From: Azolla caroliniana
Taxonomy: Eukaryota > Plantae > Polypodiophyta
Length of the DNA stretch: 64,000 bases
Reading direction: 5' to 3'
Assembly (NCBI GenBank): GCA_043228905.1
Contig: JBHGNT010000014.1
Coordinates: 4,092,001 to 4,156,000 of the forward strand
Shown: in pieces, positions 1 through 64,000 of the stretch
Position numbering within the stretch: position 1 is the stretch's first letter
Layout of the letters: each line of letters starts with the position of its first letter
Notes under the pieces: model-generated
Seen by the model: only the letters and a program-made list of their open reading frames with translations
The model's database searches: none
What the model was told of the DNA's origin: nothing
Translations under genes and position numbers: made by a program

Positions 1-2384
1 AGGATGAGGCTTACCGGGCATTGAAAGTACTGTTATCACAAGCACCGGTGGTGCAACCACCAAACTGGTCGAAAGAATTCCACGTGTTTGAGGATGCGTC
101 CGACATAGCAATCGACAACGCACTAATGCAACTGATGGAACCGAAATGGTACCGACCGGTCTATTATGCTAGCCGGAAGCTATCCCAGGCAGAACGGAAT
201 TATTCAACAATGGAAAGAGAAGCCTTAGGGATGATTTACAGTGTTACCAAGTTCAGGCACTATTTATTGGGAAGGAATCTTTCTTTCCATGTCGACCACT
301 CAGCGCTATTATATTTGGTCTCAAAGGCATCACTCACCAGCAAGTTGGCCCGATGGACATTGTTGCTTCAAGAGTTCGAGTTCCAAATATATCACCGGCT
401 GGGGATACAGCATGCGGTTGCCGATTATCTGAGCCGGTTAGACTCCAGTGAGACTGGTGACGGAGTCCCGAATGAGTTTCCGGATGCTGAGTTGTTTAAA
501 GTAACGGCCGAAACGGCAACTATTGGCATGGTAGTCGACGAAGACAAGTGGATAACCAACATGCATCAATTCCTAAGCATGAGACTTCCACCGGAGGAGA
601 TGAACCGGGATGAGCGGAAGCGGTTAGCGGTGCAAAGTCGACATTTTTGTCTACTACAAGACACTCTGTACCACAAAGGTGCGGATGGCATATGTTGGCG
701 AGCAGTACGAAGCGACGAAAAGGACATGATATTACGAGAAGCGCACTGTGGCGTGGTCGGACGACAAGGAAGATATGGCACAGCAGGCTATGGTGGCCGA
801 TGACACTGAAGGTCTCGGTTCGGTACGCGAAGATCTGTGATTTATGTCAACGGATGGGCCAACCAATAGAACATGCAAGGATGCCTCACCAGCCGGTGCT
901 ACCCTTAGAACCATTTCAGAAATGGGGGTTGTATTTCGTTGGGCCATTTAAACCTCCGGCAATAGATATGTCATAGTTGACAGGAACTGCACGCTCCCTA
1001 TACGCAACGCTCGGTCACAACCGAGTTTAGAAGCATACACAGAAAAACGGGAAAGAAAGCACGACGCGAAGAAGAGAAGAGTACACAGGATGTTTATGTG
1101 GAAAACCCAAACTAAGGGACAAAACCACGGTAGCCCACAGGCTGCAAACTATCACTATGTTAGAATGTACAACAGTGAGTTCACAGAGGCAACGACCTCG
1201 TGCTCACGATCCTTGCCATAGGCGGTGGTTACAACAAAGGCAACGACCTCTTTCTCTCTCTCTCTCTCATTGTACACAGTTACGCGCTCTCTCTTTTCTT
1301 GCACCAACAAGAATGACAACAACATCAGTCTAAAAGTTTGCCCTAAGTCATATTTATACTAATATGACTTTTCGGCTATTTACAAATATAGCCTCAATGG
1401 ACTCTCAGAAACATATTTACGAATATGTCTCTTTATCCGGTGAGCATTCCTCACCGGGTCTGCACCATCCGGCTCTCCGTAGCCGGGTACTCCTCAGCCT
1501 ATCGGCCTCGGCCGAGTTTGTTCATCAGCACTGTTCTTCTCCCTTCCCATCCGGAGGGACCTATCTCCCAACAATAGTCGCCACTGATTATTGCACCAAG
1601 TGGGTAGAAGCCAAGGCGTTGTGGGACAACACTGTGGTTTCAACGGCAATGTTCTTATATGAGTACATTTGGTGCTGGTATGGATGCCCGATCGAGTTAA
1701 TTAGCGACCAAGGCGGACATTTTCTCGGTCAAGTAGTGGAGAGCTTAACAACATTTTATGCAGTCATACACAATCGCAATACCCCGTATTATCCACAGGA
1801 CAATGGACTGGCCGAATCCACAAACAAAACGCTCCAAAACATCCTCCGAAAGATCGTCAATGAAAACCGGACCGATTGGGACACCAAACTGTATAGTGCA
1901 CTATGGGCATACCGGATAACATACAAAACAAGTATCCGGTTAACACCATTCCGGTTAGCATTTGGGCTTGAAGCAGTAATGTTGATCGAATTTCAGGTTC
2001 CGAGTTTGCGGATCTAGGTTAGAGAACCACTAAGTGAAAAGGAATCAGAAAAAATCGGGTTAGCCGCATTATGTGAACTCAAGGAGCATCAGATAGCGAG
2101 TCTCATGCAGTTGGAGCTGGAGCAGTGACGAAGGAATGCATTTGTCGATCGGCACTGGAAGGGCAATGAGAAGATGTTCGGGATCGGCAAACCGGTATTC
2201 GTGTTCTCGACCCGGATGGATCAGATGTCGGGAAAGCTACGGTTCCGGTGGACCGGACCGTATTGGATAACACGGGAATTCAATGGTTCATACCAGCTCG
2301 AAATGCTAGCCGGTGAGATAATAGGCAAATGGGTCAATGGGTTTCGACTCAAACTGTATTGTGGGCCGATGCCATAGAACCCGT
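1..2384 (+). pseudogene. pol: pol remnant of A (RNase H, integrase zinc finger and core)
   Basis: Motifs DASD..YYASRKLSQAERNYST, HCG..CDLCQ, ATDYCTKWVEA, ISDQG, PYYPQ.NGLAES and WTGPY; interrupted by frameshifts, stops and the solo LTR. Confidence 0.95.
978..1573 (-). mobile_element. Solo LTR, probably Copia family
   Basis: TG...CA ends with a 5-bp TSD ATAGT (973-977 and 1574-1578) splitting the integrase NRYVIV|ATDY. Shares ATGTTTAYGTGGAAA and CCATCYGGAGGGAC...CCCAACA blocks with the LTRs at 34552 and 35242. Confidence 0.9.
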
Positions 2385-3010
2385 TGTCGTGAAGAAAACC
2401 GTCCACAAGCAGAATCTGTGCACCGGGGCGTAGGAACCGGCTCTTCATGCACGTGCGCCTTATGTTGTACATAGGAGATCCTAGGCTGGTAGATTCGGTA
2501 GGTAGGAAGTAAAGGGGAAACGGCTTCTTCCTTGCCTACAAAAGGAGGGGGACGAGGAGGGGTGAAGGGGTCGCGAAGTAAGGGAGGACGAAGTGCTGTC
2601 GGATTGTGGGCCGAAGGCTTCTCTCTCTTCCAAACTCCATAGCTTCTTTCTGTGCAAGTTTCGGGAGGCTCGCGCTGCTCTGAGGAATGCCCGAGTGCTT
2701 CCGGCAGCACCTCCAACCTACTTCTTCCTTTCTGTACGTTTACGAACAGGCATCAGCATCTGTTCACCGGCCTGTTCAGTTGTAACCGACTTCGTGTTTG
2801 TTGTTTGTCTTGTTTATATATATTTCTACATACATTCGTGTCTCTCTGTGTCGCTGTCGCACTTGCGTCTCTGCGTCGAAGGGCCGTGTCCCTGTGAATC
2901 TACGCTAGCACCTTGTGGGTCTCTTCCCCTCCCCTTTTCTCCCTTGCTCTTCGGTACAGGACCCCCGAGGTCCTGCCTCATTCCACGCATACGCGAGGGA
3001 TACCTCGACA
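2385..3010 (+). repeat. 5' LTR of B
   Basis: TGTCGT...CTCGACA; about 19 substitutions versus 8732-9357 by eye (about 97% identical). Confidence 0.97.
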
Positions 3011-3013
3011 TCT

Positions 3014-3030
3014 TGGTGAACCCGACGTGA
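3014..3030 (+). promoter_or_regulatory. Primer binding site complementary to the tRNA-Trp 3' end
   Basis: TGGTGAACCCGACGTGA lies 3 nt after the LTR and is the reverse complement of the plant tRNA-Trp end TCACGTCGGGTTCACCA. The gag ATG overlaps its last base. Confidence 0.85.
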
Positions 3031-5176
3031 TGGAGGCGGCAGAAGAGCAGAAGATGAAGGGGTCGGATCTTGCAGAGGCCATGGCTTCGGCCATGGATCG
3101 GATATTGAGTGCACGCGAGGGCACCGGCGCCCTCGACAGAGCCATTGAGGCGATCGTCGATACGATCGGCCGGTTCAGCGGAAAGGATGCCACGAAGTAT
3201 TTGGCGTCCTACGGGGCAGAAATGCTGATGCAGGACATTCCGGAAGAGAGGCGTCTCGCCGGGTTTCCTCGAGTAGCGATGCCGAGCATCCATGCGGAGG
3301 TGCTCGAGGTGCGGGCGGAGAGCCGTACCTGGGAGGAGTTCGAAGGCCGACTCCTAGAAAAATATGGGCTGGACGATGCGCTCCGGCTTTCGAAACGAGA
3401 CTTCATGGAATGGGTGGAGTCCCCGGCAAGGGAAGAAACGCGTCGGCACTCCTCCGGGAGTTCGAAGAATGCTTTGCGCGCCTTTCGGCGCTTGACCGAA
3501 CCGTTCTGGATACGAGCCAGGTCCTACTGTTCGTCAAGTCGGTGGACGAGCGGGACCGGGATCAAGTCGGCTCCTTGCTGGAAACCGAAGACGGGCTGAC
3601 AACCGACTGGGCTGTGGTTAAGAGAGTCTGTGGCCGTTTCGACAAACGGCGAGAATGGGCTGACAACAGGGCGGCCGGTGCGGGCTCTGTCACAGCAAGG
3701 AGGCTTGAACCGGCACCGCAAGTGCGAAGGGAAGAAACCCGGGAATGGCTCGAAACCGGTCCGGCTTCGACCGGCATGGTCAATGGCTCGTCCGGAGGAG
3801 CAGCGCTGGAGGAGTTGACGCGGGCGATAAAGGATCTCTAGATCGCCCAGACTCGAAGGGAAGGCGGCGAACCGGCTCGTGACCGATGGCCGGCAGCAGG
3901 GAACAGGTGCATGTGGTGCGACGAGGTCAGCCACATTCGGAAGGACTGCGGCGATTTCGCAGAGGCGTTGAGGAACCGGGTGGTGTACCTGTGGGAAGGC
4001 CGGGTGCACGCCGGCGACACCAGGAGGGCCCTGAACCGAAACGACGGGCGAGGAGGTATGAAGAGACTGATGGAAGAGGCAGCAGCCCGACACGTAGAGG
4101 CCATCCTCTACTCGGCGTCGGCCGGAATTCGGGTGGGGGGCAGCGAGGCCTGAATAGAGGGCAAAGACAGATTCTGGTCGGCAATGCTGGAAGGTCTTGC
4201 CGGCGCACAGCTAAGGAAAGATGAAACGGACCGCGCTGAGAGACGGGTCCGAGAAATAACCGGATGGAGCGATCCGGTCGAGGAGAAGACGGGCTTCGTA
4301 GAAGCCGCCTGCCGGAACTACGAGGCTCTCGTAGAAGACAAACGAGTGGGGAAAGCCGGAGCGGCCGGGCCCTCACAACGGTACGAGACCCGATTCGGGC
4401 AACGACGGAACGATGCCGGTGGGTCCAGCGCGCAAGATAACCCCAGGAAGGGCGGATACCGACTGGGGACGGAAATAGAAAGGACTACTGACCTACGAAA
4501 GGTCCTAGAAGAACGGATCCTCGATAGCAAAGTGGAGTTGTCATTGCGAGAGGTGCTAGGGATCGCAAAGGAGTTCCACGACTCCATTGTGGACCTGGTG
4601 AAATGGAAGAGGCTGTCGACGGAGACGAAACCGGAAAGACCGGTGGAGGTGCAGACGACGCACATCGACGACATGGCGCTGAAAGATGAGTGGGTGGAGA
4701 GCCACTATTCAAGGCCGCACTGTGCCCGAGCGACCACGGAGACCCCGGTAAAGATCGGAGATGTTCAGGAACCGGTGGTGGCAATGGTGGACCACGGTTC
4801 AGAAATAAACCTGATGTCCATGGACTTCTATAAGAAGGGAAAGTGGTCGATCAACACCAAACATGGGTGGAAGATACGAGCGGCGACGCGCGCCACCGAG
4901 GAACTGCACGGGGCCTGCCCGAACGTGCGAGTCAAGATCGGCGACGTCGAGATTGACCAGCACTTCTTCGTACAAGAGACGTCCTCGCACCCGGTCATAT
5001 TAGGGGAACCGTACTTCACGGCGGCGCGAATGGAGACCAAGGTGTTGGACAACGGTTCGGCCTACGCGAGGGTCAAAAGCCAGGACGGGCGCCATTCGGT
5101 TCAATTTTTGACGGTGCGGCCGAACCACGAGAGAAACCGCGAATCCCTCGGTGGCGAGAACCGGGAGGATTTTTAG
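3030..5176 (+). pseudogene. gag: gag-protease of B (one frameshift, in-frame stops)
   Basis: Gag-like N-terminus, CCHC knuckle CMWCDEVSHIRKDC and aspartic protease AMVDHGSEINLM...VILGEP; ends at TAG 5174-5176. Confidence 0.9.
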
Positions 5177-8100
5177 AGAGGGCTGCCAAGGCGTGGGGCC
5201 GAGACAGCCCGGACACTCGGGAAAGACCCCACGACTCTACGATAGAACCGAAACCGAAGGAACCCTGTACGATAAGTAGGAAATTCTGCTTCTCCAACAA
5301 CGGAGGGTGTATGATAGTCAGCATCGTCGGCCGAGAAAAGACAAGGGCAGAAGTGCGACTTCGAGCGTGCGGAGTTCTCGGCCCGGACGAGGAAATCAGC
5401 GGAGCCGTGGAGGCGGTCTCCTTCAACGACACCTTGGGAATGCTGGGGGAGGTAGCCGGAGAAGACCTTAATGAAGACCGGACGATACCGGTATGTTCCA
5501 AAGAGATGTACAAAGTCATCGCGAACTTCAGGTCGGATCGGACGGCCCGAGTTAGCACGAAGTACAAGACTGTGGACCGGAAGGTAAGGCCCGTCGCGGC
5601 ACCCTTACCGGAGGGCAGCGAGTCCCGAATCAGAGGGGTTGCGTCGGACCCCAGTTTACGAGATCGGGCCTGCATAGGACACACCTTCACCGACGGGACG
5701 CTCCGGGGGCTCAAGATCGGTGGGGGCGGGTTCCTACTGCCTACGGAGGAAGACCGGTTTCGGAGAATGCTCGGAAGGCACGGGAAAGCCTTCGCGTTTT
5801 CGCCGGAAGAGATCGGGTGCGTAGACCCGACGATTGTGGAGCCGATGGTGATATTCACGGTACCACATGTGCCGTGGAATCTCAAGCCGATTCCAGTACC
5901 GAGAGCCCACATCCCGAATTTGATGGAGCTATTGAGGCAAAAAGTCGATATGGGCATTCTCGAACCGTCGAGTGCCCCATACTCGAACCGATGGTTTACC
6001 GTACCAAAGAAAAACGGAACATTGCGCTTCATTCAGGACCTGCAGCCGATCAACAGAGTGACCATTCGGAACGCAGGAATCGGACCGACCATGGACGAGT
6101 TCGCAGAGGCCTTCGCCGGAAGGTCGATTTACTCGGTCGGTGATCTGTACTCGGGGTACGACCAGTTCCAACTAGTCGTGGAGAGCAGAGACATTACGAC
6201 GATGCGAACCCCCCTCGGCCTAGTGCGAATGTGTACCCTGCCACAAGGAGGGACCAACTCGGTAGCCCACATGGTGAATGCAATGAACAAGGTACTGAGG
6301 GATTGCATCCCGAACATCACCACGCCGTTTCTAGACGACATCCCGATCAAGGGGTGCCCGGTGGAGGAGAAGGACGAGACAGTCGGGCCGGACGGATGCC
6401 GATGATTCGTGGCGACACACATCGACGACTGCGAGAAGGTGTTACAAAGGCTAGAGGATGCGAGGCTCACCTTCTCCGGGGAGAAATCGGCCTTCGGGCA
6501 ATCAGAAATCCTGGTAGTCGGACACCTATGTGGACCATATGGCCGGAAGCCGTCTCCGGCAAAGGTAGAAGCCATCTCCGCGATGAAGACCGATTGTAGC
6601 TCGGTTACGGAAGTTCGGAGGTTCCTAGGGGCATGCGCGTTCTACCACATATGGATCCCGCATTATGCCCACGTGGTGGAGCCGCTATACGGGTTGCTGA
6701 AGAAAGGGCGAAAATTCGAGTGGCGAGACGAGCACACGGAGTCGGTCCGGAAGCTGAAGGAAGCTCTTGCGGCAGCACCGACGCTCTAGAAGGCTGTCTA
6801 CGAGAAGGGTACCCCGGTATACATAACGGTGGATACGAGTCCGACCGGGATCGGGTGGGTTGTCAATCAAGAAGATGAGGACGGCATTCGGTTCCCGATC
6901 CGATTCGGTGCGAAGGTCCTCAGTGAGCGACAGCGAGGGTACGCCCAGGTTAAACGCGAACTCTGAGGTATCGTTTCGGCAGTAAAGGCCGACAAAGACT
7001 ACCTGATAGGGACAGAAGTGATTATCGAGACGGATTGCCTGCCAATTCTTAGCATGGTTTCCGGATGCGCGACACCGAACCTGGCGATGCTCAGGTGGAT
7101 AGCGTACATCAAGTCCCTAGACCCGGAAATACGGCACATTTCCGGAAAGGACAACGCCATGGCCGACATGCTTTCGAGGGTGAGGTTTGATGACGAGGGC
7201 GGCATGGTTTCGGACGACGAAGAAGTCGGCGTGGACTTCTTCGAGGCAGCGTACGTGACGACCGATGGGACAAGCACTCCGGCACTTAACGACTTCGACG
7301 AGAGCAAGTACGACGGCGAGTGGCTCCAGATCGGTGGATTTTTGAGGACGATGACGCCGGATGCGTCGTGGACGAAGGACGATGCCAACCGGATCCGGAA
7401 GAAAGCTTACCGATTCTTTCTCCGGGACGGATACTTATGGAAGCACCCGAAGAAGAGGAACGGCGTCCCGCTCCGGGTGGTGGTGATGAAGGAAGAACAG
7501 GAGGAGCTGCTGACGGGCTACCACGACAGCCCTTGGGCTGGACACCGTGGAATGTGGGCCACGTTCGAGAAGATAAAGGGGAAGTACTGGTGGCCGGGAC
7601 TGTACCGGGACGTGCATCGGTTCGTGACAACTTGCGAGAGCTGTCAGATGCACTCCATAGTCCGGCATCGGGACGAGCTTCACCCTACGTACCCTCCGAC
7701 CATCCACTTCAAATGGATGGTAGATCTGGTGACGATGCCGATGGGCGTAGGACAGATGCAGTATCTGATCCTGGCTCGGGAAGATCTGACGAACCAGGTG
7801 GAAGGCCGAGCCCTTCAGAACAAAACGACCGCGGCCGTATGTCGGTTCCTGATCGAGGACGTGATATGCCGGTACGGGTGCGTCGGGAAGATCGTGGCTG
7901 ATCGCGGGGAGTTGGACGCCGAAGAGGCCGAGGAGCTGTTCGACCGGCTAGGAGTCAAGCTCTCGCTTACCACTGCGTACAATCCGGAGGCGAATGGGAA
8001 GGTGGAGCGCGGACACGGACCGATCGTTAAGGCGTTAGTTCGGGCATGCAGAGGTCAAGTCGGGAACTGGCCGCGACTGTTGCCTTACGCGTTGTGGGCG

Positions 8101-8658
8101 GACCGAACTACGCACAGTTCGGTAACCGGATTCATGCCGGCAGAGCTCATGTTTGGGCAGAAGCCGATCATGCCAATGGAACGTACGATCTCCTCATGGG
8201 CAACCGTGGACTGGAGAGACGAGATGAGCCGGGAGGAACTGTTGACGGCGCGTATACGGCAGCTCGAGCGAAGACCGGAGGACGTAGAGTGAGCTACGGA
8301 AAAGCTTCGGGTGGCAAGGACGAGGAACAAAGCCCGGTTCGACCAGATGCACCGGCTCCGACCAAAGAAGATCGAGGAAGGCGACTGGGTGCTAGTCTAC
8401 GACAGCAGCCTCGACAACCAGCACCGAGCAACACAGAAGTTCGCAAGAAGGTGGTTCGGGCCTTACGTGGTCCAAAGCACCAACGACAACGGGACGTACC
8501 ATCTGGCGGAGCTCGATGGCACGAGAATGGCGCTACCGGTAGCTGGGAAGCGGATCAAAGCGTTCAAGAAGCGTCACGACGACGAGCCGGACCCGATTAA
8601 CCTGGACCGGGACGACAAACGATCCGAAACCAACGAAGAACCGACGGGCGGGGAATAA
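5173..8658 (+). pseudogene. pol: RT-RNase H-integrase of B (single frame, several in-frame stops)
   Basis: RT motifs LRFIQDLQP, DLYSGYDQ, LPQG and FLDD; RNase H VDTS...ETDC; integrase HHCC, VDLV, VADRG, NGKVER, WFGPY. No chromodomain. Confidence 0.95.
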
Positions 8659-8731
8659 AGGCTGGACCGGTTTTCTCTGTCCCAACTCAATTTGGCGCAT
8701 GCCGGTGGATGCGCGGTTAGGTGGGGGCGGA

Positions 8732-9357
8732 TGTCGTGAAGAAAACCGTCCACAAGCAGAATCGGTGCACCGGGGCGTAGGAACCGGCTCTTCATGCACG
8801 TGCGCCTTATGTTGTACATAGGAGATCCTAGGCTGGTAGATTCGGTAGGTAGGAAGTAAAGGGGAAACGGCTCCTTCCTTGCCTACAAAAGGAGGGGGAC
8901 GAGGAGGGGCGAAGGGGTCGTGAAGTAAGGGAGGACGAAGTGTTGTCGGATTGTGGGCCGAAGGCTTCTCTCTCTTCCAAACTCCATAGCTTCTTTCTGT
9001 GCAGGTTTCGGGAGGCTCGCGCTACTCTGAGGAATGCCCGAGTGCTTCCGGCAGCACCTCCAACCTACTTCTTCCTTTCTGTATGTTTACGAACAAGCAT
9101 CGGCATCTGTTCGCTGGCATGTTCGGTTGTAACCGACTTCGTGCTTGTTGTTTGTCTTGTTTATATATATTTCTACATACATTCGTGTCTCTCTGTGTCG
9201 CTGTCGCACTCGCGTCTCTGCGTCGAAGGGCCGTGTCCCTGTGAATCTACGCTCGCACCTTGTGGGTCTCTTCCCCTCCCCTTTTCTCCCTTGCTCTTCG
9301 GTACAGGACCCCCGAGGTCCCGCCTCATTCCACGCATCCGCGAGGGATACCTCGACA
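8732..9357 (+). repeat. 3' LTR of B
   Basis: Direct repeat of 2385-3010, followed by the TSD CCGT. Confidence 0.97.
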
Positions 9358-11159
9358 CCGTTCGAACAGATGGAGGCTGACACAACAGTATTAAGTAGGG
9401 AAAAATCACCCGACGGGTAGGCAAAACCGGCGTTACCGGATAACAACCACCAGGTTCTCGACAAAAGTAAATATGGGAAAAAACCGGGATACAGACCGAG
9501 TGCTTTCGGTTAACTCAAACTCAATTGGAAAAAAAAAGACAAAAAAGAAAAAAAGAAAAAGAAAAGTCATCATGCAGAGGTGAGGAGCGAATGGGCACTT
9601 TGAAAAGGTATGGTGGGTGGTAACCGACTGCTATATTAGTACAGGAAGTGCATGCGCGGGAATCAAGAAAAGGCGCCACACATGGAGAAAGAAAACCCAC
9701 TCCGCGCAGAGTCCCTTTCATTTCGCGAACATAGAGATCTCAACGCCCACAGGCGATTACAAGTGATCATGCGAGAGCACGCAAAGCACGCAGGCGCACC
9801 CATCTCACCACAACCTACCGACTCTGAAGACGATATGGAATGCATGGTACTCTCAGAAGCGGCTAAGAAATGGCTGAAGCAACACGGTCTAGAGGGATTC
9901 TTGCGGATAGTCGAGGCACCGCCACATGGAGATGCGGAAAATGCCATTAAAAACATCGACACGGAGGTCATCACTGAGGAAGCGACCTGAGCCATGACCG
10001 GCCTATTGGAAGGGGGGATCTACTTGATCGACAACCCTTCGTCGGAGCAGCTGACGGGGTATTTTGGGGAATACTCCTTGGGCAGCAAGGCGTACCGAAC
10101 GCAAAGCAGTGAAGATCTCTTGTTTCGGGAAATTGCTCAGGTACTCCACGAGTATGGCCATGTGTACCCCCGACCATCGGCGATGCCCAGGAATAGAGCA
10201 TGTCTGATCATAGCCACCTACAAGGGAGTACAGGTGGAATGGCCGGTAATGATTGCTGACGGCCTGAGCGTTGCCATCGTCTCGATAAAAGATGGCAAAA
10301 AGATGTGGATTGCAGTGGCGCAATGGCTCACTCTGTTAGCACCGCCAGTGGAGCCCATGAAACAAAGCAAGAGGGGAAGACCGACAGAAGCGATCCCCAA
10401 AACGGCTTCAAAATGGCAGCAACTCCTGGCTACCCAAGAAAAGGAACGGCCTAATCAGAAGCGGCTAACTGAGAAGGAGGCATCGGTGGAGACCTCGGGG
10501 AGACCGTTGAAAATCAAGCTACGCCTGTCTGAGCAACAAGCAGAGCAGCAACCGGAGAAAACGTAGGGGCAGGACCCCTTGGCAGTGGTAATCAGCAACG
10601 AGACCCTGGAAGAAGACCAGCAGGAAGACGAGCCAACTGAGACGCTGCTACGGTGTCGCCAGACAAGAGAAAAGGGCCACAAAGGGGGAACATCAAGGCT
10701 ACCGGAGAACAATAGACGGGAACCCTCCCTTGAGGAGCCACAACTGAGGAAGGCGGTAGAACTGCCTCAACAAGAATCGGGAACGGAGCAAGGGCTACGG
10801 CAGGACATCGCGGAACCAGCGGTCCATGATGCAACAGTACGAGTGAATCAAGAACCGGTCATCGAATTGCCGGCATCATTTCCGCTGCAGCAACAGCCAG
10901 AATGGGAGCGGTTGTGTGACATAATTGTCAATAGTGGGCTCGTGACCAGTGGAAACGCCATCCCACGACCAGAACCGGCACAACCACAAGGCACCGACAG
11001 TCGATGGCTCCGATGGGTAGCAGAACATGTGACTGGTGTTGTCGGCCAGTTAGAAGTGGAAGAAAAAACGCATGAAGCCCGGTTGCTAGCCACAATTGAG
11101 GAATTAGAGAGGGCCCTGTCAAGAATCCGGAGCATGGAAGAAGACATAGAGAAGGCCAG

Positions 11160-14100
11160 TATTAGAGATCTAGGTACTAAAGTAAGCTTAAGATAAGGAT
11201 AAACTAATGATAGATAGAAAGGAGAAAGAGAAAGAAGGGTGCCGATCCACCCGACCACACCCGAGCGAAGGGATCGAGACGGACTCGAGCCTTGATCGGC
11301 GTCCCATACCACCACCGTGGCGTCGAGTCGTACCTGGTAGCTGGCGTGCTCGCTACAAGAGTTGACCCACCACAAGAGCAGAGTCTCGATGTAGTCAAAA
11401 GATGATCCAATGAGGGTAGCTAGGCCTCCTATTTATAGTGATACCCAAGGCCCCCATGCAAGTTCACACTTGACCTAATGGGTTGTCTGAATCCCGAGGA
11501 TTAAAAGTAATCCTCCCCTTCTTTAAACTCTCGTTTAACCCTCACACTTATCCACGTGTATAGAATACTACGGTAAATTCTCACCACGGGATATTAAATG
11601 GTCATGCCCGTAACGTACTCCCCTTCTTTAAAACATTGCACTCTTGCAATGGAAAGTTAGGGAAGTTTGTTCTTAGAGTGTTCTCGCGTTCCCATGTGGC
11701 ATCTTTGATAGATTTGTCCATCCATTTAATTTTAAATTCTCGGATTTCTTTAGTACGTAACGTTTTTGTTTTAACATCGAGAATCCTTTTTGGTACATGT
11801 GGTTTCGAAGATAAATCTTTAGAAGTAACCAGAGCTTCAGTTGTAACTGTGTTGTCGCCAGAACCTAGAAGTTCTTTTAGAAGACTCACATGGAAGACTG
11901 GAAGAATTCTAACACCATCGGGAAGAGCGAGATGATAGACTGATGACCCAATGCGTTTGAGGACTGTAAAAGGTCCACAAAACCGTGGGGCTAACTTAGC
12001 GCACTTACCCGTAGACAATGTCTTAGAATTGTGAGGTACACGTAAAAATACCTTCTGTCCAAGGTTGAATACACGAGGTTGCCTATGATGATCGGCATAA
12101 AAACATATCTTGCATATCCCGAAGAAAGTTTTGCGTACTTCGCAACTCATCATGATGTATATTAACATCAATCGGGGCTCGTGGCTGAAAACCATACATC
12201 AACATAAAAGGACTATATCCCGTTGACGTATGCTTGGAGTTGTTATAAGGAAACTCCAAAATTGGGAGATAACGTTCCCATTTTGATGGTTTTGCACCAA
12301 CAGATGCTCGAAGCATGTCCTCAATAATTTGATTTACTCGTTTTGTCTGTCCATCGGATTGAGGATGATCCGTGGAGCTCATTCTCAACGTAGTTTCTAA
12401 CTTCTTAAAGACTTGTGTCCAGAAGTCACTAGTAAACTTTGGATCTCGATCACTCACGATATCCATCAGTAACCCATAAAAACGAAATAATTCGTCAACG
12501 AATTGGTAAGCCAATTCAGGAGTTGTTACCGTGGTTTTAGTAGCAATAAATCTGGCCATTTTAGTTAGTCGATCAACAACAACCCAGATGGCATCATGAC
12601 CTTTTTGGGTGCGAGGAAGGCTAACAATAAAATCCATGGATATACTTTCCCACTTATTGTTGGGAATGTCCAAGGGATGTAAAAGTCATGCGGCTTTAAG
12701 TTGCTTGGCTTTGTTAACCTGACATTGGTGACATTTAGTCACATAGGTGTGTATGTCAGGGCACATCTTAGGCCAATAAAATTAAGTGGAGATGAGAACG
12801 AGTGTACGATGTATTCCAGGGTGCCCTACTGAGGGTGCATCATGGCATTAAAAAAGAATCCTCTTTTTGACCTCGGGTAAATCTGGAACACAAACCTTCC
12901 CATTACGGTAGAGCAAACCGTTAGCAATGTGGAAGTATTCCTTCGAGGATGTGGTGGTGTCTGTTCCAGACTCAACTCTTGCCCAGTATTTTGCAAAATA
13001 ATTGTCATCAAGATACTTTCCTCGAAGGTGATCATAAAGATCTGATGTTATTTTAGTGAAGCTAAGCATGTTAACTTCACGGATGCGACTTAGTGCATCA
13101 GCGACAGTGTTCATGGAACCTTTACGATATCGTATGGAAAAATCAAAGTCCTGGATGAGATCAGTCCATTGTGTCTTACGACCTTTCAGGTCTTGTTGGT
13201 CACAAAAATATTTCAAGGACTCGTGGTCCGTAGTTACCACAAAGCGATTTCCATAAAGATAATGGTGCCATGTTTTGAGCGCATGTATAACTGCAAATAA
13301 TTCCTTTTCTTGAACGGTATACCGACATTGAGCAGAATCAAGTTTCTTACTCTCGAATGCTATTGGTTTACCATCTTGATATAAGACAACACCTATAGCA
13401 TAATCGCTTGCATCTGTTTCAACCTGAAAAGGTTTTGAAGGATCAGGTAAAAGAAGTGAAGGAGCCTTGCAAACCAAGTCCTTGAGTTCCTTAAAGGCGA
13501 GGTCTAGTGTAGCATTCCACACAATACGTTTTGTAGACTTACACGTTTGACCTTTTAAAATATCAGTAAACGGCGTCGTCAATTGGGAGTAATTACAAAG
13601 AGACTTTCGCAAAAACCCGACAAAACTAAGGAATGATCGAACTTCTCGAATATTCCGAAGAGTGGGCCAAAGCTTGATTTTCTCTATGCGAGAAGGATCA
13701 ATTTCAACTCCTCGTTCGGTTAGAAAGAAAAAAAAATTATTACGGAAAGAGTTACCGAAGTTCTTTGTTGATCGTTGTCTGGATCAAGGCCAGCCGCACA
13801 TCGATCGATCACCATCAATCAAAAGACAAAAGACAAACAAAGAAACATTAGTACATAGCTTTGATACCAAATATTAGAGATCTAGGTACTAAAGCTTAAG
13901 ATAAGGATAAATTAATGATAGATAGAAAGGAGAAAGAGAAAGAAGGGTGTCGATCCACCCGACCACCCCCGAGCGAAGGGATCGAGACGGACTCGAGCCT
14001 TGATCAGCGTCCTATACCACCGTCGTGGCGTCGAGTCGTACCTAGTGCTGGCGCGCTCGCTACAAGAGTTGACCCACCACAAGAGCAAAGTCTCGATGTA

Positions 14101-14322
14101 GTCAAAAGATGATCCAATGAGGGTAGCTAGGCCTCTTATTTATAACGATACCCAAGGCCCCCAAGCAAGTTCACACTTGATCTAATGGGTTGTCTGAATC
14201 CCGAGGATTAAAAGTAATCCTCCCCTTCTTTACACTCTCGTTCAACCCTCACACTTATCCACGTGTATAGAATACTATGGTAAATTCTCACCACGGGATA
14301 TTAAATGGTCATGCCCGTAATA
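11160..14322 (-). mobile_element. Element C: internally deleted chromovirus LTR retrotransposon
   Basis: LTRs at 11160-11615 and 13872-14322, TSD GCCAG, tRNA-iMet PBS (TGGTATCAAAGC, about 13858-13869 on minus) and PPT AAAGAAGGGGAG. Lacks gag, protease and most of RT. Confidence 0.93.
11602..13720 (-). pseudogene. pol: RT C-terminus, RNase H, integrase and chromodomain of C
   Basis: ETDASDYAIG, ISMDFI, VSDRDPKF, TDHPQSDGQ, PRFCGPF and the chromodomain-like ILDVK...FKIKWMD....ATWE. Confidence 0.93.
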
Positions 14323-14374
14323 GCCAGAATGGACATGGCCAAGTTGGTCATAGAAGAACCACAACAATCAACAC

Positions 14375-14969
14375 ATCACGACGTTTGAGGACTTAAAAAC
14401 CATATTTTTATAGTTCTTCAACAAAGAGGTGGATCAATGGGAGATGATCAGCCTATTCTACACCATACAGCAGGAACCTACGGAAACCATTCAACAATTT
14501 GTAATCCGGTTCCAGCGAATGCACAGTCAGCTCAATCGGGCACCACTGGAGGAGGAGCGAAATCAATATTCCTACCCGCACTCAGGGAACCCCTGCCTAC
14601 GGTGTGCGTAGTGATTAATTTCCGCACCAGCACGATTGACCAAGTCATAGAAAGGGTAAGGTAAGGGAGATGGAGAAAACAAGCTCGTGGCTAACAATGG
14701 GGGCACTGTAGCGTACATTACCAACAGAAGATGACCTGCGATTTCGGCAAGCTATACAATGTACGATATGTCTGAATGCCGGGCACTCGGCAATAGAATG
14801 TACCATGCGGATACAGTGCATGTTATGCCACTCCAGAACGCACATAATGGACCGATGCGAATATAACTTGCTAAACTAACAAGCGGCACCTGTAAGGCAA
14901 ATCGAACCCCGGAGCAACCGGGAGGAGGAAGAAGAATGTTGGTGGCAAGACGAGCGTTACCGGCCGGCG
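14375..14969 (+). pseudogene. gag: gag fragment of the A/D family
   Basis: QEPTETIQQFVIRFQ...LREPL...DQVIERV...CTICLNAGHS matches the D gag (ETVSQFVIRFQ...IREPL...EQVIDKA). Confidence 0.85.
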
Positions 14970-16726
14970 CAAGATATCCAGAGCATGGAAGAAGACATAG
15001 AGAAGGCCAGAACGGACATGGCCAAGTTGGTCATAGAAGGACCACAACAATCAACACCGGTGGCCCCGGTAACTCGACAGAACGATCAAACCCCGATGAC
15101 GGTGGCAGGCCCAGATACTCATGAATCGTCCACACAGGAGCTCGCCACACTAAGGGAAGACCTAGCAGCACAAGAAGCCTTACGTGCCAGGGAACAAGAA
15201 TTGAAAAAAGCGGCAGAGGAGGAACAAAGGAGAACGGCCAACAACCTCCGCTGAACAGAGGAAAGCTTGAGAAGAGGGCATCAAGCGTATGATCGGCTGA
15301 AAGAAGAGAAAGACAAACTCCTCCAAGAAAAAGAGAAACTCTGGAGGATGGTGGAAGTGGAGATTGAGCGCCTCAAAGAAGAACTTCGGCAACAAAAAGA
15401 TCGTGAGGACCGCGCTCGCCGACTTATAAATCAAAAGCTAAAACAGAAAACCGACAACTTCGATCGACTGCACCGGGACTATAAGCATTTAGATGCCGAT
15501 CATAAGAAATTGACTACCGAAAATGACCGGCAGCAAGAAAAGTGCAGAGAACTCCGGGAGGAAGTTAACCGGTTGACGACGGTAGTGATGGAAGAGTAGT
15601 CGAAGGGAGCCGAACAAGCGAAACAACTGGCGGCAACAACGAAAGAACAACTAGCCTTGCAAGTGCAGTACCATGTGGAAATGGAGTGCACTACAATGGC
15701 TCTGAACAGAGTTTAGACGACATATCAGACCTAACTCATGCATTACAGAAGCCAAGAAGCAGCAACCGCAAGCCTGATCAAACAATTGAAGGACGAAAAA
15801 CAGGTTGTGGAAAACAAGTCGAAGATGGGACTGGGGCGGATCCGGGACATCGTACTGGCATGGAAGAATCGAACGAAGCAATTGGTGGAAGAAAGCTCAG
15901 TACAGTGGTGGTCGAAGTGGGCTAAGCAGGCAACCGAGCTACAGTTGTTGCGGGCAAATGCGAAAAACCAGCGGAAAGAAGGCGACGAAGTTTACATCCT
16001 GGATAGAGAAAGCATTGAAACAATAAAGGATGACCTATCAGATGATTTCCTATCCTTGGCTGGTGAGCAGAGGGTGGCGGTACGCCAATTGGTGGCAAAA
16101 CTGGATGATGACCAATTGGACAACCAACTCTGCTTTGAGAGGTACGAACGGGAACGACGACGGCAAGAAGTGGCCAAGAAAACTGCGGCGTTTAGCATAA
16201 GTGACGAGGAGCCATTTTCAGAACAAACGCCGATTACAACCGGGGAAAGCTAACCAGATAGTACGCAAGAGGAGTCGCTAGAGGAAGGTAATCGGCAGAC
16301 ACCGGGGCACGCCAGACAACAGAACCAGGAGATGCCAAGGCCGGATGAGCCAGAAAAAGAGGAAGAGCCGGTCAGCCTGACGGAGCCGGTAAGATCAGTT
16401 GAGCCGGAAATGGAGACAGAGCTGGTTAGACTAACGGAGGTGCCAAGGCCGGGTGAGCCGGAAAAAGAGGAAGAGCCGGTCAGATTGACGGAGCCGCAAG
16501 CGACAGATGTTAACCAGCAACAGCCACAACCGGAGCTGGAGCAACAAGAGGAGCCGCCACAGCCGCAGGAACAGCAGGAGGGGGAACAGGAGTAGCCGAC
16601 GACAGAACAGCTTCCCGAGGAACCATTGGAAGCCTTAGATCAAAGTATTCTGGACATTTTAGAGGATGAATGAAGGCCGGATAGTGGGATTCGACGTATA
16701 AGGTACTGTCCTACGGGCGTGCCATA

Positions 16727-17123
16727 TGTTAGCCGACTAGCAAGGGAAGTCCAGAATGGGAAATGAGGGGATAATTAATAACCGGGAGCTAATTATATAT
16801 TTATATAGAATTATTATGATTTTGAGAAGCGAACGGATGGACACGGAATCGGTATGCCGATCCGGATTTGAACCAGTTCGTTGCCGGTTGTCGGTTGGCA
16901 CCGGTTTGTACCTAAAGCCGGAGATCTATAAAAAAGGCCGGCTAGATTGTAATCATTAGCGGATAATTAATAGAGTGATGTTGTTCTACATCTTAATCAT
17001 TGTTAATTACCGTTCTGTGCTAAGTGTAATTTATCCTACGCGTGTATTGTGACTAATGATATTGCCGCTATTAACCCATTAGGGTTCCATTAACCATCAG
17101 TCTAACTCTATCTCACTGCAACA
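16727..17123 (+). repeat. Probable 3' LTR of A
   Basis: TGTTAG...GCAACA with an internal TATAAAA, in the same position and upstream context as the 3' LTR of D. The partner LTR is outside the window. Confidence 0.7.
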
Positions 17124-17974
17124 CCCCTTTGGTGAAGTGTCTTAAAGGGACACCCTGTGTTAGGCCATTGTCCGGCCCTAGCGATAACACAAAGAAGTAT
17201 GCTAGACAACAAGATACCTCATGGTGGGAGGTGTTATTTAGTGATCAACAAGAAATTATCAATAATTCCTTCATTGGAAATTGGGCATTGCAAAGGTCAT
17301 TTACGTTGTCGCGAAAATACGACGGGGATACGTGAACATTGAGGCAAGACCCCGAGCCTTTGTCTAGAGGATATCAAATTCGTGTATTTATATACTAAGA
17401 ATTAACCGAAATGAGAAAGATTAACAAATTTCATTAATAAAAGAGAAAGAAAGATTACAATCAATCCCAAGATTGGGATTACAAAAGTTTTATCTTATGG
17501 AGATGATTAGAATAATAGATTAGAGGAAATAAGAGATTATGATTTTTGAGTGATATGGCTTTGACAAGGAATTTTGGATTTTGAGAGATTGCTTCCGTAT
17601 GGAAATTATGGTTTACTTGAGAGATAGCTTCCGTAGGGAAGATTAGGGTTATTGGCTTCGATAAGATAAGAGAGCTCCCCAACAAACGAAAAAAAATTTA
17701 GATAATATGGAGAGTCCCTTTGTGTAGGATAAATAAATAAATAAATATGGAGTTCTCCCTTGATCATAGCCTTTTCCCTTTTTGTTGCATGGCCTCTACT
17801 TTTAGTTGCCTAGCTTTTTCTTTTGGTTGCATGTGACTGTCCACATGACCTTTACTTTTTCCATGCACTCCCTTCTTTAGTTGCTTGCGTCCACATGGCC
17901 TTTACTATAGTTCTCTTCACTTTACTTTAGTTTGTTGCATGATCCAATCTTTCGTTCGTCCGCGTCCAACCTCG

Positions 17975-18487
17975 TCCGGTAGCCGATTCCATTTTGCTTG
18001 TCGGTCGGTTCTGGTTCCGATTTTGCTTGCCGTCTGGTTTGCTTGCCAGTTCCGGTTCCGGTTTTTCTTGCCGGCCGGTTTCATACCCATTCCGGTTCCG
18101 GTTTGCTTGTCGGCCGGTTCCGGTTTTGCTTACCGACTGGTTTCCGGTTTTGTTTATCGGCCGGTTCCGGTTTGCTTGCCGGTTCCGGTTCCGGTTTTGC
18201 TTGCCGGCCGGTTCCAGTTTGCTTGCCGGTTCCGGTTTTGCTTACCAGTCGATTTCCGGTTTTTCTTGCCGGCCGGTTTCATACCCATTCCGGTTCCGGT
18301 TTGCTTGCCGATCGGTTCCGGTTTTGCTTACCGGCCAGTTTGCATACCCGTTCCAGTTCCAGTTTTGCATACCGGCCGGTTTCCGGATTGCATACCGGCC
18401 GGTTTCCGGATTTGCTTACCGGCCCGTTTCCGGATTTGCTTACCGGACCCGTTTTCCGGATTTGCTTACCTGCCGGTTTCCGGTTTT
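17975..18487. repeat. Degenerate CCGGTT/GCTT minisatellite
   Basis: Dozens of variants of GCCGGTTCCGGTTTTGCTT, with a higher-order duplication (about 18050-18135 repeated at about 18255-18335). Confidence 0.9.
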
Positions 18488-18779
18488 AGGGAATTTGGCC
18501 ACCATTATCCATCAAGACAATGTGGCCAAAGTGCTCTTAGCACAAATAAAAAATGAGGGAGATCAAGGTGTTTATATAGCTAGGGCCTTAACTTTCCTAT
18601 CTATGTGGGATAGTTCTAATTTCCCTATCTAATCAAACTTTATTTTCTCATAACTTGGTATGTATTTCTCCATTTTGTATATAGTAAAATACATTTTGAA
18701 GCTCTTGAGTATATCAATCTTTCTATAGTGAGCTACTAATCTAATCTATAATAATTATTTCATTATTTTTTTACATAGT

Positions 18780-19850
18780 GTGTGAAGATTCACACGACAA
18801 CGTGGTCCATACAACACTCGCATGGTTCTTAATCGCCACCTCATGCACATAATGCAAATCTTGACAATTTGCTCCATCCACAACAAAGAGACATTTATGT
18901 GGGACTGAGAATGACAAAAGCTCGGTGGCAAGGAAACTTGCAAGAGATAAAGGTTGGGATGTATATTGCCACACTTGTAGATCATAATGAACTAGGGCAC
19001 CAATTCTGTATTGGTAAAGTATTGGATGTGGTGATGCATGAAAAGAAAAATAAGATTTTAAGTCTATAATGGTGCATTAGTATAACACTAGAAGCAAGAA
19101 TGCATTTACAGGGAAGCATACATTGGAGATGATAGAATGTCCAACGTCAAGTGGAAATAAAAAGAGGAAAAGAAATATTCATAACACATCGACCCTTGAT
19201 ATTAGTGAGGTGGATATAATTGTGTACGACTTTACATTGACAAAAGCTGGATGTTTAAGGAAGTCCACAATAGACAAGTATAAAAGAGAAATTGTCAAGC
19301 CTACAAGTCATATAAGATCGAAGGCGAACCAGATCTTGTAAACATAATTTGGAGTCACAACATTTAGTTTTAGACAATGACAATGCTTTGATTGGTACAT
19401 CTGAAGATGAGGAGGATGAGTCACCATTGTACATTAGCTACAGTAGTGATTCTCAAGAAAGGGGTGATGATAGTGATTCAAATAACTCTTGAATGTATCT
19501 TTGGCATGAAAGTGTAACAAATTTAAGCTTCTAAGAACTCAAATGATGTAAAAGTTCGAAATTTTAAAATCTATCGTTGTTTGTGAATATTATTTGTCAC
19601 CTTAAAACATTAGTTGTCAATTTTACGGTAAAATACATTATGTATCTTTTCATATTTGGCCTAATTTTCTGAAATTTTAGTTTTATGAAATGGTGAAATT
19701 TTAAGCTTTTCCATTGAGTCTTTGAGAACATGTCATATTGGTATCAACGTGTTTTGTGACATGGTTAAAAATACCTTGAAATCAAACGGAACATTCCTTA
19801 TCCTTCCATTTGTGCACGATCCTTCCACTTGTGAACGCGAACATATTCTT
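18780..19850 (+). mobile_element. 3' end of an unclassified repeat, probably a DNA transposon, with a decayed coding C-terminus
   Basis: Decayed reading frame (FCIGKVLDV...VH*YNT...DIIVYDFTLTKAG). 19349-19850 is homologous to 47918-48398 and both end in CCTTCCAYTTGTG x2 plus GAACGCGAAC. Confidence 0.5.
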
Positions 19851-20877
19851 ATGATTTTTTATATAAAGGTGGAGATTTAAAATACGTAAACAACTATCAA
19901 GCCATCATGGTTGGCTTGCTATTGGTAAAACTATTTGAATGTATAATGGAATCAAAGATAGGTGCATGGGCTGAAAAAAATGGTATGAGAGCTTATGGAC
20001 AAGCCAACTTTCAAAAACACCATAGCACCATTGATCACCTTGTCATCCTTCGCGTATTAATGGAAGAAAGTCGCATACGAGGTAAAGGTTTATATTGTTG
20101 CTTCGTAGACTTTAAGAAAGCTTTTGATATGGTACCACATGCACATCTTTGGAGGCGAATGGAAGAAGTCAAGGTGCCAAGTGAATATATGCTTGGAATC
20201 ACCCGAATATATGAGAAGGTTATATGTTGTGTGCATATGAGTGATAAACTTTCAGATTTTTTCAATAGCACTATTGGTGTTAAGCAAGGATGCCCACTCT
20301 CACCAATCTATGCATTGATGAATTGGAAGAAATGGTTGTTAGGTTTGTAAAGGAAGGTGTTGAAGAAGTTGCAATTGGGAATGTTGTTATTATGTTTTTG
20401 CTATATGCGGATGATGTAGTGATTTTTGCAAATACTTCAGGAGATGCGCAAAAGCTTATGAAGGCATTGGAAAAAAATTGCATGCATACGAAACTAAATG
20501 TTAATAGCTCTAAAACAAAGATGATGCGTGTGAAGAGCCAAAAAAGAGATAAGACATGCATTATGTACAATAATGAGCCACTTGAATGTGTGGAAAGTTT
20601 CAAATATCTTGGTCATGAAGTTCCTTCAAATCATAAATAGAATGAATGTACTACACGTGTCACGGACAAGTATAATAGAGTAGAACAAAGATAAGACTAG
20701 AGAACAAGAGAGAGTAAAAGAACAAGAACTCAACTTATAGAACCCGTAACTTGTGTTGTTCACCTTGATTAGAATCAAGGTGCACATGAGTATTTATACA
20801 AGAAGTTAGGGCTATGTAAGCCAGCTAGAAATAGAGTATGCATGAGGATGCATGCAATGGAGTACGCATGAGGATGC

Positions 20878-22196
20878 TAACTGTACAACGGAGGTATTGT
20901 TCGAGGATTTGGTTGACTCTTTCGGTTTGGCCATCCGTTTGAGGGTGGTGCGCGGTTGACAAGTTCACAGAAGTCCTGAATGTCTGTAGAAGTTGGCGCC
21001 AAAACTGGGAGATAAATTGAGGACTGCGATCAGAAGTGACATCCTCAAGCAAACCGTGTAAGCGGACGACATTTTTCAGAAAAAGGGTAGTTGTCTCCTC
21101 CCCCGAAATGGTTTTCGAACATGGGACAAAGTGAGCCATCTTCGAAAACCGGTCGACGACCACTAGCACCGTGTCATGGTCACCGACTCGAGTAAGGTCG
21201 GTGATAAAGTCCATGGAGAGAGAAGCCCAAGGTCGACTAGGGATTGGAAGTGGGTGTAGAAGGTCGTATGGATGATGGTGAGCCGCTTTGGAGCGAGCGC
21301 AGACGTCACCAGTTTTGATAAATTCTTTGACCAATTTCCAAGGTTGAGGCCAACAAAACCCCCAAGAAAGCAATGCCAACGTTTTGGCAACCCCAAAGTG
21401 TCCGACAAGAGGATCATCATGGCAAGTTTGTAGAACTCGGAGGCGACATGGGCCAGCTGGTACGTAAAGGAGGTGATTACGATAGAGTAGCCCATCTTGA
21501 GTTGTAAAGTGACTGAGATCCGAGCTTTGCCTTTCTTGGGATGAGTTGTTGAGGCGCGCCATGATGTTAGTAGCGAAAGGGTCAGACGTGGTTGCTTGGG
21601 CAATCTCGTTGAGCAAGGAATCATCGTGCAACATATAGGTTGCGAACATGTGGAGTTGATCGAGCCGCAATAAACAATGTGATTGCTGAGAATAAGCTTC
21701 GTCACCTGGGCGCAATGCGAAATCGGGTCGCCGAGAGAGAGCTCCACTTTCCCATGTTGAACGCCAGGTCAAACCAAGATTTCGAAGTCGTAGTCGGCAA
21801 GAAAAGATGACCAACGAGCCTGCCTCCGATTCAACGTACGAGTGGTGGTGAAGTAGATGAGATTCTTGTGGTCGGTCACCACCTGAATACGATGTTGTGC
21901 CCCATCCAGATAGGGTCGCCATTCAGCGAAGGCCGAGATGATAGCTCCAAGCTCCTTGTCGTAGATCGGATAATTGATTTCCGGGGCTGTAAACTTCCGA
22001 GAGTAGAAGGCAACCGGATGTAGGGTGTCGTCGTCATCGGGTTGGGACAAGACCGCACCTATGGCAAAGTCGGAGGCGTCGGTTTCAACCTAGAAAGGGC
22101 GGGTGGGGTTGAGGTGGACTAAGAGGGGGGTAGAGAGAAAAGCTGCTTTGAGGGCATTAAAAGCATTGTGTGTTGCGGGGGTCCAAAGAAATGGAG
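20878..22196 (-). pseudogene. pol: RNase H-integrase of E (C-terminus deleted)
   Basis: [40 protein letters not shown] and AHHPQTDGQTER. Confidence 0.93.
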
Positions 22197-22653
22197 TGTT
22201 GTTCGGTCGACAATTGCTATTTTGCTGACACAGTATAAGATGAACATTTGTACCATACGTTCTATCAAGAAGTTGTGGTTAAACGAATAGACACGAATGA
22301 TCTATAAACTAATCGGTGATAACAGACACTGAGATCGTGACTTATGTAATATAGTTTAGACAGAAAGAACTAGATGGCAAGAAACAATCCGTACATAGAG
22401 ATTTCCTAACCAAACTTTATATAACTAAATACAACGATAGATTTTTACAATGCCTTCGGTTCCTTTTATAGGTAACCTGAAGGTTTCTTCTCATCAAGAA
22501 ATCCTATTGCCTATAATTATCAAGAATTACAAAACTTCGTAACTAACTATGTCCTATTCAGCTATCTGTTGAGTCATCAATCCAAACTGTCGATCCGACT
22601 CCGACTTCGAACATCTTTCCGATTCTAACGCATCCATACTTGTCTGGGTAACA
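22197..22653 (-). repeat. 3' LTR of D
   Basis: Direct repeat of 30800-31268, differing by substitutions and two CCGACT units. Confidence 0.95.
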
Positions 22654-22699
22654 CTTGGCACACCTGTGGGCCAGGACGTTGTCCGGCGAACCCATGGGA

Positions 22700-25432
22700 A
22701 CCCTTTACTCCTGCTGCTCTAAGGAAAGATCCTCCTCCATCTCCAAATCCTCGTTTGTGTCGTCCTGCAAAATGTTGAATAGTGAGGGTTCTACTTCCTG
22801 TGTTGCCATGCCTTGCTCGTCTTCGTCGTCATCTTCGGTATCCTCCCCGTCGTTGTTTTCTTGTCAGGTTCCTTCGGTCGATGGTCTTGGCTCCGCTTCT
22901 GTTTCTGCATCTGTATCTGCTTCCGGTGCCCCGAGTCCAGGTGTTTTGGTGACTCTTTTGGCTTCGATATTGTCTAACTCGACAGATGTCTCGACATCAT
23001 GCTTGTCGGATTCTTGCATGATTCAGTTAATTTCTTCTTTAAAATAAGCCGCCATGTCGTATAGGTCCTTAGCAATATCTTCTTGAACTGTGGTCATTGC
23101 TTCCTCCCACATCTTGAGGAAGCCTTTTGCCCTGAACTTTCCTATTTTCTCTGTCGGCTCTTAATAGCTAAAGCTCCATGGATTGTGCTGACCATGTTTG
23201 CCAACCCTTCTCCAACAATTCATTGACCAATTTTAGGGTGTTAATTCGGTGACGTCTTATGATCGCTTGAACCCTATCCTGAGTCATTCTAGCCTCAAAC
23301 TGTGTTGTTGCAAATGTTTTCCGTAAATCAATGATTACTGCATTGGTATGTCCTTCTGCCTGCATCAGCTTAACTTGTGCCACTAAGAGGTCAAGTCGCC
23401 GTTTCTCGGAGACTGTTTGAATTTTTGCACATCGGTTTTCTAGCTTCGCTTTCTCTTCATTCCAGTTGTTCTGCTGCTGAATTATTTTTCCGTTGATTTC
23501 GTTTATCAGTTTGTTTGTACCAGCCAATTGTGTTGTAAAACAAGTCTCTTGGCTCTTGATATACTCTTCCATTTCCTCGACTTGTTGCCTTGTAGTCTCT
23601 TGCTGTTGGGCTAACTGTTGGTGTAAATCTTGTATTACATTATCCTTTTCCCCCAAACATCTGTCGGCCGTCGTTTTTGCCGACTGTAATCGAGCCTCCA
23701 TTTCCCTGAACCTGTCCACAGTCTTTTCTGCCTTAATTTTTGTCTCTCTTCGTGCTTGTTTAGCTTGGTTAAACCTCTTTTGTAATTCCAAATCCGTCTC
23801 CAAAGGTTATCTTTGTGACTCTGGTTGGAATATCTATTCTCTCGCTTTTTCTAGAGCCACTTGTTCTTCTTGTAGTTTATTTTTCAAGTACTGATTTTCT
23901 GCCTGCATCCGTTTATACTGTGCATTAAGCACATTTGCAGTTGTTGTAGCCTGTTTGTATAATTCGGCCATATCCCTGGCCGCTCTGCTAGCCTTTCCAT
24001 ATTCTCGGTGTAATGGTGGTATTTGAATGGCTTCACCTCTATTTTTAGCATGTCGTTGTCGACCAATTCTATCCACTTCCGCTTGCTCGTTTGGTTCGAT
24101 AGCTCCACATAATGATTTTTGGATCATTATTTGATCTCTGTGCTCTTGCGCCATTCTTTCCGACACTTCTTGCAGACTTTTAGCTAACCATTCGACCAGT
24201 TCATATGATGTTCCAAACTGCAGAATGGCAGCTAGCTCATGTGCTGCTACCGGGATGTCGGACAAACCGAGTGCCTCTTACACCGTTGCCGTTTGGATTG
24301 ACATGAGGTATTTGTGTGCTTTGGGTGGCTTGATCGTTAGTTGTCTTTTTCTTCTACGCAGGTTGTTCTTGCTCTGTTCTAGAGTATCTTTGGGACCGTT
24401 GTTTCACCCTTCGTTGCTTCGACGGTTGCTGGTCAATGTCGACTCGTCTCGATTCCTGCTACTATGACGGTTGCTCGTCTGTCGTCCCTCGTTGTTGCAT
24501 CCTCAGTGGTTGAGACTCCGGCGGTTGAGTCGGTGATTGCTGGGTAGGTTCGGGCTGGGGTATCGACTATTGAGACTGCGTCGACTGTTGTTGTTCCGAT
24601 TCTTGTTAGTGCCTTGGTTCCGGTTGGTCAAATTCGGTCTGAGTGGTATCGTCTTGCGTTGATTCTTCTTCCCTGCACTCTTCTCGTTGGACTTGTCGTC
24701 GGGTTTGGGATGATTGTACCTAAGGCGGCCGACGCACCTCTGATCAGTTTTCCGACTCTGAAGTCGGAAATAATATCGATAACCAACGAGCAGAAATCGG
24801 CTTCATTGGTTTTCCTTTCTGAACTCCGTTTAGTTGCTCTCTTAGAGCATTTGCCGACAATAGCCCCCAATCAAAAGCTTTGCCTTCATAAGCGGCGATA
24901 ATAAATCCGGCCCTCTTTTTGGGCATATAGTAGAATCTGGGACTAACAAACCCTACTTCCAATAAAAATTTTGCAGCTTCATGAAAAACACATTCCTACC
25001 TCCTTGTGTCTAATACGCTTTGGTAGAGGGGGAATATTCACCAAAATAGGACCGTAAAACATCATTTGTGACCTTGTTGACAACGTCAAACCCGCCTCTT
25101 GGCATCTCCAACACAGCCCTTACCTTCTTATTCATGATCGTCGAGACATCGATTTCTGCCAACAGAGCTTCCACGTTCAGGTGCGGCTCTGTTTCTGCGA
25201 CTTTCAAAAATCCTTGTAACTTATTGCGAACGAGCCAACGGCGCAAGTTGTCAGATACGACAATCGGCATGTTGTCATCGTCGATTAACAGATCGTCACT
25301 CAATGATGGTTGTGAGAAACGTTGTGGGCTATGGCGACAAAAATCAAAAAACCTGTGAGCTCGAATGCATTTCTGCTTCTGTGGTGAAACAATCATTACA
25401 GAAATAGGTTTTAAGAGATTAATTTTTTGCAT
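22700..25432 (-). pseudogene. Extra ORF of D (homolog of the A extra ORF; coiled coil and acidic tail)
   Basis: ORF pieces 25010-25432, 24744-24962, 23834-24265 and 23168-23803; heptad-rich; N-domain aligns with A 9652-10400. Confidence 0.8.
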
Positions 25433-25607
25433 GATGCCTAGGGAATAAAAGTACTATTAATGTTGTAATGACTAGGCGTACTAGTGGAGTGATGGCTAGA
25501 AATAGTAATAATGACTAATAGAAATATGCCTCCACTATTACTTATAGCCTTTGGAAATTACTCCAAGAATCTCTTCGTGAGAGTTAGTTATGATTTTTTT
25601 TTTTTTT

Positions 25608-28600
25608 TTACTTTTCTTCCGATTCATCCTTGAATGGATTTTTCGGCATGTGTCCACGATATGGTTTAAGCCGGAAACCATTGACCCATTTCGGTAAAAT
25701 CTCACCTAATAAGGTTCCCAGTTGATACGTACCATTTTTACTATTCACGATCCAAACTAGTCCCGTCCATCTATATCGAAGTTTTCCTGGCATCGCCCCC
25801 ATCTTGGTCTGGAAAACCAGTACTGGTTTCCCGATTCCGAATTGAGATTCGGTTTTCCGTCGGTGTCGATTTACAAATGCCTTGGTTTGCCTTTGCTTGT
25901 GCTCTAAATCTCTCATAGCTTGTAGTCAGTCTTATTCTAACAACAATAAAGATTCTTTCCGAATTTGCTCTGACTGTAGTTCATTTAATATTTCGGTTGC
26001 TTGTATTCGGAGTGTCGGAATCTGGAATTTGATTGGCATTACTGCCTCCAATCCAAAAGCCATTCGGAAAGGTGTTGATTTAATAATAGATATTTTGTAC
26101 AACGTGCAATATGCCCATAAAGCACTATGCAACTTTTGGTCCCAGTCCGTATGATTCTCATTTACTATCTTTTTAAGTATCGTCTGGAGGGTTTTGTTTG
26201 TCGACTCCGCCAATCCATTCGCTTGTGGATAGTAAGGAGTGCTTTTCTTATGAACCACTGCATAGTAGGTAGACAATTCATGAACAAGTTTGTTAATGAA
26301 ATGCGTCCCTTGATTGCTCACTAATTCTATTGGGCAGTCGAATCGACACCATATACTTTCGTACAAATTTTTGCTGCTGGAGCTGCGGTATTATCCCTAA
26401 GAGCTTTAGCTTCTACCCACTTTGTAGAGTAGTCAGTAGCCACTATAATATATCTATTGCTTGTTCTTACTATTGCCAGTTTGAAAGGGCCTACAAAATC
26501 CAACCCCCATTCATGGAAAGGTTCAAGAGGTAACACAGGTTGAAACGGCATTCGGTCCCTTTCTGTCGGTTGTCCCATACGTTAGCATAAATCACATTTT
26601 CGACAATATTTGATCGCATCCTTCATCATTGTCGGCCACCATAACCCACTGTTCCATATTTTTCTTGCTGTGGTTTCCCTAGCATAGTGTCGTCCTGCAA
26701 TTCCACAGTGCGATCCCCGAAGAATGACCGATTTTTCAAATTGTTGTACTCTTCTTCTCCAAATAACATCTGCTCCTTTATGATACAGAGTGTCGTTCAA
26801 AAGACAAAAATTACGACTCCGTACCGCCAACCTTTTCCTTTCGTCTACCGATAGATGATCGGGTGGTAACCCTGTTGTAAGAAAGATTGTCATTTCTGAG
26901 ATCCAACCATCCTCACTTTCTTCATTTACACCCTGTGCATTTACTGCTTCCACTCGAAAAAGCTGAACATCCGGAAAATCATCCTTGACATCCGTGCCTT
27001 CTTCTCCTGTCTCCAGTCGACTGAGATAATCCGCCATTGCATGCTGTACTCCTGGCCGATGTAAAATGTCGAATTCGAATTCTTGGAGTAGAAGAGTCCA
27101 TCTTGCTAACTTGCCAGTTAACTCTTGTTTCGAGACCAAATAAAGAAGAGCTGAATGATCAACATGAAATGTAAACTTTTTCCCCAAAAGATAGTGTCGA
27201 AACTTATTGACACCATAGATCATTCCTAAAGCTTCCCTCTTAGTGGTAGAGTAATTTCTTTCTCTCTCAGTGGTAGAATAGTTTCTTTCCGTTGTTGAGA
27301 GTTTCCGACTAGCATAGTAAACTGGCTTGCACCAATTCGGTTCTGTTAACTGCATTAATGCACTTCTAATTGCGATGTCTGATGCGTCGACAAAAACATG
27401 GAATGGCTTATTCCAATCAGGTGGTTGAACAATTGGAACTTTGGACAACATTTTCTTCAGACAATCATATGCATCCTATTCCACACTTGTCCACTAGTGA
27501 CCCCGAATGCACATTTAGCCGGATTTAAACTAAGCCGTCCTTCCCGACATTTCTCCAAACATAGTCATAAATGCTCAAAATGTTCGGTTTTCCGACTATA
27601 AACAACAAAATCATCCAAAAATACTTGCATAAAGGCAGGAATGTAATTCCCAAATATTTCCTGTATCACTCTTTGAAATGTCGCCCAAGTGGTCTTCAAG
27701 CCAAACATCATTACTATTGCTACAAACACTCCCCATTCTATGACAAAAGTTGTCTTTTCTTGATCTTCCGGATTCATCCGAACCTGATTATAACCACTAA
27801 AACCATCTAGGAAACTATATACTTCATGGCTAGCTACTGCATCCAATATACCATCCGTAAATGGTAATGGAAACACATCCGTAACGGTAGCCGCATTTAG
27901 TTTCTGGTAGTCGACACATACCCGAATTTTGCCATTCTTTTTCGGAACAACGACAATTGGACTTAAGCATGTCGATTTTTTCACCGGACGAATAAACCCT
28001 ACTTTCAAAAGTTTATCTATTTCTTCTTTAACTTTAATAGCATAATTAGGATTTAATCGGTACCTACGTTGTTGAACTGGCTTTGCATCCTTATGTAGGT
28101 TGATTTGATGTTGACAAAAAGTTGGATCTAGTCCCTTCATATCTTCAAAAGACCAGGCAAAGACATCCTTATATTGCTTTAATAATGCTGTTAATCTTTG
28201 TTTGTCCACTTCTATCATATCCTTAACAATGAGTACTGTTTTCAACTCATTGTCCCCATCTTCTTCTGCCAAATTTATTTCCTGCATTGCTGAATCTTGA
28301 ACTCGTTGGGCCACCTTCATCTCTCTATTGGTAGCTTCTTGTTGGAGTCGTATCTCCTTCATTGCTTGCTCATCTATTGGCAATTGCTCCTGGGAATCCA
28401 CATATAGCGTCAAGGCTTGACATAAAATATCTACTTCGAACAACAGAATGATTTTCGGATTATCATCAAAATATTGATTTTCTTCGACCTCGTCTAATCC
28501 TTCCATCATATTGACGGACTCAACATACACATGCAAACACTATTTGCTTATCGCAACCTTGTTTTGTGTCGAAACCCGGATTTTCGTTTTGCCTTTTCTA

Positions 28601-30750
28601 AATGTTAGTTGATTCTAATTCCAATTCTGCTTGATGTTAGCAATCTTTAACCACGATCGCCCTAATAACAAAGGATATGCACCATGAGCTTCCAAATGAA
28701 GAATTACTGTTGATATCAGAAAACTATGACCACCCAATACCACCTCTAATTGGCAGAGTAAACCAATTGGTCGTACTGTAGTGGTATCCGCCATTCTTAG
28801 CCAAAGTGGACAAGCTTCCCATTTAGTAATTCCCAACCTATCATAGGTGGTTTTATTAATGACATTCACTCCTCAGCCCCCATCGATAATCGTATTTTCG
28901 ATTTCCTGACCCTGAATTATTACTTTAATTGATGGATTTTGCTCATCCATGATTGAAGGGTTGGTGCTTGGCTGACTATAGTGTACCGATACTTGTTCTG
29001 GCCCCTTTTGGGCAATCAATGTCACCACTTTTTTGGTAAATCTAGGGACCAACTTCAGTAATCTGGTCAGTGGTAATGATACTTGGAAATGTGCCAAGAG
29101 CTTCCAAGTTTCCTCTTGTTCCAGTACAACAATAACTCCTGGTAATTCGGTAGCTTGGTTAATTATATTGTCTTGGAGCATCCAGTTTACATTATTTTTG
29201 TTTGCTTCCTCTACCCATTCGGCTGCTTTCCAAACTGCTTCCTGAATTTCCCACTCCGATTGTTTACTTTTGCTTCTAGTGGTTACTTGCTATATTTCCG
29301 GTATAACCATATTAACCGCTCGTCCTTTTTCCTTTAGCAGGACACTGATTAGCATAATGACCAGTTTGACAGCAAATATAACAAGTAGGAACAAATGTTC
29401 CACTTCCCTCGCCTTGCTCAAACTCACTAGTCCCATCATTTTGCATAAACTGTTGACCATCATCCGGCGATTGCTGAAACTGTCGTGAGGCTTTCAATTT
29501 GTAGAATTTTTTATTTTTATACCGGTTCTGCTTAAACTATCCTCCATTTTGCTGATTCATATTCGGTGTTACCGAGAATTCTTGATTTTGTTGAAAATTA
29601 TTTTGTTGAAAATCTTGATTATGCTGAAAATTACTTTGTTGAAAGGACTGATTATTTTGTTGAAAAGTTGGATTCTGTTGGAATTTATTTTGCTGAAAAG
29701 CTTGATTTGTTTGCAATTTATTTTGTTGACTCTGTGGAAAACTGTTATGTTGGTATCCATTATTGAATGAATTCTGGTTATTGTGGTACCCATTTTCCGG
29801 AAAAATTTGTCTTACCGGAGCCGTCGTCTTATTGAACAAATTATACTCACATTGCTCGACCGAATGAAGTTTAGAATGACATATTGTGCAATGTGTATGT
29901 AGACTACATTCGATCATCAAATGACCGGTATTTAAACAAGTAGTACACTGAACTGCTTGTCGAAAATGTAACTCCTCTATTGTTGGTAGTGTACGTTTAG
30001 TGGTGACATATCCATACTTCGTACATTTATCGGTTGTCAGCCCATAGCGATTGCCTTATCAATCACTTGCTCGATATTCTGATTCAAGAAATCGAACACC
30101 TTCAGTGTTGTTCGTAATGGTTCACGAATTGCTTCAAGGAATACATCCTTCAATTCATCGTCCAGAATAGGCCTAGAAATTTGCAGTTGCAAATTCTGAA
30201 AACGAATCACAAATTGAGACACTGTTTCTTGCTGCTCCAGATACAACGCATATGATTGCGCTATCAAATCTTTTTGAGGTATTTGGCGATGAAATAACTG
30301 CAGAAATTTATTGTTCAATTGTTTGAATGTTTCGAACCCACAGAGACCATTTTGCGCAAACCAATTAGCGGAATAACCCTCTAATGACAAAACAAACTCA
30401 GCAATCTTCGACTTATCTTCAGCTGCCGCTGACAGTCTCTAAGCTCCATGGTTAATCTCCCATGTTGTCAGAAAATCCCTCACATGTGCTTCTGCATCAG
30501 CTCCCTCACGGAACTTCGAGTACGGATAAGGCATATTGTCGTCACTCTAGATAACGTAAAATGATACCTCTTCTGGCTGATTTTCATCGGAAGACTAGCT
30601 ATCAGTTAAATCAGGAAGTACTGACCACCTTCTACTTGTTTTCGGTTGTAATCCCTTGGCCAATTCTGTCTCTAGCGTCTTCGTAACAGAACGCGTACGA
30701 GGACGTTTAAAATCGACTGATATATTCGGACCAGACGACATCCATTCGTC
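25608..30750 (-). pseudogene. pol: gag-pol of D
   Basis: Gag with Cys/His knuckles and a Q/N-rich tract, protease IIDGG, RT (VCVDYQKLN, FLDGFSGYNQ, FLDD), RNase H (with a duplicated ERNYSTT) and integrase. Confidence 0.95.
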
Positions 30751-30799
30751 TTGTTCTTTGCTATATGCAGATGTAACCGGGAGTGCCAAAATTATACTG

Positions 30800-31268
30800 T
30801 GTTGTTCAATCGACAATTGCTATTTTTCCGACACAGTATAAGAAGAACGTTCATACCGAACATTCTATCAAGAAGTTGTGGTTAAACGAATAGACACGAA
30901 TGATCTATAAACTAATCAGTGATAACAGACACTGAGATCATGACTTATGGAATAGAGTTTAGACAGAAAGAACTAGATGGCAAGAAGCAATCCGTACACA
31001 GAGATTTCCTAACCAAACTTTATATTACTAAATACAACGATAGACTTTTACAATGCCTTCAGTTCCTTTTATAGGTAACCCGAAGGTTTCTTCTCATCAA
31101 GAAATCCTATTGCCTATAATTATCAAGAATTACAAAACTTCGTAACTAACTATGTCCTATTCGGCTATCTACTGAGTCATCGATCCGAACTGTCCATCTG
31201 ACTCTGACTCCGACTCCGACTCCAAACATCTTTCCGATTCCGACGCATCCATACTTGTTCAGGTAGCA
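30800..31268 (-). repeat. 5' LTR of D
   Basis: TG..CA repeat flanked by the TSD TGGAG at 31269-31273. Confidence 0.95.
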
Positions 31269-33723
31269 TGGAGTATCTTTCCGTATAAGTTGGATGAGAG
31301 GTTGGACTAGGGAAGAGAACCCGTCTATAAAAATTTGCAAAACCAAGAAACGATTGTACCTCTTTTAGCCGAGTCGGAAGAGGCCAATCAGTGATTGCCG
31401 CGACCTTGCATTCATCCATCGTGATCCCGGTAGGTAAGATCATGTAACCTAGTAATTCGACAGAGGTCCAATCAAATTCACATTTCTCACTTTTGGCGAA
31501 GAGCCCATATTCTCAGAGTTTGGTGAGAACTAGGTGAACGTGGTGAGTGTGCTCCTCCATGTTGGAAGAAAAAACTAGGATGTCATCAAGGTAGATGACC
31601 ACGAAATGATCGAGATACTCTCGAAAAATATCATTCATCATGTGCTGGAAAACGGCCGGAGCATTGGTAAGGCCGAAAGGCATCACTTTGTACTCGAAAT
31701 GTCCATATCGCGTCCGAAAAGTTGTTTTCCACTCATCCCCAGGCTTAATGCGCACTAAATTGTAGGCGCCCCGAAGGTTGACTTTGGAAAAGATATGCCC
31801 CGTTCGGAGTCGATCAAGGAGCGCTGGAATTAAGGGTAGGGGGTAACGATTACGTACCGTAACTTTGTTGAGACCCCGATAATCCAAACATAAGCATAAG
31901 TAGCCATCCTTTTTTCTGACAATTAAGATTGGTGCCCCGGCCGGTGATTTGGAGGGTTGAATGAAGCCCTTCACGAGATTCTCAGCCAAATATGTGCGGA
32001 GAGCCTCAAGTTCGGGTTTGGATAACCCATAGATAGGACCGAATGGGGGATGCTTGCCAGGTTGGAGTTCAATTGGGCAATCGTAGGGACGATGAGCTGT
32101 TAACCGATCGGCATTCCGCTTTTCGAAGATGTCGGAAAAGTTGATATATCGAATGGGTAAATTGGTGATAGGAACGGTGACGTTTCCCGACACAACAGCT
32201 AGTGTAGCGACCAAACTGGACTTGACCGTAACAGAATCAAGAGAGTGTCGTAACTGAGTAGGAATTGGCGTTCTTGGAAAAGTGATGGAGCGGCTACACC
32301 AATCCACCATCGGATTGTGTGTCTCCAACCAAGATAGCCCCAACACAATCGAATGTCAGGGAGTCGCGATGAGGTAGAAAGTCAGTTTCTCCTGGTGTGC
32401 CCCGATTTGAAGTACCAACGGGATAATGGCTTCGGTAACCACCCACGTCGAGAGAACCCGCCCGTCAATCGCTTCAATGGATATGGGTTGTGATGTGCGG
32501 ACGGTGGGGATATTATGTGCACATACAAACGATTTATCGATAAAGCAAGTAGATGCTCCGCAAAGTCGAACCAAAACAAAGACTTACTTGCAAAGAAAAC
32601 CCTCCTAATGGCGGTACGGACTTGTAGGAGCATGGAGAAGGTGAGTAACGGAAAGCGTCCAACGGCATGGCTCCTACTGCAGCCGGACTTGGTCATTTTC
32701 CTGTTGTCGAGGAACCTCCGCAAGACGTGCACGATGGAATTGGTGTCGAGGGCCTCGCACAGGACAGTGGTGGATGACATGGTCGGGGTTGCCACAATAG
32801 AGACAAAGTCCATTGTCCTGACGATGTTGGCGTTGGGCTTCAGTTAGTGGTTGGAACCAAGCATGATCGATCTCCATCGGGGTATGGGAATCGACCTCCA
32901 TTGTGGTATGGGTTTCACTAACTGATGGTAACGTTGGCATGGGCGACAAGTAGGGCCTGGTGATTGTTGCATTCCGCGAAGAAGCCTGAGATCTGTGAGT
33001 CCCCCGTTCTTCTTGACGAAATTCAAAAAGATGATTGTCACACTGGACAGTTTGGGAGATTACTTGAGACAACGATGTGGGTTCTGGGAAGTTTAAGAGA
33101 AGAGTCTTGACATCATTTCGGAGACCGCGACGGAAATGGTCGCATAGGGCTTGGTCATCCCAACTAATATCATAGGCAATTTGGCGAAACTCTGAGGCAT
33201 AGAGCGAGGCATGACGTGAGCCTTGTTGGACAGAATAAAGCTTTGTGAGTGTTCGTCGCTGATCTGTCTCGTCAAATGTCGCTTCGAGCTCCTCAATGAA
33301 AGTGGTGAAGTCCTCCAAGAGAGGGGTGAGGTCTCGATCAAGAGTGCAAACCACGCTTGTGCTGGCCCAGAGAGAAGCGTGCTGACAAGCCCAACCTGAG
33401 AAAAGTCGTTAGCATACTGTTGGGGCTGTAATCGGATGATAAGCCGAATTTGGTTGATGAAGCCTCAAAGATACGCCCTCGTGTCGTTGAATTTGTCGGG
33501 TAGGCTGATGGTTGGTTCGAGGACATATGGATGAGAAGAGGACGTGGTCGGGGTAGGTCTCGACAGTGGTTGTGACTTGGCAACTAGTGGATTTCTTGAA
33601 GTGCCGGATTCTTGAAGTGCCGGATTGCAACTCTCGTAATGATTCCCGAAGGATTTCACTCTCTAGCTGAAGTTGTTGCAAGGCTGCCATGATTTGGTTT
33701 AGGTTGTCGATGGAGTCGGACAT
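31269..33723 (-). pseudogene. pol: gag-protease-RT of E
   Basis: PDKF gag motif, CLYCGNPDHVIHHC knuckle, [34 protein letters not shown] and YLDD. Confidence 0.95.
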
Positions 33724-33751
33724 GGTAGCAAGAAAAGCAAGGTGAACAAAC

Positions 33752-34176
33752 TGTCACGGACAAGTATAATAGAGTAGAACAAAGATAAGACTAGAGAACA
33801 AGAGAGAGTAAAAGAACAAGAACTCAACTTATAGAACCTGTAACTTGTGTTGTTCACCTTGATTAGAATCAAGGTGCACATGAGTATTTATACAAGAAGG
33901 TAGAGCTATGTAAGCCAACTAGAAATAGAGTATGCATGAGGATGCATGCAATAGAGTACGCATGAGGATGCATGCCATAGAGAATGCATGAGGATGCATG
34001 CAGCCTAGAAAATGAGAATACATGCAAGCTAGGAACTTCCAATGTTCAATCTACACTATATGAAGTTGAATTAAATACAAGGATGCATACGTAGCTCAAG
34101 TGGTAGGGTTGCTCAATAGAGTCCATGAGGTCTTGGATTTAATCCCTACCTTCTTTCATGGCATATGTCTATGACA
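33752..34176 (-). repeat. 5' LTR of E
   Basis: TGTCA..TGACA ends; first 220 bp match 20658-20877; internal GCATGAGGATGCATGC repeats. Confidence 0.93.
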
Positions 34177-34551
34177 ACACGCCGCTTAGAGGCAGGAAAG
34201 CAAGCATATTATGCATTTGAGAACACATGCAATAGTGGAGATGTTAAGTGTTGGGTCCTCAAGCAATAAATTTTTGACACTTTGGTGACACCAATGCTTC
34301 TCTATAGACTGGAACTATGGGGTGATAGCATCCCAAAATCTACTTGGAAAGAGTTTGAAAATGTCTAAAACCATTTTCTTACAAAGTTTCTACAAGTTAA
34401 AAAACAAACACCATACATCTTCCTCCTCCTTGAGACGGGATCACTTCCCATTGAGATCATGGCCATAGAAAGGGTTATTGAATACATGCTTAAGGTTTAA
34501 AAAAGTCTCTCACATCAACTTCCTAGAATTGCATGGGAAGAAAGCATAAAG

Positions 34552-37500
34552 TGTTAGAATCGACCGGACACAACCGATTACACGTTCGTGTTCGTGTGCA
34601 GAAATCAAGAACTAGTACACAGACAAGAAAAACGTGCAGACACAGAGACACCAATGTTTTACGTGGAAAACCCAAAATGGGAGAAAACCACGAGGGTCCA
34701 CAAACCCCGAGAAAAACAAATCACTATATTAGAGAGGAAGTACAAGTGCGGAACTGGGAGGCAACAACCTCGAGTTCTCCTTCGTCTGACAGACAGCTAT
34801 AGAGCTACACTCTCACTCTCTCACACTCACTGTTACAGAGGCAACTACCTTGTTCTAACTTTTTCAATATTGATCAACTACTTACTTACTAAAGTTTTCC
34901 CTAATTGATTATAAACAAAAGAAAATTTCTAGCTATTTACAAGTATAACCCACAAGGGCATCTTAGAGTATTTACAATTATAGTCTTGCGAACCGATTTC
35001 GATTTCGATTTCTGATTACGATTTCAATTTCGGTTTTGGCCTCGGCCGAGATACTCGCCAACACGGTACTTCACTTCCCATCTGGAGGGACATGTTTCCC
35101 AACAAACTCCCCTTTCACTCCGGCATGGGGTACTTCACCAAACCAACTCTCTGTTGGCACACGTTTAGCTTTTCAGCTGACAACACCTTCATTAGCATAT
35201 CTTATCCATTTTTGGCCGTGTGGATCTTCACTAGAATAAACTGTGAGAAACTAGTGCAGAAGTATTGCTCGGCCACAACCGAGTCTCAAATCACTCTATG
35301 AAGGACCAAACACAGAAATGGGAAATAGGTATGATGAATGCACGTACACAAAAAAAACAACGATAGAGAACACAGGATGTTTACGTGGAAATCCCTAATC
35401 GGGAAAAAGCACGGGAACCCACGTGCTCGTATGAGAGGAAATACAAAGTGGAAACACAGAGGCAACAACCTCGTGCTCGCGACCTTCACCAGTCGGCGGT
35501 TACAACAGAAAGTGCTCGTAGCTACTCTCTCGCTCTCTCTCTTTGTGTACAACAATAATAATAACAATTGACATCCATATCTATGTGATTGCCCTAAGTT
35601 ATATTTATACTCATATGGCTTTAGGGCTATTTACAAATATAGCCTCAATGGGCTTACTCTAACATATTTACAAATATGTCCTTGGATCTGGTTTGTACCG
35701 GATCCATCCGGATTCACTCGATCCGGTTTCCGGGTCTTATCTGGAACCCTTCTGGATCTGGTTCCTTCATCTGGCTCATCCAATCAGGCTCCTCTAGTTT
35801 TCATCCAGATCCCATCCGGAGGGACCAAATTCCCAAGACAAACTCCTTTTCTTCTACTCGTTCTCAGAGCCAATGGTACCTTCGTTGGATGTGCTTTGTC
35901 CTCGAGTGCTAGGAGGCATTTTTCGCAAGGTGGATGGCACTCTGGTTGTTGCAGTCCAGTTGGAATTCTTCTTGCCGAATTCCCAACTCACCGATAAACT
36001 CCTTCATCTAGAAGATTTACATACCAGCTTCTGCAGCGGCCATGTACTCGGCTTCCGTGGTTGACAACACCATGGCCTTCTGCAAGCTTGATTGCCATGA
36101 GACAGCTGCCCATGCATAAGTCATTATGTATCCGGACATGGATCGACTAGTATCTGCATTAGCCGACATGTTTGAATCCATGTAATCTTCTAATGTGGGG
36201 TTTCTTGAGCCAAATCAAAGACATACGCTCACGGTGCCTCTCAGGTACAGTAGTATCCACTTCATGACAGCCCAATGCTCTCTCCCTGGATTGCTCATAT
36301 ATCGGCTGACTACTTCAACAACGTATCCAATGTCTGGCCTGGTACAAACCATCGCGGACATCATTCGTCCAACCATTGAGGCATAGGGACTTTCGACATA
36401 TCTGTTTTTTTGGTTTTCGATTTAGGACAACTATCTTTTCTTAGCTTGCAATTCGTTGGTAGTGTTGAGCCGACCGATTTCGCACCTTCCATGTTGAATC
36501 TCTAGAGCACCTTGTCACGTACTTCTCCTGTGACAGCCATATCAATTTCTTTGTTCAGTACCGAGCAATATGCATACCCAGGATTTGCTTTGTCGGACCC
36601 ATATCCTTGATCGAGAACGACCCACTGAAGGCCTTCTTCAACGCTCGGATCTTCATATGGTTCCGTCCGACAATCAACATCTCATCCACGTATAGCGGGA
36701 GGATGAGGAAATCTCCTCCGTCGACTTTCTTCACAGTGATCGGCCTGCGTTTTGTGGTACCCGTTGTCGGTCATGAAGGATTCGAATTTTTGGTACCATT
36801 GTCGAGGCGCTTGCTTCAACCCATACAAGTTCTTCCTTAATCGACATACGAGGTTGTCTTTGCCTTTCTCTACAAATCCTTCTAGCCGGTGCATATAGAT
36901 CTCCTCTTCGAGATCACCGTGCAGAAACATCGTCTTGACATCCAATTGCTCGACTTCGAGATCCATGTTGGCCGCTTGCCGAGGTGCTTGCTTTAACCCG
37001 TACAAGCTCTTCCTTAATCGGCATACAAGGTTCTCTTTGCCTTTCTCTACAAATCCTTTCAGCTGGTGCATATAGATCTCCTCTTCAAGATCACCATGCA
37101 GAAACGTCGTCTTGACATCCAATTGCTCGACTTCGAGATCCATGCTCAGCACGGTTCGGATTGACGTCATCTTTACAACCGGGGTAAATATTTCGTCAAA
37201 ATCGACACCCTTCTTCTATTGGAGACCTTTCATGACGATTCGTGCTTTGTACCTGGGTGGATTCTCGCCATCTCCCGATTTCAACTTGTATACCCATTTA
37301 TTCTGAAGTGCCTTTTTCCTCTCCGCAGTTCAGTCAATTCATATGTGTGGTTCTCGTGCAAGGAATCCATTTCCTCTTGCATGGCGCTCAACCACTTTTG
37401 GCTATGGGTACCTTCCTTGGCTTCTTCAAAGCTTTCTGGGTCCCCCTCATCGGTTAGCGGTACATGCTCTTCATCCGGAAATCTTCAAGGGCGCCTCCTT

Positions 37501-38095
37501 TCTCTTAGGGGATATCTTTGGCCTCCGTTTGGCACGGTCAGTTCTTCTTCGACTTCTTCGGCCGAGTCAAATTCGGTTCTTTGTTCGACCAATTCCCCTC
37601 GTTCTTCGGTCGGTTCTCGATTTTTCCAAGTATTAACTCGGCTGAATGGCTCGGATTCGATTTTGATCGATTCGGCTTCTACTCAATTCGGCCGAGCATT
37701 GACTCCATTAGATTCGATAGTTGGAGACTTATTCTCAATCTCCTAGTCAACTATTGTCTTTTCCTCCATGAAGCCAATGTCGCGGCTCCTAATCACTTTC
37801 TTCTCGGCTAAGTTCCATAGCCGATGGCCAAAGTCATTATTGCCGTAGCCGAGAAATATGCATGACCGAGATTTCAGGTCCAATTTTCCCCTTTGGTCTT
37901 TTGCCACGTGCACATAGGCAAGACAGCCGAACACCCTCAGATGTCAATACGAATGTCTTTGCCGCTCCACAGCCTCTGTAGAATATCACCGTCCAAGGGT
38001 ACTGAGGTTGATCGGTTTATCACTTACACTACCGTCATCACCGCCTCAACCCAGAACATCTTTGGTAACTTAGCATGTGCAAGCATACTTTGGAC
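34552..38095 (-). mobile_element. Element H: 5'-truncated Ty1/copia (Tnt1-like) with 3' LTR at 34552-35104
   Basis: PPT (AAAGGGGAGTT on minus) beside the LTR; RH C-terminus KIHT..N..DML; RT QLDVKT.FLHG, LYGLKQAPRQW and YVDEM; integrase C-terminus FGCLAYVH..CIFLGY. Confidence 0.92.
35242..35838 (-). mobile_element. Solo LTR (Copia family) inserted in the RNase H of H
   Basis: Starts TG and ends CCCAAGA (mutated CA); TSD TAAAC/CAAAC; similar to 978-1573. Confidence 0.85.
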
Positions 38096-38313
38096 TTAGT
38101 ATGAAGTGTGAGGAGGGTGCTTTATATATAGTCACCCTCTCTGTTCATTAACTAACTACAACAACTACTCTCTCTCTTGGGGAATGTGAAGACTAATAGT
38201 CATGGGGAATATGTAACTCATTAGTTATGTGTCATTAGTTAATGTGTAGAGAGTAGTGGTGTGACTCTTGACCTTTGACTAATCATAGATTCTCAAAAGG
38301 TGTGTTCACACGT

Positions 38314-39205
38314 TGTCGTTGAAATCCACGCGGATGCATAGAAATGGGGTAGGACCACGGGGGTTTCGAACCAAGGAATCAAGGAAGTGAAGGGGGGGGA
38401 CAGAGTCTGCACTCTGCGTAGGCACCGAGACCGCAAGTAGACAGAGAACTGTAGTGAAAGAGAGAGAGAGAGAGAGAGAGAGAGATGTGCGTAGCCACAG
38501 ACCCCACGCAGACAAACAGACAGAGACGCGGTGAACAACTTGTATTAAGTAGATAGGGTTATATTAATCAAAACGCGCGCACGGTGCGGTAAACAATTAC
38601 AACCGGATCAGAGCCGGTGATGGAGTGTAAAGCTCGTCTGCTTCTCTTCTTCCTGTCTAGATGCCCCCTTAAAACAGTCTGAGGCCACCCCTTTTATAGC
38701 GCAAGGAGAGACCATTACAAATGTCTTCAAGACCCATCACTATCCTCCCCAGATTCTCTCCTTGATTCGCTCTCCTCGTAACTCTCCCCCTACGCGTCGG
38801 CGGAACTCCTATTAATGCTCTAACTACCTAGCACCCCTCATCCTACCAATACCTAGTATTTACATAGTTTAATTCTGTAGGGATGTGCACTCGTGCACAC
38901 CCATGTTCCCGCATATTTCATATTGTTTCTGCCTATGGCTCGGAATCTTCACGACATCCACCCCCACCAAACCGCACATCCTCCGGAATGTGCCATATAG
39001 CGAATTTAGTGAGGGATTCCAAGGCCATCTACTACTCGTCCTCGTCTTCTGAACCCCTGCTTTCGGCTCCCACTGCTAGGTCTCGTTACACCTCGTTCCC
39101 CCTCTTGAAGGCCTTTATCCGCTTCCCGGCCACCAAGGTTGTCATTCGAGTCCTGTCGAGCTTCACAAGATGATACGTCGCGTTGTCGTTGACACTGATT
39201 ACTAC
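38314..39205 (-). mobile_element. Element F: 3' end of a B-family gypsy (integrase tail, PPT, LTR 38314-38956)
   Basis: NDNATYHL..LD.TRM...VAGKRIKAFK matches the B integrase end; same pre-PPT hairpin; LTR starts TGTCGTGAAG. Confidence 0.88.
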
Positions 39206-40149
39206 GTGAAAAGAGAGATGATGATAGAAAAGAGAGAGCAGGAAGATATAGAAACCCCAATCTACAAAGATATATTAATAAGGAGTGATGATCATAGAAA
39301 ACAAGAGAAAGAAGATACATAAACTCAAGCCTACAAGGATGAATTGATCACTAGAAAAACGCACTACATGAATAGGCAAGAAAAACACCATAAAAAAAAA
39401 ACTCCCCTCACCACCTCACTCTTCTTGCTTTATATGAAGTTCTCCTCTAGTAGATAAGTTTCGCTTGCTTTCTTTTCCACGCTTTTTTTAGAGCTTTTCC
39501 ATCTCCTATTCTTAGCTATGACACAACGATCTTCTAATCGTTATATCTCCCTCATCCAGGTTCCAAATTTAGAGTTTTAAAAAGCTACGGATAGCTCTCG
39601 TCATAAGCTTTCTAACCCATATTTACACGTGATATTTGGGTGTCAAACGAGAGAGTTATGAGCGTTTGTTTTTTACTGCTTTTTGGTGGTCTGCTTTTTC
39701 CTTCTTTTACTTTTCTCCATCTCTCTTGCTTTTAGTTTGACTTATACTTGAAACCTTAGCTCGTGTTCTTGGCCTTCGGGTTTGAATGCTCCATACCTTA
39801 TATTTTTGTAGACTTCAATACCTTGAATTCTAAAAACACTTTCACAGTATGATTGATAATGAGCCGAGATCACCAACAAATCTCGATTCTAATGCAATGG
39901 ACAAAATTCTTATGAGTCACTTGATTTCTCTTCAAGAAACCATAAACAAGCAAGGTGAAGAAATTAGGACGTTAATGAAAGAGAATACTAAGCTCCAAAG
40001 TGTTGTCATTGAGAATGAAAGTCTTAAACAAGTGGTTGCAAAACTTCAAGAAGAGATTCAAGAATGTAAAAGAGCTTCTTTTGAAACAAATGAGCGCCTT
40101 AACAAGATTGAGTTAAAGGAAGCATTAAAAGAAGAAAAATTGGACACGA

Positions 40150-43100
40150 TGTCGTAGTGTATCTCGTACACTACGTGAAAAAGTAAAAATAATATAACCG
40201 ATTTAATTACATATAAATAAATAAAATAAGAATATCAAGATATATTCACCAATAAATAAAATATGAATATCAAGATATTTATCACGTGCATAGGGCAGGA
40301 TTCGAACCCTGTACCTCCACATAGCCAAACCTCAACTTTACCATTATGCTACCTTATCTTTAGTGTTCTATAAATAGATTTAATAACTATAACTGCTTTA
40401 TTTGCGCCTACCTTTATTAAAAGGTAAATCGTGCATTTTTAGAGTGCGTGAATATTTTATAGAAAAACGCAAGCAACTAAAAAGTGACTCATGCACATCT
40501 AGCGTGCATGAGCACTATATTTAGCAAATAAAAGCAAGGATTAGAAAAGCATCACATGCACATTTAGTGTGCATGAACATATTAGAAAAAGCATGTAGTT
40601 ATGCTTAGTCTCTCCCATCACTACATAAGGATGGGGAGCACAATGTAATAGGTGTGTGAAATATTTGGAAATTGGATATATTTCCGAAAACACCAACCGA
40701 TTAATATAATCGTGGGATTCACGAAAATAATATAATCTATACTTGTGGGATTCACAAGTCTTTCTTTCAATCTAAATACATATTCTTATCTAAATATTGA
40801 ATAATCGAATAAAATACACTCGTGGGATTCACGAAATTTCTCTTTCTAATAATCTATTCATTACTAGCCTCATCTCATATTCTTCTTTCTCCTAGTCCAA
40901 AACCTCGGCGGTTCCCACCCGACTCACGCAACGATCCGGAGCCGAAAGGCACGACACAGTTGGTGAACCCGACGTGAAGGCGGGTGGCAAGGAGATGGAG
41001 AATCAACAAGAGGCAATGAGTATAACGATGATGATGATGTTCGAGCAGATGCTACAAGAACAATGAGTGATGTCGGAGATCACGGCGGCAGTAGAGCGGC
41101 TTGTGCGACGAAATGGGGAATTCAACGGAAATGATGTGTCACGCTATCTACGTGACTACAAGGCGGAGATGATACGATGTGGGATACCGGAAGGATTGCA
41201 AGTGACATCCTTCAATCGGGTGGCCACGGATGAGCTACAAGAGAGAATCCACAAGATACGGCAACAAAACTCGACATGGGGGTCATTCGAAGAAGCTTTA
41301 CGAGAGGCATATGATTACAAGAGATCGAAGGGAAAAGATCGGCGAAAATTCGACGAATGGGTGGCATCGGAGAAGACCCACCAAAGTGCAACACAAGCAT
41401 TCCTAGAGTTCGAGCATCGTTTTGCGCGACTCTCGGAGCAAGAACAAAGATTGGTGGGGGAGGACAAAGTCCTAATGTTCGTAAGATCGATTGATCGGAA
41501 AGAAAGGAAGGACATCGGGATTGAACTCGAAGACGATAACGGTACGAATGGTCTTACCGAAAATTGGGCCGAAGTCCAAAGGGTATGCCGGAGACATGAT
41601 GAGAGGAAGATGAGAATCTTGTCAACGACATGGCCGATGAAGGATGGTCGATTGAAGACAAACGATGGAGCCGATATGAAGGCCGAAATACAACATGATG
41701 GTCCGACGGAAGAGGGTGTAAAATAAGCTACCCTCTTGTCTTGCGAAAGAACGACGACGAAGGATAAGGCCGATAACCCAAGTGTAGAAGAAGATTTCGG
41801 AATACAAGTGTCCGAAACATCAGGTGAAAAAGGGGTAAGCATAATTGATGTTTCCATAATTGATGCAGTGAAAGAGAGCAAGGAGGACTTGATTGAGGAG
41901 GTCACCAAGAAAGATGACATCGAATCGAAGGTGGCTATGGACGAATCAATGGCGGATGGCCATATCGAGATTTCTCCACCACTGATTCCAGAGACTCCGG
42001 CGGTTGCGATCGAAAGGCAACGTGAGACCGAAGAGACGGAAGGTGGCGGAGAGAAAACAAAGGTCGAAGTCGATGCATACGACGGAGAGATAGCCGAGAA
42101 TATGGCTATGGGTGGAACAATGGAGGATGATAATACCGAGGATTCCTACCCACTAATCCTAGAGACTTCGGCGGTTGTGTCTGAGAAGCAACGTGAGACC
42201 GGAGAGACGGGAGGTGGCGGCAAGAAAGGTAAAGTCGGAAGCCGGTTCGGATGGAAGGTGATCCGGACGGGATTCCGATCCGAAAGAAAGTCGAACCGGG
42301 TAAAAGAGAATTCGGCCGAAAGAAGAACCGAAAGAAAGCCAAACCGGGTAAAAGAGGATTCGACCGAAAGACGACCCGAAAGAAAGCCGACCCGAAAAGG
42401 GGTCGACTTGGTCAAAACCGATCGACTGAGTCTGACTTGGCCGAACGCGAATATGGATGGAAGCCGACCTAGCCGAAAGCCGATCGGACGAGACCGATCC
42501 GGAAAGAAGCTAATCCGACTCAACCGAAGGTTGGACCGGTCGAGGCTGGTGAAAACGAGGAAAAGAAAGCCAACCGAAACCGAAACCGATAGATCGAAAC
42601 CGGGGCGGAAGGAGACCGACTCAATCAAAACCGAACAACCGATTCCGATTCGGCCGAATACGAATCCGATCGGAAGCCGATCAAACCGAAAGTTGATCGG
42701 ACGAGAGCGATCCGGAAAAAAGTCAAGGTTGATGAAGACAAGAAAGAGGCCAGTAAAAGACACTACCACGAATGACAAGGGCCAAGAATATGACGAGAGA
42801 GAACAAAGAATATGGTGGATCGGATGGCGACAATGGTTCGGGTGGAAAGAATGGGTCTACTCAAAATGGAGAGACAAAGTTGACATAGCGGGACAAACGG
42901 AGGATGAAGGGGAGACAACGAGCATCGACAACTTCGGCACATACCGGAGGATGTGCGGGTTCGGAGGGGGCGAGTGTCGTAGTGTATCTCGTACACTACG
43001 TGAAAAAGTAAAAATAATATAACCGATTTAATTACATATAAATAAATAAAATAAGAATATCAAGATATATTCACCAATAAATAAAATATGAATATCAAGA

Positions 43101-43781
43101 TATTTATCACGTGCATAGGGCAGGATTCGAACCCTGTACCTCCACATAGCCAAACCTCAACTTTACCATTATGCTACCTTATCTTTAGTGTTCTATAAAT
43201 AGATTTAATAACTATAACTGCTTTATTTGCGCCTACCTTTATTAAAAGGTAAATCGTGCATTTTTAGAGTGCGTGAATATTTTATAGAAAAACGCAAGCA
43301 ACTAAAAAGTGACTCATGCACATCTAGCGTGCATGAGCACTATATTTAGCAAATAAAAGCAAGGATTAGAAAAGCATCACATGCACATTTAGTGTGCATG
43401 AACATATTAGAAAAAGCATGTAGTTATGCTTAGTCTCTCCCATCACTACATAAGGATGGGGAGCACAATGTAATAGGTGTGTGAAATATTTGGAAATTGG
43501 ATATATTTCCGAAAACACCAACCGATTAATATAATCGTGGGATTCACGAAAATAATATAATCTATACTTGTGGGATTCACAAGTCTTTCTTTCAATCTAA
43601 ATACATATTCTTATCTAAATATTGAATAATCGAATAAAATACACTCGTGGGATTCACGAAATTTCTCTTTCTAATAATCTATTCATTACTAGCCTCATCT
43701 CATATTCTTCTTTCTCCTAGTCCAAAACCTCGGCGGTTCCCACCCGACTCACGCAACGATCCGGAGCCGAAAGGCACGACA
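40150..43781 (+). mobile_element. Element G: young non-autonomous (gag-only) LTR element related to B
   Basis: 807-bp LTRs at 40150-40956 and 42975-43781 with no differences seen, 4-bp TSD ACGA, tRNA-Trp PBS at 40961-40978, B-like gag, no pol. Confidence 0.95.
41067..41726 (+). pseudogene. gag: gag N-terminal part of G
   Basis: FNGNDVSRYLRDYKAEM...WGSFEEAL...LTENWAEVQRVC aligns with B gag FSGKDATKYLASYGAEM...LTTDWAVVKRVC. Confidence 0.85.
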
Positions 43782-44321
43782 ACGATGAGGCGGGATGTAA
43801 GTGAGATGAAAAATGTATGTACAATGAAGTCATGGGCCGATATATGTGGTGGGGATGTGCTATCAAACTCATCTAATATGCATGTGATGCATCAAGAGAA
43901 GAATATAGAAAGCATAGATGTCCGAGAATTGAAAGAACGTGAACGACGATCAAAGAACATTGTCGTCCGTGGGATTAAAGAAGAGAGTATTGAAACACCC
44001 GCATCCCTTGGAAAGGCCATTGGTGAATTTTTTAGCATGCACTATGGGATGTCAAATGTGAATGTATATGGGGCACACCGAGTTGGGAAACATGGTGTTA
44101 CTCGCTCCGGAGAAAGGCCTATTGTATGCACAATGACAGATGATACAAAGCGACGGATCATACTCGAAAATAGTTGGGTATACCTCAAAGGTACACAATG
44201 CTTTGTGAGTGAAGATCGTACTATCTCACAACAAAATGCTCATTGTAAAGCATATGAAGAAAGATTGAAAAACAAGGTTAAGGATGTGCCTAAAGATGGA
44301 AATGTAGGCAAATAGGGACAC

Positions 44322-47300
44322 GTGATCTATGAGACTAACCCACGCCTTTTACGACTATGCTTTTGGAATTGCAATGGATACCCATGGAATGCGGGATTTG
44401 GCATAGAGGAGTTCACCAATGACTCGGATATCACACTTCTTGTTGAAACATGGGAGCATGATACTCAAAGGATTCAAGGTTTAGGAAACTATAATGTACA
44501 CTCTTTGATATGGAAGAAAAATCCAAGACAAAGAAGAGGACAAGGAGGGGTGGCATGTTTGATTAAGAAGGAAATAGAGAAATATGTGTCAATCATAAAA
44601 AATGATGAAAATAAATGCTACATATGGCTCAAAATAGAAACACCTAATGATTTGCCCTCTTTTGTAGTTGGATGTTACATTCCTCATCAAGATTCTAACT
44701 TTTATGCTTGTTTGGATAAAGATCAACCATTTGCCAATCTAGAAGATGATATTGCTTATTTCAAATCCAAAGGGGAAGCTATTGTCTTTGGTGACATGAA
44801 TGCTCGTATAAGAAGTTTCCAACTTGATTCACAAGAATCTTTCATGCCACATATCTCAAGGATGCAAGAGGATATGCAAATGTATAACCGCTCTTCTATT
44901 GATGAAAAAGATCCAGACCAATTTGGGAAGTTACTCCTACAAATGTGCAATAGTACTGGATTGCTTATTGCAAATGGTATTTCCTTATGGCCCAACACTA
45001 ATGGTTTTACATGTAGAAAACACAACGGAAATAGTGTGATTGACTATGTGCTACTTTCCGAAGGTATTTTGGATCGTCTACATAAATTCTCACTTGGTGA
45101 ATGGACACCGAAATCCGATCATAGGACTTTATATATTGATCTCAAATGTATGCGTAGGTTTGATTGTGAGAAGGCTATTTAAGATAATAAACAACCGCAC
45201 TTGAGCATGAACCTTAAGCGAGCACCCATGTATTCCAAGATGGTTGAGGATATGTTACAAATGACAAAGATACAACATGGTGCCACACTAGAATGCAAAT
45301 GGGAAGCTTTCAAGAAAGTCATTCTCTCATGTACAAACAAATGTTTTTCGACCAACCGCACATCTTGGAAATGCACCAAGAAACTTAGGAAAAAATGGTT
45401 TGATAAAGAATGTCGTGAAGCTCAAAAGTGCCTTATGGTTTTGGATGTAGTTAAGGATAAAGAGAATTACCAAAAGCATTTGCATGAGTATAAAAGTCTT
45501 ATTCAAAGAAAGAGAAGAATATGGGAAGTTACTCAACAATTTATCCAAATGCAAGAGAAAGCACATGCATGTGCTAAATTTTGGGGAAATCTAAAGGGAA
45601 AACGTGTTGAGAGTTATGGTGACTTAACTCTTCACGACTTGTCTATGTATTGTAAGAATTTATATGAGTTATCTCTTGCCGGAAAGATGATGTGTTATGG
45701 TTCTCTTTCACATATGCCTCCCTTCTTTACAATTGAAGATATATGCATAGGACTTAAGAAATTGGCCTCTCGAAAGGCAAGCGATCTTCAATGTATAAAG
45801 GCTGAAATGCTCAAATGGACGGGAAAGGAAGCACATATATGGATAAGCGATATGTTTAATGATGCATTGCAACATGGTATGTCATACGATTGGACTACAA
45901 ATTGGATCAAACCTTTACATAAAGGTGGAGATATAAATAATGTAAACAACTATCGAACCATCATGGTTGGCTCATTAATGGCAAAACTATTTGGATGTAT
46001 AATGGAATCAAAGATAACTGTATGGGCTGAAAAAAGTGGTAAGAGAGCTTATGGACAAGCTGGCTTTTGGAAACACCATAGCACCATTGATCCCCTTATC
46101 ACCCTTCGAGTATTAATGGAGGAAAGTCGCCTTAGAGGTAAAGGTTTATATTGTTGCTTTGTAGACTTCAAGAAAGCTTTTGATATGGTACCTCGTGAGC
46201 ATCTTTGGAGTCGAATGGAAGAACTTGAGGTGCCAAGTGAATATATGCTTGCAATTTCCCGAATTTATGAGAAGGTTATATGTTGTGTGCACATGAGAGA
46301 TAAACTTTTAGATTTTTTCAAAAGCACTATTGGTGTTAAGCAAGGATGCCCACTCTCACCAACACTATTTGGTCTATGCATTGATGAATTGGAAGAAATG
46401 GTTACCAAGTTTGCAAAGGAAGAATGTGTTGAAGAAGTTGCCATTGGGAATGTTGTGATTATGCTTTTGCTATATGCATATGATGTAGTGCTTTTTGCAA
46501 ATACTTTAGGAGATGCACAAAAGCTTATGAAGGCATTGGAAAAAATTTGCATGTATACTAAATTAAGTTTCAATAGCTCTAAAACAAAGAGTATGCTTGT
46601 GAAGAGCCAAAAAAGAGATAAACCATGAATTATGTACAACAATGAGCCACTTGAATGTGTGGAAAGCTTCAAATATCTTGGCCTTGAAGTTCCTTCAAAT
46701 CATAGATGGAATGAATGTGCTACACGCCGCTTAGAGGCGGGCAAGCGAGCATACTATGCATTTGAGAACACATGCAATCTTGGAGATATTAAGTGTTGGG
46801 TCCTCAAGAAATATCTTTTCGACACTTTGGTGACACCGGTTCTTCTCTATGGGGTGGAAGTATGGGGTGGTAGCATCCCTAAATCTATATGGAAAGAGTT
46901 TGAAAATGTCCAAAAACATTTTCTTACCAAGTTTCTACAAGTTAAGAAATAAACGCCCTACACCCTCCTCCTCCTTGAGACGGGATCGCTTCCCATTGAG
47001 ATCATGGCCATGGAAAGGGTTGTTGAATACATGCTTAAGGTTCAAAAAAGTCCCTCACATCGACTTCCAAGAATTGTGTGGGAAGCAAGCAAAAAGATCC
47101 AAAAGACGCATAAAAGCAAAATTTTGTGTTCCGGTTGGATGCAAGATATAGAAAAATGGTTTGGTAGATGGGATGTGAGACACTTGCTTCATGATGCATC
47201 ATTAGATTCCTCTGTAAATGAGGCATTTTTGCAACGCCAATGTATCATGACATGGGACAAATGTGGAGGCTCACGCTTCACACATTATACTACACATGTT

Positions 47301-47696
47301 GCACCTAACTACAAAACCATATTCTTTGCGGAACGGGGAAATTGTACACATCCATACATGTTAGAGCCCATACCGTTATCTTCCATTCGAACCATTGCTT
47401 CCATGTGACTTAGCTCACATGCATTGCGATGTGAAACAGGGCGTTGGGGTACAAGTGATGAGAGTGGTCGGCTATGCACACTTTGCCCTAAACAAGTTCG
47501 TGAGTCTGAGTATCACACTTTGATACAATGCTCTGCCTTTGATCATATTCGACCATGCTTTCCACATCTCTTCGATCGAGCCCAATCTTTGCATGAATCC
47601 CTCTCACAACCACAATGTGCACTCTCGATTGCAACATTCATTGGTAAAGTTCTTGAACATCGAGAGTCACTACTCACTTTCACACGTATCACGTGA
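44322..47696 (+). pseudogene. LINE ORF2 (endonuclease-RT); one frame with four in-frame stops
   Basis: WNCNG, ETW, GDMNAR, IDY and SDH (APE); RT with YADD mutated to YAYD. ORFs 44322, 45201, 46632, 47004 and 47424 share one frame. Confidence 0.95.
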
Positions 47697-47751
47697 AATG
47701 TAATATTTTTGGTCTCATAGGTCATATTTGACCTCCGAAGACGATAATATA

Positions 47752-47789
<38 letters not shown>

Positions 47790-47917
47790 TCCTCTCACAC
47801 ACATATATCACTTAATCTTCTGCTTATCAACTAATCACATAATTAGGTACTAATTAACCCACCTTTGCTTGATTACGTAATTATTAACAAAGGCAAACAA
47901 GATTTAATGCACATAAT

Positions 47918-48398
47918 TTGGAGACACCATTTGGTTTTAGATAAAAATAATGCTTTGATTGGTACCTTTGAAAATGAGGAGGAAGAATCACATTCATATA
48001 TTAGCTATATAGTAGTTATTCTCATGAAAGGAGTGATCACGGGATGTAAATAACTCCTCAATATATATTTTGCACCACGATATGTAGTAGATTTTGACAA
48101 AAAGTTGATTGTTTTGAAATCTTTCGCTTCTAATTGCTTTAAGATCTACCAACTTATTAGTTGTCATTTTTCCTTAAAATTACACAAAGTTACTTTTTGT
48201 ATTTGGCCAAATTTTGGCATTTTTCAAGTTTACCAAATGGTGAAATTTTTCACCTTTTTTATCAAGTTTTCGAGAACATAGGATACTAGTGTCAAGGTGT
48301 TTTGTGAAATGGCCAAAAAAGCCCCAAAATCAGACAGAATATTCCTTATCTTTCCACTTGTGCGCGATCCTTCCACTTGTGAACGCGAACGTGTTATT
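47918..48398 (+). mobile_element. Second copy of the unclassified repeat end seen at 19349-19850
   Basis: Collinear similarity including AATGCTTTGATTGGTAC and the terminal CCTTCCACTTGTGAACGCGAAC. Confidence 0.7.
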
Positions 48399-48399
48399 A

Positions 48400-49942
48400 A
48401 GGATTAGGAGGTGCGCTATGTAGAAGAATCAAGGCTAGAATACGTAAGAAACATCATAAATTTCAAGTTGGAAATTGTGATTTAATTATGTTACAGGAAC
48501 ACCATTTAGATGCAAGTAAAATATTGTAACAGTCTTATGGTAATATGTTTAGTGGTGATTGTCCATAGGTAATATTGGATTATGGCATGTGGTCAATCAG
48601 AAAATAAATGTGGTGTATGAATGATTCTTAGTGATAAATGGATGCCACTTCTTATTCATTCCCATCAAGTGATGTCAAGAAGGGCTCATTATTTACTCCT
48701 TAAATTTGGTGATGTTGTATATGGTTTTTTGAATATTTATGCCCCAAATGATAGGGGTGCTCGTAAGGGTTTCTAGACTCAAATTGTCCAACAATTGCCA
48801 CATGTTGATCATTGGTGCATGGGCGGTGATTTTAATATGATTGAAGCCTCAAGGGATAGAGTGGGTGGTTCTAATGTTGTTCTTGTAGGCTCTGAATTGG
48901 CGTCTTTGAAGAGGTTATGCTTCTAGTTGAGGATACAAGATTCTTGACACCTCCCCTCATTTCACAGACTTAATGGTTCATTATAGTTTTCTAGGTCGGA
49001 TAGATGCAAAATTAGGAGTTAACCTATCTCGGCTAGATACGGTATATATAAATGATTATTTTAATGATACTGGAGGAGAAGTTGGTATTATTGGGGGTTC
49101 TCTATTCTCCAACTATGCTCCTGTGGTTTTTAAGTTGGTCGGGATTAAAAAACATAGAAGGTTTTTGACTAAAATTCCATTATCCTTCTTTTCGGATGAT
49201 ATTTTTAGAAGTCAAGTTTTGGGTATATGGAACTATGAGATGGGGGCTCAACTATCTACCATTTCTAAGGTGCAAAAGGTTTTGCATTTAATTTCGGAAT
49301 TTTTTAAGGGTAAAGCGTTGTTGCAATTATAAGGGGCCAAACAAAAGATGTTGACTTCTAGGCGGACGATTGTTTCTCTTCAAAAGTTATACGAGAAGAA
49401 CCACGGGCAATGTGGGTTTGAGCTGAATTGCATGGAACACATGTTGCAATGCAACAATTTGAGGATGTTATAGCTCAACACAAATTTCGTGCATCCTCAG
49501 CAAAAAGGGCACATCTTGTAGACAAGGTTAATGCTGATTTTTTTCGTTTAAATCAGATTGGCCGCACTACGAATGTGATGACGCAATTACAGAGGGAGGA
49601 TAGATAATTAACATCGGATGATGCTAAGATGAAGAAATTGCCTCGGACTTTTATAAATCTCTACTAACTAGGCAATCATTCACGCATGAGCAATTAGCTT
49701 TAAGGTCTACACTAAGGTGTGTGATGAAGATGAAAGTTAACCCTTCTATGGCTAAAGAATTAGTTAAACCTTTTAATGTTCATGAAGTGTATGTTGCAAT
49801 TGAGGCCTTAGGCAAGAATGTATGTTCTGGCATGGATGGTTTCCCTCCTGAATTTTTCTTGTGCTATTGGAATCACATTGAAAACAATGTAACCAAAGTG
49901 TTACAAGAGGTGTTTACTTTGGGTGACATGCCTTATCATTAA
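48400..49942 (+). mobile_element. Decayed L1-like LINE fragment (endonuclease to RT start)
   Basis: LLQEHH, LNIYAPN, GGDFNM, SRLD and GMDGFPPEFF motifs across broken frames. Confidence 0.8.
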
Positions 49943-51726
49943 CCTATTCTCCTGAGGACTATGACTAGAACCAACCCCTCGGATCCAATAGTAATCTTGC
50001 AACAAGTTCTTTTGCATACAACCACATCATATCACACATGTGAGCGATGGAAGGATAAGGATCAAGCAACCACTTTTTTCCAGTTTTAGCAACCACCCTG
50101 ACTGGTGCGCTCCGTACGTGTTGTAGATATTTGCAATCAAAGGCATAAGGCTACAATCTATTGTTGTCAAGAACCTCAAAATAAGTAATGCACCCATTAG
50201 GTGAGACACCCATGACAACCAACAATGTGTCATTTATGAAGCATCCAATACACACACATTCATAAACTATACATTCATAAACCTACACATACATAAAGTC
50301 AACCTACATCAAATTTTCCCTCGTGCATAGAGTGCGCCTACATGTGGACCTACGAACTCCACTTCACAACTATCATTCCCCACCCTACCCACCACCTATT
50401 GACAATGCCTTCAACATCTTCCACTCTCTCCCACATTTTCCTCCCTCCTTCCATCTTCTTCTTCACATGACCCTACAAAGAACTATAATTGTTGCCCATT
50501 GTGAAAGGGACCAACACTTAGTAAAATAATTGTAAACGCCATTTTTATGTCTTTCTAATTCTTCTTCTTGATCTTTCAATCTTCGCTTCCCCATGTGTGA
50601 CAAGACAATATATTAATTGTGATACATACATGCCAATTTGAAAGGATATATGCCGTAATTCTTTCAACACATAATGTGCAAATAAATGAAAGGCTTGCAA
50701 GGGTGTGTGTGCTAAGGCTAAAAGTGGGATAACATGTTTGTTAGCTAAAGGGATTGTGAAGAGAGCTTCAGCACCGCATGCATCTAAGAAAATCATGAAT
50801 GAAAAGGGAGGGGAATTTATGGTCGAAGTTAATAAAGTTTTTCCAAGTTTTAATTCATCGTCGTTATTGTAAATTGCTATGGTTAGTGGCCCCTTTCATT
50901 GTAATCAAGTTACACACACTATGATGAAGAATTCTCCCTCTCATTAATTTCTCTCAAATTAATCTTTAAGTCCTATCTAACAGTTGCATAATTTTTTTTC
51001 CGTTTACTAGGATCATTCTTTTTTATTTTTTCTATTATCTTTCCCGACCCAAAACCCCAACAAATCCGATCCATCACGCCATGCATGTATGCACAAATTT
51101 AAGCAAGAATGGGTAAAAGCAAAATCATAAATTAGAAGCAACAATGAGATTGACATAAGACCATTTGAAATTTATAATAGTAGAAAACCATAGCAAAAAG
51201 GACAAGTAAGAATGCCACACAAAAAAATAATGAAATCCTGAACTGCATTATTTCTCCTAAAATGAAACTCCTGCTCTTTTCGTTGACTAGGTATCTAAGA
51301 CAATCAAAACAATTTATGCGTGTGCACTTCGATTACGTAGAGTAGTATAAGACAATTGATGACAACAATACTAACATCACCTAAATCATATGGTCATCTT
51401 GCCCCGTTGCCTAGTATGTAGTAGCTTCGTCTTGCAAGTTTCACACATGGCAAGTGGTATACTGACCCTGCCTGCTTTCAAAACAACATAAAAATATCAT
51501 GAATATAATGTTGGGACTACCTTACTCCTAATTCACGTTATATCGAGTATATCGCATTTGAGTACGAGAAGAGAGTAAGTCCGAGAAAACAAAACATGTG
51601 ATACATGTGAGAAAATGTGGTTAGTATTTGTGGAGACCAACCCTCCTTCCCCAAAACAAAACACCACCACCACCACCACCACCACCACATTTTTATTGCT
51701 GGTCTTCAAAAAGCAAAAATAAACTG

Positions 51727-51747
51727 TATGATGTATGTGTGTATGTA

Positions 51748-51820
<73 letters not shown>

Positions 51821-51850
51821 GTATGTGTATGTATGTATGTATGTATGAGT
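51727..51850. repeat. (GTGTAT)n/(GTAT)n microsatellite
   Basis: Directly visible. Confidence 0.95.
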
Positions 51851-52259
51851 GTATTTATGTATCAGCCTCTCTCTTTCTTTGACTCTGTCTCTCTCCATTG
51901 AACCACAAAAATATGTAGTATATATATATGTATGTGTAGTATGTATATGTATATATATACATCTAATCTGTCTGTCTTTCCATCCAAGCTCTCCATTAAA
52001 GCTCTACATTACCTCCTTCTCCTTCTTCATCTTCACCTTCTTCTCCTTCTCCTTCTCCTTCTCCTTCTCCTTCTCCTTCTCCTTCTTGTTTACAGAGAGA
52101 CCCACCCACACAGTACTTCCTTCCATATCTCTAACCCCCTCTCAATAATACATCATCTCCAACTCCATCGATCCTTTCTTCCTCTTCACCTGTTTTCTCT
52201 GCATTACCAGCACTTTCCGCCATAGCCCCTTCTGTCTCTGTTTCTCTGTCTATCCTCCC

Positions 52260-52799
52260 ATGATGGACATCCTCCACGCTGCTGCTTCTTCTTCTTCCAT
52301 GATCGGTCGCGCCTCTGCATCCTCCGCCATCAAACCTAGCCACCATATCCTTGCCCTCGTCTCAGTTCTGGCCGTCTCTGGCAGCGTCGCCATCCTCTCT
52401 CTCACCAAAGACAGGCTATGGAGCTATGTCTTCCATGACGACCTCGCCTCACCGAGCCACGCAGATATGAACCCTCCGCAGAAGCCGAAGCAGAAGAAGA
52501 AGGTCAGATTCGCGCCCGATGTGGTGGACCCTTCTTCAGATGGCCAAGAATACAGGATCAGATGCGCGCAAATCGCTGCCATGAGGCTCAACGAAGAGCT
52601 CCATAGCACCACATCATCATCATCATCATCCATGGAAACTGTCAGAGATGATGATGATGATGATGATGATGATGGTGATGAAGATGAAGATGGCGTTGTT
52701 CCAAACCCTAAGCTTGAGAAGAGAAGAAGGTCTATTCCCTCCAACAGGATGGATCTGTACAGAGGTCAGCTAAGAAGCAGACGGCAAATGGGCTTCTGA
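52260..52799 (+). CDS. Uncharacterised plant small membrane-anchored protein, 179 aa (copy 1)
   Basis: Intronless ORF with a TA-rich upstream box and CT-rich leader; hydrophobic LALVSVLAVSGSVAIL, KKKVRFAPDVVDPSS...EYR and C-terminal P.NRMDLYRG.L.SR, the pattern of a widespread land-plant family. Confidence 0.88.
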   Translation: MMDILHAAASSSSMIGRASASSAIKPSHHILALVSVLAVSGSVAILSLTKDRLWSYVFHDDLASPSHADMNPPQKPKQKKKVRFAPDVVDPSSDGQEYRIRCAQIAAMRLNEELHSTTSSSSSSMETVRDDDDDDDDDGDEDEDGVVPNPKLEKRRRSIPSNRMDLYRGQLRSRRQMGF

Positions 52800-52802
52800 G
52801 AT

Positions 52803-52838
52803 CCCTAACCCTAACCCTAACTCTAACCCTAACCCTAG
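52803..52838. repeat. (AACCCT)n telomere-like tract after the copy 1 stop
   Basis: CCCTAACCCTAACCCTAACTCTAACCCTAACCCTAG. Confidence 0.9.
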
Positions 52839-53437
52839 TTGAATTGGTGTAAAAACACCCCTCTGGTTTCCCCGAGTTTCTTGGGGCCTGAGGGAGCTGA
52901 TGCATAGGAAATCAACCCTTGAAATTGCTTTAAAAATTAGATACAATCCCTCTCAGAATCCATCCGAGGAGCCATTCGATTGCTTAATTCGAGTGATTGC
53001 CCACAGGTATTGAGATCTTTGGTTCTTTTCCACCGATCTCTCCTTGGATGCCTCTTCATCGATTCTCTTTCCGGGGAAAAAAGGAATCGAATCGGAACCA
53101 ACCATATGAAATTCATAGGAATTCTCTCAAGCCCAGACAATCAGAGGCCATTTGATTTTTTTCTGTATTTCTGATCGGATCGGATGTGTGGTGGTTTGGT
53201 TCCACATTCCATATCGAATCTCCTCCTAGGATTGTCCAAGAAATCGGTCAAAGCATGGACATACAGTTCAAAGAATCACATATAATTCAAAGGATCAACT
53301 GCATTTCGAATACAATTCAAGCAAGAATCGTCGCATACAATTCAAAGAATCTCCTGCATTCCAATAGAATTCAAGAATCTATTGCATTCGAATTTTAGCC
53401 TCCACATAGATTTGAGGCGTGTACACCACCACTCTAC

Positions 53438-53753
53438 TAGGAGTTAGCATCAGCTCTGCGCAAGCCTGAACCGAGCCAGATAAACCGTTTTTAAATGGTT
53501 TAGCGGTTAGGTTGGGTTCAGGCTTGAGATTGGTTTTTGATGGCTCAAGCTGAACCCAACCGTTTTGGGCTAGACATGTTCCCAAAGCAGTTAAGCCTTA
53601 CCGGTTTAGGAGTCTGTCCGGTTCAAGTTCAAAAACCTCCAAACTGGTTAAGCTGAAACCGAGGTTAAGCCTTACCGGTTTAGGAGTCTGTCCAGTTCAA
53701 GTTTGAAAACTCCCAAACTGGTTAAGCCGAAACCGAACCATTGCCAATTCCTA
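53438..53753. mobile_element. Possible hAT-type MITE
   Basis: Imperfect TIR TAGGAGTTAGCA/TGCCAATTCCTA, many AACCG/CGGTT subterminal motifs and an internal duplication of about 74 bp. No TSD found. Confidence 0.5.
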
Positions 53754-54440
53754 CGATGGCATGGCCTCTAATAAAACTCTCGGAAGGCTCATGTGACCAC
53801 AAAATGCATATTTTGCATATAATATGACCATTGTGATGACTTAATAGACAATGATATTATCACATCCACTTTGCAACATAGATTGTACATTTCATTCTGT
53901 TAGTTGTTTGCTTTTTCATATGCTGGGGAGGTATATAGTGAAAGGTCATTGGGTTTTCTTTCTATAGCAATTTCACATGGTTCCATCACCTCCAAAATGA
54001 AGCAATAAATCCATGTCTATCTCTTATGTATGTAACATGAAAGATGCCACGGAAAACTACTCGCAATCCTAAGCTCTCATTTGCGTGAACCCAGAGGCAC
54101 GAGGGGGTTGTACAATCATGCATTTAGGAGTCATTGGCAAGCATGAAACAAATCGTTGGAGATGTGCTTTTGAGATCGATAGTGAATTACATCAAAGGTG
54201 ATTTCATTTTGTAATGTTGGCGTATTTTTGTTGTTTGTTTCTCACACTATAGAGGACATTTTTCCGGCCTCATTCTAGTAAAACTTGATCGTATACACGA
54301 CTTAAATTGTCAATGTTGCGTAGCTTCATTCTTGGATATGTCTCCTTTGCAAGTATTGAGCTTGAAATTGCTCTCCAATGCATGTTTACTCGTTTTGCTT
54401 ATTCATTGTTCTCCATATGTAGGTGCAAATACATTACACT

Positions 54441-54821
54441 TGCACCATTTTCAACATGTCATTCTTATTGCCACACGTTATTGCCGTTACTCAAATCGGC
54501 TTTCTCCATTCAGTGATTTGCTTTCTACTTAACTGTTATTGTGAGGTTTATGGAATCATTATTTGTGGAATAAGCAATTGGTTATTACAAAGTTGGTAAT
54601 GTTAGAACAACATGCACCATTTTCAACATGTCATTCTTATTGGCACACGTTATTGCCTTTACTCAAATCGGCTTTCTCCATTCAGTGATTTGCTTTCTAC
54701 TTAAGTGTTATTGTGAGGTTTATGGAATCATTTTCTAAACCTTGATGTTAAAGGTTTGCACACGTTCTTGTATTTGTGGAATAAGCAATTGGTTATTACA
54801 AAGTTGGTAATGTTAGAACAC
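54441..54821. repeat. Two-copy tandem duplication (about 172-bp unit, one indel)
   Basis: TGCACCATTTTCAACATGTC... repeats at 54441 and 54613. Confidence 0.9.
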
Positions 54822-54864
54822 CATACACCCTCTTGAGTGTGTAGGGAAAGATTATAGTTGCATA

Positions 54865-55354
54865 TCTCTCTTCAAGAGATGGATTTGTGATCATCAACAC
54901 AAGTTTTGGATCAAGTTTTTATTCTCTACTATAACCAATGGCTTGTTGTAGTGTTTCTACATTTGGTTATATAGGGTATCCAACCGTCTCTCTTCAAGAG
55001 ATGGATTTGTGATCATCAACACAAGTTTTGGATCAAGTTTTTATTCTCTACTATAACCAATGGCTTGTTGTAGTGTTTCTACATTTGGTTATATAGGGTA
55101 TCCAACCGTCTCTCTTCAAGAGATGGATTTGTGATCATCAACACAAGTTTTGGATCAAGTTTTTATTCTCTACTATAACCAATGGCTTGTTGTAATGTTT
55201 CTACATTTGGTTATATAGGGTATCCAACCGTCTCTCTTCAAGAGATGGATTTGTGATCATCAACACAAGTTTTGGATCAAGTTTTTATTTTGTACTAGAA
55301 CCAATGGCTTCTTGTAGTGCTTCTACATTTGGTTATATAGGGTATCCAACCGTC
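54865..55354. repeat. Tandem repeat, 4 x 122 bp
   Basis: Units start at 54865, 54987, 55109 and 55231; near-identical, with the last unit most diverged. Confidence 0.97.
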
Positions 55355-56161
55355 CTTGCCATTTATTTATAAGTACATACTTCCAACATGATAACATTAT
55401 CTATACTTTTCTCAAGTTAAGTTTTAATGATTGTTATGAGATAGTTTATTTGCTTACATTGTATAGGAACTTTGTTCTCAATAGATATCACCATTGATTT
55501 TGGAGCCTAGCTTGACTCATCACAATAATCATACTAAAGATTCAATAACGACTTCTGGCATCCAGTTATTTTTGGACAAACAGTGAGTATGATTATTAAC
55601 ACCAAATATTAAAATTCCAAGGGAAGATTCCCATTAAACAATTATTGATAGTTTCGACAACCTTTTGAGATACCCTTTGCCGATATCTAATCTAGGAAAT
55701 TCTTGGAATGATAACCACAAACATCGAATCCCCATTATGCTTCTTCATTGATACGTCATAATATAATAATTGGTGTCTTGACAAACGCATGTCTTTAGGC
55801 TCATCCAAGATTCATGTTGATGTGAGAACATACTCTTGTGAAAAAAAAAGATCCAATATCTTTTATGCTATGATTGGATATGTCTCATTGGATAGATAGT
55901 ATCTAAGGCTTCATCAATATGTTGGAGATATATTTTCCATAATATATGATAACACCATATCCTATTGGAATATAAAGGTTATCCATTTGGACATTTATCT
56001 TAGCTTAATTAAGAGCAAACTTTTGGTAATATCTTCCAATCCCCTAAACATGTCCCACTCTTCCTAATTACACGAAGATTGACACTCTACTACATTCAAG
56101 TGGATAGCATTCACGATGATACAATATTGGCTAAGGGTTTTCTTTTTGGAGAATTTTTAGA

Positions 56162-56443
56162 TTAGAATTTTTGTGTACGCCACGCATGGTTTGAGCAAAA
56201 CAAAAGCTTTTTGAAGTACTCTTGATGGAACTCAGCCATTGAATTATACCCTAGGACATTGACCATGAAGATAACCACAACCACAACCTTCTCTATGTGT
56301 GGTTTGCACACAATATTCACCAATTTCATGATTAAAATAGCTAGAGAATTAGCGAGGCCGAACGATGATATCCAAAATGGAGGCTGATTTCGCAAAGGCG
56401 TGGTGCGCATTGGAGTTGACCAAATACTTTGTACGTGAGACAC
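56162..56443 (-). pseudogene. Very old Ty3/gypsy RT remnant
   Basis: SSFGLANS...VNIVCKPHIEKVVVV..F..NVL.Y resembles the MPFGLTNAP...FRPYLDKFVVVFLDDILVY region. Confidence 0.55.
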
Positions 56444-57274
56444 AAACTATTTGTTGCTTAATGGGAACATAACTAACTCAGATAATTGCGACATATATAA
56501 ATCATATAATAAATTTTCATGATACCAAAATTGTGCATTTGCTCCTACCAATCGTGTTTCGGCTTCTTTGGGCTCTATCGCAATCGAGTAATACTAGATT
56601 TGTTATCAATTTTATTGTTCTAAAATGAAACTTAAGGAAACACTTAAGAGTAGATACATTGAGGCTTTCCATAGAAGTGCCAATGCCACGTTCATGATTC
56701 TCAATAATTAAAAGTTATGGGTACATTAACAAATGACATCTAAGAAAGCTCATGACCAGTTCTAGCATTGAATCACCATAGAGACAGTGACGAGAAGAAA
56801 CCAACCGTTAGCATAAGACAAAGATGTTATGATGCTTTCAACACATAGTGTGCATTGTGGCTAAATCAAACCAAATGTACATATATTGTGGAAGTGCATG
56901 TGCAACGGGTAGTATGGGCTAAAAGCTTGCTAAAGGGAGTGCGAAGCAATAACCACTTTCATGAACCTAATTAAAATCATGCATAAAAAATGGAGGGGGT
57001 TCAAGGAGGAAGGGGATTTGGGGGTCAAGTGTAATCAAGCTTTTCAAAGCTTCTATGCGACGTTATTATTGTAAACCTCTCTTATTGGTAGACTCTATTC
57101 ATTGTAAACAAGTTATCGGCACTATAATAAAAGATTATCTTTTTATTAATTTCTTGGGAATTAATCTTGAGTTCCTGTCAATCCATCGCGTGATTTTTCT
57201 TCCATTAACTACGATAATTCTTTTCTATTTCTCCATCATCACCCCAACTAAAAACCTCAAGATGCATGTATATC

Positions 57275-57755
57275 GCAATCGGCAACGGTTCGGTTTACTT
57301 GGAGAGTGTCAAACTCAAATCGTTTAAAACTGGACCATTTGAAAAAACTAAAACTTGGACCGAATTGAACTAAACCACGAAATCATTTAAACCAAACCAT
57401 TACAAAAACTCAAGCCCAAACCAAATGGTTTTAGATACTTTCAAACCTTTAAACTATTAAAACCACGGTTTCATGGTTCAGTTTTAGTTTCAAATTAGGT
57501 CAAAATTCAAATTTTCACATTTTTATTTTAAATTTTAAATTTTTTTCAATATTTCAATATTTTTAAGATTTTTCTTAAAATATCAGGCTTAAAATGTTCA
57601 AAAAAATATTTAAGAAATTATCAAATGCCAACCCTAAACCATCAAACCGTTTGATATAGTTTAAACCACGGTTTCAAACCGTTTAAACCGAAGCTGAACC
57701 GTTTTACAAAAATGTGAACATGAACCGTGGTTTCGCGTTCAGTTCGGTTCAAAAT
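57275..57755. mobile_element. Possible MITE or hAT-end remnant rich in AAACCG/CGGTT
   Basis: Clustered AAACCR/YGGTT motifs around an AT-rich core; termini not resolved. Confidence 0.4.
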
Positions 57756-58924
57756 CAATGAGCAATCAATAAAAACTTTTAAACGAGGGCAATTTGCCAC
57801 ATTAAAAATAAAGCAATCCTTTAAATTCTTTGCAAAAAGAAACTCTTACTCTTTGCTTTGACCACATATGAAGGACGACAATATGAGGGTGCTCTTTGAA
57901 TACCAAGGGTATTATTAGACAAATGACGGAAAAAAAATAGCAACATCACCTAAACCATCGGGTCAGTATATGGTCAATCATTCTATTGTAGGGCCAATTT
58001 AGCTTCTTCCCCAAGTTTCACAAATGGGAGGCTGGCCATATACATATTGACTTCTCCTTGCTTGCTTTCACATAACATACAGATGTCATGTTTTTGGACT
58101 ACCTTACTCCTTACTAAATTTCCCACATGGGGGGCGGTGATATAATAAACCTCTCTTTGGTGTCACATAACATACACGTGCCATGTTGGGACTACCTTAC
58201 GCCTCACTCACCTTATACAAGCACGCTCGTTGTCTTGGGATACTCCTCCTAAAAGGCATTCTATACACACTTTCTCCTCTTTTACTCGGTCTCGAGAGAT
58301 GCAGGACGGAAACCATAGACAAGGACAAAAACCATAGACATGGACATCACAAATATAAGCATCACCATGACGACGCGAAGCACACTCCGAGACAAAAGGA
58401 AAAGCAAATACCACGAAACATCACGAAGGAGGAGTACATAACCTTTTCTTTTCTTTTTTTCCTAGCTAACCCATTCGCCTCTTGGTGACTCACAAGGTTT
58501 TTTTCTTTTCTTTTTCTCCTTCTTCTTCTTTTGGGTTGGTTGGGTTTGTTGTCATGGGCGAAAACGAGGGGCTTCTGCTTTTTCTTTTTCTTTTTCTTTT
58601 CTTCTGTACCTCGATAGAACCAAGCAACTAGCCAAGGGGGGTTGTTGGCGAGACGTACAATAACTATAACTCTTTCTCCGCCCCCCCCAATTGTCAAATG
58701 GTGGCATTACGAGGAAATGGAGGGAAAACGTTTTTTTTCCAGTTGGGAAAGACATCTGGCCACTTGGCCCTCGTAACATGACGCAACGGAACGAGTCTTT
58801 CCGTTCTGTTTCTCATTCGCCAAGGAATACGAAAATAGGAATGAGAAGACTTGTTACCCAACAAAACACCACCCCATTCATTAAACACTCTATGTCTTGG
58901 TTCCTTTGGGCCCAAGTCTCCAAA

Positions 58925-59093
58925 CAAAGCAACCCTAAAAAGCAAAAACACATCTATGCCTCTCCTCCAAAAAAGCAACCCTAAAAAGCAAAACACATCT
59001 ATGTCTCTCTCCAAAAAAGCCTAAAAATCAAAACACACATCTCTCTCTCTCTCTCTCTCTCTCCAAAAAGCAACCCTAGAAAGCAAAACATCT
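58925..59093. repeat. Short tandem repeat AAAGCAACCCTAAAAAGCAAAACACATCT, 3-4 copies
   Basis: Directly visible upstream of gene copy 2. Confidence 0.8.
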
Positions 59094-59539
59094 ACTACTA
59101 CTACTACTACTACTAGTTACTTTCATATATGTATGTATGTGTAGTATTATGTATATATATATACATCTAGCCCCATCCCCATTTCATCTATCTAATCTGT
59201 CTGTCTTTCCATCCAAGCTCTCCATTAAAGCTCTACATTACCTCCTTCTCCTTCTCCTTCTCCTCTGTCTTCCCCTCCAAGCTCTCCATTAAAGCTCTAC
59301 CTTACCTCCTTCCTTCTCCATCTTCTTCTTCTTCTTCTTCTTCTTTTTCTTCTTCTTCTTCTTCTCCTCCTTGTTTGCAGACCCACAAACACTTCCATAT
59401 TTCTACCCCCTCTCCCTCTCCCTCTCCCTCTCCATCTCCATCGATCCTTTCTTCCTCTTCACCTCTTTTCTCTGCATTACCATTCTCTGCATTACCAGCA
59501 CTTCCCGCCATAGCCCCTTCTGTCTCTGTCTATCCTCCT

Positions 59540-60067
59540 ATGATGGACATCCTCCACGCTGCTGCTGCTTCTTCTTCCATGATCGGTCGCGCCTCTGCAT
59601 CCTCCGCCATCAAACCTAGCCACCATCTCCTTGCCCTCGTCTCCGTCCTGGCCGTCTCTGGCAGCGTCGCCATCCTCTCTCTCACCAAAGACAGGCTATG
59701 GAGCTATGTCTTCCATGACGACCTCGCCTCACCGAGCCACGCAGATATGAACCCTCCGCAGAAGCCGAAGCCGAAGCCGAAGCAGAAGAAGAAGAAGGTC
59801 AGATTCGCGCCCGATGTGGTGGACCCTTCTTCTGATGGCCAAGAATACAGGAACAGATGCGCGCAAATCGCTGCCATGAAGCTCAACGAAGAGCTCCATA
59901 GCTCCACATCATCATCCATGGAAACTGTCAGAGATGAGGATGGTGATGAAGATGAAGATGGCGTTGCTGCAAACCCTAAGCTTGAGAAGAGAAGAAGGTC
60001 TATTCCCTCCAACAGGATGGATCTGTACAGAGGTCAGCTAAGAAGCAGACGGCAAATAGGCTTCTGA
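59540..60067 (+). CDS. Paralog of 52260-52799, 175 aa (copy 2)
   Basis: Near-identical protein; all indels are in frame at microsatellites; the ATG is homologous to that of copy 1. Confidence 0.88.
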   Translation: MMDILHAAAASSSMIGRASASSAIKPSHHLLALVSVLAVSGSVAILSLTKDRLWSYVFHDDLASPSHADMNPPQKPKPKPKQKKKKVRFAPDVVDPSSDGQEYRNRCAQIAAMKLNEELHSSTSSSMETVRDEDGDEDEDGVAANPKLEKRRRSIPSNRMDLYRGQLRSRRQIGF

Positions 60068-60082
60068 GAACCCAACTCTGAT

Positions 60083-60129
60083 CCTAACCCTAACCCTAAC
60101 CCTAACCCTAACCCTTACCCTTACCCTAG
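60083..60129. repeat. (AACCCT)n/(TACCCT)n telomere-like tract after the copy 2 stop
   Basis: Directly visible. Confidence 0.9.
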
Positions 60130-63100
60130 TTGTTCTGAATCGGGAAATCGACTGTATAATCTGCTTACAAAGAACACATACAATTGCTCTCAAGCCCGAT
60201 GAAGGTCCCCTTCCTAGAGGATGAATCGAATTGAATCAAAAATCAACCGGAATGACTGAATCACACATTTACAATCGAGAGAAAATGGGGATGATGAACA
60301 AATCAAGCTCACGATTATTTCCACAAGTAGCTCACATTATTGCCCTAGATCAGGAGGAGGAGGAGATCAATAGGAAACTTAGGAGCATTAGGATCCTTTT
60401 TTTTGAAAGGGAAATCTGAGGTTTTCTGGTTGCTAATGTTAAATTATTATAGTTTTGAAGCATATGGACAATACATTTTCATAACACAAATGAAAATCAA
60501 ATGAAATTAATCAGAGTTTTTTGCCCCCTTGAATATTATGATACAAAATGAACTAAATACATGCAATTCCATGTTTGCGGATAGGATATGATCTGATCGG
60601 CCTATGTAATTCATCGAATAATCGTGATCGGGACTGTGTATATACACATATATAATTGTATTGCAATGAGAGAAATCCTTCCTAGTTTTCTAGCATTGTT
60701 TTCAACTTTCGAAAGAAATCATCTTCCTATGGGGAGCTAATGACACCCCGAATTAGCTAATGACACCCTGAATTAACTAATGACACCCCCAATTTCTCAA
60801 AATTTGGGCATCCTTTTCACTTTGAAGTGATTGTTCCTTCCATGAGAAGCTAATGAGATCTCAATGTTGGATGGAAAGGCTAATGATCCTTAAAAACATT
60901 TCATCAAGACAAATCCTTGTTATGTGGAAGCTAATGCTATACCTCCCCATACTTTGGGCACATGCTTAGAGATTGAATCATTCATGGATGTGGAAAAGTA
61001 AAGTCTGTTTTTCACCATTTCATGTAAGAATGATGATCCGATAAGAATGTTTTTCACCATTTCATGTACGAATGATGATCCCACCACCGATGAATTTAGA
61101 GATGTCCACTATATATCTAAGTCAGTCTACAAATAAAAAGGAGTTACAATGGGTAACTAATAATTATGATATTTAAAAAGGGCGAAACCCAGTATTGTGA
61201 ATTGTTTGTTGGACAAGACATTGGACCCCAAGAAGGAATTTGAATCTTGTGTGCATGTTACAATATGAACAAAAGTCATCATAAAGTGAAAAGCCATAGA
61301 TTTTGTTTATAGTTTGAGATCAACATATACAAATAAGGAGGGGTTTTTGCACTTTTAGTGGATTGGAAACATTGACAATACATTCTTTCTTCCATGAGAG
61401 AAATGTTCGACACAATGTTTTGATTGATACCTCTCTTGCCTCTTGGAAGTACGAAGAAATGCTCTTCGATCGAGACCATGAAATGGTTTGGTAAGGATGG
61501 GACCCGACACGAACAATTTTTTTTTATATAGAGGTTCTTCTTGGGAGATGGTGTCGTGGTGTGAACGTGTCCGATCTTTCCTTAAGACTCTGAAAGTCAA
61601 ACAACTCGCTTTGGTTCCTTTCTTTTGTCGGCTCTAAACAAGCAAGCCGTCGGATGCGAGCATCCAGAACTTTCCTTCCTTTTCACTTCCCAACCCCGAA
61701 AGTCATTTGTATTGAACACTTCCTCTTTTTTGTCTTCTTGGACGGAGTCTTCTTTGACAAAGACCCCCACAAGTTTAGTTTTGGACAAGCTCGAAGACAT
61801 CATAGTTAATTCCAATTCCGTTACTTGCGGTATAATCAATATGTTTTATCATGTAAACCTTTCATGCAAATTAGCACACATGCTTCCAAATTTGTGAAAA
61901 AATATATAATAAGCAAGCACATTTAAATAAACATATAAACGTATATTTTTTCCACGTTGAAATCCTTCGAATAATGCATATACTATGAATAGAAGAGAGT
62001 GACTTTAGCCCAAACATCAATTGATAATGAAGAATCTGATTTTACTCTATCCATAAAACATTTGTAATCGTAAACGGAAAGCACAACGTGAATGAGAAAA
62101 TCGGCATATTGTTGTAAGCATAGTACGTAATATACTCGAATGCATTGGCAAACATTCTTTTCCATACAAATGCAAAACATATGCGTATGTTACCAAAAGA
62201 TTCTTACGTTTTTTTTAAACACTTTTTACCTTGAATTTTTTTTTACCTTATAATAAATAATGAATACAAAAGTATGGTATTTACCATACTTCAAGGGTGT
62301 TTACCATACTCGAATGATTGAAACATTCTCAAATGTGATTGCATGTATGGTACATATGGTTCATACTACGGTTGTAAGTTTGTTTCAAGCTATTCCTCCA
62401 CCATTGTATGCATTCGGAGGAGCTTTTTCAAAAGGCTCTAGGTTGCCGTCTACATTATATCATTATAGATGCAGTATGTGCCTCAACAAAACAAATTCTC
62501 AACATTCCTCAAGGAGTGATCAATAAGAACTCATGACAAAAATGAGTAACAGAGACTATCTCATGGGAGAGAATGACCTATTGGATAGTGCCTCAAGACA
62601 ACACCTTTGCTAAAGAAGGGCATGTCATCAAGGAGCTACCTTGTAGGAGCTTCATCCTCATCAAGAGCACAAGAATCAAATCTCATATCATCCTATTGTG
62701 AAGTGTACAGTAAGTTGTGAGCTACAATCTTAGGCACATGTGCATGTTCTTGTAACATTCTCCTTCTGAACAAAGTTGATTGATGCGTTATTTTTTGCTT
62801 TTCCCATCATTGGGCTCACCAAGCAATCAATTATGAGATGCCAAAGGAACTCCTTCTATGCCTACCACGATGCTCTTGTAAAGCTTAACCTACTTTTGAA
62901 TGTTAGTTGATGTCAATGTTGAGTTTCTAGACATTTATGTTTTCGAAGGTCTTAAGCAACTTTTCCTTGAGACGATAGTGCATGCATTAGGAGGAAGAAG
63001 CAACAACATGGCTCTCTATGGAGAATACTTCTTCATTTACCCACGCTTCTTCCGTCTTTCTTAACCTAAACTTCCTTTCTTGGAGCTTGTAACCTAAACT

Positions 63101-64000
63101 TCCCTTCTTGGTGCTACTAACCCAAACTTCTTTTCTTGGTGATTCTAACCTGGCAGTATGTATGACGACCCCTATTATCTTGTCCTAAAACAGACTTTTT
63201 GACTTATCTTTGATGAGAATATGAGGCAGTCCTCTTAAGCAGGTAAGCTGAAGATGCACAAGGCAAGGAAAGAGGGATCTATTGCATTCTTTAGTGTTAC
63301 AAGCATGTAACCATTGAAGCACTACAAATAAAACATGAGAACATAAATCACGTGACAAGAAAAGGCAGACTTGCCATTATTCTTTAAGAGTTCAGTTCAT
63401 ATAATCTTCAAAGATTGAAAAATACAACAGGATGGCAGAAATCTAGCGAGTACCATGCCATGCCATAAGAGGCTCTAAATCTGTGTGCGGCAGCGCCTTG
63501 TGGAAAATATCACAATGACGATCCCAGCAGATACATAGATATGGACCAAGAAATCATGGAATGATGCCTTTATGAGACCAAGATGGTCTGGGCTCATAAT
63601 TTATATGACCAGATAGCTAGACGAATGGAAGAAAGTTTTTGTACAGTTTGAACTTTGATCTTTTATGTTCTTCATGATGAGAATCATTGATGCTGAAAAT
63701 GCCCAAGTAGCTTTCTGCGATGACCTTAACACCACGAAAAGAAGCCATATATACTAATACAAGAAGCATGTCAATCTCTCTCATAAAACCTTCTTTATGT
63801 CCTCATGAAATCTCTCTATTCCATCCAGAAATTTACGACAGCTATTCAGGACAGCCACATGAAAAGCACTTGCATTATCTAGGAAAACAAAATGCCCACC
63901 CTGCACAAAAGAAATACTCAATCATGATTCTTAAGAAAAACAATGCGTTCATAATAACTTCAATCAAAAGAGATATTATGAGCGACTACTAAAAATTAAA

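Follow-up and report, generated by a model that had tools for sequence, protein, structure and literature searches.

How does a retrotransposon without a polypurine tract (PPT) begin its plus strand? The question is raised by two related elements, A and D, in the 64,000-nucleotide stretch of DNA analysed here (the window). In a preliminary description, a site resembling the 3' end of tRNA-Arg had been noted at the PPT position of both elements, and priming of the plus strand by tRNA-Arg had been proposed. Both sequences quoted in it are present where it placed them, and the site exists, although it extends over 40–41 nt instead of 17. The feature preceding the 3' LTR is real and conserved, and very likely functional.

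Elements A and D and their lineage

Element D is complete, lies on the minus strand and interrupts the pol region of another retrotransposon. Its 3' LTR (22197–22653) and 5' LTR (30800–31268) are about 91% identical and an identical 5-bp TSD is found on either side (22196–22192 and 31273–31269). The 5' LTR is followed by an 11-nt spacer (30789–30799), predicted to pair with U5, and by the PBS (30776–30788), which, as had been described, begins 11 nt past the LTR; it matches 12 of the first 13 nucleotides of the complement of the tRNA-Arg(UCU) 3' end. The gag-PR-RT-RH-INT region (25611–30438, minus strand) contains stops and frameshifts and has one RNase H; its protease was assigned by position and motif and gave no Pfam hit. 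After pol comes an extra sense ORF region (23171–25453, minus strand), which is partly coiled-coil-like and matched no Pfam family at the cut-off.

Element A, on the plus strand, is broken up by nested elements, with its 5' LTR outside the window. It retains an RH-INT region (3–2374), 63% and 67% identical to that of D, the 3' part of an extra ORF (15255–16592), located upstream of the tRNA-like site, and a 3' LTR (16727–17189), for which the bounds were taken from homology and loose ends. This LTR is 75–77% identical to the LTRs of four metagenome loci (L017, L037, L065 and L069), which are flanked by an A-like site and a PBS; loose ends in read contigs at its right border support that border. 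The LTRs of A and D are dissimilar, as had been stated, with no mutual alignment better than E 0.6.

The clade formed by A, D and their relatives is Athila-like Ty3/gypsy, "Athila-like" being as far as a tree without lineage-labelled references allows. Ty3/gypsy features are the TG...CA LTR pair with TSD (in D), the order GAG-PR-RT-RH-INT and a tRNA PBS. With Athila, of the OTA superclade of plant non-chromoviruses, as described in PMC6317226, the clade shares this domain order, a single RNase H, the lack of a second one (aRH) and of a chromodomain, a 5-bp TSD, an extra ORF and a tRNA PBS. It differs in the tRNA, the dominant Athila PBS being that of tRNA-Asp, Asn or Ala while the clade uses Arg(UCU), as in D, or one other tRNA; it also has a tree position apart from the seed-plant group, and A and D are without a PPT. 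The "Tat-type" label given earlier had to be abandoned: no second RNase H was found in the D translation, and the intact relatives P0159, P0160, P0162 and P0163 each show a single RNase H in Pfam. A tRNA-Arg PBS as in D is common in Tat (TatI–III, Ogre and Retand), with shares of 64% in TatIII, 89% in Ogre and 30% in Retand (PMC6317226), but the archaeal-type second RNase H of Tat is absent here. A chromodomain, which along with self-priming marks chromoviruses (Tcn1), gave no hit in D or its relatives. Phygy and Selgy, described with a 4-bp TSD, no extra ORF region and a tRNA-Trp or tRNA-Ala PBS (PMC6317226), are excluded by the 5-bp TSD and the extra ORF.

P0160 is an intact single-ORF relative of 1830 amino acids (81% over RH-INT), in which all four RNase H motif residues are present; GAG-PR-RT-RH-INT is contained in one ORF in both P0160 and P0162. 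The named relatives of the RT are fern proteins (53–63%), while those of RH-INT are from a fern (53%, partial), liverworts (39–42%) and seed plants (up to 42%, longer matches). In an RH-INT tree (FastTree, 51 rows), A and D group with six unnamed proteins (SH 97) and sit in a 31-row group of fern, liverwort or unnamed proteins (SH 96), next to a group of 18 rows, mostly from seed plants (SH 99).

The cassette preceding the 3' LTR

The tRNA-like site is a cassette of 40 nt in D (22695–22656, minus strand) and 41 nt in A (16684–16724, plus strand), the latter with one extra base in the T-arm part. It is made up, in order, of nucleotides 49–56 of tRNA-Arg(UCU), a 7-bp hairpin and the tRNA 3' end minus one C. 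Aligned with the complete tRNA-Arg(UCU) of the metagenome contig L002, it reads as nucleotides 49–56, an 18-nt insert, the ends of which resemble nucleotides 57–61, and nucleotides 62–76 minus one C; the cassette thus fits a real tRNA sequence. In D, the first part (22688–22695) matches the 5' strand of the T-stem and the start of the T-loop, and would be PAS-like on minus-strand DNA. The second part (22670–22687) is the inserted hairpin, covarying across families and laid out as 3 bp, a bulged T, 4 bp and a 3-nt loop. The third part (22656–22669), one C shorter than in the tRNA, contains the 3' strands of the T-stem and of the acceptor, ending in CCA; it deviates from the D family at 22665 and 22662, as A deviates from its own family at 16712 and 16699. 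A 2-nt spacer (22654–22655) separates the CCA from the 3' LTR of D. The reported distance of exactly 2 nt between CCA and LTR holds for both elements, with an LTR start that is verified by the TSD in D and rests on homology in A.

The last 18 nt of the tRNA, minus one C, are matched at 16 of 17 positions in A and at 14 of 17 in D, and these two cassettes are the only sites with at least 13 matches on either strand of the window. By itself the hexamer GTGYCA is not enriched in the window (45 seen, 53 expected), the cassette is not recognised by Rfam, and ARAGORN finds no tRNA in the window.

To assess how far the host keeps the cassette, both junctions were compared with contigs from four public runs (three studies, three organism labels); the comparison covers contigs at least 80% alike and hence yields no count of PPT-bearing members. 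At 22662 and 22665, 89–97% of the depth differs from D, and at 16712, 95–99% differs from A (four of four runs). The family majorities at these three positions restore the tRNA-matching letter, giving one shared core. Similarity among the relatives of D breaks at 22694, about 40 nt before the LTR, where loose ends are seen in all four runs. The U5 end of the A LTR (17135–17184) has about ten times the depth of the remaining LTR, again in four of four runs, and so is common to many families.

Metagenome contigs, in 40 of 64 parts of the collection, were searched with a pattern composed of the 15-nt core, two free bases and TGT, which gave at least 123 matches. The matches listed comprise 114 family junctions, which all belong to a single assembly series, one backwards-read PBS (L005) and eight matches from other sources; these eight show nothing of the upstream cassette and were treated as chance. 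The T-arm 8-mer, which lies outside the search pattern, is present 17–21 nt upstream with up to two mismatches in 108 of the 123 matches listed, that is, in 108 of the 114 family junctions, against a background of 2.3% of 20,000 random positions. The six family junctions without it comprise two that are truncated, three with three mismatches and one with a microsatellite. Conservation of the 3' 15 nt in the matched set is circular, since the search pattern fixes them; independent support for these nucleotides therefore comes from the read majorities and four unselected junctions only. Scans of viral contigs gave no match, and a scan of prokaryote genomes gave one distant 32% match (L122), which was set aside.

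The LTRs of the junctions form seven clusters and 33 singletons, many of them truncated, and A or D proteins match 49 of 121 loci. Between CCA and LTR the two bases are TG in 43 junctions, GG in 39, AG in 14, TA in 10 and others in two. The cassette is common to A and D in spite of unrelated LTRs, 63–67% RH/INT identity and different PBS types; it is kept across families with unrelated LTRs. Six segments running from PBS to cassette (L010, L020, L022, L031, L059 and L073), about 1.8–2.3 kb long, keep it too, and these units are non-autonomous, with no open frame above 150 amino acids. Being kept in units without a long ORF, the cassette behaves as a cis signal would. In these units the PBS lies 2 nt from the LTR and both ends show the same tRNA-complementary 10-mer symmetrically. 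The length of the spacer between the CA of the LTR and the PBS depends on the family and is about 2–11 nt (30789–30799 in the window; L006, L017, L029, L040, L010), and pairing of this spacer with U5 is predicted in D and L017. At this end of the element, trimming by integrase would need to go beyond the usual 2 nt.

No purine run precedes the 3' LTR of A or D, in agreement with the preliminary description: the longest in the last 20 nt is 3, against 5, 8 and 12 in the same 20 nt of elements B, F and C of the window, and neither A nor D has a canonical PPT before its 3' LTR. The maximum is also 3 in 108 junctions, which had been chosen by the search pattern. Six further LTR starts in metagenome loci lay outside that selection; four of them carry the full cassette, slightly decayed, one is joined to a reversed PBS leader and one is the left LTR of a pair. 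None of the six has an abutting purine tract. Farther upstream, no conserved purine tract was seen in 107 junctions, in which the purine fraction is 0.39–0.62 in 10-nt bins up to position -120. A displaced PPT was considered and rejected: D and A do have an upstream purine stretch, yet it is unconserved, and the start of the D 5' LTR at TG with a TSD also rules it out.

The same purine profile bears on the idea that the cassette does not prime at all but acts as a signal in packaging, RNA processing or chromatin, resembling a Pol III B-box or a tRNA, with some other fragment serving as primer. The 8-mer overlaps the T-loop sequence that acts as B-box in tRNA genes, and this gives the idea some ground. 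We regard it as highly improbable, however, for it offers no reason why a CCA should be fixed at exactly 2 nt from the LTR and lacks the conserved upstream purine tract from which the plus strand might otherwise start.

Locus L046 is unusual: at about 520–900 a PBS leader meets an LTR at the U3 start and not at the U5 end, and a head-to-head element pair adjoins. The join is either an inversion between two tRNA-related sites or a misassembly.

Candidate primers of the plus strand

The structure of the cassette was analysed in 51 distinct 40-nt sequences, namely 50 canonical-length haplotypes of 71, plus D. Compensating changes occur in six of the seven hairpin pairs and 94% of the cells are paired, counted over related sequences and not over independent events. 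None of 500 shuffles reaches the covariation score, and slid controls are 32–49% paired. The tRNA-matching columns hold their sequence identity while the hairpin changes with compensation. The hairpin mismatches, 10 G-T against 8 A-C, favour neither strand.

Cofolding of the tRNA with the minus strand, with RNA energies as a proxy, predicts a three-way junction. In the model, 27 of the last 28 nt of the tRNA are paired in two common haplotypes and at least 24 in the other three shown. With the folded tRNA as reference, predicted net binding amounts to -20 to -25 kcal/mol in the five commonest haplotypes, -18 kcal/mol in A and -9 kcal/mol in the decayed copy of D. Complementarity thus extends, as far as sequence and model go, to both the tRNA 3' end and the 5' strand of its T-arm, and the cassette complement on minus-strand DNA resembles the PBS-plus-PAS layout of retroviruses. 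The commonest change in the T-arm part, T to C at nucleotide 55, fits wobble pairing with the tRNA; it fits equally a sense-RNA helix predicted by RNAalifold.

In our view the plus strand is probably started by a second host tRNA-Arg(UCU), which would bind to the minus-strand DNA and prime from a point 2 nt short of U3. The tRNA at the ordinary 5' PBS would prime the minus strand, and RNase H would clear the genomic RNA off the cassette. The last 15–18 nt of the second tRNA would then pair with the minus-strand DNA, one C being bulged, and the freed 5' strand of its T-stem (nucleotides 49–56) would pair with the second segment, beyond the looped-out hairpin, in the manner of a PBS plus PAS. 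Extension of the CCA by RT would add 2 nt and then copy U3, after which RNase H would remove the tRNA and integrase trim the 2 nt. The proposal of a tRNA-Arg-primed plus strand is supported by deduction: the minus-strand cDNA would present a second PBS for tRNA-Arg(UCU) in the geometry of the PPT. In its favour are the match to a real tRNA sequence, the conservation across unrelated LTRs and the second match, to the 5' strand of the T-arm. An element's own RNA would pair with its own cDNA whatever the sequence, so that a fixed identity points to an outside partner, and since the identity is fixed to one tRNA even in families in which RT also handles another at the 5' PBS, the tRNA itself is suggested as that partner.

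Paired with DNA, a tRNA is a substrate of RNase H, so the survival that it would need until extension counts against tRNA priming. The two active sites of the Ty3 enzyme are about 13 bp apart (PMC5371799); speculatively, such a spacing would put the nuclease past the bulge (about 11 nt from the end) but short of the junction (about 15–18 nt). No unremoved plus-strand tRNA was found at any locus by a search that allowed for the missing base; four longer matches in this search were a PBS read backwards (L005) and three unrelated contigs.

The RNase H problem would be sidestepped, and no second tRNA needed, if the cassette RNA of the element itself, as a tRNA mimic, survived RNase H, was cut after CCA and primed the plus strand. 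It would act like a non-purine PPT, with a T-arm-like hairpin and a 10-nt tail still paired to the cDNA. Position and 2-nt geometry are those of a PPT, and below the hairpin a T-stem-like helix can form in the sense strand, with 91% of cells paired. Choice of the PPT in Ty3 depends on local geometry (PMC5371799) and, in the available text of PMC3185511, PPTs share no common consensus. Nevertheless, this self-priming, though the main rival reading, appears unlikely to us. It gives no reason why families with a different tRNA at the 5' PBS should match this one exactly. The T-stem-like helix shows no compensating change, its 5' side departing by broken pairs only (the 3' side is fixed by the search); the equivalent of T-loop A58 covaries with the hairpin and is not fixed; and shuffled sequences fold as well as the copies in the window do (z -1.3 to +1.2).

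Pairing of the cassette with the element's own PBS, as a panhandle that circularises the RNA or primes itself, had been put forward as an alternative. The two sites do pair well in eight of 13 contigs that span cassette, LTR and PBS (-22.7 to -25.8 kcal/mol), those with an Arg(UCU)-type PBS. The other five (L017, L037, L065, L069 and L022) have another PBS and pair at -8.9 to -9.9 kcal/mol with an unchanged cassette, which contradicts self-pairing as a general mechanism, and four of these five have A-like LTRs. Loose ends behind the A LTR show the same other PBS in the A family of the window, and a panhandle would leave the plus strand without a primer; we give it hardly any credence. Short-read assemblies may collapse 5' and 3' LTRs, but the link from cassette to PBS runs within one LTR family. 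Contigs with the other PBS keep the cassette, so it is independent of the element's own PBS. The A-type PBS may correspond, in plants, to an Arg(UCG)-type end. Its first 12 nt also occur in a human PBS that is labelled Trp, formerly Arg (PMC4724089).

L002, the source of the tRNA sequence, starts with a complete antisense tRNA-Arg(UCU), CCA included (ARAGORN; Rfam tRNA, 71 bits). The copy is located at 2–77 in element orientation (locus 1190–1265, plus strand), about 475 nt before the cassette, the contig beginning 1 nt before it, and is fused to a stretch with 88% similarity to the internal 3' region of L054. It probably arose when synthesis read through the minus-strand primer and then mis-jumped. 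A tRNA gene carried by the element was rejected as an explanation, as the copy looks like a single rearranged one. Elsewhere, at L048, two host tRNA-Lys-like genes (1062–1137 and 2756–2828, element orientation) lie beside an insertion of the clade.

The antisense copy in L002 is also the product expected of a plus strand running through the minus-strand primer at the 5' site, and this argues, even though the contig begins only 1 nt before the copy, against a reversed polarity, in which antisense RNA would be replicated with the cassette as the true PBS and the 5' site priming the second strand. The cassette is admittedly the more textbook PBS, with its fixed 2-nt spacing and long complementarity, while the 5' site is short (10–13 nt), about 2–11 nt from the LTR and variable in its tRNA. 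Against this, both window LTRs (of A and D) carry a TATA-like motif in the sense orientation and gag-pol has the usual orientation. Reversed polarity, which would still be without a PPT, is very unlikely.

Known systems and other features of the window

Priming by a PPT is the stated rule for plus strands (PMC3185511). As with the PPTs of Ty3 and HIV-1 (PMC3185511), the primer end proposed here would lie just upstream of U3 and be removed before integration. Unlike a canonical PPT, the cassette is GC-rich and mixed (purine runs of at most 3), and it would be primed in trans, by an RNA of the host.

In HIV-1, the anti-PAS consists of tRNA nucleotides 48–55, freed when the 3' end anneals (PMC3675109), with which nucleotides 49–56 of the cassette nearly coincide. 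HIV-1 PBS and PAS are alike to the cassette in that one segment takes the tRNA 3' end and a second, 8-nt segment the 5' strand of the T-arm (PMC3675109). In HIV-1 both segments belong to the genomic RNA and serve to start the minus strand, whereas the cassette complement occurs on minus-strand DNA only, at the position of the PPT. The bipartite or double PBSs of Ty3, Ty1 and Drosophila Gypsy likewise involve a second tRNA-related site near the RNA 3' end and T-arm contacts (PMC5371799, PMC1635307). As described there, however, these sites are complementary to the tRNA on genomic RNA and have no priming CCA, Ty3 keeps its PPT, and in Ty3 and Drosophila Gypsy the second site functions in starting the minus strand or in circularisation. 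The cassette, by contrast, is tRNA-sense on the RNA and replaces the PPT.

No LTR lineage with such a layout had been known to the authors of the preliminary description, and none was found described, nor was a tRNA-primed plus strand or the cassette, in the literature searched, which included few subscription papers. The available text of Neumann et al. 2019 (PMC6317226) surveys PBSs and has "PPT" only once, as an abbreviation, and that of PMC3212995 is unrelated to the cassette layout. The element is of a known kind; we could not find its priming route described. On balance, we favour the view that a whole clade of integrase-using LTR elements from non-seed plants has dispensed with the PPT, priming both strands by host tRNAs, two different ones in some families, and the plus strand through a dedicated PBS-plus-PAS docking site with a three-way junction, present on minus-strand DNA only.

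A natural, abundant clade without PPT would mean that the plus-strand primer is replaceable while precise, integrase-compatible ends are kept. It would make testable how RT and RNase H tell primer from substrate, whether the plus-strand step can be governed by host tRNA or 3' tRNA fragments, and by what route a PPT might derive from a tRNA site or give way to one. LTR finders that score PPTs, and orientation calls based on the PBS, would miss or flip such elements.

Several other mobile elements are present in the window. The TSDs of elements B and F (2385–9357 and 40150–43781) are 4 bp long and of the form NCGN; the two share a PBS, have G-rich PPTs and agree with the description of Phygy by Neumann et al. 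(PMC6317226). F has LTRs that are 100% identical over 807 nt and a 2-kb interior. Chromovirus-type pieces are located at 11160–14322 and about 20658–33971. Element C, with a chromodomain and a normal PPT, is inserted in the extra ORF of A, while the pol in which D lies belongs to another chromovirus-type element. A gag fragment (14380–15070) is found within the extra ORF of A, between two copies of a short ORF stretch, and is likely a template-switch rearrangement. The integrase of A is interrupted by an insertion (about 960–1550) that is 69% similar to 35365–35680. A LINE-type endonuclease and RT are encoded at 43638–46628, with related pieces at 19321–20657 and 34177–34551. At 51971–60104 and 54743–55474, a pair of 900-nt repeats, 85% identical, ends in runs of telomere-like hexamers and heptamers, and a 122-nt tandem array is situated between the two copies.
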